This document shows, in pieces, positions 1 through 64,000 of a stretch of DNA of 64,000 nt. Numbering within the stretch: position 1 is the stretch's first letter; each line of letters opens with the position of its first letter. The position numbers were made by a program, and so were the translations under genes. Under the pieces are notes generated by a model. The model was not told where the DNA came from. It made no database searches and saw only the letters and a list, made by a program, of their open reading frames with translations. Origin of the DNA: a virus; IMG/VR virus record IMGVR_UViG_3300042691_025170, positions 1 to 64,000 of that record. One strand, given 5' to 3'.

Positions 1-410
1 GTTCAAGTGGTTCATCTGGCTTAACTGGCTCAAGTGGTACATCGGGTTCAACAGGCTCATCGGGTTCAACGGGCTCAAGTGGAACATCGGGTTCAACAGG
101 CTCATCGGGTTCAACCGGTTCAAGTGGAACGAGTGGTTCAAGTGGAACATCAGGTTCATCTGGTACTAGAGGTTCAAGTGGAACATCGGGTTCAACAGGC
201 TCATCGGGTTCAACAGGCTCAAGTGGTACATCGGGTTCAACAGGCTCATCGGGTTCAACAGGCTCAAGTGGAACGAGTGGTTCAAGTGGAACATCGGGTT
301 CAACGGGCTCAAGTGGAACATCTGGTTCATCGGGTTCAAGTGGTTCAACAGGCTCAAGTGGAACATCGGGTTCAAGTGGTTCCACGGGTTCAAGTGGAAC
401 ATCCGGAACA
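1..410 (+). repeat. Degenerate 9-bp coding tandem repeat (GGT TCA AGT / GGA ACA TCG / GGT TCA ACA) encoding Gly-X-Y triplets
   Basis: Directly visible; about 45 triplets, running off the left edge. Confidence 0.95.
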
Positions 411-1787
411 GGGTTTAATTCTATAATAAATCCATCAGATAATAGAATATTAACGTCTAATGGTACTACAACTTCTGCTATAGCAGAATCAAATTTGACA
501 TTTGATGGGTCTATATTATTGGTAACAGGTTCATTATTCGTATCATCAGCATTATCTACAGGAACAGCATTTACGGCATCATTACAAGAAGGTTATACAT
601 TTGTGGGTGGTGCCGGTAATATATCTCGTCTTGTATCAACTAGTTCATTTGGTGGAGGTGTAGGAGGTGGTCATGTAATACAATCTGAAAGTGTTTCTTT
701 TACACAAAGAGCAAATCTTAATTTCAGAAGAATGATTGTCACGGATGACGCCGGAAACAATGCCACAGTTGTAAAAAGACCTCCGAGTACCACAGTGTCA
801 TCTTTAGCTCCATTAAATCCCGAAGAAGGTGATGAATGGATTAATAGTGATACTTGGAAAAAATATGTTTGGTATTTAAATGCAGGAGGTACAGATTATT
901 GGATAGAAACGGGTACTGTACAAACAAATGGTAGTAGTGGATCATCTGGCTCATCTGGATCTAGTGGTACTTCAGGTTCTTCTGGATCTAGTGGTACTTC
1001 AGGTTCATCGGGCACTTCAGGTTCATCGGGCACTTCAGGTTCATCCGGTACGTCAGGTTCAAGTGGAACACGTGGTTCAAGTGGCACTTCGGGTTCAACA
1101 GGCTCAAGTGGTTCTACGGGTTCAAGTGGAACATCAGGTTCAAGTGGCTCAAGTGGTTCTACGGGTTCAAGTGGTTCAACAGGCTCAAGTGGAACATCGG
1201 GTTCAAGTGGTTCAAGTGGTTCTACGGGTTCAAGTGGTTCTACGGGTTCAAGTGGTTCTACGGGTTCAAGTGGAACATCAGGTTCAAGTGGCTCAAGTGG
1301 TTCTACGGGTTCAAGTGGCTCAAGTGGTTCTACGGGTTCAAGTGGTTCTACGGGTTCAAGTGGAACATCAGGTTCAAGTGGCTCAAGTGGTTCTACGGGT
1401 TCAAGTGGCTCAAGTGGTTCTACAGGTTCAAGTGGATCAAGTGGTCAAGCTGGAAACGCATACTACTCAATGACAATTCAGTATCCAACAGCAACGGAAA
1501 ATATCACATTCTTTTTTAATACGGCATCAGTAACAATATCAGGATTAAATGATGTTGTAAAAGGAACATCACCAAGTGTAACTTATAACATAGATTTTGC
1601 TTCAACTAGAGATTCCGGCACACCTACATCTTTATTCACAGCAGATAGAACTGTAACATCAACAGCCGGTTCGGCAACTGCTGCATTTAATAACGCAACT
1701 ATACCTGCTAATAACTGGGTATGGATAGCCACATCTGCCGCAGCAGCGGGGACAACAGAATTTGCAGTAACATTAAGATTAGCATAA
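3..1787 (+). CDS. Tail/virion fibre protein with two Gly-(Ser/Thr)-(Ser/Thr) repeat blocks; 5' end lies outside the window
   Basis: The frame of the 495..1787 ORF is open back to base 3 (SSGSSGLTGSSGTSG...GTGFNSIINPSDNRILTSNG), so 495 is not the real start. It contains a fibre-type P-x-x-P-x-x-GDEW...W motif and a beta-rich C-terminal domain. Confidence 0.8.
   Translation, partial: SSGSSGLTGSSGTSGSTGSSGSTGSSGTSGSTGSSGSTGSSGTSGSSGTSGSSGTRGSSGTSGSTGSSGSTGSSGTSGSTGSSGSTGSSGTSGSSGTSGSTGSSGTSGSSGSSGSTGSSGTSGSSGSTGSSGTSGTGFNSIINPSDNRILTSNGTTTSAIAESNLTFDGSILLVTGSLFVSSALSTGTAFTASLQEGYTFVGGAGNISRLVSTSSFGGGVGGGHVIQSESVSFTQRANLNFRRMIVTDDAGNNATVVKRPPSTTVSSLAPLNPEEGDEWINSDTWKKYVWYLNAGGTDYWIETGTVQTNGSSGSSGSSGSSGTSGSSGSSGTSGSSGTSGSSGTSGSSGTSGSSGTRGSSGTSGSTGSSGSTGSSGTSGSSGSSGSTGSSGSTGSSGTSGSSGSSGSTGSSGSTGSSGSTGSSGTSGSSGSSGSTGSSGSSGSTGSSGSTGSSGTSGSSGSSGSTGSSGSSGSTGSSGSSGQAGNAYYSMTIQYPTATENITFFFNTASVTISGLNDVVKGTSPSVTYNIDFASTRDSGTPTSLFTADRTVTSTAGSATAAFNNATIPANNWVWIATSAAAAGTTEFAVTLRLA
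930..1460 (+). repeat. Second Gly-Ser/Thr triplet repeat block of the first fibre gene (about 59 triplets)
   Basis: Directly visible GSS/GTS/GST repeats. Confidence 0.95.
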
Positions 1788-1797
1788 TAAATAATTT

Positions 1798-2136
1798 ATG
1801 AGAGAAATAGATACGATAGACCAAAGTATGAAGCAAATCAATCGGGAAGTATTATCTGGTTGGGTTGCTTTCTATTATGAAAACGGACAAGTAGTAAGAT
1901 ATTCATCGGAAACACATGATTGGGCAAGTCTTCCAAATATAGGAGTTATGTATCTTTTTAGAGTATATGAGTCCGGCGCAAAGGAACAAGTTGGTGGTTG
2001 TGATTATTATTGTCCATATCAACTTATGAATGTCGCAGATATAAGACCTTGGATAAAATTTGGTTTATATATAGATGATGGAATATTTAATACAATTGTT
2101 TGGCCAACCGTAGTAAATGACCCAATAAATCATTAA
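1798..2136 (+). CDS. Hypothetical protein (possible fibre accessory/chaperone)
   Basis: 112-aa ORF tightly following the fibre gene; no motif recognised. Confidence 0.6.
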   Translation: MREIDTIDQSMKQINREVLSGWVAFYYENGQVVRYSSETHDWASLPNIGVMYLFRVYESGAKEQVGGCDYYCPYQLMNVADIRPWIKFGLYIDDGIFNTIVWPTVVNDPINH

Positions 2137-2141
2137 TAGTT

Positions 2142-2663
2142 ATGCCCGCATATTTTTTATCAAATACGGCTTCAGATGTTTCTGGTGATAATTTGATGCA
2201 CGCAGGTGTAAACGTAACAACTACACAAGTAGTATCATTAGGTTCGGCTGCTACAGTAACTGTTGACTTTATTACACCCGAATATTATCCTAACAATAAC
2301 GGAGAAACATCAACAAACGGAACGGTACAAATAACACATACCGTAACAAATATGAATATAACTGTCAATGCTCAGAAGCATAGAGTTGATTCAGCAGGTA
2401 CAATATTAGCAAGTGGTACAGCTGGAACTGCAGTAACTACTGCAACTACTAATACTTTTACAAACCTTGATGACCCGACATGGACAACAACAAACTGTAG
2501 TGACCGATTAATGTTAAGGTTAACATATGTAAATGGTGCAATGAGTACACAAAGTGTAACAATAGGAACAGATAGAACTGCAACTTTTTGTCTTTCCAGT
2601 ATAGACCATAACACCGGTTGTTCAGTATTAAGAAAGCCGGCAGTAGTAGTATTTCAAAAATAA
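2142..2663 (+). CDS. Hypothetical Thr-rich beta-strand protein, probably virion-associated
   Basis: 173 aa, T/S/N/G-rich like structural proteins, located between fibre genes. Confidence 0.6.
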   Translation: MPAYFLSNTASDVSGDNLMHAGVNVTTTQVVSLGSAATVTVDFITPEYYPNNNGETSTNGTVQITHTVTNMNITVNAQKHRVDSAGTILASGTAGTAVTTATTNTFTNLDDPTWTTTNCSDRLMLRLTYVNGAMSTQSVTIGTDRTATFCLSSIDHNTGCSVLRKPAVVVFQK

Positions 2664-2704
2664 ATTTTTTATAGTTATTAGTATAGTAAAAATTAACACA
2701 ATAT

Positions 2705-5125
2705 ATGCCAATATCGTTTCCAAATAGTCCGCTAGTTAACGACCAGTATACCGAATCTGGTATAACTTGGATATGGACTGGCACGGTTTGGAATTTAGTA
2801 TCAGGTGCAACAGGAACATCAGGTACAGCAGGTTCATCTGGCTCCACGGGTTCGTCTGGCTCTACTGGTTCAAGTGGAACAAGTGGTTCTACGGGTTCAA
2901 GTGGTTCAACCGGTTCAAGTGGAACAAGTGGGTCAAGTGGTTCAAGTGGGTCAAGTGGGTCAACAGGTTCAAGTGGAACATCTGGTTCATCTGGAACTAG
3001 AGGTTCAAGTGGTTCTTCTGGCTCTACAGGTTCAAGCGGTTCTACGGGTTCAAGTGGAACGAGTGGTTCAAGTGGTTCTTCTGGCTCCACGGGTTCAAGT
3101 GGTTCAACAGGCTCATCTGGCTCATCTGGCTCAACCGGTTCAAGTGGAACAAGTGGAGCTAATGGTTCAAGTGGAACATCCGGACAAAACGGAAGTAGTG
3201 GAACAAGTGGGTCAAGCGGTTCTTCTGGCTCCACGGGTTCAAGTGGTTCAACAGGCTCAAGTGGTTCAACTGGTTCAAGTGGAACAAGTGGAGCTAATGG
3301 TTCAAGTGGAACATCCGGACAAAACGGAAGTAGTGGTTCAAGTGGAACAAGTGGTTCAAGTGGAACATCTGGCTCAAGTGGAACACGTGGTTCAAGTGGA
3401 ACATCTGGCTCAAGTGGAACATCTGGTCAGAATGGTAGTAGTGGCTCAAGTGGAACATCTGGTCAGAATGGTAGTAGTGGTTCAAGCGGTTCAACTGGTT
3501 CATCGGGTTCAACTGGTTCATCGGGTTCAACCGGTTCAAGCGGTAGTAGTGGAACATCTGGCTCAAGTGGAACATCTGGTCAGAATGGTAGTAGTGGAAC
3601 AAGTGGCATTAATGGCTCAAGTGGAACAAGTGGTTCAAGTGGAACATCTGGCTCAAGCGGAACATCCGGCTCAAGTGGAACGAGTGGTTCAAGTGGAACA
3701 TCTGGTCAGAATGGTAGTAGTGGAACAAGCGGCGCTAATGGTTCAAGCGGAACAAGTGGTTCCTCTGGTTCAACAGGCTCAAGTGGTTCAAGTGGAACAA
3801 GTGGTTCAAGTGGTTCCTCTGGTTCAACAGGCTCAAGTGGTTCAAGTGGAACAAGTGGTTCAAGTGGAACATCTGGCTCAAGTGGAACGAGAGGTTCAAG
3901 TGGTTCGTCTGGTTCAACGGGCTCAAGTGGTTCAAGTGGAACATCTGGCTCAAGTGGAACGAGAGGTTCAAGTGGTTCGTCTGGTTCAACAGGCTCAAGT
4001 GGTTCGTCTGGTTCAACAGGCTCAAGTGGTTCAACAGGCTCATCTGGCTCAAGTGGTACGGGATTTACTACACTAACCAATGCAGCAGACAATAGAGTGC
4101 TAACATCGGATGGTGGAGTTAATAGTGCAAATGCGGAAGCAAATCTTACTTTTAATGGTAGTTTATTAACCGTAACCGGTACAACATATATAGAAGGTGG
4201 TTCAGCGGATTGGAATGAAACGACACCGGGTACTTCAAATGGAACAATACATTTAGATCCAGGCTCTGCTACCGATAATTTTGGCAATGCTATAACATTT
4301 GGAGCAAGTGATGCTTCAAGTGGAACAAATGCACAAGCAGGTATATATATTCGTTCTGATGGCACATATGGTACTAAGATGTACATAGCAACTACTGATG
4401 CGTATGTAAGTGGTGCACAAACAAGAATTTATATTGGACACGATGGTAGAGTTGGTATGGGAACTATATCACCTGTTTCTAGATTAGATGTAAACGGAAC
4501 TTTAAGTTTAGCAGGATATAATTTTGGAGTTAATTCTGGAAATTATAATATTCTCTATACACAAGCAGGTACTGCAGGTATATATTTAGGAGGATCAGGT
4601 GATGCAGGAAACTACTATGATAATACAAATCACTATTTTAGAAGTATAAATGGTGGAACTAATTTTGCTTATATAAATTCTACGGGTTTAGGAGTAGGTA
4701 CTACAAGCCCCGGACATAGATTGGTGGTGTCCGGTTCATCTCAAGTAGCTACATCTTTAGCTGTTGGATTGATAACACCAAGCGCTACGGTCGGAAGAAT
4801 TGACGCATCTAATGATATTGTAGCATTTTCAACATCTGACTACAGACTAAAGACAGATGTAACGCAAATACAAAATGCAATAGAAAAAATTAAATCTATA
4901 AATGGAATAAACTTTACTTGGATAGAAAATACAAAAATCCACGGAAATTCCGGTAAAGATGTCGGCGTTATAGCGCAAGAAATTGAAAAAATATTGCCAG
5001 AGGTTGTTACTACTAGGAATAATGGGTATAAAGCTGTTAAATACGAAAAAATAATACCTTTGTTGATAGAAGCAATAAAAGAACAGCAAAGAGAGATAGA
5101 CTCCCTTAAAAAAATATTATTTTGA
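2705..5125 (+). CDS. Tail fibre with about 140 Gly-X-Y (Ser/Thr) triplets and a C-terminal peptidase S74 intramolecular chaperone
   Basis: N-terminal FPNSP...WIWTGTVW anchor, GS repeat, GRVGMGTISP and GLGVGTTSP fibre repeats, then SDYRLKTD...GVIAQEIEKILPEVV...YEKIIPLLIEAIKEQ (S74 signature, from about 4835). Confidence 0.9.
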   Translation: MPISFPNSPLVNDQYTESGITWIWTGTVWNLVSGATGTSGTAGSSGSTGSSGSTGSSGTSGSTGSSGSTGSSGTSGSSGSSGSSGSTGSSGTSGSSGTRGSSGSSGSTGSSGSTGSSGTSGSSGSSGSTGSSGSTGSSGSSGSTGSSGTSGANGSSGTSGQNGSSGTSGSSGSSGSTGSSGSTGSSGSTGSSGTSGANGSSGTSGQNGSSGSSGTSGSSGTSGSSGTRGSSGTSGSSGTSGQNGSSGSSGTSGQNGSSGSSGSTGSSGSTGSSGSTGSSGSSGTSGSSGTSGQNGSSGTSGINGSSGTSGSSGTSGSSGTSGSSGTSGSSGTSGQNGSSGTSGANGSSGTSGSSGSTGSSGSSGTSGSSGSSGSTGSSGSSGTSGSSGTSGSSGTRGSSGSSGSTGSSGSSGTSGSSGTRGSSGSSGSTGSSGSSGSTGSSGSTGSSGSSGTGFTTLTNAADNRVLTSDGGVNSANAEANLTFNGSLLTVTGTTYIEGGSADWNETTPGTSNGTIHLDPGSATDNFGNAITFGASDASSGTNAQAGIYIRSDGTYGTKMYIATTDAYVSGAQTRIYIGHDGRVGMGTISPVSRLDVNGTLSLAGYNFGVNSGNYNILYTQAGTAGIYLGGSGDAGNYYDNTNHYFRSINGGTNFAYINSTGLGVGTTSPGHRLVVSGSSQVATSLAVGLITPSATVGRIDASNDIVAFSTSDYRLKTDVTQIQNAIEKIKSINGINFTWIENTKIHGNSGKDVGVIAQEIEKILPEVVTTRNNGYKAVKYEKIIPLLIEAIKEQQREIDSLKKILF
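2804..4063 (+). repeat. Gly-Ser/Thr triplet coding repeat (about 1.26 kb) with interspersed GQN/GAN/GTR triplets
   Basis: Directly visible. Confidence 0.95.
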
Positions 5126-5142
5126 TAATAAGTTAACCTCAT

Positions 5143-5173
5143 TTTGTAAATAGAAATATTTATACTATATTAG
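5143..5173 (+). promoter_or_regulatory. Overlapping putative promoters: Bacteroidota-like TTTG-N19-TATATTAG and the phage TATTTAT motif (5157-5163)
   Basis: Both motifs recur upstream of several other genes in the window. Confidence 0.45.
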
Positions 5174-5189
5174 GTTCCAAATAAGTTAT

Positions 5190-7784
5190 ATGAAACGCAA
5201 AATACTTTATATTGCTCCACATCTTTCTACGGGTGGAATGCCACAGTATCTCTATAAACAAATGGAGTTATTGAAAGATGAATTTGAGATTTATTGCGTT
5301 GAGTGGGGTGATGTGACTGGCGGAGTCTTAGTTGTACAAAGGAATAAAATAAAAACACTATTAGGTAATAGACTTATAACACTAGGAGAAAAAAAAGAAG
5401 AATTATTTGAAGTAATAAAACGTATTAATCCTGAAGTAGTTCATTTACAAGAGATACCTGAATTATTCATGTCATATGACATTTCAGAAAAACTTTACTC
5501 AAAAGAAAGAAACTACTCTATAATAGAAACCTCTCACGACTCTAGTCAAAGTTCAAAAAGCAAAAGATTTTTTCCAGACAAATTTTTATTTGTAAGTCAG
5601 TATCAAGTAGGTCTGTATAAAGAATTAGGAATACCATCCGATGTTGTAGAGTATCCAATTGAATATTTTCAAAGAACAAAAACAAAAGAACAAGCTCAAA
5701 AAGAATTAGGAATGAATCCTAATCTAAAACACATTATTAATGTTGGACTATTTACACCGAGAAAAAATCAAGCAGAAATAATTGAATATGCAAAAGCATT
5801 AAAAGACTATCCGATTCAATTTCATTTCATAGGAAATCAGGCTGATAATTTTAAGTATTATTGGGAACCGTTGATGAAAGATTTTCCATCTAATTGTAAG
5901 TGGTGGAACGAAAGAACTGATGTAGAAAACTTTTATCAAGCAGCAGATTTATTTCTGTTCACATCTCGTGGTTCTGAACATGATAAGGAAACTATGCCTT
6001 TGGTAATCAGAGAAGCAATTAGTTGGAAAGTACCATCGTTGATATACAACTTATCTGTTTATGAAAATTATTTTGATAAATTTGATAATATTGAATATCT
6101 TGATTATACAAGTCTTACAAAGAATCAACAACTCATAGTAGAAAATTTGAAGTTCAAAAAAATGGAAAACAAACTAGATACATTTTCAATGAATATTAGA
6201 TGGGATGAAGATGAGCAAAAATTATACTACTCATCTAATAGTAGAATAGATTTTCCATTTATTATATCCATAAAACATTATCAATCAGACACAGTAATAT
6301 GGTCTACTAAACACGATATGTTGCCTGAAAATATAGAATATTGGATGATTCCTGTTTCAAAAGACTATATGCGTTTAAAAGATAACGATTATTTTACAGG
6401 CGTTAAGGTATGTGTTTACAAATGTGACACCGATGAATTACTATATGAAGTGCCATACTTTTATAGATTTGTAGATATTCCAAAAGTAAAACTTACAAAT
6501 TCTATACCCAACCATATGAACTATGTTGAGTTTTTTATTGAAAAAAAATATTCAAAATGGTTAGATAGACAATACAAAAATGTAGTGGATGCCGGTGCAA
6601 ATGTGGGAATTTTTACAGAGTATATGCTACAAAATAAATTTGCTGAAAAAATATACTCAATAGAGTGTGATACCCTTGCATTAAAAGACCTCAAAAATAA
6701 CTTTTCAAAAGTAAATAGTGTAGAAATAATTGACAAAGCATTATCAGTATCTAATGAAAAAATAAAATTCTATCAGTCAAAAGAAAATCCAGTTATAAGT
6801 AGCACACTATCACCTGATACATTGCAAAATCATATGGCAGGTGTAAAGGGTGATAATATCTATGAAGTTGATACAATTACAATAAAAGATTTACTACATA
6901 AGGTGGAAACTATAGACCTACTAAAAATGGATATAGAGGGTGGAGAATATGCAATCTTAGAAAAATTAGATGACAAATTATTTGATAATATCAATAACTT
7001 ATTTATTGAATGTCACTTTTTTGAAAAGGATTACATAGAAAAATATAACGCTCTAAAGAATAAATTGATACGCAATAATTACAATATAGAGGAACTAATA
7101 GATAATTCAAATATGCAAAAATATGCTGCGACTAGTGAATGTATTTTTGCAACTAAAAAACACAATATGAATATAGAAAATCACTTAATAAAAAATCCAT
7201 GTGGAAATAAAAGGGACTTAGCTTCATTGGTAAATAATTTATTTCCAAATGGCAAGGGTGTTGAAATAGGAGTTCTCAAAGGGGATTACTCTAAAATAAT
7301 ATTAGAGAGATGGCACAAAGGAACACTATTTTTAGTGGACACTTGGAGACACATAGATAGTTACATAGACATGAATGGTCAAGATGATAAATACCATTAT
7401 GATTGTTTGATAAAAACTTGCGAAAATATAAAGCCTTGGCAAGATAGAGCTCATGTGATTAGAATGGATAGTGTATCAGCCGCTAATATGTTTCCGGATG
7501 AATATTTTGACTTTATATACATTGATGCTGACCACTCATATGAAGCTGTTGTAAGAGATTTGAAAGCTTGGTGGCCAAAGATAAAAAAAGGTGGATTGTT
7601 CTGCGGTGACGATTATATACCGGATGATGGTGATATTTGGCTTACTGTAGGAAATGAAAGTACTTATGCTGGAAAATTCGGAGTAAGAAGAGCAGTAAAT
7701 GAGTTTGTAAAAGAGAACAATTTACATATATTTGAAACATTGGAAGAACCTTATTGGAAACAATGGTATACCTTTAAAAAATAA
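5190..7784 (+). CDS. Three-domain fusion: GT4-like glycosyltransferase + FkbM-family methyltransferase + class I (Methyltransf_24-like) methyltransferase
   Basis: GT-B motifs HLSTGGMPQY, NVGLFTPRKNQ and ETMPLVIREA; FkbM motifs VVDAGANVG and LLKMDIEGGE; third-domain motifs VEIGVLKG, FIYIDADHSYE and GDDY. Confidence 0.85.
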   Translation: MKRKILYIAPHLSTGGMPQYLYKQMELLKDEFEIYCVEWGDVTGGVLVVQRNKIKTLLGNRLITLGEKKEELFEVIKRINPEVVHLQEIPELFMSYDISEKLYSKERNYSIIETSHDSSQSSKSKRFFPDKFLFVSQYQVGLYKELGIPSDVVEYPIEYFQRTKTKEQAQKELGMNPNLKHIINVGLFTPRKNQAEIIEYAKALKDYPIQFHFIGNQADNFKYYWEPLMKDFPSNCKWWNERTDVENFYQAADLFLFTSRGSEHDKETMPLVIREAISWKVPSLIYNLSVYENYFDKFDNIEYLDYTSLTKNQQLIVENLKFKKMENKLDTFSMNIRWDEDEQKLYYSSNSRIDFPFIISIKHYQSDTVIWSTKHDMLPENIEYWMIPVSKDYMRLKDNDYFTGVKVCVYKCDTDELLYEVPYFYRFVDIPKVKLTNSIPNHMNYVEFFIEKKYSKWLDRQYKNVVDAGANVGIFTEYMLQNKFAEKIYSIECDTLALKDLKNNFSKVNSVEIIDKALSVSNEKIKFYQSKENPVISSTLSPDTLQNHMAGVKGDNIYEVDTITIKDLLHKVETIDLLKMDIEGGEYAILEKLDDKLFDNINNLFIECHFFEKDYIEKYNALKNKLIRNNYNIEELIDNSNMQKYAATSECIFATKKHNMNIENHLIKNPCGNKRDLASLVNNLFPNGKGVEIGVLKGDYSKIILERWHKGTLFLVDTWRHIDSYIDMNGQDDKYHYDCLIKTCENIKPWQDRAHVIRMDSVSAANMFPDEYFDFIYIDADHSYEAVVRDLKAWWPKIKKGGLFCGDDYIPDDGDIWLTVGNESTYAGKFGVRRAVNEFVKENNLHIFETLEEPYWKQWYTFKK

Positions 7785-7788
7785 TAAT

Positions 7789-8607
7789 ATGGTCTTATTC
7801 TTATACAGTGATAAAAATTGCGAACATCAGGCTATTGGATGTATTAAATCGCTTGGTAAAAAAGTTGAAGATGATGTTAAGATTGTCTATTACACGATAG
7901 GGTTTGATAGTGAATTTGAATTTACTAATTTACATAAGATTAGAATACCTTATAAACCGGAATATCCAAGATTTCATTTTTATAAGGCTGATTTGTCTCT
8001 ACTAACAATGAATTTATTTCCCGGAGAATATTATGCATTTACAGATACGGATGTTTTATTTTCCAAAAGGTTTTCATTTGATAGAATAAAACATAACAAC
8101 CCATATCCATTAGCAAGTTATGGCCCGCATGAATACCCTTATATTTGGGAAATAGTGGATGGTAATTACAAGATATATAATGAAACTAAAATGATGAATT
8201 ACTTTAATGTAAGTCAGAGGTCTCAAAGATATGTCTGGTCTTGCTTTTATTCTTTTAATTCATATTGTACTGATTTTTTTGAAGAATACATATCAATGTG
8301 TAAAAATCAATATTTACAAAAATATCCTAAAGAATATTTTCCATACGCAGACGAAACACCCTTTAACATATGCCTATGGAAAAGAGGTGTTATAAATAAC
8401 TTAGGATTTTCATTTGTAAATACAAATAATCCAGAAGTTGTTCGTAAAGTGGAAAGCTTAAAAATAAACAATAGTCATGTTGGTGAAAATATAGATTCAC
8501 ATGGAGCAGATTGGGAGTATATACATAACTCAGATGATGTATTACTTTACCATGGATTTAAAAATCAAGTTGATATAGATGCAGCATTATCGTTTATAGA
8601 AAATTGA
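7789..8607 (+). CDS. Putative GT-A fold glycosyltransferase
   Basis: DxD motif (FTDTDVLF), DETPFN..LW segment and late YHG; sits in a GT cluster. Start moved to the ATG at 7789. Confidence 0.55.
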   Translation: MVLFLYSDKNCEHQAIGCIKSLGKKVEDDVKIVYYTIGFDSEFEFTNLHKIRIPYKPEYPRFHFYKADLSLLTMNLFPGEYYAFTDTDVLFSKRFSFDRIKHNNPYPLASYGPHEYPYIWEIVDGNYKIYNETKMMNYFNVSQRSQRYVWSCFYSFNSYCTDFFEEYISMCKNQYLQKYPKEYFPYADETPFNICLWKRGVINNLGFSFVNTNNPEVVRKVESLKINNSHVGENIDSHGADWEYIHNSDDVLLYHGFKNQVDIDAALSFIEN

Positions 8608-8613
8608 GAATTA

Positions 8614-9714
8614 ATGAATAATTATTTAGTTGTACTAGCATCTTATATAAATACTGATACTAAAAGGGATATCGTAGTTGATACATTAAAGCATTTAAAA
8701 GAGCAAAACATAGATGTATGCATGGTAATGCATTCAAATCAATATTTAAACGATGTAGTCAAATATGTTAAATATCTTTATTATGACTACGACAATGAAT
8801 ATGTGGATATACAAGACTTTTATACAAATACAGAGTTATTAAATGACAAAAATTGTTCAATAGGATTTAGCAATGTATGGTTAGCAGGAAATGATTGGAA
8901 TACTCGGATTCACATTAAACCTGAATATTCAAGATGTGCATTATCTCTTTTGAGAAACGGATCTATAATATCACATATTAACAACTATGATTGGGTTGTT
9001 TATTTGGAATATGATATACCAGTTCCTTCGGCTGGTTATAAAAAATTAATAGAAGACAAAATTAATATACTGAATCGTGATAATAAAAATTGTTTCTTTT
9101 TTAAAGAATTAACTATGGACTTGCCTGTGTGGCCAGCGATTATGATTTTTAATTCTAACAAATTATATAACAGTTACATAGTTAAAGATAATTGGTATTC
9201 ATCAAAAATAAATTGGATTAATTTTTGGGGGAACACAGGATTTGAATTTTGTATAGAACATATTATAAATAATGTATATCCAAATGATAGTATATTTGAA
9301 ATAATTACTGAAAAAGAATCAAGTGAATTATGGAATACTACTGACCATATAAATTTGTCAAGGTCTTATCAAAGTAGTATAAGTTTATCAAATTTTATAG
9401 TTCACATATATCCTCAAAAAAATGAAAACAAATATGATTTGCAGCTTGTAATATTTAACACACAAATGAGTGCTTACAATACAATATACGATGTATTAGT
9501 TGAATACGATGATAATGTTGTATTTAGTATTGACAAAATGCAAATGGGTAATAATTGTTACAGAATATACTCACTACCTGATATCAACTTAGTAAAAAAG
9601 GTTAGGTTATCTTACCAATTGATTGGTAAACATAACAAAACTGAAGAATTTTTCTATGTAAAAGATTTGGAAAAAATACATAAATACGTTCTTAACTTTA
9701 ATTCTATAAAATGA
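8614..9714 (+). CDS. Hypothetical protein, possibly glycosyltransferase-like
   Basis: 366 aa with a YDWVVYLEYD acidic motif; located in the GT cluster. Confidence 0.45.
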   Translation: MNNYLVVLASYINTDTKRDIVVDTLKHLKEQNIDVCMVMHSNQYLNDVVKYVKYLYYDYDNEYVDIQDFYTNTELLNDKNCSIGFSNVWLAGNDWNTRIHIKPEYSRCALSLLRNGSIISHINNYDWVVYLEYDIPVPSAGYKKLIEDKINILNRDNKNCFFFKELTMDLPVWPAIMIFNSNKLYNSYIVKDNWYSSKINWINFWGNTGFEFCIEHIINNVYPNDSIFEIITEKESSELWNTTDHINLSRSYQSSISLSNFIVHIYPQKNENKYDLQLVIFNTQMSAYNTIYDVLVEYDDNVVFSIDKMQMGNNCYRIYSLPDINLVKKVRLSYQLIGKHNKTEEFFYVKDLEKIHKYVLNFNSIK

Positions 9715-10640
9715 AAATATATAATTTTTACATAGATAAAAATACTTGTATAATCAACTATGAATCTATAGTAAGTGAACAATTAAAAGTGAAGATAGTT
9801 GTGTCTGATTTGTCAATAGATTGTCCATTATATGTTTTTGATAATGTAACGGGTCACGATGGTTGGATATCACCGGTTAGTGAAAAGTTGAAGAATATCA
9901 TATTGAATAATTCCGACTATTCTGGTTTTTTAATAAAAGTGTATGACGAAAATTTAAGACTAATTCAAACAGAATCCTTATCACTTAATAAACAAAACAA
10001 TAAGCAATATAAACATTACTATACAGATTCATTGGATGCAACTGGCCCTTCCTATATAGACTTTTTTTATGGAGATTTATGCGAAAACATGGATGTGTCC
10101 GATGTTGTTGTAGATGCTGGTGCTAATGTAGGATTTTTTACATTATATGCAAAAGAAAATGGAGCCAAAAGAATCTATAGTATAGAACCAGATCCATCAC
10201 CATATTTTTATTTGCACAAAAATTTTAAGAACGATGAAAATGTTTTGTTAGTAAACAAAGCATTGAGCGATACAACTAATGATATTAGTTTTGATATAGC
10301 AATAGGAACATCTGTTGCCAGTAGTGAGTATCTGAAAAATAATTTTCCAGAAGCACAGGTTTACAAAACAATTGTTAAATGTATTGATGTTAATACCATT
10401 CTGAATATAGAAGATAGTATAAATCTTTTAAAATTGGACATAGAGGGTACTGAATTTAGAGTCATAGATAAGTTAAACGAAAAGGACTTTAGTAGAATAA
10501 ATCAATTTTTTATAGAATTTCATAATAATCCCAAACCGATAGAAGATAAATTATCAAAGAATGGTTATGTAGTTGAGTACAGACATTGTAATCAAAATGA
10601 TTTAGTTGGTTTCATATATGCTTATAAACCTAAAAAATAA
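9711..10640 (+). CDS. FkbM-family methyltransferase
   Basis: VVDAGANVGFF, YSIEPD, LLKLDIEGTE, FIEFH. Confidence 0.9.
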   Translation: MKIYNFYIDKNTCIINYESIVSEQLKVKIVVSDLSIDCPLYVFDNVTGHDGWISPVSEKLKNIILNNSDYSGFLIKVYDENLRLIQTESLSLNKQNNKQYKHYYTDSLDATGPSYIDFFYGDLCENMDVSDVVVDAGANVGFFTLYAKENGAKRIYSIEPDPSPYFYLHKNFKNDENVLLVNKALSDTTNDISFDIAIGTSVASSEYLKNNFPEAQVYKTIVKCIDVNTILNIEDSINLLKLDIEGTEFRVIDKLNEKDFSRINQFFIEFHNNPKPIEDKLSKNGYVVEYRHCNQNDLVGFIYAYKPKK

Positions 10641-10641
10641 A

Positions 10642-12747
10642 ATGAATATAGTAAATGTTACACCCGGTTTAATTCCCATACCTCCTAATGGATGGGGTGC
10701 AGTTGAAAAAATAATTTGGGAAACGCATCTATGCTTATTGGACTATGGTCACAATTCTAAAATTGTTTATCTTGATGATATTCCAAAAGATACCGATGTA
10801 GTCCACATTCATGTAGCCAACTTAGCGAATGAAGCACATCGTAGAGGTATACCATATTACTTTACAATGCATGACCATCATGCATATTTGTATGGAAAAG
10901 ATTCCAATGTTTACCGAGAGAATTTAGAAGCAATAAAAAATGCAAAACGAGCATTTGTTCCTGCAAAATATTTAGTTGATTGGTTTGAAGGAATACCTGA
11001 ATACTTTTCACATGGTGTAAACACGGATTATTTTACAAATGATAAAACGACCACTATTCACAAACTATTATGCGTAGCTAATAACGGATTCATTCATGAC
11101 CAAGCAGAAGATAGAAAAGGATTCGGTTTTGCAATTGAGGCAGCAAAAAAATTGGGTATGGAAATTACAATTGTTGGACCTGATAACAACAAAAAATATT
11201 TTGAAAGATTCCCACCAAACTACTCAGGGTTAAAGATAATTTATAATGCATCGGAAAATGAATTGAAAAAAATATATAGTGAACATTCTGTGTTTATACA
11301 CGCGTCAGTATTAGAAGCAGGTCATCCCAATCTAACATTATTAGAAGCCATGTCTAGCGGATTGCCAGTATTAGCTACATTCGAAGAAAACAATTACTTG
11401 GATGGATTGATACAAATAGATAGGTCATCGGATAGTATTATTAGAGGACTAATGAAAGTGTTTTCAAGTTATCAAAAGTATTCAAAATTAGCTAGACATC
11501 AGGCTGAAAAAATGTCTTGGAAAAATAGAACTAAGGAATTATTGAAAATATATGGATTTGAACCAATTATAAAAACAATGGGTATGAAAGAACAATTGAT
11601 TAGACATTACAATAATACTAATGTAAATTACATACCTCCTAAAAAATATGTACCAAATATAAATATTAATAACATAGATGGTGCTTTTGTAGAAATATTA
11701 GGAGAAGGTGTGAAGGAATATGAGGTATTGTTTACAAATAACAAAACCGGTGAAATAGTTTTTTCAAATAGAATGAAACCAAATCATTGGTCACGGACTA
11801 ACATAAAATATTATGTAGATTGGAACATTAAAATTTATGATAATCAAGAACTGATATATGAGTACAATACTAACTACAAGGGTAAGACAGTTTATATAGC
11901 ATTAGATTCTAAATCTTTAGGAGATACAATAGCTTGGTTTCCGTATGTTGAAGAATTTGGTAAAAAGCATGAATGTAATATTATATGTTCAACATTTTGG
12001 AATGATTTTTTTGAAAAAGAATACCCACATATAAAATTTATAAAGCCGGGAGAAGTTGCCAATAATATAACAGCTATGTACACCATAGGTTTGTTCTACC
12101 ACTCAAATGGTGTAATAGACTCTGCTAAACATCCAAATAATCCTATAATTGGCCCTCTTCAAAAAGTGTCAAGTGATATATTGGGATTGGACTACAAAGA
12201 GATAAGACCTAATATAAAAACAGTTCGGAAAAACAATAAGTACTCTAAATATGTTTCAATAGGATTTCATAGCACTTGTCAAACAAAATATTGGAACAAT
12301 CCTACAGGTTGGAAAGATGTGTCAGAGTATTTAAAATCAAAAGGATTACAACCAGTTTATATATCAAAAGAAGGAATTGACTATATGGGTAACAAATATC
12401 CTGATGGAGTGACATCGATTATTCCAGAAGATATTAATGAAGCAATGTCCCTAATAGCTGGATCTGAATTTTTTATAGGAATATCCAGCGGACTTAGTTG
12501 GTTGGCATGGGCTATGGGTAAGAAAGTAGTTCTAATATCTGGATTTACTCAAGAAAACTTAGAATTTACAGATTGTATTAGAATAATAAACAAAAATGTT
12601 TGTACAGGCTGTTGGCACAAACACAAATTTGATCCAGGTGATTGGAATTGGTGCCCGGAACACAAAGGTACACCGAGGCAATTTGAATGCACAAAAACTA
12701 TAACTTCAAAAGATGTTATAGAAAAATTGGAAAAACTTATTGTCTAA
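10642..12747 (+). CDS. GT4 glycosyltransferase fused to an Aah/TibC-like autotransporter O-heptosyltransferase (BAHT) domain
   Basis: N-terminal GT4 motifs IPPNGWGAVEKII and EAGHPNLTLLEAMSSGLPV. C-terminal half has KYYVDW, SLGDTIAWFPYVEEF..KH.C, FIGISSGLSWLAWA, VVLISGFT and the iron-finger CTGCW...WCPEHKGTPRQFECTKTIT. Confidence 0.85.
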   Translation: MNIVNVTPGLIPIPPNGWGAVEKIIWETHLCLLDYGHNSKIVYLDDIPKDTDVVHIHVANLANEAHRRGIPYYFTMHDHHAYLYGKDSNVYRENLEAIKNAKRAFVPAKYLVDWFEGIPEYFSHGVNTDYFTNDKTTTIHKLLCVANNGFIHDQAEDRKGFGFAIEAAKKLGMEITIVGPDNNKKYFERFPPNYSGLKIIYNASENELKKIYSEHSVFIHASVLEAGHPNLTLLEAMSSGLPVLATFEENNYLDGLIQIDRSSDSIIRGLMKVFSSYQKYSKLARHQAEKMSWKNRTKELLKIYGFEPIIKTMGMKEQLIRHYNNTNVNYIPPKKYVPNININNIDGAFVEILGEGVKEYEVLFTNNKTGEIVFSNRMKPNHWSRTNIKYYVDWNIKIYDNQELIYEYNTNYKGKTVYIALDSKSLGDTIAWFPYVEEFGKKHECNIICSTFWNDFFEKEYPHIKFIKPGEVANNITAMYTIGLFYHSNGVIDSAKHPNNPIIGPLQKVSSDILGLDYKEIRPNIKTVRKNNKYSKYVSIGFHSTCQTKYWNNPTGWKDVSEYLKSKGLQPVYISKEGIDYMGNKYPDGVTSIIPEDINEAMSLIAGSEFFIGISSGLSWLAWAMGKKVVLISGFTQENLEFTDCIRIINKNVCTGCWHKHKFDPGDWNWCPEHKGTPRQFECTKTITSKDVIEKLEKLIV

Positions 12748-12811
12748 GAAACAAATCTATATTTATTGACAAACATATCCGCAACGAATATCGTTTTGGA
12801 AATAAAATTAA

Positions 12812-12818
12812 TATTTAT
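12812..12818 (+). promoter_or_regulatory. Putative phage late promoter core TATTTAT (a second copy lies at 12760-12766)
   Basis: The motif recurs upstream of structural genes. Confidence 0.5.
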
Positions 12819-12855
12819 TAGGAGAATTTAACAAAAATTTTAAAAATAAAAACAA

Positions 12856-15138
12856 ATGGCAGAAAAAATAGTATCACCCGGAGTTTTCACAAGAGAGAAC
12901 GACCTTTCATTTTTAGCACAAGGAGTAGCAGCAATTGGAGCAGCAGTTATTGGCCCGTTTAATGAAGGCCCTCTAACACCCACAGTTGTAACATCCTTAG
13001 CAGATTTAGAAACATGGTATGGTAAAGTAGATGATACTTACTATACACCTCTTACTGTTCAAAATTATTTGAGAGAAGCAGGAACCGTTACGGTTTGTCG
13101 TGTTTCGGGTGTAGATGGATATACGGAACAGAATCCATTGATGTTAACAGTGTACAGTGGTTCTCAAAGTTCTTCATTGGGTCTATTATTTAATACAGAT
13201 AATGATGGTGTTTCATTTGCAACAGCATTCTCTGCACAAGTAACATCAAGTGCTAATTACGCATTTAATGTACCAAGTGCTAGTGTTGCTAGTGCATCCA
13301 TAAGTGCTTCATTATTCCCCACCGCAGCAAATACAATTGATGCAGTATTCGGTACAAATGCAAAAGGTTCAAAAGAAGCATATTCTTACGCATATTTTTC
13401 ACAAGCATGGACTAACTTAGGTTGGACACCTGCATCAGTATCAGGTTCTGTTTTGGGTGACCAATTATTTAACTATGATGCAGTGGAAGCAAACACTCCT
13501 GTAATCCAATCACAATTGATTTCAGGTCAAAGAACAAATATACTTCAGTTCTTTACATTGGGTGCAGGTGAAGCAACTAACACAAAAGTTAAAGTTCAGA
13601 TTTCGGCAATTAAGCCGGCAGGTATAGTACAAGGTTCTGATTATGGATTATTTACTATAACTGTACGAGCGTTTGATGACCTTAACAAAAGAAAAGTAGC
13701 ATATGAAACTTATTCTGGTGTTACTCTTGACCCGGCGTCTCCTAATTATGTTCTTCGTGTAATTGGTAACCGCTCTAAATCAATTGACACCAATGGTAAA
13801 GTAACTGAGTATGGTGATTTCCCGAATGTGTCAAAATATATTCGTTGTTGGAATGAAAATGATACCGATTGGGTAGCAGCAGAAGAAATACCTGTATCAG
13901 CAGTTCCTTTCGGACACGCTCCTTACAAATTATTCGTATCAGCAAGTGCACTTGACACAAGTATCCCTACCGCAACATTTGTAACAGCAAGTTCTACGGT
14001 AGCAGGTGGTATTGATTTAGACAACAATACTGATAACAAAATTTACATGAAGCCGATTCCTACCGGAGCAACTACTGGTTCTAACGCGGCATTCGGTCTT
14101 GATGCATCAAATGGTGGTAACTTGTCCCTAACAGGTTCTGTTTCTACAGATGTGGCAAAACGTCAGTTCGTAGTAGCATTCCAAGGTGGTTTTAACGGAA
14201 TGAATCCCACCACTACAATAAACAAAGGTACTGACATTACAGCAGCTAACGCACAAGGTTTTGACCTTTCAACAGCTACTTCTTCAGGTACTACTGCTTA
14301 TATGACTCAAATAAACGCATTAGCTAACGCTGATGAATATGATGTTAATCTAATCGTAGCACCGGGTCTTATCCGTTCACTACATTCAACTGTAGTAGAT
14401 GACCTTCTTGAGATGGTGGAAAATCGTGGTGATGCATTCTATATAATGGATGCAACCGAACAAGATGCTGACATATCGGCTGTTACCGCACAAGCACAGG
14501 CAGTTGATAGTAACTACGCAGCAATTTACTATCCTTGGGTTAAGGCAGTTAATACCAACACAAATAAATTAATGGCAGTTCCTCCTTCAGTTCTTCTTCC
14601 CGCAGTATATGCTGCAAATGATAGAATAACTGCAGAATGGTACGCACCAGCAGGTTTGAATCGTGGTGGTTTAGCAGGAGCAGTCTCTGTTCTTAACAAA
14701 CTTACTCAAAACGACCGTGACACTTTATACGAAGCAAAAGTAAACCCTATCGCTCAGTTCCCTGGACAAGGTATAGTAGCATTTGGTCAGAAGACGCTTC
14801 AAGATAAGCAATCAGCACTTGACCGCATCAATGTTCGCAGATTGTTGTTGACGGTTCGTAAGTATATCGCATCAGCATCTCGTTATCTCGTGTTCGAACA
14901 AAACACATCGGAAACCCGTCAGAGATTCCTCAACATTGTTAATCCTTACTTAGAAGGTATCCAACAACGCCAAGGTCTCTACGCATTCCGTGTACAGATG
15001 GATGAAACTTTGAATACACCTGATGTAATTGACAGGAATATTCTTAAAGGTGCAATCTTCTTACAACCTACGAAGACTGCAGAATTTATAGTAATTGACT
15101 TCAATATTCTTCCTACTGGAGCAACTTTTGAAGGGTAA
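12856..15138 (+). CDS. Contractile tail sheath protein (T4 gp18-like)
   Basis: SPGVFTRENDLS N-terminus; WYAPAGLNRG, KVNPI, FGQKTLQ..SALDRINVRRLL and PTKTAEFI C-terminal motifs. Confidence 0.95.
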   Translation: MAEKIVSPGVFTRENDLSFLAQGVAAIGAAVIGPFNEGPLTPTVVTSLADLETWYGKVDDTYYTPLTVQNYLREAGTVTVCRVSGVDGYTEQNPLMLTVYSGSQSSSLGLLFNTDNDGVSFATAFSAQVTSSANYAFNVPSASVASASISASLFPTAANTIDAVFGTNAKGSKEAYSYAYFSQAWTNLGWTPASVSGSVLGDQLFNYDAVEANTPVIQSQLISGQRTNILQFFTLGAGEATNTKVKVQISAIKPAGIVQGSDYGLFTITVRAFDDLNKRKVAYETYSGVTLDPASPNYVLRVIGNRSKSIDTNGKVTEYGDFPNVSKYIRCWNENDTDWVAAEEIPVSAVPFGHAPYKLFVSASALDTSIPTATFVTASSTVAGGIDLDNNTDNKIYMKPIPTGATTGSNAAFGLDASNGGNLSLTGSVSTDVAKRQFVVAFQGGFNGMNPTTTINKGTDITAANAQGFDLSTATSSGTTAYMTQINALANADEYDVNLIVAPGLIRSLHSTVVDDLLEMVENRGDAFYIMDATEQDADISAVTAQAQAVDSNYAAIYYPWVKAVNTNTNKLMAVPPSVLLPAVYAANDRITAEWYAPAGLNRGGLAGAVSVLNKLTQNDRDTLYEAKVNPIAQFPGQGIVAFGQKTLQDKQSALDRINVRRLLLTVRKYIASASRYLVFEQNTSETRQRFLNIVNPYLEGIQQRQGLYAFRVQMDETLNTPDVIDRNILKGAIFLQPTKTAEFIVIDFNILPTGATFEG

Positions 15139-15153
15139 TTTTTAAAAAGAGAA

Positions 15154-15160
15154 TATTTAT
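15154..15160 (+). promoter_or_regulatory. Putative late promoter core TATTTAT
   Basis: Recurring intergenic motif upstream of the tube gene. Confidence 0.5.
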
Positions 15161-15192
15161 TAATAAAGAATAACACTTAAACAGAAAATAGA

Positions 15193-15681
15193 ATGGCAGA
15201 AGTATTAGAGTTTGACAAAATATTTTACAAGAATTTTGAACCGAAACTTTCAAACAGATTCATCATGGAAATCAATGGAATTGATTCCTATCTTGTAAAG
15301 ACAGCATCTCGTCCAACTGTGACTAGCGAAGTAGTAGAGCTAGACCACATTAACGTGAAGAGAAAGATTAAGGGTAAGACAAATTGGGACGATATCACAA
15401 TATCTCTCTATGACCCGATTGTTCCTTCTGGTGCACAACAAGTAATGGAGTGGGTTCGTCAGTCTCATGAATCTTTAACAGGTCGTGATGGATACGCAGC
15501 TTTCTATAAGAAAGACATCAACTTTAAAATGTTGGGTCCTGTTGGTGATGTAGTTGAATTGTGGACACTAAAAGGTGCATTCATAACTTCAGCAAATTTT
15601 GGAGATATGGATTGGGCTGGTAACGATGTAATGAGTATTGAAGTTACCTTGTCTTACGACTACGCAATTCTCGAATACTAA
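15193..15681 (+). CDS. Tail tube protein (T4 gp19-like)
   Basis: Follows the sheath; 162 aa with NRFIM, WDDITISLYDP, WTLKGAF and LSYDYA motifs. Confidence 0.92.
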   Translation: MAEVLEFDKIFYKNFEPKLSNRFIMEINGIDSYLVKTASRPTVTSEVVELDHINVKRKIKGKTNWDDITISLYDPIVPSGAQQVMEWVRQSHESLTGRDGYAAFYKKDINFKMLGPVGDVVELWTLKGAFITSANFGDMDWAGNDVMSIEVTLSYDYAILEY

Positions 15682-15702
15682 TCCTTTTTTAGAGTTAAAA
15701 AC

Positions 15703-15740
15703 AAAATCTCTCTGCCAGTGGTGGGGAGATTTTTTATTTT
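15703..15740 (+). terminator. Rho-independent terminator after the tube gene
   Basis: AAAATCTCTCTGCC-AGT-GGTGGGGAGATTTT stem (with G-U pairs) followed by a T-run. Confidence 0.8.
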
Positions 15741-15773
15741 TATATACTTATATATAAACATAAAACATAAGTT

Positions 15774-16595
15774 ATGAACGAAGAAAAATCTATTGAACAA
15801 CAGGTTACACGTGGATTAGGAGTACAACCCACACAACCTAAAAAATCATTTCCATTTCCAGTAGAAGTAATATCTTTACCATCTAAAGGATTGGTATATA
15901 CTGAAACTAATCCTCTTTCAAAGGGAGAAGTAACAGTCAAATTAATGACTGCAAAAGAAGAAGATATTTTAACATCAACATCTCTTATTAAAAAAGGTAT
16001 TCAATTGGACAAATTATTGGAAGCAATAGTTGTTGAACCTGGTGTAAATGTAAATGATTTAATTATAGGTGATAAGAATGCAATCTTAATTTCTTCTCGT
16101 ATATTAGCTTTTGGACCAGAATATAAAGTTAACATAAATGATCCTGAAGATAATGAACCTACTGAGGTTAGTATAGATTTATCCAAAATAAAAGTTAAAG
16201 AAATAGATGATAGTATTTTAAATAGACAAAATGAATACGAATTTCAATTACCGATATCAAAAGTTGTTGTAAAGTTTAAAATACTAACACATGGTGATGA
16301 AATATCTATTAATAAAGATATTGAAGCCAGTCAGAAGGCTACAAAACAAAGTAATGAAATAACAACGAGATGGAGAAGGGTTATCACAGAGGTAGATGGA
16401 AACAGAGACTTTGGTTATATCAGTAATTTTGTTTCAAATCAATTATTAGCAGGTGATAGTAAAGAACTTAGGAAATACATAGGAAAAATTACACCTGATT
16501 TAGACTTAACATTTGATTATACATCACCGGTAACAGGCGAAACGGAGGCGCTAAAGATTCCATTTGGAATTGGCTTTTTTTATCCTACCGAGTGA
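15774..16595 (+). CDS. Tail assembly chaperone / T4 gp26-like baseplate hub assembly protein
   Basis: LPSKGLVY, MTAKEEDILTS and a C-terminal FFYP; lies between tube and tape measure. Confidence 0.75.
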   Translation: MNEEKSIEQQVTRGLGVQPTQPKKSFPFPVEVISLPSKGLVYTETNPLSKGEVTVKLMTAKEEDILTSTSLIKKGIQLDKLLEAIVVEPGVNVNDLIIGDKNAILISSRILAFGPEYKVNINDPEDNEPTEVSIDLSKIKVKEIDDSILNRQNEYEFQLPISKVVVKFKILTHGDEISINKDIEASQKATKQSNEITTRWRRVITEVDGNRDFGYISNFVSNQLLAGDSKELRKYIGKITPDLDLTFDYTSPVTGETEALKIPFGIGFFYPTE

Positions 16596-16794
16596 TTATT
16601 CAGTATACCTTCATAAGAAGATTTTTCAAATGGTTTATTATTCCAATGGAGGATTTAATTGGAATGATTTATATTATATGCCAACCAAATTACGAGAGTT
16701 CTATTGGAGAGAATTATTAGAGGCAAAGAAGGAAGAAAAAAATGAAATAGATAAGGCTACCAAATCGGCAAAATCTAAATCTATTAGACGATAA
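16564..16794 (+). CDS. Second tail assembly chaperone segment (gpT/gp51-like), possibly expressed by frameshift from the upstream ORF
   Basis: Overlaps the upstream gene at a T7 run; F.W.DLYYMP.KLR.FY motif; alternative ATG at 16630. Confidence 0.6.
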   Translation: MELAFFILPSDYSVYLHKKIFQMVYYSNGGFNWNDLYYMPTKLREFYWRELLEAKKEEKNEIDKATKSAKSKSIRR

Positions 16795-16820
16795 TTGTTT
16801 TGAACTTATATTTATAGAAT

Positions 16821-17093
16821 ATGAGTAATAATATGCCGAAAAAACTAAGAATAACAGAAGCAGGACTTATCCAACTATTCAAAACTTGGTTTTCTTCTAA
16901 ACTTAAAGGTAAAGAAGAAACAGTTTACGATAAGTTAGTAAAAGCTAATCCTGAAGTGGGAAAAGCGTGGAAAGATTTGGAACAATCTATAATAGATTCA
17001 CTTAAAATAACCTATAATATTAGGAAAAAAAATGGAAGAGATACCTCTGAATTGGAATCTATTGCTAAAAAAATGGGAATAAAACTTGAGTAA
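16821..17093 (+). CDS. Hypothetical protein
   Basis: 90-aa ORF preceded by TATTTAT (16809). Confidence 0.6.
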   Translation: MSNNMPKKLRITEAGLIQLFKTWFSSKLKGKEETVYDKLVKANPEVGKAWKDLEQSIIDSLKITYNIRKKNGRDTSELESIAKKMGIKLE

Positions 17094-17106
17094 AGTTTAA
17101 ATTTAA

Positions 17107-20100
17107 ATGGCAAAAACATCTAAACCTATTACTGTTTCTGAGGATGATTTAAAAAATTTAGATGCCATCCGTGAAAAATATCAAAAATTATCCGAACAAT
17201 ATGAGGAGATAAGAAGGAAAGGTGCTGCCATAACAAATGATGAAAAGCGTAGAAAAGCATTCTTAGAAAGAAAAATAGAAAGACAAGGAGCTTATTTAGA
17301 AAAATTAGAACAACAAGCTAAAATAGAGGAGGGAATTGCAAAAAGAACTGAAAAGTTTAATAAAAACTTACAAAGACAAGTAGAATCTTTAGGTGAAGCG
17401 GATGAAATATACAGCAGTATAGCTGAAAAAATTGGAAAGCAAAGTGAAGGTGGTGAATTAATATCACGTCATTATCAAACTCAAAAAGCTATATTAGCAG
17501 AAGTAGCTAGTTTATCAAGTGAAGCTGCGGGAAAAGATGCTGATAGACAAAAATTATTACAAAAAGCATTATCAGATTATAAAAAATATGAAACATCTGT
17601 AGCAAATACTGTACAACGCGTTAGTGAAGGTAGTTTATCTCAAGAAAAAGCAAATCTTGCTATAGCTAAAGCAAAAGCTGGTTATATGGAAAGTCTCGAA
17701 TCTTTAACTAACATGGGAGAAAAAGGAGAGCAACTTTTAGAACTATTTAAAGCTTTAGCCGATAATACGGTACAACTCGGATCGGCGGCAAGTAAAACGG
17801 CAGAAGCATTTAATATAATGGAAGATATGATGGCCAGAATGGGTAGTCATCTTCCAGTCATGAGTGAAATATCCGAAGTAATTAAAAAAGCCGAAGAAGG
17901 TGGCAAAGCATTTACAGTAGCAATGGCTGCATTGGGTGCTGTTGTTGGTTCTTTGGCTGGTAAATATCTTCTTGCATTTCCCCAAGCAAAAATACAAGCT
18001 CTCAACGAAATAAGTCAGAGTACAATAGAAACTGCTCGTGATGTAGCTAAGATTAAGTTTGATACTAAATTTATACCTGACAAAACGAGATTAGAGATAA
18101 ATAAAATGCTCGTTGAAAGTGAATTTGAACGATCAAAAGCAGTTAAAAAAGTAAACGATTTACAAACTAAAGGAAGTGCAGAATACAGACGTGTTTTACA
18201 AGGAGTAAATGTTGAAATACAACAGGGTGCAATGCAGTTTGCTGCAACGTCAAAAACTGCATTATTCGGAAAAGGTATTGGTAGTGTTGGGTATGCTAAA
18301 TCTCAGTTAGTAGCCGCAGGAGTTAGTGCCGAAGATGTTGCTAATAATATTAAGCAAGCGGGTGTTGTAATGGGTCAAATGCCATCAGCTGAAACTGCTG
18401 CTACAATGGCACTGATGGAAAAGAGGACGGGAGTTTCAGCCGAATCTATTGCACAAATAAATAAATCTTTTATAAAGTTAGATGGATTGAGTGAAACTGC
18501 GGCAATGAATATGCAACAGGGAATGACCGCGTTAGCAGAATCTTCAAATATACCATTAGACAATTTAATGCAAGAGGTTGCAGGTTCGGCTAAAAGTATG
18601 TTAGGATACGGTATTAAAAATACTTCTAACTTGATAAAGCAGGCAGCAGCTGTATCGAGTATGGGTGTTTCTTTCCAAGAAGTAGCAAATGCTGGAAAGA
18701 GTATGGTTCTAAACTATAAAGACAGTATAAAAGCAGAAATGCAGTTAAGTTCTTTACTAGGAGAACAAGTTGATTTATCTGAGGTTCGTGCACAAATGGC
18801 ATCCGGTGATTACAAAGGAGCTATTCAGTCTTTACAAGCACAGGGTTTGGATATTCAAGAAATGAATCAATTCCAACTTGAAGCTTTATCTCAATCTTTA
18901 GGTGGAATGGATGTTGGTACTATGACATCTTTGTTGACTGGAAAAATGAAAGAGCCGGGTGAATTAAAAGCTTCTGATGCTAAAGCAGCTGGATCAGAAT
19001 TTGCTGCAAAAAAGATGGCAGAAAAAGCTGAAATAGCACTTGGTAGTGCTGTTATACAAGCAAAAGATGCAAAAGCCCAAATACAATTTGACAAAGAAAT
19101 ACAAAAAGAAATATTAAATTCTGATTTCTACAATCAATACCAATTGAATCAGGCAGCATTAGATGTTGCTAATAGAAATTTAGAGGGAGCTATGGATAGA
19201 GCATGGAAAGCCACGGATACTTATGCACAATCTATAGCAGACTTAGCTAAATTAGATGTTGAAAAATCATTTACCGAAAATATAATACCAGCATTAAGTA
19301 GTGCTTTAGGAGCTGGTCTTTTTGCGGCAATGGCAGGTGGTGGTTTTGGTAAAATTTTTGGAGGACTTGGTAATCTATTTAAATTTGGTGGAGGAGCAGC
19401 TGGAGCAGCCCCAATGGGTGGCGCCGGTGGTGGATTAGCAGGAGGAGCAGGAGCAATGGGAGGTGCGGGTGCAGCACCAGCAGGAACTACCGGTATTGGA
19501 GGATTTTTATCAAACTTAGGAGCTGGTATAGGTAATTTATTAAAATCAATAGGTACGGGAGCTGGACAAGCTATCGGTGGATTTTTTCAAGGAATGACCT
19601 CCGGCTTATTAGCTTTTGCAAACGCTATGGCAACACCAACTCCTCTGTTTGGACTACCAGCTGGCTTAATTATAGTTGGAATGGCTATGGGTATAGCTAA
19701 AGCATTGGAAATAGCAGCACCGGGTATAAAAGCATTAACACCTTTATTATTAGGTCTTGCTTCAATAGTAGGTGATACTTTTGTCAAAGCAATGTATGCC
19801 GCGGGGCCAGTAATAACTGCAATATTTGAAGGAATGGGTAATGTTATAACAAGTGTTGGTTCTAGCATATCAGAAGTAATAACTACTGTAACAGACAGTA
19901 TCTATAAATTATCAAGTTTACCCGCAGAAAATTTATTTACATTAGGCGCAGGACTAACAGCTGTAGCCGCAGGTTTGGCTACATTTACAGGAGGACAAGT
20001 TGTATCATCTATAGGTGGCGCGATAAGTAGTGGCATTAGTTTTTTAACCGGCAGCGGTGGTGGAGATATATTCAGCAAATTAACTGAATTTTCTAACAAA

Positions 20101-20526
20101 GCAAATCAGTTAAATATGGTAGCTAATTCTGTTAGAAATTTATCAAGCGCTTTAGCTGAAATGGCTGGTATAACATTTAACAATGTAAACGCTTTGAATG
20201 ATTTACCATGGGTAAGAATGACAGCATTTGCTGCAGCTGGTGGTACTTACCCTATAAGTGCAGCAACGACTCAAAAGACCGTTAGTACGAGTAGTAAGGC
20301 AATAACAGGTTCGGACGCAGCTTTGGTTGAATTAAAAGCTATAAATACAAATACAAAAGCTATGCTTGAATTAACTAAAGCAATGGAAGTTATAGCGGCT
20401 GCACAGTATCAATATGCAACTACTAAACAGGCTCCTATTCAGTTAAAAGTTGATGGAAAAACATTAGCAACTGCACAAGTGAACTATAGTAATAACAACA
20501 AAGGTCAGAAAGCACCTGGAAAGTAA
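17107..20526 (+). CDS. Tape measure protein
   Basis: 1139 aa, helical Ala/Lys/Glu-rich N-terminus, Gly/Ala-rich hydrophobic C-terminal part; lies after the chaperones. Confidence 0.85.
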   Translation: MAKTSKPITVSEDDLKNLDAIREKYQKLSEQYEEIRRKGAAITNDEKRRKAFLERKIERQGAYLEKLEQQAKIEEGIAKRTEKFNKNLQRQVESLGEADEIYSSIAEKIGKQSEGGELISRHYQTQKAILAEVASLSSEAAGKDADRQKLLQKALSDYKKYETSVANTVQRVSEGSLSQEKANLAIAKAKAGYMESLESLTNMGEKGEQLLELFKALADNTVQLGSAASKTAEAFNIMEDMMARMGSHLPVMSEISEVIKKAEEGGKAFTVAMAALGAVVGSLAGKYLLAFPQAKIQALNEISQSTIETARDVAKIKFDTKFIPDKTRLEINKMLVESEFERSKAVKKVNDLQTKGSAEYRRVLQGVNVEIQQGAMQFAATSKTALFGKGIGSVGYAKSQLVAAGVSAEDVANNIKQAGVVMGQMPSAETAATMALMEKRTGVSAESIAQINKSFIKLDGLSETAAMNMQQGMTALAESSNIPLDNLMQEVAGSAKSMLGYGIKNTSNLIKQAAAVSSMGVSFQEVANAGKSMVLNYKDSIKAEMQLSSLLGEQVDLSEVRAQMASGDYKGAIQSLQAQGLDIQEMNQFQLEALSQSLGGMDVGTMTSLLTGKMKEPGELKASDAKAAGSEFAAKKMAEKAEIALGSAVIQAKDAKAQIQFDKEIQKEILNSDFYNQYQLNQAALDVANRNLEGAMDRAWKATDTYAQSIADLAKLDVEKSFTENIIPALSSALGAGLFAAMAGGGFGKIFGGLGNLFKFGGGAAGAAPMGGAGGGLAGGAGAMGGAGAAPAGTTGIGGFLSNLGAGIGNLLKSIGTGAGQAIGGFFQGMTSGLLAFANAMATPTPLFGLPAGLIIVGMAMGIAKALEIAAPGIKALTPLLLGLASIVGDTFVKAMYAAGPVITAIFEGMGNVITSVGSSISEVITTVTDSIYKLSSLPAENLFTLGAGLTAVAAGLATFTGGQVVSSIGGAISSGISFLTGSGGGDIFSKLTEFSNKANQLNMVANSVRNLSSALAEMAGITFNNVNALNDLPWVRMTAFAAAGGTYPISAATTQKTVSTSSKAITGSDAALVELKAINTNTKAMLELTKAMEVIAAAQYQYATTKQAPIQLKVDGKTLATAQVNYSNNNKGQKAPGK

Positions 20527-20578
20527 ATCCTTAATATTTTAGATAACACCATATTTATACTAAACACATATGGGTTAA

Positions 20579-22027
20579 ATGGCAACTATTTTAGATTTAT
20601 TCAAAAGTCGTAAAACCGAAATATACGGAGGAGAGGGTGGTAAAGTATTTATAGAATCTCAAGGATTAATAAATATACCACGAAAAGCAGCTTTATTAGC
20701 ATCTTCTCCGAATGCTGTTGGCGCACTAATAGGAAATGAGGTAGGAGGATTGGTTAAAGGTTCTGCCGATAGACCATCGGATTTAGTTTTTAATAGTAAT
20801 AAAGCATTATCAAAACCTGTTATTATATCACCAAGGGCTATATCAAGAGGATTAAAATATGCATTTGATGCAGGACCAGGTGAAGTTGGACCAGATGGAT
20901 ACTATGTAAAAAAATATCCAGAACCACCTACATTCTTGAATAAAATAGAACAAGGCATAAGTACACCCGGAAGTGTTATACAAGAAGAGGCCGCCAAGAT
21001 TTTGAAAAACCCTGAGAGTGCTTTTGAAGGAATAAAATTTATTAAAGAAAGATTGGAGGGTTCTAAGGGGGATAGTCAGACTTATGGCCCAGCTTTGACA
21101 GAAGATAAAAACGACAAGTTAAGAAATAAAGAAAAAAAGTTTTCAAAATTTGCACCAAAATACGGATATAAAACAGGTCAAAATCAGATAACTCAAATCG
21201 GAATAAGTGATACAGAACGAAGTTCTAATAACTACGAAAGTATTTTAAGAGGTATATTAACAAATACTCTTGAAAGTCAGTCAACTGACATATATAAAAA
21301 TTTTGAAAACAAAAACAAAGATTTAAATTTTCCATTTGTTTTGTTTGAAACATATGGAAATGGTAAAAAGATATTATTACCAGGTACAATAACTGGCTTA
21401 TCGGAAGATATGACTCCTGAGTGGAGTAATTTTAAATATCTTGGTTCACCATTTAATTTATACAGATATGGTGGTGTGGAGAGAAGTATAAAGTTTGAAT
21501 TGAAATTATACTATATTGAAAGGATAAGTAAATTAGCTATGATAGCTAACCTTAATAAACTTAGACAATTGGTATTTCCAACAGAAATTGCAGCCATAAA
21601 CTATCCAGACTCAAATTCTTCAGCAGGCACTTTAGCAATAAAACCAAATTTAGTTTGGTTAACTATATCGGATGTTTATAAAAAAGTATTAGGCGTTATA
21701 GATTCCTTATCTTTTAATATAGACGATTCAACACCTTGGGCATCTACTTTTAATGATGTAGATGGAAATCTCGGATTAAATGATTCCGTTACCATAGATA
21801 ACACGGGTAAGTACGATTCTCCATATCCAAGTGTAATAAATGTTTCGATTAGTATGAAGATAATAGAATCACCTTTCGTAAGTAATAGTAAAAATGATCC
21901 TGGTAAATTTGTATACGAATACGCAGAGGATGACAATGCTTATTTTACAAATTTTACAGATATATACAATAAATATTCTAAAAATTTATCTAGTACCACA
22001 ACCGATACTGATGGGCAAATTAATTGA
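20579..22027 (+). CDS. Baseplate/tail tube initiator-like protein
   Basis: ITGLSEDMTPEWSNFKYLGSPFNLYRYGGVERSIKFEL tube-fold motif; follows the tape measure. Confidence 0.65.
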   Translation: MATILDLFKSRKTEIYGGEGGKVFIESQGLINIPRKAALLASSPNAVGALIGNEVGGLVKGSADRPSDLVFNSNKALSKPVIISPRAISRGLKYAFDAGPGEVGPDGYYVKKYPEPPTFLNKIEQGISTPGSVIQEEAAKILKNPESAFEGIKFIKERLEGSKGDSQTYGPALTEDKNDKLRNKEKKFSKFAPKYGYKTGQNQITQIGISDTERSSNNYESILRGILTNTLESQSTDIYKNFENKNKDLNFPFVLFETYGNGKKILLPGTITGLSEDMTPEWSNFKYLGSPFNLYRYGGVERSIKFELKLYYIERISKLAMIANLNKLRQLVFPTEIAAINYPDSNSSAGTLAIKPNLVWLTISDVYKKVLGVIDSLSFNIDDSTPWASTFNDVDGNLGLNDSVTIDNTGKYDSPYPSVINVSISMKIIESPFVSNSKNDPGKFVYEYAEDDNAYFTNFTDIYNKYSKNLSSTTTDTDGQIN

Positions 22028-22034
22028 TTAATGT

Positions 22035-22337
22035 ATGGCTAGTAGATATAGAACAGCAAAAACTACAGTAGATAAAGATACAAATAAATCATATATGGAA
22101 ACAACCATATATCCAAAAGTTTCGGCATCTAATTCTGATATATACATTATAACGGATGAAACCGACAGACTGGATTTGTTAGCTTTTAAATATTATGGTG
22201 ATAGTAAAATGTGGTGGATTATAGCTAATGCAAATAACATAAACGATGCGACATTTTATGTTGAACCAGGTACTCAGTTAAGAATACCATCTAATATTCA
22301 AAGTATTATAAATAATTTAACAAACATAAATAAATAG
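22035..22337 (+). CDS. LysM-like baseplate protein (gp53/gpX-like)
   Basis: DRLDLLAFKYYGDSKMWWIIANAN...GTQLRIP. Confidence 0.85.
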   Translation: MASRYRTAKTTVDKDTNKSYMETTIYPKVSASNSDIYIITDETDRLDLLAFKYYGDSKMWWIIANANNINDATFYVEPGTQLRIPSNIQSIINNLTNINK

Positions 22338-22339
22338 TT

Positions 22340-24778
22340 ATGGCGTTTCCTTTTGTAGCACCTTTTGACGGATGGGTACAAGAAGTATTAAAACAAAGAG
22401 AAGAAGATAGACTTATAGGTGTTTATAAAAACCCATATGCTGTACTAACATCTGCTGCAAAGGTTGTAAAATCAACACCAAGTACGGATAAAGAAAAACG
22501 AGCCGAAGAGATAAAAAAGATATTAAAAGGTGAAATTGCACAGGGTGATACAGAATATTCCGGTTGTATTATAGCAAACAATATATCAAATCTTGAATTG
22601 AGTTACGCAACTGGACTGACACCTGTGGGCATTGATTTTAAAGGAAGGGTAATAACAGTTGAAGGTGAAAGTGATAGAAGAGTTTCAACTCCAATAATAG
22701 AAAGTATAGACATAGATACCGATGGTGCCAATAACACATTAAAAACTGCACAAGTTAAAGTTAAATGTTTTACTTTAAAGCAGCTTGAGATGTTTGAAAA
22801 TTTTTTTATGAAGCCTGGTATGAATGTACTATTAGAATTTGGTGATAGTTCTATTCTAGCAGGTCTTGTAAATAAAATAGAAAACGGACAGGTAGATAAT
22901 AACGAATTAAAAGTTTTTAGAAACGGAAAATATGAACCTGTAAGTACAATAACTAAAGTAGAAGAAGCTTTAATACAAAAACAAGATTTTGAAAGTTTTT
23001 CTGATGAATTTACAAATTATTTTAAGTCTAGTATAGATGGAACAATAAAGTATTTTGCTAAAGTAGAAAATTCATTAGGTACTTATGATTTAATAGCTGG
23101 TAAGGTAACAGATTTTAATTTTTCAATAGAAGCTGATTTAACATATAATGTAGACTTAGAGATAACTCAAGCAAATCAAATTTCTCTAGCTTTACCTAAC
23201 AATCCAAAGAAGATAAACAGTACAGCAAATACTACAGCAAAAGACAAAGGTCAAACATATTCGGAAAGAGAACAAATTATAGATTCCATAGTTTTAAATT
23301 TTGATTTGGAGAAATCAAAATTACTGACTCTATTAAAAAAACAACACCCAAGACAGGGAAAGGATTGGATTAGTGATGAATTCTTTAATTATAATAAGGT
23401 AGATACTGAACAAAAAGACCAAATAGCTAGTGCCAAACCATATGTTTCATTAAGATTTGTATTAAATATACTAATGAATTATGTCTTAACAAGTGACGGT
23501 GGAAATGGTGTTGATGATGACTTTTTTGAATTTTTAATACCGAAACATTTTACTAAAAAAGTAAATGACCAATATCAAAAGGAAGTAGATTTCATACCGG
23601 TTAGTTCAAGAAAAAACATAATATCAATATCAGATTCTATTATATTTCCTACCAAAGAACTACCTGTAATAGTTTTTACCGGCAAAGATAATTTGATTGA
23701 TATAGACTCTTCAACTAGATTGGATGGTAGGATTAATGGTTATAATTTTCATCATGATGGTGACTTATATGAGGCTGAGACAAAGGCTAACATAGGAAAT
23801 CCAACCGGAGATGATAGATTGGGAAATGCTTTGAATATATTCATATCTTATGAAGATGTTGTTAGAATATGGAAACAAGAATTGTATAGAATTGATTTCT
23901 TAGAAAAAATATTAAATTTAATAAATAAAAATAGTCTTGGACTTTTTCAATTGGTTTATGCAAATGTAAACGATAATGGTAAAGGGTCTATTATAGATTA
24001 CAAATTATGTACCTATCAAAAAGCTAACATAGTACCGGTTAGACAACGTGATAGTTATAGATTTAAAATCGGTCCAGAAAAATCAATAGTAAAAAACTTT
24101 TCATTCAATTTTGAGTTATCAAACTTAGTAGCTGGGCAAACAGTTTTTAATAATAACAAATTTGTATACGAAGCGATCAGAGAAAAAAATAAATCAACAA
24201 ATCAACAATCCATACCAAAGGTAGAAGAAATATCACTACCACCTGAAGTATACAAATCAATTGATATGTCAACTATGGGTAATGCCGATGGGTGGTATGC
24301 TATTAATTATATAGAATTAAAAACTATACAAGCTAAATTAGAGAAAACGGTAAATCAATTAAATAATGTTAACCAGACCGCGCAGCAACAAATCTTGTCT
24401 GGAAGTTTTGACCAAACCAAAGAAGTGACAAAAGAAGAAGTAAATGTAGCTGATATCATAAAGCAAACATCTACTCAATTCAAATTTGGTAATGAAAATA
24501 AAATCCTCATATACAAGGATGAAAAATTTGTTTTAAACAAAATACAACAAACTCCCCAAGAAAAGTATAAGAAGCCAACTTTGTCTCCGATTGATATTAA
24601 TCTAACAGTTGATGGATTTAGTGGATTTAGATGTGGATACTGTTTTAATATAGATGGCATACCGGAGATATACAATCAGAATGGTGTATTTCAAATAACA
24701 AATGTAAAGCACTCTATTAATAATGAAGGTTGGACTACAACTATTGAAGCAGGATATCTAAATAGAAAATTTGATTGA
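22340..24778 (+). CDS. Baseplate hub-like protein (gp27/gpD-like)
   Basis: C-terminal LTVDGFSGF..G..F.IDGIP...GVFQITNVKHSI...WTTTIEA; follows the LysM gene. Confidence 0.65.
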   Translation: MAFPFVAPFDGWVQEVLKQREEDRLIGVYKNPYAVLTSAAKVVKSTPSTDKEKRAEEIKKILKGEIAQGDTEYSGCIIANNISNLELSYATGLTPVGIDFKGRVITVEGESDRRVSTPIIESIDIDTDGANNTLKTAQVKVKCFTLKQLEMFENFFMKPGMNVLLEFGDSSILAGLVNKIENGQVDNNELKVFRNGKYEPVSTITKVEEALIQKQDFESFSDEFTNYFKSSIDGTIKYFAKVENSLGTYDLIAGKVTDFNFSIEADLTYNVDLEITQANQISLALPNNPKKINSTANTTAKDKGQTYSEREQIIDSIVLNFDLEKSKLLTLLKKQHPRQGKDWISDEFFNYNKVDTEQKDQIASAKPYVSLRFVLNILMNYVLTSDGGNGVDDDFFEFLIPKHFTKKVNDQYQKEVDFIPVSSRKNIISISDSIIFPTKELPVIVFTGKDNLIDIDSSTRLDGRINGYNFHHDGDLYEAETKANIGNPTGDDRLGNALNIFISYEDVVRIWKQELYRIDFLEKILNLINKNSLGLFQLVYANVNDNGKGSIIDYKLCTYQKANIVPVRQRDSYRFKIGPEKSIVKNFSFNFELSNLVAGQTVFNNNKFVYEAIREKNKSTNQQSIPKVEEISLPPEVYKSIDMSTMGNADGWYAINYIELKTIQAKLEKTVNQLNNVNQTAQQQILSGSFDQTKEVTKEEVNVADIIKQTSTQFKFGNENKILIYKDEKFVLNKIQQTPQEKYKKPTLSPIDINLTVDGFSGFRCGYCFNIDGIPEIYNQNGVFQITNVKHSINNEGWTTTIEAGYLNRKFD

Positions 24779-24780
24779 GT

Positions 24781-25128
24781 ATGTACAAAGATGTAGCAAA
24801 TAACACCGGACTTTTTCAAATAAAATCACCTGATGCATTTTTACCAAAACCATCAGACCAAGATTATTCAAATGGATTTATTCGTAGATATTTTATTAGA
24901 AAATCAAATGACTTAAATGCATTTATATATGAGGTATCTAAAGACACAATAGTTAAGTATGAAAAAATATCCTTTTGGAAATCAACTTCTATAAAGTGGA
25001 AGTTAGTAGGTACTAAAGAAGAAGTGACTGAATCAAATAGAAAAGCTATTGCATTTGTGTCTAAAGAATTCCCAACTTTAGCACTGTATATTCCAAATCT
25101 AACTCAGTTTTACAGAACAAAAGATTAA
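24781..25128 (+). CDS. Hypothetical protein (tail module)
   Basis: PSDQDYSNGFIRRYF motif; ORF abuts the hub gene. Confidence 0.6.
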   Translation: MYKDVANNTGLFQIKSPDAFLPKPSDQDYSNGFIRRYFIRKSNDLNAFIYEVSKDTIVKYEKISFWKSTSIKWKLVGTKEEVTESNRKAIAFVSKEFPTLALYIPNLTQFYRTKD

Positions 25129-25166
25129 TTTTCGTTTTAAAGAAATTTTTGTTATATTAGAGTCGT

Positions 25167-26438
25167 ATGACTATAATTGAATACGATTCCGATTTACAAT
25201 TAATAAATGGAAAAACTATAAAGTTTATTGTTCCTGTTTGGAGTAGTCCAAAAGGACATGAGTGTGGATTTCCAATTAGTTTTGTATACATAAGAACTGA
25301 AGATACGGAATTTGTCGTTAATTTCAAACACATAGATGCAAAAAGTATTGTACCATTTGATGTTGGTAAATTAGCAGGACACAATACAATAGTTTTCGGA
25401 CATCGTTATTTAGATAGTCGCGGAATAGATTATGAATGGGCATACTTTGAAGCATTCGGAAAACCATTTGATTGGCAAGATTTCACACAACCACTTTATC
25501 GGACTTATAGAACAGACTTCACGGAACTGAATGATTGTATACCGATGATGAAATGGATTGAACTGATACGAACTATGCCACTACCAATGGTCACTAAACC
25601 TTCGGTTCGTAAATATTCAGACGCCATCAAACGGCTCGGACAAATTGAAGGGGCTGGGGTAGCAGTAGAAAAAAATCGTGTCGTCACGGAATGGGAAATT
25701 CCAGATAGTTACATACATGGCGACCTCATGTTCACGAAGTATAATCCGTATACGGTAACCGGCCGTCCGAGCAATCGTCACTTGGGGGTCAATTGGGGTG
25801 CGCTGAACAAATCGGATGGTACTCGTTCGGTGGTACGGAGCCGGTTTGCGGAAGGTACTCTCGTTCAAATGGACTTTGAGTCGTTCCATATCCGTCTTAT
25901 CGGGCGACTAATCGGATACGATTTCCCTGATGATAAAACGGCACACGAACACCTTGGCGAATGGTATGGTGGGGTTGATAGGGAAACCGCAAAGGGGATA
26001 ACATTCCGTTATCTGTATGGTGGACTTGACGACTTGGGCCGGACGATTCCATTCTTTCAACGGGCTGATGAATTCATAAAGAAGACCTATCGTGATTATG
26101 TGGTGAGGGGTGGACTTGTGACACCGATTATGGGACGAGAAATTCCGTTTGAACAAATCGGTAGGGATGCCGGCGAACAAAAGGTGTTTAACTATTTCTT
26201 ACAAGCGCTTGAGACTGAGGTAAACTATCATAAGATTGGGGAGTTGTTGGATTGGTTTGCTGATAAAGAGTCAAAGTTGATTCTATACACCTATGATGCG
26301 TTTCTCGTTGACACACATCCGCAAGAACGGGAATCGGTTTTGAACGACATTCCGACCATATTGAGTCGTGGTGGTTTTCCCGTGAAATCGTATGAAGGAA
26401 AGAATTATGCGGAATTGGAGTTTTTGTTGCAAAAATGA
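25167..26438 (+). CDS. Minimal, divergent family A DNA polymerase-like protein
   Basis: TVTGRPSN; motif A MDFESFHIR; motif B RETAKGITFRYLYG; NYFLQ; motif C LYTYDAFL. Confidence 0.8.
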   Translation: MTIIEYDSDLQLINGKTIKFIVPVWSSPKGHECGFPISFVYIRTEDTEFVVNFKHIDAKSIVPFDVGKLAGHNTIVFGHRYLDSRGIDYEWAYFEAFGKPFDWQDFTQPLYRTYRTDFTELNDCIPMMKWIELIRTMPLPMVTKPSVRKYSDAIKRLGQIEGAGVAVEKNRVVTEWEIPDSYIHGDLMFTKYNPYTVTGRPSNRHLGVNWGALNKSDGTRSVVRSRFAEGTLVQMDFESFHIRLIGRLIGYDFPDDKTAHEHLGEWYGGVDRETAKGITFRYLYGGLDDLGRTIPFFQRADEFIKKTYRDYVVRGGLVTPIMGREIPFEQIGRDAGEQKVFNYFLQALETEVNYHKIGELLDWFADKESKLILYTYDAFLVDTHPQERESVLNDIPTILSRGGFPVKSYEGKNYAELEFLLQK

Positions 26439-26470
26439 TATTTATAGAATATGTAGAAAATAGTAAAATT

Positions 26471-26953
26471 ATGAAACTAAAAGATTTATTACCCATCAAT
26501 GAAATTGAATTCAGAAATCAAAAAGAATTTGATAAGTATTCTCAAAAACATGATTTAAGACCTGATACAAAAGTTAAAATAGCAGGTAAAACTACAACAG
26601 CAGGTCAAGCTGCTAAAGATTCCACCAAAAATTCTAAGCCTGCAAAAGGTAAATCTATTTTTGGAAAAGGTAGTTCTGTATTTGGTAGTGCCTCAAATAA
26701 AGGAAAGGGTAATAGTGAATTTGAAGCCTCTTATGACTTAGATGATGTGGCCGATGATATCAAAGGTTCATTGGATGTATCTGACAAAGATGGTAAAGAA
26801 TTACAGAAAAGATTGCAAAAAGGAGAAAAAGGAAAGTACAACCAAACCTCAGAAACCGGTGGTGAAATAGTATTTTCAAATGGAGATACATACGAGGTTG
26901 GTGGTACACAAGATGGCCCGTATCCCGTAACAAAGAAATCCAAAAGAAAATAA
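26471..26953 (+). CDS. Hypothetical Lys-rich protein, possibly head-packaged
   Basis: MKLKDLLPINE N-terminus; preceded by TATTTAT at 26439. Confidence 0.6.
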   Translation: MKLKDLLPINEIEFRNQKEFDKYSQKHDLRPDTKVKIAGKTTTAGQAAKDSTKNSKPAKGKSIFGKGSSVFGSASNKGKGNSEFEASYDLDDVADDIKGSLDVSDKDGKELQKRLQKGEKGKYNQTSETGGEIVFSNGDTYEVGGTQDGPYPVTKKSKRK

Positions 26954-26982
26954 TCTGATAAAGATATAGAACTAACAGAAAT

Positions 26983-28857
26983 ATGCTCAATTTTGATGAA
27001 ATCCTATTAGAGTTAAGTTACAGAGTAGAGTCTGGTATAGTAGACCTTACACAAAATGAACAAGTAGAATTGCTTTCCGAGATTCTAAAAGAAAGAGGAG
27101 TTGCTAATGCAAATGAAATATCTCAAAAAGCTAAGGTATATTTTTCATATTTAGCAGAAGCAAAGCCGAATTGGCAATTGGCTGCTAGAGTAAAAAAGAA
27201 AGATGGTAAAGCTGGTAAAGTTGTTTATTTTCAATCTCAAGACGCAAAAAGAGATGCTATAAAAACGGGTTCACATATAGCTGTAGATAAAAACTTAAAG
27301 CCAGAAAAACCTGCACGTGGTAGTGGTAAGGTAACAGGAACACCAATATACAAAGGTGGAGCACCTATTTATCCTAAAGCAGATAAACCAAAAAAGAGTA
27401 GTTCATCAAATTCAATGGTTGATAAAAAGGTACGTGGATCTATTAAACAATTTAAAAACTTTTTAAGTGACGCACAAAAAAGAGCAATTAAATTAGAACA
27501 AAAAAGACGTGTTGTAGAACTTAGAAAATTAGATACATTAGCACAATCTTTTGAAAAATTACCAGCTGAAATCAGAAATACGGCAAGTGAAATATTTGCA
27601 AAAGGACAATTATTTGAAGGTAGAGAAAACTCCGGTATTGGTAAAAATAGATTAGGATATTTGGATGTTAGAACGCTAAATGACAACAGAAATTATTTAC
27701 TAAAGGGGTATGGCGATGGTTCTCCGGAAACTATTAGAAAATTTGTAAGAAAGTCTAGAAGTATTAAAGTAAGTGAAGATTACGTAGAATCATCTTTTAA
27801 TCTATTACCCGAATCTTTACAATCATCACTAATGGGTAAAGGTAAAGTGGGTGACGCTGGTACAGGTAAACATTTTTTAGGATACATTAAAAATGATGGA
27901 ACAATAACATCAGATAGATCAGATCCAGATATTAAAAAAGATAAAAAAGGAAATTTGTTAGTAAAAAGAGGAAATCCTGGAAGTAGAGATAGAGGAAAAT
28001 TTGTCTGGAGATGTATACTAGAGCAGGGTGGTCAAGATCCTTATAGTGGATTACCACTTGATTTGAGTGCAATTGATTTGGAACACGTTTGTGCATTTGA
28101 TAATAAAGACAGAGGTAAACCAACTAAAGAAGATTATTTGAATAGAGAGCACGATGATAACATTATTATTTGTGCAACAAACCTAAATCAAAAAAAATCT
28201 AATATGTCAATGAAAAAGTTTTTTGAAGTACACGTAAACCCACAAGTTGGTAAATCTCGTGCGGATTTCAAAAAAGAAGGTGAAACATTTGAAACTATAA
28301 ATAAAGTTGCTTCTCAAACTGAACAAAAAGCAGGTCTTGCTTTACAAGATGGAAAGCTTAAAAAAGGATACGATTTTAAGAATCTTAAAGATCTATTTGA
28401 TAGTGATGACGAAGTTTATGCAAAAGCAAAAGGTGAATTTAAAAAAGTTGCAGAAACAGAAGAAGACATGAAAGCTATAGCTGGATTAAATTCTGAAATA
28501 GGTAAAAGTCTTTTGATGGCAATGGGTTTGGGCAGAGGACTTATAGATAAAAGTGGTAGGAGAACTATAAAATTATCGTCTGATAATTTATATAGAGGAT
28601 TTTTGTTATCAATGGCAGATGCACCAGCCAGTAAACACGAAAAATTTAAGGCCGGATGGGAGCAAGCAAGAAAAGTTGGTAATTCTGATAAGTACAGGCT
28701 AAAAGGAAAAGGACAACAGGGAATGATAAAGTATTTAATTGATAATGGATTTATCAGCGATAAAGTGTTAAATGACCCTAAACTTGGTAAAGTATTTCGT
28801 AACGCTTTACTTGAGACTTATGATTATGATAATAATGTATATATTTTACTCAATTAA
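26983..28857 (+). CDS. Large basic protein with a central HNH nuclease motif of Cas9/HNH_4 type
   Basis: EQGGQDPYSG.PLDL...DLEHV...DN..IC..NLNQKKSN at about 28021-28210; no RuvC motifs seen. Confidence 0.65.
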   Translation: MLNFDEILLELSYRVESGIVDLTQNEQVELLSEILKERGVANANEISQKAKVYFSYLAEAKPNWQLAARVKKKDGKAGKVVYFQSQDAKRDAIKTGSHIAVDKNLKPEKPARGSGKVTGTPIYKGGAPIYPKADKPKKSSSSNSMVDKKVRGSIKQFKNFLSDAQKRAIKLEQKRRVVELRKLDTLAQSFEKLPAEIRNTASEIFAKGQLFEGRENSGIGKNRLGYLDVRTLNDNRNYLLKGYGDGSPETIRKFVRKSRSIKVSEDYVESSFNLLPESLQSSLMGKGKVGDAGTGKHFLGYIKNDGTITSDRSDPDIKKDKKGNLLVKRGNPGSRDRGKFVWRCILEQGGQDPYSGLPLDLSAIDLEHVCAFDNKDRGKPTKEDYLNREHDDNIIICATNLNQKKSNMSMKKFFEVHVNPQVGKSRADFKKEGETFETINKVASQTEQKAGLALQDGKLKKGYDFKNLKDLFDSDDEVYAKAKGEFKKVAETEEDMKAIAGLNSEIGKSLLMAMGLGRGLIDKSGRRTIKLSSDNLYRGFLLSMADAPASKHEKFKAGWEQARKVGNSDKYRLKGKGQQGMIKYLIDNGFISDKVLNDPKLGKVFRNALLETYDYDNNVYILLN

Positions 28858-28879
28858 AATTACAACACCAATATAAATA

Positions 28880-29284
28880 ATGAATACACAACTACTTTGC
28901 CTATTTACGACAAAGCAGGATTTAGATAGATCTTTACAATTTGTATTAGATAACTACGACATAATAAATCCGAACATATTTGTCCTTGAAAATCGAAATA
29001 AGTCGGATGAACTATTCGTAACCTTTAATATACAAAAAGGTTCTTCAGCAATTGATTCAGAGTGGAAAACGATATTAGTGCATCGTAAAAAAGAATCAAA
29101 TACTATATACACAATTAACGCACTAAATGAAGTTGTCAAAAGTAAAACCGGAGGACAATTGGATAAAAGTTATGCTATAGAATGGAGTGAATTTAAAAAC
29201 TCTATACTGATAACATCTTCCAATGGGTATAAACGTATTCCCACAAAAGTAAATAAGACTATAAACATTTCAGAAGAGCAATAA
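28880..29284 (+). CDS. Hypothetical phage protein
   Basis: 134 aa; contains VHRKKESNTIYTINALN. Confidence 0.65.
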   Translation: MNTQLLCLFTTKQDLDRSLQFVLDNYDIINPNIFVLENRNKSDELFVTFNIQKGSSAIDSEWKTILVHRKKESNTIYTINALNEVVKSKTGGQLDKSYAIEWSEFKNSILITSSNGYKRIPTKVNKTINISEEQ

Positions 29285-29320
29285 TTTGGAAATATAAAAT
29301 ATTCCTATTATATTCGTTCT

Positions 29321-29656
29321 ATGAAATCAAAAAACAAGTACAAGCCAACAAAGATTGTAGTTGATGGAGTAGAAGACATTTTTACTACACATAAACTAAC
29401 CATATCTAAGGCTATACTTAAGGCTATAAAATATTGTCATTCAAAACGTATAAAAAGTGTTGATTTTGCCGAAGTAGATTTTGGTGGAAAAATAACTGTT
29501 TTTCTGTCTGTAAATGCTCTTGAATTTAAAGAAAATATTGACAAAATAATCCAAATTTTAGAAGAATTTGAGGAGTACGAAATGTGTGCAGAAGCCTTGA
29601 AATTGAAGCAAAAAATGGCTAAAAAGAAGGCTAAAAAAGAATTTGTAAAATCGTAA
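29321..29656 (+). CDS. Hypothetical protein with a UVR-like (EEYE.CA) helix
   Basis: EEFEEYEMCAEALKLK; preceded by TTTG-N20-TATATTCG. Confidence 0.55.
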   Translation: MKSKNKYKPTKIVVDGVEDIFTTHKLTISKAILKAIKYCHSKRIKSVDFAEVDFGGKITVFLSVNALEFKENIDKIIQILEEFEEYEMCAEALKLKQKMAKKKAKKEFVKS

Positions 29657-29673
29657 TTTTTTTCGTATATTTG
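29642..29673 (+). promoter_or_regulatory. Bacteroidota-type housekeeping promoter (-33 TTTG, -7 TATATTTG) upstream of the SSB operon
   Basis: Exact TTTG-N20-TAnnTTTG match. Confidence 0.65.
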
Positions 29674-29766
29674 TATACAAATTTGAAAGGGTTATATTTA
29701 TTAGTGTAGATATCTATAAACCTTAAAATTTAAATTAAATGTTAAACCTTAAACACGTAAAACGCT

Positions 29767-30624
29767 ATGGACATTTCATTAGCTCTGAAGAGATTTCAGT
29801 CTCTTCAAAACAACACAAAAAAGTCTGATTTCATTTGGAAACCAGCAAACGGACAATCAGTAATTCGTATTGTTCCTTACAAGTTCAACAAAGACAATCC
29901 TTTTATTGAACTTTACTTTCACTACAACATTAACAACAAGACCTATCTTTCTCCGGCTTCTTTCGGACGCCCTGACCCCATTGTGGAGTTTGCGGACAAA
30001 CTGAAGCGTACCGGTGATAACGATGATTGGAAAGCAGGTAAAAAGATGGAGCCGAAACTCCGTACTTTCTGCCCCGTAATCGTTCGTGGTAAAGAATCAG
30101 AAGGTGTAAAGTTTTGGGGATTCGGTAAGACGGTATATCAAGAGATTCTTGCATACATTGCAGACCCTGATTATGGTGATATTACAGACCCCATGAATGG
30201 TCGTGATATTGTATTGAGTGTATCACCAGGCGAAGAAAGTGGTAAGACTTATCCTACAACTACACTTCGTATTAAACCTTCTACTTCTAAACTCGCAGGT
30301 GACGCAGATACAATGAAGAAACTTCTTGAGGAGCAAAAGGAAATTACCGAATTGTATCAAGAACTTTCTTACGCAGAACTCAAAGGTGTTCTTGAGAATT
30401 GGTTGAATCCTTCTACTACTCCAGTTGAAGAAGGTGAAGATTCGGAACTCGTAGAACAACTTGAAGCACCAAAACCAGTTGCCAAAAAAGAGGTAGTCGG
30501 TAGTGATGGTCTTCCTTGGGAAGATGAGGTTCCTGCAAAACCAGCTGCAAAAGTAGCACCTAAAAAACCCGCAGCACCTAAAGATGATGTAGCGGCAGCA
30601 TTTGACGATTTGTTTAACAATTAA
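29767..30624 (+). CDS. Single-stranded DNA-binding protein (T4 gp32-like)
   Basis: WKP..G...IRIVP, PFIELYFHY, WGFGKTVY, DITDP..GRD; acidic tail ending AFDDLFNN. Confidence 0.88.
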   Translation: MDISLALKRFQSLQNNTKKSDFIWKPANGQSVIRIVPYKFNKDNPFIELYFHYNINNKTYLSPASFGRPDPIVEFADKLKRTGDNDDWKAGKKMEPKLRTFCPVIVRGKESEGVKFWGFGKTVYQEILAYIADPDYGDITDPMNGRDIVLSVSPGEESGKTYPTTTLRIKPSTSKLAGDADTMKKLLEEQKEITELYQELSYAELKGVLENWLNPSTTPVEEGEDSELVEQLEAPKPVAKKEVVGSDGLPWEDEVPAKPAAKVAPKKPAAPKDDVAAAFDDLFNN

Positions 30625-30636
30625 TAAGTTACAATT

Positions 30637-31740
30637 ATGGCCAGAAATGAAGATTTAGCAAGTGTACTTGCTGACTCTCTCAATAAACAAAATAAGGATG
30701 GGAAGATAGCATACTTCCTTGACGATGAGAAGAGTGAAGCGGCAACTAATGTAAAGGATTGGTTATCCACCGGAAATGCTATCCTTGATGTTGCAATATC
30801 TAACCGTCCTTATGGTGGCCTTCCCGTTGGTCGTATCACCGAGATAACGGGTCTTGAACAATCGGGCAAAAGCCTACTGTCTGCACACTTACTGGCTGAG
30901 GCACAGAAGAAGGGAGGAGTGGCAGTTCTGATTGATACCGAAACCGCAGTAAATCGTGAGTTTTTGGAAGCAATCGGTGTTGACATCTCCAAACTTCTCT
31001 ATGTGTCCGTTGACACGGTTGAGGCAATCTTTGAATCTTGTGAAACCATTATTGAAAAGGTTCGTACAAGTGATAAGTCAAAATTAGTGACAATCGTTGT
31101 GGACTCAGTAGCAGCAGCATCTACCAAAAAGGAATTGGAAGCGGACTATGATAAAGATGGATACGCTACCGACAAATCAATCATCATTTCCAAAGCAATG
31201 CGGAAAATCACTAATATGATTGGTCGTCAGAATATCTGTCTTGTATTCACTAACCAATTACGGATGAAGATGAACGCAATGGCATTTTCTGACCCGTGGA
31301 CTACATCAGGTGGTAAGGCATTGGCATTTCACGCATCAGTTCGTCTTCGTTTGAAATCAATGGGACAACTGAAAGTAGGTGACCGAATCATCGGTATCAA
31401 AGTGAGAGCACAGGTTGTAAAAAATCGTTTAGGCCCACCACTTCGTTCCGCTGACTTTAACATCTTCTTTGACAGAGGTATTGATAACTATGGTTCATGG
31501 TTGGCAGTTATGAAAGATAATAAGATATGTAAACAGAGTGGAGCATGGTATGAATATACCGATACCGTAAATGGTGAGGTAGTAAAGTTTCAAGCAAAAG
31601 ACTTCGCACAGATTCTATCAGATGAGGAACTAAAAGACCAAATCTATCGTAAGATATGTGAGGCAAGTATATTACAATATAAGAGTACAAACACGGAAGA
31701 AGTTGAAATTTCAACGGACGGAACAAATGAGTCAGATTAA
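30637..31740 (+). CDS. recA: RecA/UvsX recombinase
   Basis: GRITEITGLEQSGKS (Walker A), IDTE, IVVDSVAA, NQLR, TSGGKALAFHASVRL. Confidence 0.95.
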   Translation: MARNEDLASVLADSLNKQNKDGKIAYFLDDEKSEAATNVKDWLSTGNAILDVAISNRPYGGLPVGRITEITGLEQSGKSLLSAHLLAEAQKKGGVAVLIDTETAVNREFLEAIGVDISKLLYVSVDTVEAIFESCETIIEKVRTSDKSKLVTIVVDSVAAASTKKELEADYDKDGYATDKSIIISKAMRKITNMIGRQNICLVFTNQLRMKMNAMAFSDPWTTSGGKALAFHASVRLRLKSMGQLKVGDRIIGIKVRAQVVKNRLGPPLRSADFNIFFDRGIDNYGSWLAVMKDNKICKQSGAWYEYTDTVNGEVVKFQAKDFAQILSDEELKDQIYRKICEASILQYKSTNTEEVEISTDGTNESD

Positions 31741-32779
31741 TAAAAAGTATTTAGATATACTAAAACAAATAGATGAAGAACACAAATCATTTGGCGACCT
31801 TCATCGAAATTCAAAGACCTTAATTATTGATGGTCTTAATACCTTCATAAGGTCTTGGTCAACAGCACCTAATCTAAACGATAATGGTGACCACATCGGT
31901 GGTATAGTCGGTACTCTCAAGAGTATCGGCTACGCCATTCGGTTGTTGAATCCAACACGAGTCATCATTGCCTTTGATGGTAAAGGTGGTAGTAAGAGCC
32001 GGCAACAAATCTATGCCGGTTATAAAGCAGAACGGGCTAAAAATAAGATACGACTTAATCGTGCTATCACGGTCAATATGAACCCTGAAGACGAGCAAGT
32101 ATCTATGCGTAGACAAATGGTGAGTTTGGCAGATTTGTTGACATACTTACCAGTTACTATTATGCTCCACGATGGAATAGAGGCGGACGATGTTATTGGA
32201 TATGTTACTACTCAACTCCGTAAAGAGGGAGAGAAAGTTGTGATTATGTCATCTGATAAAGATTTTCTACAACTTGTCAATAAGGATGTCAGCGTTTATT
32301 CACCAACCAAAAAGAAGATATATAATATTGATGAGGTGATTGCTGAGTTTGGTATTCATCCGCATAACTTTATCAACTATCGTATGATGGATGGTGATAA
32401 GTCAGACAATATTGAAGGTGTTGAAGGCATCGGTCTTAAAACGATAATCAAGCAATTTCCTCTTCTAACAGAAGAGACTACACATAATACACAGACTATG
32501 GTTGACTATGTAAATGGTCTTCCTAAGAAAGCAAGAGCACACGAACTTTTCTTAAACAACTTGGAAATATGTGAAAGAAATCGTAGATTGATGCAGCTTT
32601 CTGAACCAGAGTTTAGTGGTATAACTCGTATGAAAATTATGAATCAACATCAAGACGCAGCTCCTAAGTTTGACAAACAAGGCTTCTTAAAAGCAGGTCT
32701 TCGCCATGGGGCACTTGATGGATTTCCAAATGTAACCGATTGGTTACAAAATACTTTTTCACATATAGCAAAATTTTAA
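31727..32779 (+). CDS. 5'-3' exonuclease / flap endonuclease (T4 RNase H-like)
   Basis: LIIDGLN, AFDG, YKAER, EADDVIG, SSDKDFLQL, GDKSDNIEGVEGIGLKT. Confidence 0.92.
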   Translation: MSQINKKYLDILKQIDEEHKSFGDLHRNSKTLIIDGLNTFIRSWSTAPNLNDNGDHIGGIVGTLKSIGYAIRLLNPTRVIIAFDGKGGSKSRQQIYAGYKAERAKNKIRLNRAITVNMNPEDEQVSMRRQMVSLADLLTYLPVTIMLHDGIEADDVIGYVTTQLRKEGEKVVIMSSDKDFLQLVNKDVSVYSPTKKKIYNIDEVIAEFGIHPHNFINYRMMDGDKSDNIEGVEGIGLKTIIKQFPLLTEETTHNTQTMVDYVNGLPKKARAHELFLNNLEICERNRRLMQLSEPEFSGITRMKIMNQHQDAAPKFDKQGFLKAGLRHGALDGFPNVTDWLQNTFSHIAKF

Positions 32780-32791
32780 ATTTAAACAATT

Positions 32792-33094
32792 ATGGCAGAC
32801 AGATTAGTAAAACCTTTGGGTGACAGAGTGTTACTCAAAGAAAATCAAAAAGAAGAAAAGACGGCAAGTGGAATTATCATTCCAGATACCGTCGTAAAAG
32901 AGGATGTAAAAACAGCAAAGGTAGTTTCGGTTGGACCGGGGCTTTACACTCAAGCTGGAAGTCTTATCCCAATGAATGTTTCAGCAGGTGATGAGGTTAT
33001 TGTACCCCCATATCATCAAGGTCAAGAAATCAAATTGAATGGTGAAAAATACATTCTTTTGAGAGAGTCGGAAATTCTTATGGTAATTAGATAA
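32792..33094 (+). CDS. groES: Co-chaperonin GroES
   Basis: KPLGDRVL, TASGIIIPD, VSVGPG, LRESEIL. Confidence 0.95.
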   Translation: MADRLVKPLGDRVLLKENQKEEKTASGIIIPDTVVKEDVKTAKVVSVGPGLYTQAGSLIPMNVSAGDEVIVPPYHQGQEIKLNGEKYILLRESEILMVIR

Positions 33095-33108
33095 ATTATT
33101 TGTATATT

Positions 33109-33318
33109 ATGAAATGCGTTAAAAATTTAACAACAGGCGAAATCAAACGAGTGGATGATGAAGCAGCAGACAGAATGTGTAAAAACCCAACTCTATATTG
33201 GTATGCACCTAAGTCGGAGTGGAAAGCACAAAATCGTAAACCTGTAGTAAAGGAGACTGAAGAGTCACCAAAAAAGAAACAAAAGAAAACAAAACAAGTA
33301 GTAGCAAAGCGTAAGTAA
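33109..33318 (+). CDS. Small basic hypothetical protein
   Basis: Short ORF whose stop overlaps the helicase start. Confidence 0.55.
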   Translation: MKCVKNLTTGEIKRVDDEAADRMCKNPTLYWYAPKSEWKAQNRKPVVKETEESPKKKQKKTKQVVAKRK

Positions 33319-34676
33319 TGGAAGCAACAGATACATTGGTAAAATACGGAACATCGTATCAGACGAAAGTAGTTGCTTCATTAATTACTGATGTAAAGTT
33401 CATTGAACAGGTTTATGAAATAACTAAGCCTGAATTTTTTGAATCGGATGCAAACAAATGGATTGTATCCGAAACGCTCTCTTACTTTAACGAATTCAAA
33501 TCGTGTCCGACACTTGAAGTCTTTAAGATAAAAGTAGGTTCGGTTGAAGATAAAATTCTAAAACAAACTATAGTTGAACAACTCAAAGGTGTTTATCAGC
33601 AGATTGGTTCGGAAGACTTGGCTTATGTAAAGAAAGAGTTTCTTACTTTTGCAAAAAATCAAAAGGTAAAAGAAGCACTTTTAAAATCTGTTGATTTACT
33701 CAAGTCCGGTCAATACGATAAAATTATTGACACGATGAATGCAGCTTCAAAAGTTGGAGCTGAAAACGATTTGGGGTTAGATTACATTCAAGATTTTGAG
33801 TCTATTCTTGAGGATGTAAAACGAAATTCGTGTTCAACGGGTTGGGAAGTGATTGATGACCTAATGGATGGTGGACTTGGTCCAGGCGAACTTGGCGTTG
33901 TTATGGCGCCAAGTGGTATTGGCAAGAGTTGGTTTCTTTCAAAGATTGCCTGTTCGGCTTTACAAAAAGGTGTTGATGTGTTACATTACACTTTGGAATT
34001 GTCGGAAAGTTATGTTGGTCAAAGGTATACCACAATATTAACCGGCATACAAACATCGGAGCATAAAGATAAAAAAGAAGAAGTTATCAGAAAGATTAAA
34101 GCGGTAACAGGTCGTGTAAGGATTAAATATTATCCACCACAATTCGCATCTGCAAAAACTCTTTCAGCTCATATTGAAAAACTTCGTGCCGTTGGGTATA
34201 ATCCTAAACTAATTGTTATTGATTATGCTGATTTGTTGAAATCATCTGACAAAGGTAAAGATGGTTTGTATGCTGAACTTGGTGGTATCTATGAAGAGCT
34301 CCGCGGATTGAGTGGTGAAACAGGTATTCCGATTTGGACAGCAACTCAAACAAATCGTGCAGCAATTGAGCATGAGGTGATTCAAGCTGATTCGGTTGGT
34401 GATTCGTATAAGAAAGTGCAAACAGCAGATTTCATCATGTCAGTTAGTCGTAAGACGAAAGACAAATTGTCAAATACAGGCCGTGTACATATTGTGAAAA
34501 ATCGTTTTGGGCCAGATGGAATGACATTTCCTGCAAAAATTGATACATTTCATGGTGTTATGGATATATTTGCAGCTAATTCTCCAGATGGTATGATTGC
34601 TACTAAGGAAAGTAAGAATGGTGAAAATTTGGAAAAGAAACTTTTACACAAAAAGTATGTTGAAAACATGGGTTGA
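33318..34676 (+). CDS. Replicative DnaB-like helicase (T4 gp41-like)
   Basis: APSGIGKS, TLELSE, IVIDYADLL, WTATQTNR, KNRFG. Confidence 0.93.
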   Translation: MEATDTLVKYGTSYQTKVVASLITDVKFIEQVYEITKPEFFESDANKWIVSETLSYFNEFKSCPTLEVFKIKVGSVEDKILKQTIVEQLKGVYQQIGSEDLAYVKKEFLTFAKNQKVKEALLKSVDLLKSGQYDKIIDTMNAASKVGAENDLGLDYIQDFESILEDVKRNSCSTGWEVIDDLMDGGLGPGELGVVMAPSGIGKSWFLSKIACSALQKGVDVLHYTLELSESYVGQRYTTILTGIQTSEHKDKKEEVIRKIKAVTGRVRIKYYPPQFASAKTLSAHIEKLRAVGYNPKLIVIDYADLLKSSDKGKDGLYAELGGIYEELRGLSGETGIPIWTATQTNRAAIEHEVIQADSVGDSYKKVQTADFIMSVSRKTKDKLSNTGRVHIVKNRFGPDGMTFPAKIDTFHGVMDIFAANSPDGMIATKESKNGENLEKKLLHKKYVENMG

Positions 34677-34811
34677 TAAGTATAACCGAAACCGATTTCC
34701 GACTAAAATAAAAATTGGAAAAGTATCTTTAGACTTCTTTAGAAAAAGGATACATTAAATCTTCGGAACATAGTTATACCTACACTCTTAAAAATAAAAT
34801 GATATAGAATT

Positions 34812-35813
34812 ATGAGCAAATTATTTACAGAAAGGATACCATATAAACCATTTGAATTCCCTGATTATTATAATGAGGGATGGTTAAAGCAAATGCAAGC
34901 CTTCTGGCTTCACACGGAAATTCCGATGCAAGGTGATGTCAAAGATTGGAAAGAGTCTCTTAAACCTCACGAAAAGCATCTTGTTGGTAACATCCTATTA
35001 GGATTTGCTCAAACCGAATGCGCAGTATCTGACTATTGGACAGGTATGGTGACCAAATGGTTTCCAAAACACGAAATCCGTCAGATGGCAATGGCATTTG
35101 GTTCACAAGAAACTATTCACGCAGTGGCATACTCATATCTAAACGAAACTTTGGGATTGGAAGACTTTGAAGCATTCCTACATGACCCTGCAACTCGTGC
35201 AAGATTTGAAATGTTGACAGAGGTTAGTGCAGATTATACACCTGAAGACTTACTAAAGTCACATGAAGCAAGAGTCGATGTAGGTCGTAGTTTAGCAATC
35301 TTCTCCGCATTTGCTGAAGGTGTTGCACTTTATTCATCATTCGCAGTACTATATTCATTCCAAATGAGGAATATGTTGAAGGGTATCGGACAACAAATGA
35401 AATGGAGTGTACGAGATGAATCACTCCATTCTAAAATGGGATGTCAGTTATTCCGTCATATGTGTCAAGAGTTTCCTGAATTGAAAGAGGAAGCAAAAAA
35501 GGAAATTTATGAAGCAGCAAAACTTGTCTTGGAATTGGAACACAAATTTATAGACAAGATGTTTGAGCAAGGTGATTTAGATAATCTTAAAAAAGAAGAC
35601 TTAAAACACTTTATTATCAAAAGGATAAATGAAAAATTAGTTGAGTTAGGATACGAACCAACTTTTGAATACAATAAAAAGAAAGCAGCCGAGTTAGATT
35701 GGTTTTATCATCTAACTGGTGGAACTACTCATACTGACTTTTTCGCTATTCGTCCTACTGATTACAGTAAGGCGAACGAGGGTGAAGATTGGAATGATGG
35801 TCTTTGGGAATAA
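34812..35813 (+). CDS. nrdB: Class I ribonucleotide reductase beta subunit
   Basis: YKPFEFP, FW..TE, AQTE, ETIHAVAY, AEGV, DESLH, TDFF. Confidence 0.95.
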   Translation: MSKLFTERIPYKPFEFPDYYNEGWLKQMQAFWLHTEIPMQGDVKDWKESLKPHEKHLVGNILLGFAQTECAVSDYWTGMVTKWFPKHEIRQMAMAFGSQETIHAVAYSYLNETLGLEDFEAFLHDPATRARFEMLTEVSADYTPEDLLKSHEARVDVGRSLAIFSAFAEGVALYSSFAVLYSFQMRNMLKGIGQQMKWSVRDESLHSKMGCQLFRHMCQEFPELKEEAKKEIYEAAKLVLELEHKFIDKMFEQGDLDNLKKEDLKHFIIKRINEKLVELGYEPTFEYNKKKAAELDWFYHLTGGTTHTDFFAIRPTDYSKANEGEDWNDGLWE

Positions 35814-35825
35814 ATTAATAATAAT

Positions 35826-37616
35826 ATGAGTCAAAAAGCAGAAGATATAGCAGCCGAACTAGGTTGGGTAAAAGATGTTGACTATCCATCTTGGGGTCAC
35901 AATGAAATTTATTTGAAAACAATTTCAAAGGGATATGTATTGCCCGGTGAAAAACCAAAAGATGCATATTGGAGGGTAGCAACTACTGTTGCTCGCCGAT
36001 TGGGAAAACCACAATTAGCTACCAAATTTTTTGATTATATTTGGAAAAGTTGGTTGTGTTTAGCAACGCCAGTATTGTCAAACACGGGAACTGATCGTGG
36101 TTTACCAATTAGTTGTTTCGGTATTGATGTAGGTGATAGCGTTTATGAAATCGGTTCTAAGAATTTGGAACTTATGATTTTAGCAAAGCATGGCGGTGGT
36201 GTTGGTATCGGCATCAACATGATTCGTCCTGCAGGTAGCAAGATTACAAATAACGGAACATCGGATGGTGTTGTACCATTTGTTAAGATTTATGATTCTA
36301 CAATTCTTGCAACAAACCAAGGTAGTGTACGTAGAGGTGCAGCATCTGTTAATATTAAAATAGACCACAAAGACTTTGAGGACTTTTTGGAGATTCGTGA
36401 ACCGAAGGGTGATGTGAATCGTCAATCACTTAATCTACACCAATGTGTTGTTGTTAGTGACAAGTTTATGAAACGATTGGAAGAAGGTGATGCTGATGCA
36501 AGACGTAAGTGGGGAAAACTTCTTCAAAAAAGAAAAGCAACTGGCGAACCATACATCATGTTCAAAGGTAATGTTAATAAACAAAATCCAGAAATGTACA
36601 AGAAAAATGGTTTAAAAGTACACATGACAAATATCTGTTCAGAGATTGTATTACACACCGATGAACAACATTCTTTTGTATGCTGCCTATCATCACTTAA
36701 CTTAGCTAAGTATGATGAATGGAAAGACACGGATTTGATTTATACAGCTACCATGTTTTTAGATGGTGTATTGGAAGAATTTATCCAAAGAGCTAAAAAT
36801 ATGAAAGGATTTGAAAACGCAGTTCGTAGTGCTGAACGTGGAAGGGCATTGGGATTGGGTGTATTGGGATGGCACACATACTTGCAACAAAGAGGTATTC
36901 CTTTTGAAGGGTTGTCTGCACAATTTGAAACTCGTAAGATTTTCTCTCAAATGAAGATTGAATCTGAAAGAGCAAGTAGAGACATGGCTAAAGAATATGG
37001 TGAACCACTTTGGTGTAAAGATTTTGGAATGAGAAATACTCACCTTCGTGCAATTGCACCCACAGTGTCCAATTCTAAGTTGAGTGGTAATGTAAGTAGT
37101 GGTATTGAACCTTGGGCAGCAAATGTATTTACAGAACAAACTGCAAAAGGAACATTCATCCGTAAGAATCCAGAATTGAAAAGAGTCCTAAAGAAAATTG
37201 GTCAAGACACTAAAGAAGTGTGGGACAAAATTTTAGAAGATGGTGGTTCTATACAAGGTTTGGATTTCTTAGATGAATGGTGTTACTTAGATGGTAAACT
37301 TGTTGAGTGTAAAGATGTATCAGATGTTGACAGAGATAAATGTTACGCTGTCAAGGAGGTTTATAAAACATTTAAAGAAATAAATCAACTTGACTTAGTT
37401 CGTCAAGCAGGAATCCGTCAGCAGTATATTGACCAAGCTGTATCACTTAATTTGGCATTCCCCGCTACAGCATCTCCTAAATGGATTAATCAAGTCCACA
37501 TGGAAGCATGGAAGCAAGGTGTCAAAACTTTGTACTATATGAGAACAGAATCCGTATTACGTGGTGATATTGCGGCAAGAGCTATGGATGAAAATTGTGT
37601 AAGTTGTGAGGGATAA
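35826..37616 (+). CDS. nrdA: Class I ribonucleotide reductase alpha subunit (short, no obvious ATP cone)
   Basis: PISCF, GGGVG, TNICSEI, CCLSS, AIAPT, KTLYYMR, C-terminal CVSCEG. Confidence 0.95.
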   Translation: MSQKAEDIAAELGWVKDVDYPSWGHNEIYLKTISKGYVLPGEKPKDAYWRVATTVARRLGKPQLATKFFDYIWKSWLCLATPVLSNTGTDRGLPISCFGIDVGDSVYEIGSKNLELMILAKHGGGVGIGINMIRPAGSKITNNGTSDGVVPFVKIYDSTILATNQGSVRRGAASVNIKIDHKDFEDFLEIREPKGDVNRQSLNLHQCVVVSDKFMKRLEEGDADARRKWGKLLQKRKATGEPYIMFKGNVNKQNPEMYKKNGLKVHMTNICSEIVLHTDEQHSFVCCLSSLNLAKYDEWKDTDLIYTATMFLDGVLEEFIQRAKNMKGFENAVRSAERGRALGLGVLGWHTYLQQRGIPFEGLSAQFETRKIFSQMKIESERASRDMAKEYGEPLWCKDFGMRNTHLRAIAPTVSNSKLSGNVSSGIEPWAANVFTEQTAKGTFIRKNPELKRVLKKIGQDTKEVWDKILEDGGSIQGLDFLDEWCYLDGKLVECKDVSDVDRDKCYAVKEVYKTFKEINQLDLVRQAGIRQQYIDQAVSLNLAFPATASPKWINQVHMEAWKQGVKTLYYMRTESVLRGDIAARAMDENCVSCEG

Positions 37617-37623
37617 TAAACAT

Positions 37624-38343
37624 ATGACTATGGCAGAAAACGAAAGCAGGAAACACAAGGAGTTAACTGAAAAAATTAGAGAAGCAAAAGAGGGGCCTAA
37701 AAATCCAATCCGTTTCCAACTCCAACTTAATGAAGAACAAAAGTTGGCAAAAGAAATGATAATGAACAACGCCGTAACAGTACTAAGTGGTAAAGCAGGT
37801 AGTGGTAAAACATTAGTAGCTTGCCAGGTAGCACTTGATATGTTGTTTAAAAAAGCAGTCACTAAAATTATTATTACAAGACCAACTGTAAGTAAAGAAG
37901 AAATTGGTTTTTTACCAGGAGACCTTCGTGAAAAAATGGATCCGTGGGTTCAACCGATTTATTCTAACTTCTATCAGTTGTATAACAGAGAGAAAATTGA
38001 AAGTATTATACAGAATGGACAAGTAGAAATAGTACCTGTTGCATTTATGCGTGGTCGGACTTTCTTGGATAGTTTTGTAATAGTTGATGAGGCACAAAAT
38101 TGCACTAACGACCAAATGGAAATGATAGTTTCTCGTTTAGGTATTCGTAGTAAAATGGTAGTATGTGGTGATACTCAGCAGGTAGATTTGAGAAACAAAA
38201 ACGAAAGTGGATTCAAGTTTCTTCTTTCGGTAGCTAGGAGAGTTAAAGATATGGACTCAATGACATTAACTATAAATCACAGACATTCTATAGTTGATGC
38301 AATATTAGATGAATATGAACAATTAAAACAAAACAATAAGTAA
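37624..38343 (+). CDS. phoH: PhoH-family ATPase
   Basis: GKAGSGKT, ITRP, GFLPGDLREK, FMRGRTF, DEAQN, GDTQQVD. Confidence 0.95.
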   Translation: MTMAENESRKHKELTEKIREAKEGPKNPIRFQLQLNEEQKLAKEMIMNNAVTVLSGKAGSGKTLVACQVALDMLFKKAVTKIIITRPTVSKEEIGFLPGDLREKMDPWVQPIYSNFYQLYNREKIESIIQNGQVEIVPVAFMRGRTFLDSFVIVDEAQNCTNDQMEMIVSRLGIRSKMVVCGDTQQVDLRNKNESGFKFLLSVARRVKDMDSMTLTINHRHSIVDAILDEYEQLKQNNK

Positions 38344-38344
38344 T

Positions 38345-38608
38345 ATGGTAACGGTAAAAAAATTCAGCGCTTCTTGGTGCGGCCCATGTAAAATGTTAGC
38401 ACCCATGTTTGAAGATGTTAAAAGTGGATATAATAATGTTATATTTGAAAACATCGATGTAGATGAAAATTTTGAATTAGCTTCTAAGTATGGTGTACGT
38501 GCAGTCCCTCTTGTAGTAATTGAAAAAGATGGAAAAGAAGTACAACGCTTTAGCGGTGTTCAATCAGTTATGACTTATAAGAATGCTATCAACGAACATA
38601 TTAACTAA
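38345..38608 (+). CDS. trxA: Thioredoxin
   Basis: WCGPCK active site. Confidence 0.93.
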   Translation: MVTVKKFSASWCGPCKMLAPMFEDVKSGYNNVIFENIDVDENFELASKYGVRAVPLVVIEKDGKEVQRFSGVQSVMTYKNAINEHIN

Positions 38609-38651
38609 ACTATTTGTTTTAGGACAAAACATTTGTTATATTCCAGTTGTT

Positions 38652-38831
38652 ATGTTAAGACGAGGTGAACAGCATCCTATGCACAAACTTACTGAAAAGC
38701 AAGTTAATACTATAAGAGAATTATGGAAAATAGGTCATCGCAATGTGCGTGTATTAGCTAAGAATAATGGAGTATCACCTACCAACATTAAAAAAATTGT
38801 TAAAAACGAAACTTGGACACATATTAATTAG
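38652..38831 (+). CDS. Small helix-turn-helix protein resembling the C-terminal DNA-binding tail of phage HNH endonucleases
   Basis: RGEQHPMHKLTEKQV..IR...LAK..GVS...I..IV...TW.HI. Confidence 0.6.
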   Translation: MLRRGEQHPMHKLTEKQVNTIRELWKIGHRNVRVLAKNNGVSPTNIKKIVKNETWTHIN

Positions 38832-38833
38832 TT

Positions 38834-40054
38834 ATGAGATTTTGGGATACAGAAGAGGTTAAAGAAGAGTTTGACTTTGAAAAAAATAAAACAGAGTTTA
38901 TCCAAAACATGGATATGCTCGCTTCTATGTCAGTAGAGGAGCAAACTCTTTACAAGAAATGGTGTGAATGGAATTTGGATGTTCGTGCTAACATGAAAAA
39001 ACTCCCAATCATTCATTCTTATTATGACCAATTATGGAAACCAAAAGACTTGCAAGATAAGGAACAAACATTAAAAGAGATTGATGAATTGGAACCGTAT
39101 CTAGAAGTGGTTGAAGACGCAGCCGGTTCAAGTAAATGGAGTGATATTAGAAAGCTAATTCACACTATGGATTTTCAGGCTAATCCGGGTCGTAATGTTA
39201 AGTTTTATGTTAAAGACCGTGTGACTGAAAAAATACTTGGTCAGATATCATTTGGTTCGGATATTACATCATTGGCTGTTAGAGATGAATATATTGGCTG
39301 GAAAAAAGAAGATAAATTTGAAAACGGAAAATTAAATAACACAACTATTGCAACAACGATAGTATCTACACAACCTTTTGGTTACAACTTTCTTGGAGGT
39401 AAACTAGTAGCAGCACTGGCTACAGCACCGGAAGTCAGAGAATATTGGAAAAAGAAATATGGAAATATTCTTATAGCAGTTGGAACAACATCATTGTATG
39501 GTATCCATTCTCAGTATAATGGTATTCCTCATTTTAAAACATTAGGTGAATCAGCCGGCAAAATCAGTATAAAGCCTGAAGACAAATATTACGATGTATG
39601 GCATGCTTGGTTGAAAGAAAATCGCGAACAATGGTATCGTGAAAATATCAAGCAAGAGGTTGAAGTAGATGGTGTATATGTTTCGGCAAATGATAGGTCT
39701 GGTCCAGTTACTGGAATTAAACAACGTATACTGGATCGTATATTTAAAGAATTGGGAATCAAATCCGGAAAGTACAACCATGGATTCAAACGTGGTGTAT
39801 ACTTTGCGCAAATGTATGAAAATGGAAATGATTTCTTATGTGGTAAAATCACAGAAGACAAACTTGTTTTGAAAGAAAAATTCGCAGAAGGAAATTCATA
39901 TACTCTAAAATGGTGGAAGGAAAAAGCAAAACGCCGTTACATTAAATTGTTAGAAGAAGGTCGTATTAAGCCAGAGGTTCTATTTTATGCAGATGCTATT
40001 GGAATGACTTGGGAACAGATGAAAGAAAAATACTTGGGAGAAGTCGGAAGATAA
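38834..40054 (+). CDS. DUF4338 / Druantia DruA-like protein
   Basis: RDEYIGW, QPFGYNFLGGKLVAALA, TTSLYG..SQYN, LGESAG. Confidence 0.7.
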   Translation: MRFWDTEEVKEEFDFEKNKTEFIQNMDMLASMSVEEQTLYKKWCEWNLDVRANMKKLPIIHSYYDQLWKPKDLQDKEQTLKEIDELEPYLEVVEDAAGSSKWSDIRKLIHTMDFQANPGRNVKFYVKDRVTEKILGQISFGSDITSLAVRDEYIGWKKEDKFENGKLNNTTIATTIVSTQPFGYNFLGGKLVAALATAPEVREYWKKKYGNILIAVGTTSLYGIHSQYNGIPHFKTLGESAGKISIKPEDKYYDVWHAWLKENREQWYRENIKQEVEVDGVYVSANDRSGPVTGIKQRILDRIFKELGIKSGKYNHGFKRGVYFAQMYENGNDFLCGKITEDKLVLKEKFAEGNSYTLKWWKEKAKRRYIKLLEEGRIKPEVLFYADAIGMTWEQMKEKYLGEVGR

Positions 40055-40077
40055 CAATTTATTTCGTATATTCAGTT

Positions 40078-42633
40078 ATGTATCAAAATATTTTCTATGA
40101 AAGAGGTAGAAACCTCATCCACTTGTGGGATGACCAAAGTGGTTATACAACATTTCCGTATCGTAAATACGCATATCGTAAAGACCCATACGGACAATAT
40201 CGTTCAATGTATGGTGACAAGTTAGAACGAGTCAGTCGCTGGGAAAAGGATGAAGCTGAAGACCTTTTTGAGGCTGATGTTCCTGAGACAACTCGTGTTC
40301 TCGTTGATGTTTATGATTCAGACCTACCATCAAAGGGTCATACAGTTCTGACTTTTGATATTGAGGTTGAAATGATTACAGGCCTTCCTGATACAAAGGA
40401 AGCACAAAATGAAATTACAGCAATAGCTGCACATGATGACAGAAGTGGTCGCTATGAAGTTTTTGTTTTAGATAAACACAGAAAAGCAAAAAAGACTAAA
40501 AATAATTTTAGCAAGGATGGTCGTGTGGTCGAGGTTCACATTTTTGATAATGAGAGAAATCTTCTGTCATCCTTCATAAATTATTATGAAGGTGTAATGC
40601 CAACCATTCTAACAGGTTGGAACATTGACTTTTTTGACATACCCTATCTTTACAATCGTATCCGAAATGTATTAGGAGAAAACAATGCTAAGAGACTATC
40701 CACAATAGGACAAACTTATTGGTCTCCATATCGTGAAAGATGGAGTTTTGGTGGTGTTAGTATTCTTGATTATTTGAAATTATATAAGACTTACAATTAT
40801 GGTCTTGAAAGTAGTTACACATTGAATCATATTGCTACTAAAGAATTGAAGAGAGGTAAGATTGAATATTCAGGTAATCTTGATGAACTATTTGAGACAG
40901 ACCTTGAAAAGTTTATTGAGTATAACATTGTGGATGTGGAACTTGTTGTAGCAATGGACCAGAAGTTAAAATTTGTTGACCTCTGTAGAGCAATATGCCA
41001 CGCTGGCTTCGTTCCTTATGAAGACTATATGTTCTCATCCAAGTATCTTGAAGGTGCGTGCCTGGCTTATCTAAAGAAGAAAGGGATGGTAGCACCAAAC
41101 AAACCAAGAGACCGAAAGGAAAAGATGGCAGCTCTAAATGCTAGTGGTGATGAGAAATTCATCGGAGCATATGTGAAAGAACCGATTGTTGGAAAGTATG
41201 ATTGGATATATGACCTTGACCTAACATCACTTTATCCTTCAATCATTATGAGTCTTAACATCAGTCCCGAAACTAAAATCGGAAAGATTGATGGTTGGGA
41301 TCCAGAAGAATGGATTAAGAATATTGATAAGAATTACAAACTAAAAAGTAAAAGTGGAGATGAATATGAATACACTCGTCAAGAATTGGAAGAAGTTATC
41401 AGAGATGGTAACTTATCGGTGGCAGCAAATGGTGTCCTATACAATCAGGACTCTCCGGGTCTTATTGCCGATATTTTAAGTACATGGTTTGACCAAAGAG
41501 TTGAGTTCCGAAAATTAGAAAAGAAATATGGTGAAGCGGGAGATAAAGAGAATTACGAATTCTATGCGAAGAGGCAGTTGGTTCAAAAGATTCTTCTTAA
41601 TAGTATGTATGGTGTTCTTGGTCTTCCTGCCTTTCGGTTTTATGATATTGATAATGCAGAGGCGGTCACTATTACTGGTCAGATTATTATTAAGAAGACT
41701 GCGGAAATGGCGAACATGAAATATTGGAAAGAGTTGGGTAACAAAAATGATTATAATGTCTATATTGATACAGACTCAATCTATATGCAAGCAGAACCAT
41801 TAGTTAAGCATCGTTTCCCTGAATACAAAACATTTGACCAAGAAAGAATGGCACAAGAGGTAAACACCATTGCAGAGGAAACTCAATCATTTCTTAATAA
41901 GTTCTATGACATCTTTGCCGAACGATTCTTTTTCATTCCAACTGGTAAGCATCGTTTTGAAATCAAAAAGGAGTACATCAGTAAAGCAGGTTTTTGGTTG
42001 GCAAAGAAACGATATGCTCAATGGATGATTTTAAAGAATGGTATTCCGTGTGACAAACTTGATGTGAAGGGTCTTGATGTGGTAAGGTCATCATTTCCAA
42101 AGGCATTCCAAGACTTCATGGCAAAGATGTTGAAAGATATTCTAATGAACAAATCGGCAGACGATATCGGAGCAGACTTAATATCTTTCAAAACTAACCT
42201 TCCAAATCTTCCGATTTCAAAAATCGCAAAGGGTGGGGCTATCAAAGAACTTAGTAAGTACGATGATGGTAAGTGGAAGCCGGGTATTCCGATTTCAAGT
42301 TATGAAAAAGGAACACCTGCCCATGTCAAAGCCGGAATCGCATATAATCGTCTTCTGAAATTCTTCAATTGTCCTTTCAAACACGAACCGATTCGTGATG
42401 GTGACAAAGTGAAATGGGTTTATCTAAGGTCTAATCCACTTGGACTTGAGGGGTTAGCATTCCGTGATTACAATGACCCGAAAGAGATAATGGATTTCAT
42501 CACTCAATACATAGACCGAGATGAAATCTATGAATCGGAGTTGGAGAATAAAATCGTAGACTTCTATACAGCATTGGGTTGGGATAAACCTACTTTGGAA
42601 ACACAGACAGCCAAGAAGTTCTTTTCATTTTGA
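40078..42633 (+). CDS. polB: Family B DNA polymerase (T4 gp43-like)
   Basis: Exonuclease motifs FDIE, GWNIDFFDIPY, YNIVDV; polymerase motifs DLTSLYPS, KILLNSMYG, YIDTDS, KKRY. Confidence 0.96.
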   Translation: MYQNIFYERGRNLIHLWDDQSGYTTFPYRKYAYRKDPYGQYRSMYGDKLERVSRWEKDEAEDLFEADVPETTRVLVDVYDSDLPSKGHTVLTFDIEVEMITGLPDTKEAQNEITAIAAHDDRSGRYEVFVLDKHRKAKKTKNNFSKDGRVVEVHIFDNERNLLSSFINYYEGVMPTILTGWNIDFFDIPYLYNRIRNVLGENNAKRLSTIGQTYWSPYRERWSFGGVSILDYLKLYKTYNYGLESSYTLNHIATKELKRGKIEYSGNLDELFETDLEKFIEYNIVDVELVVAMDQKLKFVDLCRAICHAGFVPYEDYMFSSKYLEGACLAYLKKKGMVAPNKPRDRKEKMAALNASGDEKFIGAYVKEPIVGKYDWIYDLDLTSLYPSIIMSLNISPETKIGKIDGWDPEEWIKNIDKNYKLKSKSGDEYEYTRQELEEVIRDGNLSVAANGVLYNQDSPGLIADILSTWFDQRVEFRKLEKKYGEAGDKENYEFYAKRQLVQKILLNSMYGVLGLPAFRFYDIDNAEAVTITGQIIIKKTAEMANMKYWKELGNKNDYNVYIDTDSIYMQAEPLVKHRFPEYKTFDQERMAQEVNTIAEETQSFLNKFYDIFAERFFFIPTGKHRFEIKKEYISKAGFWLAKKRYAQWMILKNGIPCDKLDVKGLDVVRSSFPKAFQDFMAKMLKDILMNKSADDIGADLISFKTNLPNLPISKIAKGGAIKELSKYDDGKWKPGIPISSYEKGTPAHVKAGIAYNRLLKFFNCPFKHEPIRDGDKVKWVYLRSNPLGLEGLAFRDYNDPKEIMDFITQYIDRDEIYESELENKIVDFYTALGWDKPTLETQTAKKFFSF

Positions 42634-42684
42634 AAACACAAATAAATTCACTATATTTACAAACTAAAACTTAAAAACAAAACT

Positions 42685-43398
42685 ATGAACAAAAACAATT
42701 TACTCAAATTCATTCAGAAATATTCACTTGGTGGACTGATTGAGTCCGTGGTATGGAAAGCAGAAAAATCAACACTTGGTGTCCGTTTCATTTCAGATGA
42801 CAAGACTCTACTCGGTGAGGTTGAATTTAATGCTTATACTGACCAACCATTTAATGTTGGAATTTATACAACGTCACTATTTAAGAATATGATTTCTGTA
42901 TTGGATAATGATTTGTCACTTAAAGTTGAAACAGCAGGTGACAAAGCTGTTAGTCTTAAAGTTTCATCGGAAGAGACTGAAACTTCGTATCAGTTAGCAG
43001 ATACTAGCGTTATTCCATCTGTGCCTGATTTAAAAAAACTACCCAACTTTAATGTTGAAATTGAAATGACATCTGCTATGGTGGATAAATTCATTAAAGC
43101 AAAAGGAGCATTGAGTGACATTGATACATTTACTGTTTTCACAGAGAAAGGTGATTTGAAAATGGCCATCGGTTATTCTTCAATTTCTACAAACAGAATT
43201 ACATTCACTTGTAAGAAAGACTTTACAACTGACATTAAACCTATTTCGTTTTCAGCAAAATATTTGAAAGAGGTTCTTACTGCAAATAAAGAAGCAACAG
43301 CAGCTAAACTTCTCGTGTCAAGTGATGGTCTATGTCATGTTCAATTCCAAGTTGATGACTTTGTTTCAAAGTATTATCTTGTAGAAATTTCTAACTAA
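42685..43398 (+). CDS. Sliding clamp (gp45/PCNA-like)
   Basis: 237 aa, clamp-like FSAKYLKEVL and C-terminal YYLV; lies between PolB and the clamp loader. Confidence 0.75.
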   Translation: MNKNNLLKFIQKYSLGGLIESVVWKAEKSTLGVRFISDDKTLLGEVEFNAYTDQPFNVGIYTTSLFKNMISVLDNDLSLKVETAGDKAVSLKVSSEETETSYQLADTSVIPSVPDLKKLPNFNVEIEMTSAMVDKFIKAKGALSDIDTFTVFTEKGDLKMAIGYSSISTNRITFTCKKDFTTDIKPISFSAKYLKEVLTANKEATAAKLLVSSDGLCHVQFQVDDFVSKYYLVEISN

Positions 43399-43399
43399 T

Positions 43400-43654
43400 A
43401 TGCAAGAAGAAAATTTACAACCAGAGAAAAAATATTTCAATAGAGCAGAGTGGTGTTTTCAATTTTTTGATGGAGATGTAGTACCTTTTGCTTATAGTAA
43501 GGAAGATGGTGACAAGTATCCTTTGACAATAGAAGTACATCCAATAGAAGGTGATGCTGTAACCTTTACATATAAAGGAATGGAATTCAAAATTTTTGCT
43601 AGGGAAATGAGTGAGGAATCAAAAGAAAAACTTAAGAATGAAGGTAAGAATTAA
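43400..43654 (+). CDS. Hypothetical protein
   Basis: 84-aa ORF within the operon. Confidence 0.55.
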   Translation: MQEENLQPEKKYFNRAEWCFQFFDGDVVPFAYSKEDGDKYPLTIEVHPIEGDAVTFTYKGMEFKIFAREMSEESKEKLKNEGKN

Positions 43655-44060
43655 ACGAATGCACTCCTCGGCAATTATACCTAATTATGCTAAGATAGGA
43701 GATGCAGCAATAGACTTAACGGTAACATCAATGAAAGATGAAGCATTTCAAGTTACATATGGATTTGGATGGGCAGTGGAAATACCAGAGGGTCATGTTG
43801 GACTAATTTTCCCAAGGTCATCTGTAAAAAATACCGATATTGTTTTGTCAAATTCGGTTGGTGTGATTGACAGTGGTTATCGTGGAGAAATTATGGCTGT
43901 ATTTAAAAAACTCGCAGGTAGTGTCTCAAAAAAATACTACATTGGAGACAGAGCAGCTCAGTTAATTATCATACCATATCCTCAACTTGAATTCCAAGTG
44001 ACAGATGAATTGTCTGAAACCGAAAGAGGAACGGGTGGATTTGGAAGTACAGGAAATTAA
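43638..44060 (+). CDS. dut: Trimeric dUTPase
   Basis: AAIDL, PRSS, GVIDSGYRGEI, AQL, RGTGGFGSTG. Confidence 0.96.
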   Translation: MKVRIKRMHSSAIIPNYAKIGDAAIDLTVTSMKDEAFQVTYGFGWAVEIPEGHVGLIFPRSSVKNTDIVLSNSVGVIDSGYRGEIMAVFKKLAGSVSKKYYIGDRAAQLIIIPYPQLEFQVTDELSETERGTGGFGSTGN

Positions 44061-44074
44061 TAGTATATTACAAC

Positions 44075-45022
44075 ATGAGTATTTTTGAAAACGATATAAA
44101 TAAAAGAGAGCATAGTTTGTGGGTTGAAAAATATCGCCCACAAACTCTAGCTGATTATGTTGGAAATGAAACCGTAAAGGAAACAATCCAACAATACCTT
44201 GAAACAAATGATATTCCTCATTTGCTTTTCTATGGTAAAGCGGGAACGGGTAAAACCACTCTTGCAAAACTGATTGTCAACACCATCAAGTGCGATTGGA
44301 TGATACTGAACGCATCGGACGAAAATAATGTTGATACGGTTCGGACGAAAGTAAAGAACTTCGCATCATCAGTAGGTTTCGCAGGTTTTAAAGTGATTAT
44401 ACTTGATGAGTTTGATTACATGACACCAAACGCACAGGCAATCCTTCGTAACTTGATGGAGACATTCAGTAAACATTGTAGGTTTATTTTGACTTGTAAT
44501 TATATTGAGAAGATTATTGACCCGATTCAGAGTCGTTGTCAGAGTTTCGCAATCACTCCACCAACTAAAAAAGATGTGGCAATTCAAGTTGCAAAAATTC
44601 TTGATACCGAAGGTGTAAAGTATGACATCAAAAATGTAGCAGACATTATCACATCTTACTATCCTGATATTCGTAGAGTTATTAATACTTGTCAACTACA
44701 GTCCGTTAAAGGTGAGTTGAAAGTGGACAAACAAATAATGGTTGAATCGGATTTCAAAACTAAACTATTAGAATTACTCAAAGCAAAAGATGACAAGAGG
44801 AATACATTTCTGAACATTCGTCAAGCAGTTGCTGACAACAAGTTGAATGATTACTCGGAGATGTATACAATGCTTTACGACAAAGTTGATGAGTACGCTA
44901 CAGGCAATACCGCAAATGTGATTCTAACGATTGCAGATGGTGTGAGTAAAGATGCACTTGTAGTTGACAAAGAAATAGTATTCATGGCAACAATTATTCA
45001 AATTTTAAACATAATAAAATGA
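44075..45022 (+). CDS. Clamp loader AAA+ subunit (gp44/RFC-like)
   Basis: WVEKYRP, GKAGTGKTT, NASDE, ILDEFD, SRC. Confidence 0.95.
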   Translation: MSIFENDINKREHSLWVEKYRPQTLADYVGNETVKETIQQYLETNDIPHLLFYGKAGTGKTTLAKLIVNTIKCDWMILNASDENNVDTVRTKVKNFASSVGFAGFKVIILDEFDYMTPNAQAILRNLMETFSKHCRFILTCNYIEKIIDPIQSRCQSFAITPPTKKDVAIQVAKILDTEGVKYDIKNVADIITSYYPDIRRVINTCQLQSVKGELKVDKQIMVESDFKTKLLELLKAKDDKRNTFLNIRQAVADNKLNDYSEMYTMLYDKVDEYATGNTANVILTIADGVSKDALVVDKEIVFMATIIQILNIIK

Positions 45023-45309
45023 CAAACGAACAACCAAATAAAACAGACTTTCAAGCAAAAGGTATTTCCTTAAAAGATGCTAGAGACATGGCGTGTGATT
45101 GTGGAAATGTAATCTTTATGCCGGGATATAGGTTTAAAAAAGTATCAAGGTTACTAACAGGTGCACCAAAAGATTCATTAGTACCTATTGAATTATATTT
45201 GTGTACATCATGTGGTAAACCTCTTCAAGAACTTTTACCGGAAGAGTTAAAAGGAAAACAAACACCAGAACCACCAAAAACATCCCTGATTCAAGACCCA
45301 AATGGCTAA
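45019..45309 (+). CDS. Small zinc-ribbon protein
   Basis: CDCG...CTSCG. Confidence 0.6.
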   Translation: MTNEQPNKTDFQAKGISLKDARDMACDCGNVIFMPGYRFKKVSRLLTGAPKDSLVPIELYLCTSCGKPLQELLPEELKGKQTPEPPKTSLIQDPNG

Positions 45310-45751
45310 GAAATTATTTGACCATCTAAATGCGATAACCGCTGAGCAAGACCCAAAGTATTTTGACAAGTTATCAGAGGAAGATGTAAAGAGTTGGAGC
45401 AACTTTATGATTAATCGTTTCCTATCTATGAAAATAGAATGGATTGAATTGATTGCAGAGTTTCTCCCACTCTCTCAAACTCTTTCACCAAAAGAATTAT
45501 ACAAACTATATATTGGTGTTATTCCAAAAGGTAGGCACTATACTAAATATATTAAAGGTAGAGGTGACGAAAAATATGAGGAGTTCCTCTTGGACTTGAT
45601 TAAGAAAGATTACCTATGTTCAGAGAAAGAAGCAAAGGAATACGCAGAAATACTTTATGCAACTCGTGATGGTAGAGAATGGATGAGAGACCTTTGTGAA
45701 AGATATGGTGTACATAAAAAAGAGATTACAAAACTAAAACTTAAACTATAA
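45302..45751 (+). CDS. Clamp loader small subunit (gp62-like)
   Basis: LFDHLNAI, FMINRFLSM, YIK motifs; lies near the gp44-like gene. Confidence 0.65.
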   Translation: MAKKLFDHLNAITAEQDPKYFDKLSEEDVKSWSNFMINRFLSMKIEWIELIAEFLPLSQTLSPKELYKLYIGVIPKGRHYTKYIKGRGDEKYEEFLLDLIKKDYLCSEKEAKEYAEILYATRDGREWMRDLCERYGVHKKEITKLKLKL

Positions 45752-46611
45752 TGGGCAGAGTCTCATTCTCACAATATTCGATGTGGAGCACTTGCCCATA
45801 TCAGTATAAGTTAGCTTACGTAGATAATCTTTCGGAGTCATCTTCAAACATTCATAGTGTTTTTGGTAGTGCAATGCACGAAACACTCCAACAATATCTT
45901 GACATATGTCTACGTGTTTCCAAATCACAAGCAGACAAAACTTTCTTTCCAAAAGAGGTTCTGAAAAATAAGATGAGAGAGATATACCTCAAGGAGTCCG
46001 ATGGTGGTAAGAATCAAATATGTACAAAGGAAGAACTTGTAGAGTTTTTAGAAGATGGTAATCTAATTATAGATTATTTTCAAAAGTCAAAAAATTTCAA
46101 TAAATTTTTTACTCTTAAAGAAGATGAAATAATTGCTATTGAACAACCAATAAACACCAAGATAGCTGATAATGTAAACTTTTTGGGATTTATAGATTTG
46201 GTAGTTAGAAACAATTATTACAATCGTTATCGTATCATAGACTTCAAAACATCAACCAAAGGATGGAGTGATTATCAGAAAAAAGATCCTGTAAAAAATG
46301 CACAAATACTTCTTTATAAAAAGTTTTATGCAGAACTACTTAGTATATCCGAAGAGCAAATAGATGTTGAGTTTATAATTCTGAAAAGAAAAATAAATGA
46401 AAATGTAGAATATCCACCACCAAGAATATCAAAACACATTCCTGCAAATGGTAAGCCATCTATAAATAAAGCTTGGGCTGGATTTAAGGGATTTGTTGAT
46501 GAGGTATTTGATAAGGATGGTAATTACAAAACTGATATTGTATTTGCCAAGAAACCATCAAAACTTTGTGAATGGTGTGAATTTTATGGTAAATACTGTG
46601 ATGGAAAATAA
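45751..46611 (+). CDS. PD-(D/E)XK nuclease, Cas4/RecB-like with four Cys
   Basis: CPYQY, FGSAMHE, GFIDLV, IIDFKTS, Q..LY, CEWCEF...C. Confidence 0.85.
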   Translation: MGRVSFSQYSMWSTCPYQYKLAYVDNLSESSSNIHSVFGSAMHETLQQYLDICLRVSKSQADKTFFPKEVLKNKMREIYLKESDGGKNQICTKEELVEFLEDGNLIIDYFQKSKNFNKFFTLKEDEIIAIEQPINTKIADNVNFLGFIDLVVRNNYYNRYRIIDFKTSTKGWSDYQKKDPVKNAQILLYKKFYAELLSISEEQIDVEFIILKRKINENVEYPPPRISKHIPANGKPSINKAWAGFKGFVDEVFDKDGNYKTDIVFAKKPSKLCEWCEFYGKYCDGK

Positions 46612-46651
46612 ATTTGTATATACTTATATATGTAAATAAAATATATAGGTT

Positions 46652-46855
46652 ATGGCAAATTCAGAAAATACAAAACTTACAACCGTTAAAATACTAAAAG
46701 GTGTCTACGCTTCTTTTAAGAAGATTTCAATAGACACGGAAATAAATTTACAAAAGGTTGTAAATAGAAGTTTAAATTTGTATATTACAGATGAACTTTT
46801 TAGAAACAAAGTTGATAAACATATAGAACTTCAAGTAAGTGGTTCACAATTTTAA
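46652..46855 (+). CDS. Small ribbon-helix-helix-like protein
   Basis: KLTTVKI strand followed by two helices (LQKVVNRSLNLY). Confidence 0.5.
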   Translation: MANSENTKLTTVKILKGVYASFKKISIDTEINLQKVVNRSLNLYITDELFRNKVDKHIELQVSGSQF

Positions 46856-46864
46856 AAATTATTT

Positions 46865-48244
46865 ATGGCAAAGAAAAAGATATTATTACTATCAGATGAT
46901 TTAAGAATGAGTAGTGGTGTTGCCACAGTATCACGTCAATTAGTTTTAGGAACAGTTCACAAATATGATTGGGTTCAGTTGGGAGCAGCTATAAAACATC
47001 CAGAAGTTGGTAAAGTATTTGACCTATCGGAAGATATTAGAAATAGAACCGATGTTAAAGATGCTAATGTAAAAGTTATTCCATTTGATGGATATGGGAA
47101 TGCTGATATTATACGTCAGATACTTATGATGGAAAAACCAGATGCAATACTACATTTTACAGACCCAAGATATTGGATATGGTTGTATGATATAGAACAT
47201 GAAATCCGCCAGTCAGTTCCATTGCTGTTTTATCATATTTGGGATGACCTACCAGATCCTAAATACAACCGTGAGTATTATGAAAGTTGTGACTGGATTG
47301 GATGTATTTCTAAACAAACTTATGGTATCACCAAACGTGTTTGGAATTGGGATAAAGAACCACATTGGACGCATCCAAAAGATTGGCAGCTTAGTTATGT
47401 ACCACATGGAATAGATTCAAAAACATATACACCATGTATAGTTCCTGATGATTTTAGAAAACATATATTAGGTGAAAAAGAATACGATTTTGTTTTGTTT
47501 TGGAACAATAGAAATATTAGGAGAAAACAACCCATAGAAACTATATTAGCTTTCGATGAATTTAGAAAGTCTCTTCCAAAAGATAAGCAAGACAAGGTAT
47601 GTTATTTGATGCATACAGAACCAATTGATGAAAATGGTACTGATTTGATAACTGTTAAAAATCACTTAGCTCCAGATTCAAATATTATATTCACCAAAGG
47701 TCGTTGTACAGACGAACAGGTTGGTTGGTTGTACAATCTTGCAGATGTTACAATAAATGTAGCCTCCAATGAAGGATTTGGATTAGCAACTGCTGAAAGT
47801 ATAATGTCAGGTACACCAGTTATAGTAAATGTTACAGGTGGTTTACAAGACCAATGTGGTTTTAAAGATAAGCAAACTGGTAAATTTTTTACAGAAGAAG
47901 ATTACGTAAATATTGGTTCTTTACATAAACGTGATTGGAAAGACAAATTAACTTGGGGAGAATGGGTAAAGCCAATATGGCCAGTTCGATCAGCTGTTGG
48001 TTCTGTACCGACTCCGTACATATTTGATGACAGAGTTGATTACGAAGACATAGTACCACTAATTAAAGAATGGTATGATACGCCTAAGGAGAAAAGAAAA
48101 GAATTCGGCTTGATGGGTAGAGAATGGATGCTTAATGATGGAAAATTAAACAAACAATATATGTGTCAATCTTTGATAGATGGAATAGAGACTACTTTTA
48201 AAAATTGGAAACCACGTAAAAAATATTCACTAATAAAGTTATGA
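46865..48244 (+). CDS. GT4-like glycosyltransferase
   Basis: SGVATVS, YVPHGID, NRNIRRKQ, SNEGFGLATAES..SGTPVI. Confidence 0.9.
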   Translation: MAKKKILLLSDDLRMSSGVATVSRQLVLGTVHKYDWVQLGAAIKHPEVGKVFDLSEDIRNRTDVKDANVKVIPFDGYGNADIIRQILMMEKPDAILHFTDPRYWIWLYDIEHEIRQSVPLLFYHIWDDLPDPKYNREYYESCDWIGCISKQTYGITKRVWNWDKEPHWTHPKDWQLSYVPHGIDSKTYTPCIVPDDFRKHILGEKEYDFVLFWNNRNIRRKQPIETILAFDEFRKSLPKDKQDKVCYLMHTEPIDENGTDLITVKNHLAPDSNIIFTKGRCTDEQVGWLYNLADVTINVASNEGFGLATAESIMSGTPVIVNVTGGLQDQCGFKDKQTGKFFTEEDYVNIGSLHKRDWKDKLTWGEWVKPIWPVRSAVGSVPTPYIFDDRVDYEDIVPLIKEWYDTPKEKRKEFGLMGREWMLNDGKLNKQYMCQSLIDGIETTFKNWKPRKKYSLIKL

Positions 48245-49515
48245 ACAAACCAACACTAATATATCAGGCACCTATAGCAACACGTAGTGGTTACGGAGAC
48301 CACGCAAGAGATGTATTGTACTCTTTGAGAGCTCTTGATAAATTTGATATCAAAATAATTAGCACTAGATGGGGAAATACTCCAATGGATGCATTGAGAT
48401 ATGAAAACGAATTTCATCGTTGGATATTTGAAAATGTCATCGGAGGATTTTCTGAGAAACCAGATGTTTTTGTACAAGTTTCCGTACCAAATGAGTTTCA
48501 ACCACGTGGAGTATTTAACATAGGAATAACAGCTGGTATAGAAACAACACAATGTGCAGCAGATTGGGTCATAGGTTCTAATAATATGGACTTAGTTATA
48601 GTTCCATCCGAGCACTCTAAGAAAAGTATAGCAGATATAGTTTATAATCAAGCTGACAAGAATACAGGGCAAGTGTTAGCTCAGCATAAATTTAATAAAC
48701 AAATTGAGGTTGTATTCGAAGGTTATGATGAAAAAGTTTTTAGAAATGATAATATAGTAAGCATACCTGATTTAGATTCAATAGAAGAAGATTTTGCCTA
48801 TTTGTTCGTTGGTCATTGGTTAAAAGGAGATATTGGAGAAGATAGAAAGAATGTAGGAATGATGATTAAGACATTTGCTATGGCTTTTAAAAACGAAGTA
48901 AAAAAGCCAGCTCTTGTATTAAAAACATCATCAGCTACATTCTCGATTAGGGATAGAGAACATATTTTTCGCAAAATAAAAGAATCGTTAGGTAATGACT
49001 TTGGAAAAGTTCCAGTATATTTATTACATGGAGATTTGTCAGATATTGAAATGAATAGTTTGTATCATCACCCAAAAATAAAAGCTATGTTAAATTTTAC
49101 AAAGGGTGAAGGATTTGGAAGGCCATTGTTAGAGTTTAGTTTAACGGGAAAACCAATAATAGTTAGTGGATGGAGTGGTCATGTTGATTTTTTAAAAGAT
49201 GGTGCAATTTTATTAGAAGGTGAATTAAAAAATGTACATGATTCTGCAGCAGACCAGTTCTTGTTAAAAGAAGCAAGGTGGTTTAATGTTAATATTTCTA
49301 AATCTCTACCCATTATTAAAGATGTTTTCGTTAACTATGAAAAGTATCTAACAAATAGTAAAAAACTAGCTGACACAAACAAAGAAAAATATAGTATTTC
49401 AAAAATGACTGATGTACTAAATTCAATTTTTACAAAGTTAGGTGTGTATAACAAGTCACAACCTAAGTTTCAGCAGTTACAATTACCAAAACTTAAGATG
49501 TTAAATAACGACTAA
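48241..49515 (+). CDS. GT4-like glycosyltransferase
   Basis: SGYGDHAR, DRKNVG, KGEGFGRPLLEF..TGKPII. Confidence 0.9.
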   Translation: MNKPTLIYQAPIATRSGYGDHARDVLYSLRALDKFDIKIISTRWGNTPMDALRYENEFHRWIFENVIGGFSEKPDVFVQVSVPNEFQPRGVFNIGITAGIETTQCAADWVIGSNNMDLVIVPSEHSKKSIADIVYNQADKNTGQVLAQHKFNKQIEVVFEGYDEKVFRNDNIVSIPDLDSIEEDFAYLFVGHWLKGDIGEDRKNVGMMIKTFAMAFKNEVKKPALVLKTSSATFSIRDREHIFRKIKESLGNDFGKVPVYLLHGDLSDIEMNSLYHHPKIKAMLNFTKGEGFGRPLLEFSLTGKPIIVSGWSGHVDFLKDGAILLEGELKNVHDSAADQFLLKEARWFNVNISKSLPIIKDVFVNYEKYLTNSKKLADTNKEKYSISKMTDVLNSIFTKLGVYNKSQPKFQQLQLPKLKMLNND

Positions 49516-49529
49516 AGTATAATTGTAAA

Positions 49530-50045
49530 ATGGCAGAGAAAGAAGAAGAATATTTTGATTCTAACGCTAGGAAAAATAATGTAAGATATAACAAGTTTGT
49601 TGTTTCAAAAGAACTTGTAAAATCTCCATCTACAAATATGGTTCGTGCTAAATTCTATAGAATACGTAAATACCAAGATGTAGATGGAACAGAACACACA
49701 TATAGTGATATACTAGCTCCAATAATATTTACATTGTATGTTTCAAAGAAAAAAGATATTGTACACGCTGTAAAAGTTTCTGAGATTAAGCCTGAGATGA
49801 TTAAAAAGTTTTTCTCCAAATTTGTAAATTCAAAAACAGATTTGATAGAGGTAAAGGGTGATTCTAGAACAGTTTATAGTAAAAAAGTAGTACATACACC
49901 AGTTATTATGAAAAATGGTTACAGAACTTATAAATTAAGTGGTATAAAACAAATATTTGAATTGGATATGGATGAAACACAGCTAACGCCAATTAATAAG
50001 CAGGCGGTAGGTGTTAATGAAAAATCAAATGTTAAAAATAAATAA
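49530..50045 (+). CDS. Hypothetical basic protein
   Basis: 171-aa ORF containing YRTYKLSGI. Confidence 0.55.
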   Translation: MAEKEEEYFDSNARKNNVRYNKFVVSKELVKSPSTNMVRAKFYRIRKYQDVDGTEHTYSDILAPIIFTLYVSKKKDIVHAVKVSEIKPEMIKKFFSKFVNSKTDLIEVKGDSRTVYSKKVVHTPVIMKNGYRTYKLSGIKQIFELDMDETQLTPINKQAVGVNEKSNVKNK

Positions 50046-50047
50046 AA

Positions 50048-50287
50048 ATGACAGCAGAAGAATTTGTTATTTGGTTTAAAGGATTTGCACAAGCAGCAAA
50101 TGCTTATAATATAACCCCAAAACAATGGGAGGATGTTAAAGATAAGTTAGAAACTGTTGAAGATACTAAAGAGTACGACTTTGAAGATGAGGAAATTTAT
50201 TATGATTATGCAACAGTGACTACACCTGACTGGTATGTTGACTTGACATCAGGTTCATTTGATATAAAATATTATAATCATACTTGA
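50048..50287 (+). CDS. Hypothetical protein
   Basis: MTAEEFVIWFKGF N-terminus; small ORF within the operon. Confidence 0.55.
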   Translation: MTAEEFVIWFKGFAQAANAYNITPKQWEDVKDKLETVEDTKEYDFEDEEIYYDYATVTTPDWYVDLTSGSFDIKYYNHT

Positions 50288-50288
50288 T

Positions 50289-50915
50289 ATGGCGAAAATA
50301 AGTTACGCAATAACGGCATGTAATGAATTAGAGGAATTAAAAAAACTGATACCTTTTTTAATTAAACACAAAAGTATTCATGATGAGATAGTCATATTGT
50401 TTGATGAGAAAAATGGTACACGAGAAGTGTTAGACTATTTGTTAGAATTTAATTTATTACCAAACGTACAAACTTGGAGAAACTTTTTTGAAAACGATTT
50501 CGCGGCAGCAAAGAATCGTCTTAATATGTATTGTAAAAATGAGTGGATATATCAGATTGATGCAGACGAAATGATTGAGGTCGAGTTGATGCAAAATTTA
50601 AGTGATATACTTGATAGTAATCCAGATGTTGACCTTATTTTTGTTCCAAGAATTAATATAGTAAACGGAATAACAAATGAACATATTAAAAAATGGAAAT
50701 GGAGAGTAAACGAAAAAGGATGGATTAATTTTCCAGACTTACAGGGTAGAATATATAAAAACAAAAAAGGTATAGAGTGGATAGGAAAAGTTCATGAAAG
50801 AATTGCTGGAGCAACTAACTATACCGCTTTTCCAACGGAAGAAGTTTATTGTATAAAGCATATCAAGGATATTAAAAGACAAGAGAGACAGAACGCATAC
50901 TACAACACTTTATGA
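50289..50915 (+). CDS. GT2 glycosyltransferase
   Basis: ISYAITACNE, DFAAAKN, QIDADE, W.GKVHE. Confidence 0.88.
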   Translation: MAKISYAITACNELEELKKLIPFLIKHKSIHDEIVILFDEKNGTREVLDYLLEFNLLPNVQTWRNFFENDFAAAKNRLNMYCKNEWIYQIDADEMIEVELMQNLSDILDSNPDVDLIFVPRINIVNGITNEHIKKWKWRVNEKGWINFPDLQGRIYKNKKGIEWIGKVHERIAGATNYTAFPTEEVYCIKHIKDIKRQERQNAYYNTL

Positions 50916-51775
50916 GGATATTAGTTACAGGCGGATTGGGGTTTGTTGGTAAAAATTTAATAAAAAAATTAGTTAAAGATGGCCACGATGTAGTTTGTGT
51001 CGACGATTATTCCATAGGTAATGGAGAATCTAAAATAGATGGTTGTCAGTATTACATAGTAGATGTTAACTATATAGAAAACGCTTTTAAAAATTATGAA
51101 ATAGATAAAAAGTTTGACATATGTTTTCATCTGGCAGCATTGTCACGGATACAACCATCTTTTAAAAATCCAATTGAGACATTCAACGCAAATACAGCTG
51201 GATGTTTGGTGATAGCAGAATGGGCAAGGTCTGTTGGTGCAAAGGTAATATATTCAGGCTCTTCATCTCGATGGCATGACCCATTTAAATCACCATATGC
51301 TTGTTTCAAACACATGGGTGAAGAAATATTCAAACTCTACAAGAAAGTATATGCACTAAACGCAGAAATAGTTAGATTTTACAACGTGTATGGGCCAGGA
51401 GAAATTGTTGATGGAGATTGGGCAGCTGTAATAGGTTTGTGGAGAAGGCAAGTCCGTGAGGGACAACCTATCACAATAGTTGGCGATGGAGAACAGAGAA
51501 GAGACTTTACACATATAGACGATATAGTAGATGGTTTATGTAAAATAGCATTCAGCGATGAAAAGCATGAAGATGCATGGGAACTTGGTACAGGTAAAAA
51601 TTATTCTCTCAACGAAGTGTATGAGATGTTTAAAAATAGATTTGGAGTAGACAAAATAAACTTACCAGACCAACCTGGAAATTATAGAAAAACCATTCGT
51701 GAAAACGATGATAGTTTGATTAGATTACAATGGAATCCTATTGATAAATTAAAAACATATATAAATAATTTGTAA
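50912..51775 (+). CDS. NAD-dependent nucleotide-sugar epimerase/dehydratase
   Basis: VTGGLGFVG, FHLAA, PYACFK (YxxxK), RFYNVYGP, GDGEQRRDFTHIDD. Confidence 0.92.
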   Translation: MRILVTGGLGFVGKNLIKKLVKDGHDVVCVDDYSIGNGESKIDGCQYYIVDVNYIENAFKNYEIDKKFDICFHLAALSRIQPSFKNPIETFNANTAGCLVIAEWARSVGAKVIYSGSSSRWHDPFKSPYACFKHMGEEIFKLYKKVYALNAEIVRFYNVYGPGEIVDGDWAAVIGLWRRQVREGQPITIVGDGEQRRDFTHIDDIVDGLCKIAFSDEKHEDAWELGTGKNYSLNEVYEMFKNRFGVDKINLPDQPGNYRKTIRENDDSLIRLQWNPIDKLKTYINNL

Positions 51776-51783
51776 TACAAGAT

Positions 51784-52434
51784 ATGTATAAATTTTCTGT
51801 TATAATACCAACTATATGGAAGTGTGATTATTTACTGACAATGTTAGAAAGATATTACGAATGTAACAATATAGACCAAGTAATATTAATTAATAACAAT
51901 CGTGAAAAAACTCCAACATTTCCTAAAAGTAAAAAATTACTTTATGTAGAACCACATGAAAACATTTATGTAAATCCTGCTTGGAACTTGGGAGTAAGAG
52001 CAGCTAGTAATGATAATATCATAATTTCCAATGATGATTTAATGTACGATGTTAATGTTTATACTAATGTATTAAATGCCATAATAGAAAAATTTCAAGG
52101 CCTGCAAAATTTGGGAATTATAGGCATGCATGAACAGAACTATAGTATAGAGCAAACATCCAATACTATTGAATTAAAAGCACATATGGGAAAGCCAGCA
52201 TGGGCTTGCTTATTAACAACTCATAGAAGTGTTTGGCCAATTATACCAGAGCAATTAAAAATTTATTATGGAGATGATTTCTTGAAAAAAAAATTAAGTA
52301 ACAAAATTTTTGATTTAGTTGGTTTAAAAGTACAAACCATAATGAGCTCTAGTGCAGACACAAAAGTTGATTGGGTAAAGCGAATTACAGAGAAAGATGC
52401 TGAAGAATGGAGTAAAATATTAATAAATGGATAA
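51784..52434 (+). CDS. GT2 glycosyltransferase
   Basis: SVIIPT, NIYVNPAWNLG, ISNDD, YYGDDF. Confidence 0.85.
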   Translation: MYKFSVIIPTIWKCDYLLTMLERYYECNNIDQVILINNNREKTPTFPKSKKLLYVEPHENIYVNPAWNLGVRAASNDNIIISNDDLMYDVNVYTNVLNAIIEKFQGLQNLGIIGMHEQNYSIEQTSNTIELKAHMGKPAWACLLTTHRSVWPIIPEQLKIYYGDDFLKKKLSNKIFDLVGLKVQTIMSSSADTKVDWVKRITEKDAEEWSKILING

Positions 52435-52441
52435 TTAAAGT

Positions 52442-53050
52442 ATGTTAAGGACTGACATAATAAATCAACTGATTAAAAAATTTGATTACAAATCCTATTT
52501 GGAAATAGGAACACAAAATCCTCATTCAAATTACAATAGAATAAATGTTGCAAAAAAAACTTGTGTAGAACCATTCCCAATAGCAGGTACAGAAGACAAA
52601 ATAACATTTATAGGTACATCTGATGAATTCTTTAAATCTATATCAGATGACATATATTTTGACATAATATTCATAGATGGATTACATCACTACGATCAGG
52701 TTCTTATTGATATAGAGAATTCTTTACAACACCTTAGTGAAAATGGAACAATAGTATGCCACGACTGCTTACCTACTACTGAACATATGCAATATAGAGA
52801 AAATTTAGGAGGAGAATGGACGGGAGATGTTTGGAAGGCAATTGCAAATCTTCGTGTAGAAAGAATAGACTTGGATATAAAAGTTGTAAATACAGATTAT
52901 GGGTGTGGTATAATACGCAGAGGTACAAATATACCATATTATGATTCTGATGCAAATTATTATACCTATACATACTATTCAACAAATTCAAAACGATTAT
53001 TAAATGTGATATCAATAGAAGATTTTTTGTTATGGAAAAACTCCCTATAA
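52442..53050 (+). CDS. Class I SAM-dependent methyltransferase (Methyltransf_24-like)
   Basis: YLEIG, DIIFIDGLH, VCHDC.P, W.GDVWK. Confidence 0.88.
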   Translation: MLRTDIINQLIKKFDYKSYLEIGTQNPHSNYNRINVAKKTCVEPFPIAGTEDKITFIGTSDEFFKSISDDIYFDIIFIDGLHHYDQVLIDIENSLQHLSENGTIVCHDCLPTTEHMQYRENLGGEWTGDVWKAIANLRVERIDLDIKVVNTDYGCGIIRRGTNIPYYDSDANYYTYTYYSTNSKRLLNVISIEDFLLWKNSL

Positions 53051-53772
53051 GTGTTGGAATATTGTCTTGGAATAGTGGACAAACATTGGTAGATACATTA
53101 ACTACCTATTACGAAAATGGTTTAGTAAATATTACAGATGATATAACCATTTTGTTTCAAGAATATAATAAAACCGATATTGAAATAGCTAATCATTTTG
53201 GGTTTAACTGTATATGTCTTACTAAAAATGTGGGTATAGGTTCCGCGTTTCTAAAGCTAGCTGAAAATGCTAAATACGATTTTTTTATAACATTAGAACA
53301 CGATTGGCATTTGATTGAAAACCAAACAGTAACTTACGATAGACTTAGAAGTGGTTTAGAATTATTAAAGAATGATTATGATGTTGTAAGATACAGACAC
53401 AGAAATAATCCAGGTTATCCTCATTTTTCTTTTAAGCATATTGGAAATGAATTGAATTATTACGATGAATGGCATGAATGTACTGCACCACATCTACTTG
53501 ATTCAATTCACTGGTTAGACCCATCGGAAAAGTTTTCTGACAAAATACAAAAACATGATGATTATTTTGTAACTACATCTAGATGGGGTAATTGGACAAA
53601 CAATCCTTGCTTATATAAAACTAATTTTTACAAAGAAATAATTAGACCATTTATCGGAGAAGGTATTGATTTAGAAAGAAAAATAGCATATTGGTGGCCC
53701 CGGCAAAATTTTAAAATTGCACATGGTGAAGGTTTATTTAAACACATTGATTTACTAAAATACGGAAAATGA
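53032..53772 (+). CDS. Putative GT-A/GT2-like glycosyltransferase
   Basis: SVGILSW, NVGIG, TLEHDW, WTNNP. Confidence 0.6.
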   Translation: MEKLPISVGILSWNSGQTLVDTLTTYYENGLVNITDDITILFQEYNKTDIEIANHFGFNCICLTKNVGIGSAFLKLAENAKYDFFITLEHDWHLIENQTVTYDRLRSGLELLKNDYDVVRYRHRNNPGYPHFSFKHIGNELNYYDEWHECTAPHLLDSIHWLDPSEKFSDKIQKHDDYFVTTSRWGNWTNNPCLYKTNFYKEIIRPFIGEGIDLERKIAYWWPRQNFKIAHGEGLFKHIDLLKYGK

Positions 53773-55136
53773 CAAAATTAATTATCTTTGATTTAGATGG
53801 CGTATTGGTCGAAGCCAAAGAAATACATTACAAAACTTTTAATCAAGCTTTGATAGAGATTGATGAAAAATATATCATTACGGAATCTGAACATCTTTCA
53901 ATATATGATGGATTAAAAACAACTCAAAAGCTAGAGTTACTTACAAAGAATAAAGGATTGCCTACGCAATTTTATGACAGCATATGGTTTAGAAAACAAC
54001 ATCTAACAATAGAAGCTATATCTCAACTAAAAACGGATGAAAGATTAGTACAATTGTTCAGAGAACTCCGTAACAAAGGATATCAGTTGGCATGTGCTTC
54101 AAACTCAATTAGAAGGTCTGTGTTGGTTATGTTAGCAAAGATAGGTATTATTGAGTACATGGATTTAATCATCTCTAATGAGGATGTAAAGAACTCCAAA
54201 CCACATCCTGAAATGTATTGGAAAGCAATGAGTATGATGGGTGTTTTACCTGAAGAAACTCTTATAGTCGAAGATTCACCTCCTGGGTTGTTAGCAGCTA
54301 GTAGGAGTAGAGCAAATGTATTGAGAGTTGATTCACCAACCGATTTGACAATTCAAAAAATTTTTACTAAATTAAACCAAACAAAAAATAGTATGTCTAC
54401 TCCAAAATGGCAAGGTGGTAAATTAAATGTCCTTATTCCGATGGCGGGAGCAGGATCTAGATTTCAACAAGCTGGCTATACATTCCCAAAACCTCTTATA
54501 GATGTTAATGGGAAACCCATGATACAAGTAGTAGTTGACAATCTTAACATAGATGCTCAGTATATTTTTGTAGTACAAAAAGAGCACAGAGTTAAATACA
54601 ACTTGGACACATTACTTACTTTGATTGTACCGGGTTGTAAAATAGTTGAGGTGGATGGTGTAACAGAAGGAGCTGCTTGCACAACTTTGTTAGCTAAAGA
54701 GTACATCAATAGTGATGTCCCACTTGTGATGGCAAACTCTGACCAATTTATAGAATGGGACTCTAATGAGTTCATGTATAAAATGATTGAACAAAAAGTT
54801 GACGGAGGTATTCTTACATTCAAAGCAACACATCCAAAATGGTCATTCGCAAAAGTAAATGAATATGGATATGTAACTGAGGTGGCTGAAAAGAATCCAA
54901 TATCAGACATAGCAACGGTAGGTGTTTATTATTGGGCAAAGGGAAGTGACTATGTAAAGTACGCAGAACAGATGATAGATAAAAATATCAGAACCAATAA
55001 CGAGTTTTATGTTTGCCCTGTTTTTAACGAAGCAATTGGTGATGGTAAAAAAATCAAAACATTCAACATAGAGAAGATGTGGGGTATAGGAACTCCAGAG
55101 GACCTGAAATTCTTCTTAGAAAATTATAAGTTATGA
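53769..55136 (+). CDS. HAD phosphatase + sugar nucleotidyltransferase fusion
   Basis: HAD motifs FDLDGVL, KPHPEMY and VEDS; NTase motifs IPMAGAGSRF..GY.FPKPLI, NSDQ, VAEK and GTPEDL. Confidence 0.88.
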   Translation: MTKLIIFDLDGVLVEAKEIHYKTFNQALIEIDEKYIITESEHLSIYDGLKTTQKLELLTKNKGLPTQFYDSIWFRKQHLTIEAISQLKTDERLVQLFRELRNKGYQLACASNSIRRSVLVMLAKIGIIEYMDLIISNEDVKNSKPHPEMYWKAMSMMGVLPEETLIVEDSPPGLLAASRSRANVLRVDSPTDLTIQKIFTKLNQTKNSMSTPKWQGGKLNVLIPMAGAGSRFQQAGYTFPKPLIDVNGKPMIQVVVDNLNIDAQYIFVVQKEHRVKYNLDTLLTLIVPGCKIVEVDGVTEGAACTTLLAKEYINSDVPLVMANSDQFIEWDSNEFMYKMIEQKVDGGILTFKATHPKWSFAKVNEYGYVTEVAEKNPISDIATVGVYYWAKGSDYVKYAEQMIDKNIRTNNEFYVCPVFNEAIGDGKKIKTFNIEKMWGIGTPEDLKFFLENYKL

Positions 55137-55570
55137 TACTAATATCACATAGAGGAAACATAAACGGCAAATTGCCGGAACTGGAAAATAGTATTGATTA
55201 TATAAATAATGCAATCAAATTAGGTTACGATGTAGAAATAGATGTATGGATGATTGAAGGTGTATTGTTTCTTGGACACGATGAACCTCAATATGGAATA
55301 ACTCAACATTGGTTAAATGAAAGGTGTACCAAACTTTGGATACATTGTAAAAATATAGAAGCAGTTGAATGGTTTTCAGACATAGGTGTATTCAATTGGT
55401 TTTGGCATGAAACAGATACTATAACTTTAACATCAAACGGATATGTTTGGGCATATCCAGGAAAACAACCTATAAAAAATAGTATAGCAGTTATGCCTGA
55501 GTTACATAATGATGATGTATCAATGTGTAGTGGGGTTTGTTCAGACTATATTGAAAATTATAAAATATGA
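55133..55570 (+). CDS. Short GDPD/PI-PLC-like phosphodiesterase
   Basis: ISHRGN, EN, VEIDVW, LGHD, WIHCKN, GVCSD. Confidence 0.7.
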   Translation: MILISHRGNINGKLPELENSIDYINNAIKLGYDVEIDVWMIEGVLFLGHDEPQYGITQHWLNERCTKLWIHCKNIEAVEWFSDIGVFNWFWHETDTITLTSNGYVWAYPGKQPIKNSIAVMPELHNDDVSMCSGVCSDYIENYKI

Positions 55571-56229
55571 AAGTAGCTTTATTACTAACCGGATTGCCAA
55601 GAAAAGTGCAAGAGGGATATGAATATTATTGGAAGCATGTGATAAATTCATATGATACAGATGTATATCTACATTTTTGGAAAGACGAAGAATATGAAAA
55701 AGTATTGGATGTTTATAATCCAGTTAGCTTTATACAACAAAAACCATTTGTATTTACCAATCACAGATTAGGTGTGGAGTCACCGAATGATGATATGTCT
55801 AGACCCATTTCTAGTTATGATGTTGCTGGAAACTTTAGATGCTTACCAATGTTATATAGTTGGCAAATTGGTTACTCATTAATTCAAGGTGAATACGATT
55901 GTGTGATAAGAAGTAGATATGATTTGGGATCAAACTATCCAATTAACATTAATAGTCTAAATCTTGAAAATGTTAATATATCAAATCATCATTGGCCAGA
56001 CTCACCCATAACCGATGACAATCTGTGTATAACAAACAAAATCAACTCAGATAAAATATTCTCCGATATATTTAATGAGTTTGTTTACCACATAAAAAAA
56101 ACTGGTGTTATACATTTTGCTGAGAAAAATTTTATGGAAATTCTTCAAAGAAAAAATATGTATGAAAAAGTGAGAAAATGTAATGAATTACCATTTACTC
56201 TACTTAGAGAAAATAAACTTTGGTATTAA
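55567..56229 (+). CDS. Putative glycosyltransferase-like protein
   Basis: KVALLLTG.PR, DVYLHFW and YDCVIRSRYDL pattern typical of polysaccharide-locus proteins. Confidence 0.55.
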   Translation: MKVALLLTGLPRKVQEGYEYYWKHVINSYDTDVYLHFWKDEEYEKVLDVYNPVSFIQQKPFVFTNHRLGVESPNDDMSRPISSYDVAGNFRCLPMLYSWQIGYSLIQGEYDCVIRSRYDLGSNYPININSLNLENVNISNHHWPDSPITDDNLCITNKINSDKIFSDIFNEFVYHIKKTGVIHFAEKNFMEILQRKNMYEKVRKCNELPFTLLRENKLWY

Positions 56230-56239
56230 AATTAATAGT

Positions 56240-57430
56240 ATGAAAAAAATAAATTCACCCATTCAATTGTTTAAAGTTTTTATGAGTCCAACTGCGAAGG
56301 TTGAAGTTGGAAAAGTATTAGACAGTGGTTATATAGGTCAAGGCCCAAAAGTAGAGGAGTTGGAAAAAAATGTAGAGCAATATCTCAATGTAGATAAAGT
56401 TCTTTCATTAAATTCGGGAACATCCGCTTTACACTTAGCTCTTCACCTACTAAAAAAACCAAAAGTATTTGCAGCTTCAGACGGATATTCTTATGTAGAA
56501 AATAATTGGCCGGGTATGAAAGATGGAGATGAGGTACTAGCCACGGCAATGACTTGTACCGCTTCAAATTGGCCTATACTTGCAAATAATCTTCGTATTA
56601 AATGGGTTGACATTGACCCCAAAACTCTTAACATGGATTTGGATGATTTGGAAAGAAAAATTACTCCAAAAACAAAAGCAATAGTTGCCGTACATTGGGG
56701 AGGTTATCCAATTGATTTGGATAGGCTAAAACAGATACAAAACAAAGCATTTCAAATGTATGGATTTAAACCAGCTATTATTGAAGATGGTGCACATTCA
56801 TTTGGATCGGAGTATAAAGGTAAGAAATTGGGAAATCATGGTAACATGGTTATGTATAGCTTACAAGCAATTAAACACATAACAGCCATAGATGGTGGTT
56901 TACTTGTATTACCTTATCAAGAACTCTATAACAGAGGAAAACTAATGCGTTGGTATGGTATAGACCGAGATGGAAACAGAAAAGATTTTAGATGTGAGGC
57001 TAACATAGACGAGTGGGGTTTTAAATTTCACATGAATGATGTATGTGCAACTGTTGGTATAGAGAATTTAAAATACGCTGATGAAATAATCTCTAAACAC
57101 AGATCTAACGCAGCATTTTATGATAAAACATTATCTAATACAACCGGTGTTACTCTATTAGAAAGAAATGAAAATCATAATTCCGCTTTTTGGATTTATA
57201 GTATGCTTGTAGAAAATAGAGACGGTTTTTATAAATGGATGAAGGAATGTGGTATAGTAGTTTCACAAGTTCATGAAAGAAATGATAAGCATACAGCTGT
57301 ATCAGAGTATAAATGTGCTTTACCTACTTTAGAAAAAACAATCGGTAAAATAGTATCTATACCAGTTGGATGGTGGATTACCGATGAGGAGAGAGAATAT
57401 ATTTCCGAATGTATAAAGAAAGGGTGGTGA
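56240..57430 (+). CDS. DegT/DnrJ-family sugar aminotransferase (Lys-type)
   Basis: NSGTSALHLAL, VHWGG, EDGAHSFG, SLQAIKHITAIDGG. Confidence 0.92.
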   Translation: MKKINSPIQLFKVFMSPTAKVEVGKVLDSGYIGQGPKVEELEKNVEQYLNVDKVLSLNSGTSALHLALHLLKKPKVFAASDGYSYVENNWPGMKDGDEVLATAMTCTASNWPILANNLRIKWVDIDPKTLNMDLDDLERKITPKTKAIVAVHWGGYPIDLDRLKQIQNKAFQMYGFKPAIIEDGAHSFGSEYKGKKLGNHGNMVMYSLQAIKHITAIDGGLLVLPYQELYNRGKLMRWYGIDRDGNRKDFRCEANIDEWGFKFHMNDVCATVGIENLKYADEIISKHRSNAAFYDKTLSNTTGVTLLERNENHNSAFWIYSMLVENRDGFYKWMKECGIVVSQVHERNDKHTAVSEYKCALPTLEKTIGKIVSIPVGWWITDEEREYISECIKKGW

Positions 57431-57897
57431 TGTATTCTATATCTTTTAGAGAAATGGTGTTGGATGATTTACCAACATTCTTAGAAATAAGAAATTTATC
57501 AAATCAGTACCTGCATAATAATAGTACTTTTTCCATAGACGAAGCAACTAAGTGGTTTAAAGAAACTCAGCCAAAATTTTTTGTCATAGAGATTGAAAAT
57601 AAAATTGTTGGATATTTCAGAACATCTAATTGGGATACCAATAGTTTATATATTGGAGCAGACATACACCCCGATTTTAGAGATAAAGGTATAGGGTATC
57701 AATCATATCTTATGTTTATAGATTTTTTGAAGAAGAAATATTCTATAAATAAATTGAAATTAGAAGTACTATCTACTAATAAAAGAGCTAAGCATTTATA
57801 TGAAAAAATTGGCTTTAGTGTTATTGAAATAAAAAGAAATGACATATTTAGAGATGGTGAGTATATTGATAATTTTGTTATGGAGTTAAAAATTTAA
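57430..57897 (+). CDS. GNAT N-acyltransferase
   Basis: IHPDFRDKGIG, LEVLSTNKRAKHLYEKIGF. Confidence 0.88.
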   Translation: MYSISFREMVLDDLPTFLEIRNLSNQYLHNNSTFSIDEATKWFKETQPKFFVIEIENKIVGYFRTSNWDTNSLYIGADIHPDFRDKGIGYQSYLMFIDFLKKKYSINKLKLEVLSTNKRAKHLYEKIGFSVIEIKRNDIFRDGEYIDNFVMELKI

Positions 57898-57901
57898 GGT
57901 T

Positions 57902-58648
57902 ATGGTAATTGATTTGTTTTCCATATGTTATAATGAAGAGGTAATAATACCTTATTTTTTAAAGCACTACAAACAATTTGTTAATAACATAACTGTTTAT
58001 AACAATGAATCCACGGACTCATCAGTTCAACTACTTGAAAACGCAGGCGTTAACATAATTAATTTTTCAACTAATAATCAAACTAATGAAATGAAGTTAG
58101 TTGATATACGAAACAATTGTTGGAAAAATTCAAAAGCAGATTGGGTAATTGTATGTGACATAGATGAGTTTGTATATCATCCCAACATATTGAACATACT
58201 TGAAAATACAAAAGCTACGCAAATATATCCAGAAGGATACGAGATGATGTCAGAAAACTTACCAACAACAGAAGGTCAGATATATAATGAAATCAAAATG
58301 GGATATTCTACTGACAATTTTGATACTAATATATACCCAGGTTGGAAAAACACTTATTCAAAAGGATGTGTTTTTAAGCCAAGTGAAATTGAACCTAATT
58401 TTGGACCGGGTTCACACTGGTGTTTTCCTCAAGGTAATTTTATACCGGAAAAAAATAGTGGAATAAAATTATTGCACTACAAATACTTAAATAGGGAAAT
58501 GTTGATTAAAAAATATGACTTATATAGATCAAGACATGGTGATTTTGATAAACAAAATGGATTAGGTAATTATCAAGAATGGGGTGCTGAAGAAATAAAT
58601 AAACAATTTGATAGTTGGCTACCTATATGTAAAAATGTTATAGACTAA
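57902..58648 (+). CDS. GT2-like glycosyltransferase
   Basis: YNEE..IPYFLKHY, NESTD, ADWVIVCDIDEF, HYKYL. Confidence 0.8.
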   Translation: MVIDLFSICYNEEVIIPYFLKHYKQFVNNITVYNNESTDSSVQLLENAGVNIINFSTNNQTNEMKLVDIRNNCWKNSKADWVIVCDIDEFVYHPNILNILENTKATQIYPEGYEMMSENLPTTEGQIYNEIKMGYSTDNFDTNIYPGWKNTYSKGCVFKPSEIEPNFGPGSHWCFPQGNFIPEKNSGIKLLHYKYLNREMLIKKYDLYRSRHGDFDKQNGLGNYQEWGAEEINKQFDSWLPICKNVID

Positions 58649-58650
58649 AG

Positions 58651-59631
58651 ATGAAAAGAGCATTAATAACAGGTATAAATGGACAGGATGGTTCTTATCT
58701 ATCTAAATTTTTATTAGATAAAGGATATGAGGTACATGGTCTGTTGAAAAGAAATTCCATAGCTGAAAACCAAACAGCTAGAATAGATGATAGTACATTT
58801 TCAAAATTAAGTTTGCATTATGCTGACATGACGGATATAGCATCATTATTCAGAGTCATAAATAAAATAAAACCAGATGAAATATACAATTTAGCTGCAC
58901 AATCTCATGTTAGAATATCGTTTGACCAACCCATATATACTGCAAATGTTACTGCTATAGGAGTATTAAATTTACTAGAGGTAGTTAAAGAAGTGTGCCC
59001 TAAATCAAAGATATATCAAGCATCTTCTTCGGAAATGTTTGGTAATTCAATAGATGAAGATGGTTATCAAAGAGAAACCACACCCATGAACCCAGTATCA
59101 CCATATGGGTGCTCCAAAGTTTTTGCATACAACATATGTAGAAATTATAGAAATTCATATGGTATGTTTATAGCAAATGGTATATTGTTCAATCACGAGT
59201 CTCCACTTAGAGGTACTAATTTTGTAACTAACAAAGTAGTAAAGGAAGCGGTAAAAATAAAATTGGGATTGTCTAACAAATTAGTTTTGGGTAATTTAGA
59301 AGCAGCTAGAGATTGGGGACACGCTAAAGACTATGTTGAAGCAATGTGGTTAATACTTCAACAAGATAAGTCAGATGACTTTGTATGTGCGACCGGAATA
59401 TCTCATACTGTTAGAGAATTATGTGAGTATGTATTTTCATCTTTAGGAATGGATTGGAAACAATATGTCATTAATGATGAAAAATATTTTAGACCAGAAG
59501 AATTGGATGTATTAAAAGGTGATTGCACTAAGCTTAAAAATTTGGGATGGAGTCCACATTATACATTTGAATCTATGTTAGATGAAATGATTAAATATTG
59601 GCTTGATAAATACAATGAAGATAGGCATTAA
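58651..59631 (+). CDS. gmd: GDP-mannose 4,6-dehydratase
   Basis: ALITGINGQDGSYL, YNLAAQSHV, YQASSSEMFG, SPYGCSK, ILFNHESP.RG, RDWGHAKDYV. Confidence 0.96.
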   Translation: MKRALITGINGQDGSYLSKFLLDKGYEVHGLLKRNSIAENQTARIDDSTFSKLSLHYADMTDIASLFRVINKIKPDEIYNLAAQSHVRISFDQPIYTANVTAIGVLNLLEVVKEVCPKSKIYQASSSEMFGNSIDEDGYQRETTPMNPVSPYGCSKVFAYNICRNYRNSYGMFIANGILFNHESPLRGTNFVTNKVVKEAVKIKLGLSNKLVLGNLEAARDWGHAKDYVEAMWLILQQDKSDDFVCATGISHTVRELCEYVFSSLGMDWKQYVINDEKYFRPEELDVLKGDCTKLKNLGWSPHYTFESMLDEMIKYWLDKYNEDRH

Positions 59632-60286
59632 TTTAGTTGGAGTATCTTATAATGATAAGAAACACGGAGGCAGATATAGAAATTATAGGGATGCTATAGA
59701 TTCTTTTTTCGATAATATAGTTAATCCATTAAGAAATGATGGACATGAAGTGTATTTTTACATATTCAGCTATCATAATAAAAAGCAACAAGATATTATA
59801 AATGACTACAATCCAGTTAAGTATAATTTTGTAGACCCTATTTATAATAAAATGGGTGGTGGTGATAGACTGGAAAATGGAATGAAGATAATGTCTGTTA
59901 TTTACATCAATAGTTTACAACAACTAATTGATGAAAATTTAGATTTGATAATATCAACAAGATTTGATATAAAATTTATAAGAAATCCTTTTATTGATTA
60001 CAAATTTGATTTTACAAAATGTAACTTTTTATGGAGAGAACCAGAATATGTAGATTTACCTTTAGTAAATGATACATTCATAGTCTTTCCACACTCAATG
60101 ACAAGAAATCTAATAGATGCAATTACTACAATGGAATTTAACCCACCGATGGGTATAAATGTAGCTATGCATAATTTATATTTACCAATGGTTAATCAAG
60201 TTGGTAGAGATAAAGTACAATGGGTTTGTGATGAATTTGTAGATACAATAAATAATAAACTATATACGTTAACTAGACATGAATAA
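59615..60286 (+). CDS. Putative glycosyltransferase-like protein (similar pattern to 55567..56229)
   Basis: MKIGINLVG and DLIISTRFDI. Confidence 0.5.
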   Translation: MKIGINLVGVSYNDKKHGGRYRNYRDAIDSFFDNIVNPLRNDGHEVYFYIFSYHNKKQQDIINDYNPVKYNFVDPIYNKMGGGDRLENGMKIMSVIYINSLQQLIDENLDLIISTRFDIKFIRNPFIDYKFDFTKCNFLWREPEYVDLPLVNDTFIVFPHSMTRNLIDAITTMEFNPPMGINVAMHNLYLPMVNQVGRDKVQWVCDEFVDTINNKLYTLTRHE

Positions 60287-61103
60287 AATATACTCCACAG
60301 CTTTTTTAATGGGTGGTTTGGGAAATCAGATGTTCCAAATAGCACATGCTACCGCACAGAGTTGGAAACATGGTGTTGATACAATGTTTTACATGGACTC
60401 TGAAATACAATATCCGAGTTGGAAGCCGGTTATGTATGTTGATAACATCTTTAAAAAAATTCCATTTACAAATCAGAAAATAAATGCACATCGTGTGTAT
60501 GAAGAATCTTGGAATACAGCAAACTTAAATTTTGTTTTTGACAAAACTATAGAGTTTTATGGTTATTTTCAGAGTAGTAAAAATTTTACAGGCTACGAAA
60601 GTAATGTTAAAGATTTATTTTACCCAGATGATAGTATCTATGAAAAACTATCTAAAAAATATCCACAAATAATGTATGAAAATACTTTATCTGTACATAT
60701 CAGAAGAGCAGATTATTTCAATGTTAGTAATATACTACCTGTAGTTGACTTGACATATATAAATGAATGTATTAGACTGCATGGAAACTATGATTATATG
60801 TTCATATTTTCAGATGACAAAGATTGGGCAAGAAATGCTCTATCTTACGAGAATAGTGTAGTAGTCGATTCTTTAAAAACTGAAGAAGAGATGTGGTTGA
60901 TGTCAATGTGTAAACATAATGTAATATCCAATTCAACATTTTCTTGGTGGGGTTCTTATCTAAATAAGAACAACGATAAAAAAATATACGCACCAAGTAT
61001 TTGGTTCGGCCCAGGTGGCCCGAGTGAGTATAGTAATGTGTATGAAACCTATTGGAATAAAATTGATGTCGTATATAAAGAAGGTAGATTGATTGTTGCA
61101 TAA
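60279..61103 (+). CDS. GT11 alpha-1,2-fucosyl/colitosyltransferase
   Basis: MGGLGNQMFQ, GYFQS, SVHIRRADY, FSDD, SNSTFSWWG. Confidence 0.92.
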   Translation: MNKIYSTAFLMGGLGNQMFQIAHATAQSWKHGVDTMFYMDSEIQYPSWKPVMYVDNIFKKIPFTNQKINAHRVYEESWNTANLNFVFDKTIEFYGYFQSSKNFTGYESNVKDLFYPDDSIYEKLSKKYPQIMYENTLSVHIRRADYFNVSNILPVVDLTYINECIRLHGNYDYMFIFSDDKDWARNALSYENSVVVDSLKTEEEMWLMSMCKHNVISNSTFSWWGSYLNKNNDKKIYAPSIWFGPGGPSEYSNVYETYWNKIDVVYKEGRLIVA

Positions 61104-61121
61104 TAACTTAAATAAATAAAG

Positions 61122-62279
61122 ATGATTAAACTTGTTTCAGATACTATAGATAGAGCTGATATAAACGCATTGATAGAATGGTTATCTAAAGAAGAGATTC
61201 CAATTCTTACAAAGAATAAATTAACGGTTGAATTGGAAAAAAAATGGGCTGATAAAATTGGAACAAAATATTCAGTTTTTGTTAACTCAGGTTCATCTGC
61301 TATTTTATTAATGTTATTGTCTCTTAAGCAAGGTAATTTCTTAAGAAATAATAAAATAGTATGCCCAGCATTAAGTTGGGCAACGGATGTTAGTACACCA
61401 ATAATACTTGGCTTTGATACTATACTATGTGATTGTAATCTAACCGATTTATCGTGTGACCTAACAGAACTTGAAAAAATATTTAAGGAAGAAAACCCAT
61501 CTTGTTTTATATCGGTAGCACCACTTGGTTTGGTTCCTGAAATGGAAAAATTAATTTCACTATGTGAAAAGTATAATGTTTTATTACTTGAGGATATTTG
61601 TGAATCTTTAGGATCTAAGTACAATGGTAAACATCTTGGGTCTTTTGGATTTGCTTCAGTATTTTCCACATATTTTGGCCACCATATTAGTACGATTGAA
61701 GGTGGGTTCATAAATACTAATGATGAGCAACTATATAATATGTTAGTAATGACTAGAAGTCACGGATGGGACAGAGACTTGAATGAAACAAATAAAGAAG
61801 AACTTAGAAAAAAGTATAATGTATCACGTTTTGATGCGTTGTATACATTTTATGTACCAGGTTTGAATCTCAGATCAACAGACTTGCAAGCTTTCATAGG
61901 TCTTAGGTCATTAGACAAAATAGACAAATTCTCTAATATAAGAAATACTAATTTTAAATTGTATAAGTCAAAAATAAAAAATAACAATTTAGACTTACAA
62001 GTTCAAAACGATTCATTTGTATCTAATTTTGCATATCCAATTGTTTCTGAAAAGAGAGACGTAATTGTAAATGAATTGATAAAAAATGGTGTTGAAGTAA
62101 GACCTTTAATTGCTGGAAATATGGCTAATAAACCTTTTTGGTATGAAAGATATGATAGAAAAGAATTTAAAAATGCTAACGTCATTGACAGATATGGGTT
62201 CTATGTTCCAAATCATCAGGACATGACCAATGAAGATATAGAGTATATTTGTAAAATAATAAATTTACAATATGAATAA
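61122..62279 (+). CDS. colD: GDP-4-keto-6-deoxymannose 3-dehydratase-like (ColD/E1-type DegT enzyme with His at the PLP position)
   Basis: VNSGSSA, SWATD, EDICESLG, STYFGHHISTIEGG (His in place of Lys), RSHGW.R, RPLIAGN. Confidence 0.75.
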   Translation: MIKLVSDTIDRADINALIEWLSKEEIPILTKNKLTVELEKKWADKIGTKYSVFVNSGSSAILLMLLSLKQGNFLRNNKIVCPALSWATDVSTPIILGFDTILCDCNLTDLSCDLTELEKIFKEENPSCFISVAPLGLVPEMEKLISLCEKYNVLLLEDICESLGSKYNGKHLGSFGFASVFSTYFGHHISTIEGGFINTNDEQLYNMLVMTRSHGWDRDLNETNKEELRKKYNVSRFDALYTFYVPGLNLRSTDLQAFIGLRSLDKIDKFSNIRNTNFKLYKSKIKNNNLDLQVQNDSFVSNFAYPIVSEKRDVIVNELIKNGVEVRPLIAGNMANKPFWYERYDRKEFKNANVIDRYGFYVPNHQDMTNEDIEYICKIINLQYE

Positions 62280-63033
62280 ATTGGTAACAATATATGTCGT
62301 AACTTATAACGAAGAGGCCATGATTGAATTTTTTATCAATCATTACAGAAAAAATTTTCCCGATTGTACAATAAATGTATATGACAATTTTTCAACAGAT
62401 AGAACAAGAGAAATAGCAGAATCAATGGGGTGTGTAGTTCACACTTTTGAAACAGATGGATTTGATGACTCAGCTAATGTTGCGTTGAAAAAAGAGAAAT
62501 GGAAAACCGCAACTACTGATTGGGTGATTGTTTGTGATTGTGATGAGTTGATAGAAATAAATCAAAATGATTTACTCTTAGAATCTGAATTGGGGTACGA
62601 AATCATACTGTTCGAAGGTTACACTCTTATGAACAATAAGACAAAAGAGGTTGATTTAAATAACTTAAAGTATGGGTTTAGAGATTATTCGTATGACAAA
62701 TACTATTTGTTTAATAGAAATAAAATAATAGATATAGGATATAATTATGGTTGTCACAGATCCAACAATAATGCACCGGTTGCTATATCCGGTAATCCAA
62801 AAATAGGTTCTTCAAAAGTTTATAAAGCTTATCATTACAAGTATCTTAGTTTAGATTATTGTATAGAAAGAAGAAGAATGTTTGCTAAAAGAGTATCTAA
62901 CTTTAATAAGCAAAGAGGATTTACATTGGAATACCAAAAAACAGAAGAAGAATTAGTATCGGATAAATCCATGGAACACTTGAGTTTAAAAAAAATATTC
63001 AACGAAACACAACTAATAAAAATAATACAATAA
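62272..63033 (+). CDS. GT2-like glycosyltransferase (paralogue of 57902..58648)
   Basis: YNEE..IEFFINHY, DNFSTD, TDWVIVCDCDE, HYKYL. Confidence 0.8.
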   Translation: MNKLVTIYVVTYNEEAMIEFFINHYRKNFPDCTINVYDNFSTDRTREIAESMGCVVHTFETDGFDDSANVALKKEKWKTATTDWVIVCDCDELIEINQNDLLLESELGYEIILFEGYTLMNNKTKEVDLNNLKYGFRDYSYDKYYLFNRNKIIDIGYNYGCHRSNNNAPVAISGNPKIGSSKVYKAYHYKYLSLDYCIERRRMFAKRVSNFNKQRGFTLEYQKTEEELVSDKSMEHLSLKKIFNETQLIKIIQ

Positions 63034-63794
63034 TGAAAAACAGAACATCAATATCAGACTACGACAGATACAAAACTGTTTGTAAAAATGCTTATGAAAA
63101 TGAAGAAAGTTTTCGTATATTTAAACAAAATTTAGATTACAAAGTAATACTAGAGCATGTGTCATTTGAACAAGGAGATAGATTTATAGATAGAACATTA
63201 GAGAATAATAACATAAATTATGATTATATAAATAAATTTAAAGAAAATGATATTTACGGAACGCCAGATTTGTTTACATACAGACATCCGTTTGGTTTGA
63301 TATCTCCGTCCACTTTAAGGTATGTCAAAGTACTTAGTGATTTGATAAAATTTTTTGGAAGTTTAGATAATATGTCAATAGTAGAAATAGGAGTTGGATA
63401 TGGTGGTCAGGCAAAAATTATTATGGACTACTTTAATATAAAGGAATATAACTTCATAGATTTGCCGGAAGTTTGTTCATTGACTAAAAAATATTTATCA
63501 AAATTTAATTACTCAAATTGTAATTTCTTAGATTTTGAAAATCTTCCGGATAGAAAGTATGATTTGGTAATATCAAATTATGCAATAACAGAGTGTACTA
63601 TGGAAATTCAAAATCTTTATATAGATAAGGTTCTTAAAAATTCTACAAAAGGATATATGATTGGTAACAAAATTTCTCATCTGTTCAATATAAATAGTTA
63701 TAGTAAAGAAGATTGGCAGCAAATTATGCCAAATATAACAATACATGAAGAAGTACCAGCTACAGCGGAAGGTAATTATTTAATGATTTTTTAA
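63033..63794 (+). CDS. Putative sugar O-methyltransferase
   Basis: SPSTLRY, IVEIGVGYGGQ, IDLPEV, DLVISNYAITE. Confidence 0.8.
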   Translation: MKNRTSISDYDRYKTVCKNAYENEESFRIFKQNLDYKVILEHVSFEQGDRFIDRTLENNNINYDYINKFKENDIYGTPDLFTYRHPFGLISPSTLRYVKVLSDLIKFFGSLDNMSIVEIGVGYGGQAKIIMDYFNIKEYNFIDLPEVCSLTKKYLSKFNYSNCNFLDFENLPDRKYDLVISNYAITECTMEIQNLYIDKVLKNSTKGYMIGNKISHLFNINSYSKEDWQQIMPNITIHEEVPATAEGNYLMIF

Positions 63795-63802
63795 ATTTAT
63801 AT

Positions 63803-64000
63803 ATGAGTAAGTTATTAAGTTGTTATTTGTGGGCGTTTAAAAATTACAAAGCGGGTATTAAGTCTGTTAGCACAGTTAGAAAATTTTATCCAAATGCAGA
63901 TGTATTTATAAATGTTGATTTTGAGGGTGATTTCGATAACTACACAAGAGAAGGAAATGAAATAAATGCAGTAGTTACAAAGAATAATTTTCAACTTGGT
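63803..64000 (+). CDS. Partial ORF running off the window (probably another glycan-locus protein)
   Basis: MSKLLSCYLWAFKNYKAGIKSVSTVRKFYPNADVFINVD..., open to the window end. Confidence 0.55.
   Translation, partial: MSKLLSCYLWAFKNYKAGIKSVSTVRKFYPNADVFINVDFEGDFDNYTREGNEINAVVTKNNFQLG

Follow-up and report, generated by a model that had tools for sequence, protein, structure and literature searches.

The 64,000-nt window analyzed here, the first part of a 100,578-b IMG/VR contig counted from base 1, belongs to an uncultured freshwater T4-like phage. It encodes two Ser/Thr-rich collagen-like tail fibres, followed by a block of glycosyltransferase and methyltransferase genes that includes a TibC/Aah-type protein O-heptosyltransferase (BAHT) domain. 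From gene content and comparison across genomes, we consider it likely, with a probability of roughly 0.65, that this phage O-heptosylates its own fibres and then extends and methylates the glycan. In the host cytoplasm, late in infection, the BAHT domain of the protein encoded at 10642-12747 would attach heptose to the hydroxyl groups of Ser/Thr in both fibres' G-[ST]-[ST] tracts, using a nucleotide-heptose donor derived at least partly from phage HldA/HldC/HldD-like enzymes. Extension and O-methylation would be carried out by the BAHT-fused GT4, a GT4-FkbM-MT24 protein, two GT-A-like ORFs and an FkbM methyltransferase, presumably in the order priming, extension and methylation, and the product would be a dense glycan on a proline-free, charge-free collagen-like (or mucin-like) fibre shaft.

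Fibre gene 1 (3..1787; all features given with window coordinates are on the + strand) is truncated on the 5' side, since the window begins at contig base 1. Its G-[ST]-[ST] collagen-like tract is split into two runs, at nt 9-413 and nt 930-1460, with 104 Gly-X-Y triplets, 98 of them strictly G[ST][ST]; a globular domain with homologues in collagen fibres at nine other BAHT loci lies between the runs, and more globular domains come after the second. Fibre gene 2 (2705..5125, 806 aa) has its 140 triplets, 123 of them strict, in a single run (nt 2804-4063). A globular shaft comes next, and an intramolecular chaperone forms the C-terminus at aa 711-768 (Pfam Peptidase_S74, E 6.6e-16); the C-terminal domain is common to the fibres of 12 BAHT loci and the giant fibres of a group of phages designated type A. 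Both fibres match Pfam Collagen (E 5e-45 and E 3e-59, respectively) and are annotated by PHROGs as tail fibres. Between them lie two small unassigned ORFs, 1798..2136 (112 aa) and 2142..2663 (173 aa), which gave no match in Pfam, NCBIfam or PHROGs and no homologue among the other BAHT loci. An earlier note on this DNA had counted about 245 Gly-(S/T)-(S/T) triplets, a figure that holds for all Gly-X-Y triplets of the two fibres (244, a lower bound because fibre gene 1 is truncated), whereas only 221 are strictly G[ST][ST]. Every element that the note named lies where it had placed it or close by. The several hundred hydroxyl side chains it expected are indeed present, as the collagen tracts contain 453 Ser/Thr, together with 6 Arg and neither Pro nor Lys, Asp or Glu. 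The tracts are thus without proline and without Lys-Asp/Glu salt bridges, both known triple-helix stabilisers; glycosylated threonine is a documented alternative stabiliser (PMC11923368).

The block of overlapping enzyme genes (5190-12747) starts 65 nt after fibre gene 2. Its first product (5190..7784) combines GT4, FkbM methyltransferase and Methyltransf_24 domains (Pfam; TIGR01444 fkbM_fam), the last belonging to a TylF-like sugar O-methyltransferase class, with the TylF match itself found in a homologue (L031:7740-9920). Homologues of this protein are encoded directly upstream of BAHT at 71 of 86 BAHT loci, and it is a near-universal partner of phage BAHT. Together with an FkbM-family methyltransferase of 309 aa (9711..10640; Methyltransf_21, E 6.7e-14; TIGR01444, 85 bits with a cut-off of 37.7), it accounts for the three methyltransferase domains described previously. 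The last gene (10606..12747, likely ATG at 10642) encodes a GT4-BAHT fusion, also as described, with GT4 at approximately aa 13-330 and BAHT at aa 357-710, which gives two GT4 domains overall.

The GT-A enzymes also proposed for the block fared unevenly. ORF 8614..9714 (366 aa) had no family match, but its AF2 model, built with 12 homologues (mean pLDDT 60; N-terminal core 80-92), has a predicted N-terminal GT-A-like nucleotide-sugar transferase fold and a C-terminal beta-sandwich, and its Foldseek matches in the PDB are all GT-A folds (3CGX, E 4.7e-5; glycogenin, TarP, PBCV-1 A64R and COLGALT1). In the atlas, it falls in viral-only clusters, and the same fold also occurs inside Aah/TibC fusion proteins. 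ORF 7732..8607 (291 aa, start uncertain) is a candidate GT-A (GT8-like) glycosyltransferase on the basis of just a DxD motif (D105 and D107, invariant in the homologue alignment) and weak GT8 leads, namely a profile match to the Skp1 galactosyltransferase 6MW5 (E 0.032) and an atlas lead; it had no match in Pfam, NCBIfam or PHROGs, and its AF2 model was of poor quality. Its homologues are fused to FkbM-GT4 or BAHT in L023, L078 and L081.

A gap of 109 nt separates the BAHT gene from the downstream tail sheath gene (12856..15138; Pfam Phage_sheath_1 and Phage_sheath_1C; PHROG 23, E 6e-68), which is followed by a gp19-like tail tube gene (15193..15681). Since the sheath directly follows BAHT, the enzyme block lies inside the virion module, in agreement with the earlier note. 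No terminator was found between the fibre genes and the sheath, across the enzyme block, and the region's first strong terminator-like hairpin is at 15703-15733, after the tail tube gene. The region had no coverage in any of the RNA runs searched.

In E. coli, the enzyme TibC covers adhesins with a coat of heptose. By profile and structure-based comparison, the BAHT domain of the phage protein is a true relative of TibC, scoring 301.4 bits against TIGR04414 (cut-off 200) and matching the TibC structure 4RAP with E 6e-55. The catalytic D110, T226, K230, W305 and the iron-finger cysteines 339, 342, 358 and 370 are conserved, while Ala stands in place of R286 and Ser in place of P300. The catalytic and sugar-binding residues other than Arg-286 are invariant across 82 diverged BAHT members, which argues for selection for activity. 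Arg-286, which reads adenine in TibC and whose mutation cripples that enzyme, is replaced in most of the phage/repeat BAHT clade, and its substitution by Ala here suggests that the donor nucleotide may differ from that of TibC. Moreover, BAHT is found in the fusions GT4-FkbM-BAHT, GT4-BAHT-MT24/TylF, GT4-BAHT-FkbM and MT23-x-BAHT, which provide Rosetta-stone evidence linking it to the partner enzymes.

With regard to the sugar itself, the phage contig carries at 88.5-90.9 kb a cupin gene and HldC-, HldA- and HldD-like genes, for each of which an ADP-heptose enzyme is the best NCBIfam match, all below equivalog cut-offs. In addition, hldC-hldA follows BAHT at a 9-nt gap in approximately 30 other phage loci. 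Both observations support heptose as the likely sugar, although the genes in this phage are 77 kb distant from BAHT, which counts against it, and Arg-286 is altered as described above; GmhA was not found in this phage. Further sugars may come from a second glycan and nucleotide-sugar synthesis island of approximately 20 kb (46865..64000, continuing beyond the window end), which encodes GT4, several GT2, GT11, two DegT aminotransferases, GNAT, methyltransferases, Gmd (405.7 bits), a HAD-phosphomutase/nucleotidyltransferase fusion and epimerases. The 100-kb fragment yielded neither a polytopic membrane protein nor an initiating phosphoglycosyltransferase, so that no pathway for exporting a lipid-linked glycan is encoded there by the phage.

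The adjacency of BAHT and G-[ST]-[ST] repeat genes was then analyzed in other phages, at least 576 IMG/VR contigs encoding BAHT. A collagen-like ORF was present in 20 of the 24 dereplicated fused-type BAHT clusters, being in 10 of them the next gene, 30-90 nt downstream of BAHT, and the Ser/Thr fraction at the X/Y positions of BAHT-linked collagen ORFs was 0.6-0.96. Across 18 whole records, BAHT lies closer to collagen genes than expected by chance (Fisher-combined chi-square 112.5, 36 df, p 8e-10), in statistics that, like those below, ignore shared ancestry and rest mostly on fragmentary records. In the window itself, 5.5 kb separate the BAHT gene from the fibre gene (per-record p 0.059), and it stands closest to that of the tail sheath. 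As a reverse control, 80 loci were picked by the fibre C-terminal domain, independently of BAHT. Of these, 17 had a collagen ORF, and 4 of the 17 contained BAHT, vs 0 of the 63 lacking one (p 0.0015). At the record level, BAHT occurred in 6/7 records with Ser/Thr-rich collagen, 1/8 with Ser/Thr-poor collagen and 0/8 with no collagen (p 4.6e-4; p 1.7e-3 after dereplication). Type-A phages, a large set with stand-alone BAHT, have no nearby collagen gene and carry a giant Ser/Thr-rich fibre instead, which means that phage BAHT does not go exclusively with collagen tracts.

The pairing recurs in bacterial chromosomes of differing G+C content. Phage/repeat and classical BAHT enzymes form separate clades (100% SH-aLRT support), and a G[ST][ST] run was found at 14 of 16 bacterial loci of the phage-containing clade vs none of the 17 of the classical clade, the contrast (Fisher p 2e-5) being computed on the 11/16 loci flagged at >=10 GXY triplets. 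The typical neighbour in the sister-group bacteria is a signal-peptide protein with (GTS)12-39. The same pipeline recovered the classical clade next to AIDA-type autotransporters, bearing out the premise that BAHT enzymes are encoded beside their substrates. Altogether, the 18-record placement, the reverse control and the bacterial replicate gave a positive answer on adjacency and co-occurrence, and the earlier suggestion that the phage modifies its own fibres gains from this linkage, as it does, for heptose, from the pathway genes; that the fibres carry glycans at all, and that the acceptor is their collagen tract and not some other protein of the virion, is what we infer from a comparison of phages and bacteria that points to the phage's own fibres. 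Against a collagen-tract acceptor, the substrates known for BAHT enzymes consist of beta-helical strand-loop-strand repeats and differ in this from Gly-X-Y tracts.

It is conceivable, if unlikely, that the block glycosylates another virion protein (sheath, tube, capsid or globular parts of the fibres), with the collagen genes as mere neighbours. BAHT is directly upstream of the sheath in the window and its closest relatives, L004 and L009, and also in L008, L018, L048 and L052; in type-A phages its partner is a giant non-collagen fibre, and capsid and tail tube glycosylation is established in mycobacteriophages, as cited in PMC12619734. Nevertheless, sheath linkage is seen at only 11/86 loci, whereas collagen or giant-fibre linkage is near-universal; BAHT tracks Ser/Thr-rich collagen at the record level, and not fibres generally, and the bacterial sister enzymes adjoin G-T-S repeat proteins in the absence of any virion. 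Quite unlikely, too, is a remodelling of the host surface (LPS, capsule or surface proteins), e.g., to block superinfection, the way in which comparable cyanophage gene sets for 'cell-wall synthesis and modification' are usually read (PMC12801897). Heptose is a core LPS sugar, and the Gmd, DegT, GT2 and GT11 of the additional island are typical of O-antigen synthesis, but in the 100 kb we found neither a flippase or polymerase nor an ABC exporter-like polytopic protein or an initiating phosphoglycosyltransferase, the block is flanked by the fibre and sheath genes without an intervening terminator, and the repeat-protein linkage holds in both phages and bacteria. Moreover, every characterised BAHT family member is, to our knowledge, a protein O-glycosyltransferase.

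The linkage could also be real while the tracts stay unmodified or the enzymes are inactive on them, if a mobile fibre cassette is co-inherited and the fibres fold sugar-free. Many loci do share descent, the statistics carrying no phylogenetic correction, and hydration networks alone could stabilise Ser/Thr-rich collagen-like proteins; yet the invariance of the catalytic and sugar-binding residues other than Arg-286 implies selected activity, and the pairing outlasts much rearrangement, strand switches and domain shuffling, besides recurring in bacteria, so that we give this little credence. Least probable, to the point of being remote, is the attachment of the sugars to phage DNA as hypermodified bases, in the manner of T4 glucosyl-hydroxymethylcytosine, even though T4-like phages commonly glycosylate DNA and diverse viral glycosyltransferases hypermodify it (Pyle et al. 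2024, as cited in PMC12619734). The 100 kb searched contained no gene of the thymidylate-synthase/dCMP-hydroxymethylase family, and the block is in the virion module, not in a nucleotide-metabolism module. In addition, we know of no DNA activity of BAHT.

We found no paper describing such a phage BAHT-collagen fibre system. The closest ones, TibC-TibA and Aah-AIDA-I from E. coli (bacterial autotransporter heptosyltransferases; TIGR04414; 4RAP, 4RB4), share the homologous catalytic domain with its key residues, the proximity to a highly repetitive Ser/Thr-rich protein and the heptose-nucleotide supply; here, however, the enzyme is phage-encoded, fused to GT4, of a separate clade with Ala for Arg-286, and accompanied by more glycosyltransferases and methyltransferases, and its repeat neighbour is a Gly-X-Y fibre instead of a beta-helical autotransporter. 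Virion glycosylation has reportedly been described in mycobacteriophages by Freeman et al. in 2023 (PMC10527164, as cited in PMC12801897 and PMC12619734). Phage glycosyltransferases reportedly modify there, within the host cytoplasm, structural proteins of the same phage, as we propose here, but the modified sites are C-terminal ends of the capsid and tail-tube subunits and the enzymes are from other families, whereas in our phage the predicted target is a long fibre repeat tract and the predicted priming enzyme is BAHT.

Collagen-like surface filaments are also known from bacteria, such as BclA of the Bacillus anthracis exosporium, whose triplets are proline-rich (GPT). In its Gly-X-Thr collagen-like region, BclA carries O-linked oligosaccharides with methylated anthrose at their end (Daubenspeck et al. 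2004, as cited in PMC9614988), which resembles the methyl-bearing O-linked glycan proposed here, but it is a bacterial spore protein modified by different glycosyltransferases, without any known involvement of BAHT. Mimivirus, like this phage, encodes in one virus collagen-like proteins, a glycosylating enzyme (putative in our case) and nucleotide-sugar pathways, its L230 protein hydroxylating Lys and adding glucose to hydroxylysine (PMC9614988); unlike this phage, it infects eukaryotes, and the enzymes are unrelated. Finally, in glycosylated-threonine collagens, such as that of the Riftia cuticle, the triple helix of GXY repeats can be stabilised by O-glycosylated Thr in place of hydroxyproline, and a peptide of the sequence Ac-(Gly-Pro-Thr)10 needs galactosylation in order to fold (PMC11923368). 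These precedents are animal or synthetic and contain proline, with galactose rather than heptose. The proposed glycan on the phage fibres could serve in helix stabilisation, protection or adhesion.

The whole record whose first 64 kb form the window (100,578 b, with a completeness of ~53% as estimated by CheckV) derives from a low-G+C T4-like myovirus, with nearly all genes on the + strand and a gene set comprising a tail sheath, a gp19-like tube, a T4 baseplate protein, gp32, a RecA/UvsX-like protein and a DnaB-like helicase. The identical sequence is present in several freshwater and lagoon DNA metagenomes, and no RNA sequencing run is listed as containing window positions 4400-13000. Two + strand genes at the start of the window, fibre gene 1 (3-1787, cut by the contig end) and fibre gene 2 (2705-5125, complete), match PHROG tail-fibre families and Pfam Collagen (PF01391), with 151.5 and 197 bits for the two fibres versus a cut-off of 27.2; no further Collagen matches were found in the rest of the 100 kb. 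Together, the fibres contain 244 Gly-X-Y triplets, arranged in three runs of 45, 59 and 140, and 221 of these are strict G[ST][ST] triplets (126 GSS, 50 GTS and 45 GST). The runs include 453 Ser/Thr and 6 Arg residues, with no Pro and no Lys, Asp or Glu, and none of the known triple-helix stabilisers (Pro/Hyp, or Lys-Asp/Glu salt bridges) is found in the tracts. The C-terminal part of fibre 2 (aa 711-768) is a Peptidase_S74 intramolecular chaperone (E 6.6e-16), a domain typical for trimeric fibres and spikes, which was not found in fibre 1. Between the fibre genes lie two ORFs (1798-2136 and 2142-2663) with neither a family match nor a homologue in the other loci encoding the Aah/TibC-type O-heptosyltransferase domain (BAHT, TIGR04414).

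Five tightly packed or overlapping + strand genes, hereafter the enzyme block, begin 65 nt past fibre gene 2. They encode, in order, a GT4, FkbM and Methyltransf_24 protein (5190-7784), an ORF with an invariant DxD and weak GT8 leads (7732-8607), an ORF with a predicted GT-A fold (8614-9714), an FkbM methyltransferase (9711-10640) and a GT4-BAHT fusion (10606-12747), and the tail sheath gene starts 109 nt 3' of the BAHT gene. Fibres, enzyme block and sheath were all recovered by coordinates and family matches, so that the gene description in the earlier note was correct; its sole weak point is the naming of "GT-A" glycosyltransferases, which rests on a medium-confidence fold for 8614-9714 and on the DxD motif for 7732-8607. 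When the AF2 model of ORF 8614-9714 was searched with Foldseek, the best match was 3CGX (E 4.7e-5) and all top matches were nucleotide-sugar transferases; by BLASTP, this ORF is without similarity to the N-terminal half of the BAHT fusion of another fetched locus (L032). An AF2 model of ORF 7732-8607, with only 4 sequences and a pLDDT of 43, was dropped. As a nucleotide query against the phage collection, the enzyme block gave no match.

Regarding expression, the T4 late-promoter motif TATAAATA was not found on the + strand upstream of the fibre genes or the enzyme block, and the motif is therefore uninformative on timing; sigma-70 and terminator scans performed at chance level. Neither the gap from the fibre 2 stop codon to the enzyme block nor the one separating the BAHT and sheath genes contains a terminator-like site, one weak + strand site falls within the BAHT gene (10867-10885), and the first strong one is located 3' of the tube gene (15703-15733). 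Gene packing and terminator-free flanking gaps suggest that fibres and block may share a transcription unit.

The proposal in the earlier note that the phage glycosylates the Ser/Thr repeats of its own fibres was followed up by the co-occurrence test that the note itself suggested, of BAHT with G-S/T-S/T repeat genes across phages, and linkage was found both by random placement and by a reverse control. Searching IMG/VR with a profile built from eight phage BAHT domains retrieved at least 576 contigs, of which the 80 best were analyzed as loci with 10-kb flanks and dereplicated at 80% BAHT identity; BAHT proteins form 4368 clusters at 90% identity. The dereplicated loci fall into two architectures of 24 clusters each. 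In type B, which includes the window, BAHT is mostly fused to GT4 or methyltransferase domains, and a collagen-like ORF occurs within the locus in 20/24 clusters, being the next gene, 30-90 nt 3' on the same strand, in 10 of the 24; the X/Y positions of these collagens have a Ser/Thr fraction of 0.6-0.96, with Pro virtually absent. Type A keeps, in ~24 phage lineages, the order giant Ser/Thr-rich fibre ORF (1,700-2,470 aa; about 2,300 aa for loci such as L031:3-6899, P0005), GT4-MT24 protein, stand-alone BAHT, hldC and hldA, with no collagen tract nearby, and in one such locus (L027) the S74 chaperone known from fibre 2 also forms the C-terminus of the giant ORF. In both types, the gene directly upstream of BAHT encodes a homologue of the 5190-7784 protein, which is present in 71/86 loci.

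For the placement test, 18 whole records were scanned, a BAHT-sized gene was placed randomly, and its distance to the collagen region was compared. Per-record p values ranged from 0.002 to 1.0 (0.059 for the window), and the combined Fisher value (chi-square 112.5, 36 df, p 8e-10) ignores shared ancestry and comes mostly from fragments. The reverse control used 80 loci centred on the fibre C-terminal domain and picked without reference to BAHT; BAHT was present in 4/17 loci with a collagen ORF versus 0/63 without (p 0.0015, ancestry ignored). At the level of whole records, BAHT was found in 6/7 of those with Ser/Thr-rich (>=0.6) collagen fibres, the exception being a 26-kb fragment, in 1/8 of those with Ser/Thr-poor collagen fibres, and in 0/8 of those with no collagen ORF in the fibre locus (three of them complete genomes). 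This contrast has a p of 4.6e-4, or 1.7e-3 without near-duplicates, with ancestry ignored and most contigs being fragments.

A bacterial scan, restricted to one genome per species, yielded 122 BAHT-encoding stretches. The loci closest to the phage enzymes include chromosomal ones from Methylobacter, Methylomicrobium, Methylococcus and other Gammaproteobacteria; in these, a stand-alone BAHT adjoins a small protein that has a signal peptide and 12-39 triplets in a (G-T-S)n tract. Of the repeat-linked bacterial loci, 14/16 contain at least four G[ST][ST] triplets in a row, versus 0/17 in the Burkholderiaceae/Acetobacteraceae clade. BAHT genes of this classical clade stand next to one for a large AIDA-repeat protein, with an autotransporter beta-domain in L283, and AIDA and Autotransporter domains were seen only beside this clade. 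The same pipeline therefore recovers the established enzyme-next-to-substrate rule, a positive control that bears out for the classical clade the premise that BAHT is encoded beside its substrate. In a maximum-likelihood tree, the autotransporter-linked clade is separated from a clade of all phage and repeat-linked bacterial enzymes with 100% SH-aLRT; the basal branches of the latter clade are repeat-linked, and type-A phages are nested in it as a sub-clade (98%).

The BAHT-adjoining (G-T-S)n proteins share a conserved C-terminal domain (L252, L254, L255, L257, L260, L261, L281 and other loci), and these signal-peptide proteins of Methylococcales and other Gammaproteobacteria are a candidate bacterial glycoprotein family, whose tracts look like linkers behind the signal peptide. 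In Acetobacter orleanensis (L320:9091-14229), a classical BAHT stands beside a 1713-aa Ser/Thr-rich protein with Hint and without an autotransporter domain, and two Acetobacter loci (L295, L311) carry tandem BAHT genes.

Classical BAHT enzymes transfer heptose from ADP-heptose and form a dodecameric ring, and the family is known from a small set of proteobacterial enzymes associated with virulence. Judging from the sequences compared here, it appears to be large and to consist mostly of viral and environmental members, and a second substrate class is predicted for it. The window domain scores 301.4 bits against TIGR04414 (303.6 in the genome-level search; equivalog cut-off 200), with aa 365-710 spanning profile positions 24-373 of 374, and aligns to TibC (4RAP) residues 29-385 (E 6e-55). 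Residue roles were read from the 4RAP alignment against the TibC structure paper by Yao et al. 2014 (PMC4358343), in which Asp-110 is the catalytic base, Thr-226, Lys-230 and Trp-305 are phosphate/sugar contacts, Cys-339/342/358/370 form the iron finger, and Pro-300 determines stereoselectivity. Equivalents of Asp-110 (within an SLGD motif), Thr-226, Lys-230 and Trp-305 are all kept in the window enzyme; among 82 family members, Asp-110, Lys-230 and Trp-305 are invariant and position 226 is Thr or Ser. The iron finger is also kept (CTGCW...WCPEHK...RQFEC aligns to the four cysteines), and the Pro-300 position is Ser, as in Aah. Arg-286 of TibC contacts adenine N1, thereby specifying an ADP-activated donor, and its mutation cripples the enzyme (PMC4358343). 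The window enzyme has Ala at this position. In the 82-member alignment, Arg-286 is found in 16/16 members of the autotransporter clade, and position 286 is mostly V/I/A/T/L in the phage/repeat clade, including phages with heptose-nucleotide genes directly behind BAHT, which makes its loss a clade signature rather than a defect of the window gene. Given this loss, the donor nucleotide may differ from ADP.

Part of the sugar supply may be encoded by the phage itself. Outside the window, at record positions 88531-90863 (L089:4531-6866), four consecutive overlapping genes encode a cupin and HldC-like adenylyltransferase (108.5 bits), HldA-like kinase (118.8 bits) and HldD-like epimerase (174.7 bits) proteins; for each of the three latter the best NCBIfam match is an ADP-heptose enzyme, all under the equivalog cut-off. 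In ~30 type-A loci, BAHT is succeeded by hldC and hldA, with ~9 nt between the genes. The ADP-L-glycero-D-manno-heptose pathway (GmhA, HldE or HldA plus HldC, GmhB, HldD) is incomplete in the 100 kb, ~53% of the genome: GmhA (TIGR00441) was not found there, a cupin occupying its expected place, nor was GmhB among the genes. A nucleotide-sugar and glycosyl-transfer island of ~20 kb (46865-64000 and beyond) contains Gmd (405.7 bits), two DegT aminotransferases, GNAT, a phosphomutase-nucleotidyltransferase fusion, epimerases, GT2/GT4/GT11 and methyltransferases. Fibres, full enzyme block, heptose-nucleotide operon and sugar island are all on one phage contig. Window 46865-48244 and the GT4 domains of two other loci (L065, L006) weakly match PF20706, a Pfam family of GT4 in conflict systems, and a glutamine-synthetase-like gene (Gln-synt_C, E 5e-15; Gln-synt_N, E 1.8e-8) lies outside the window at record positions 69734-70852 (L088:5734-6852).

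The classical BAHT substrate is an adjacent AIDA-type autotransporter, whereas the window phage has no autotransporter and GXY fibres as neighbours instead. In the mechanism we propose, the fibre chains and the enzyme block would be produced at the same, late stage, and BAHT would act in the cytoplasm, attaching a priming heptose to Ser/Thr in the G-[ST]-[ST] tracts as Aah/TibC do on their own substrates; residue comparison shows a predicted enzyme that is intact, and locus comparison a conserved BAHT-repeat pairing. Elongation of the glycan would then fall to the GT4 and GT-A-like enzymes and its methylation to the FkbM and MT24 domains. These activities are tied to BAHT by domain fusions: depending on the phage, it is joined in varying order to GT4, FkbM, TylF-like MT24 and MT23 domains, which argues for activities acting on one product. 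The C-terminal chaperone would trimerise the fibre. Most viral collagen-like domains are stabilised by Lys-Asp/Glu salt bridges. A (Gly-Pro-Thr)10 peptide is triple-helical only with glycosylated threonines (PMC11923368), and, by analogy, tracts with neither Pro nor salt bridges may require glycosylation for folding. A more far-reaching reading, to which we give a probability of about 0.3, is that BAHT would have two substrate classes, the larger being non-autotransporter; that the clade of phages and bacteria would read G-[ST]-[ST]; and that in phages heptosylation, followed by extension and methylation, would confer folding and stability on Pro-free, charge-free collagen-like fibres, a glycan-for-hydroxyproline substitution in thousands of aquatic phages.

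Four other explanations have to be weighed, to which we jointly give about one third. The enzymes could act on another virion protein, as BAHT abuts the sheath gene in the window and in its closest relatives. They could also modify the host envelope, which is how such cyanophage genes are usually read (PMC12801897). A hydropathy scan of the 100 kb, sugar island included, detected no ORF with at least four transmembrane segments, and the Bac_transf (PF02397) initiating transferase had no match in this ~53% of the genome, so that the phage would be without its own route to an exported lipid-linked glycan. Phage DNA could be the target, but the hydroxymethylase/thymidylate synthase family (PF00303) likewise has no match in the 100 kb; with ~53% of the genome covered, the absences of GmhA, Bac_transf and this family are weak evidence. 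Finally, the enzymes could be linked to the tracts and yet functionally unconnected with them.

No paper linking phage heptosyltransferases to collagen-like fibres was found, and the literature on TibC and bacteriophages gave unrelated papers only. Phage virion glycosylation is known, according to PMC12619734, from mycobacteriophage capsid and tail-tube proteins and involves other enzymes, and glycosylated collagen-like filaments are described for the Bacillus exosporium and giant viruses (PMC9614988). If aquatic phages do glycosylate their own fibre tracts, dense tail-fibre O-glycosylation would be widespread among T4-like phages of aquatic habitats and would affect particle stability, the recognition of hosts, and grazing or immune recognition; the function of collagen-like tracts without proline or salt bridges would be explained, and some phage "cell-wall modification" genes would be reassigned to virion modification. 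The prediction is directly testable, since Microcystis phage Mel-JY01 is a relative available in culture and the size of the enzyme-substrate pair permits co-expression in E. coli. In Mel-JY01 (PP395634.1; L001), the BAHT domain is the C-terminus of a 1226-aa CDS annotated as "methyltransferase FkbM". In addition, positions 2-3049 of the + strand hold an unannotated, stop-free collagen-like frame of 1016 aa, with 202 GXY triplets and Pfam Collagen matches; two minus-strand "hypothetical protein" CDS (1-651 and 739-2298) overlie this frame and are probably mis-annotations.
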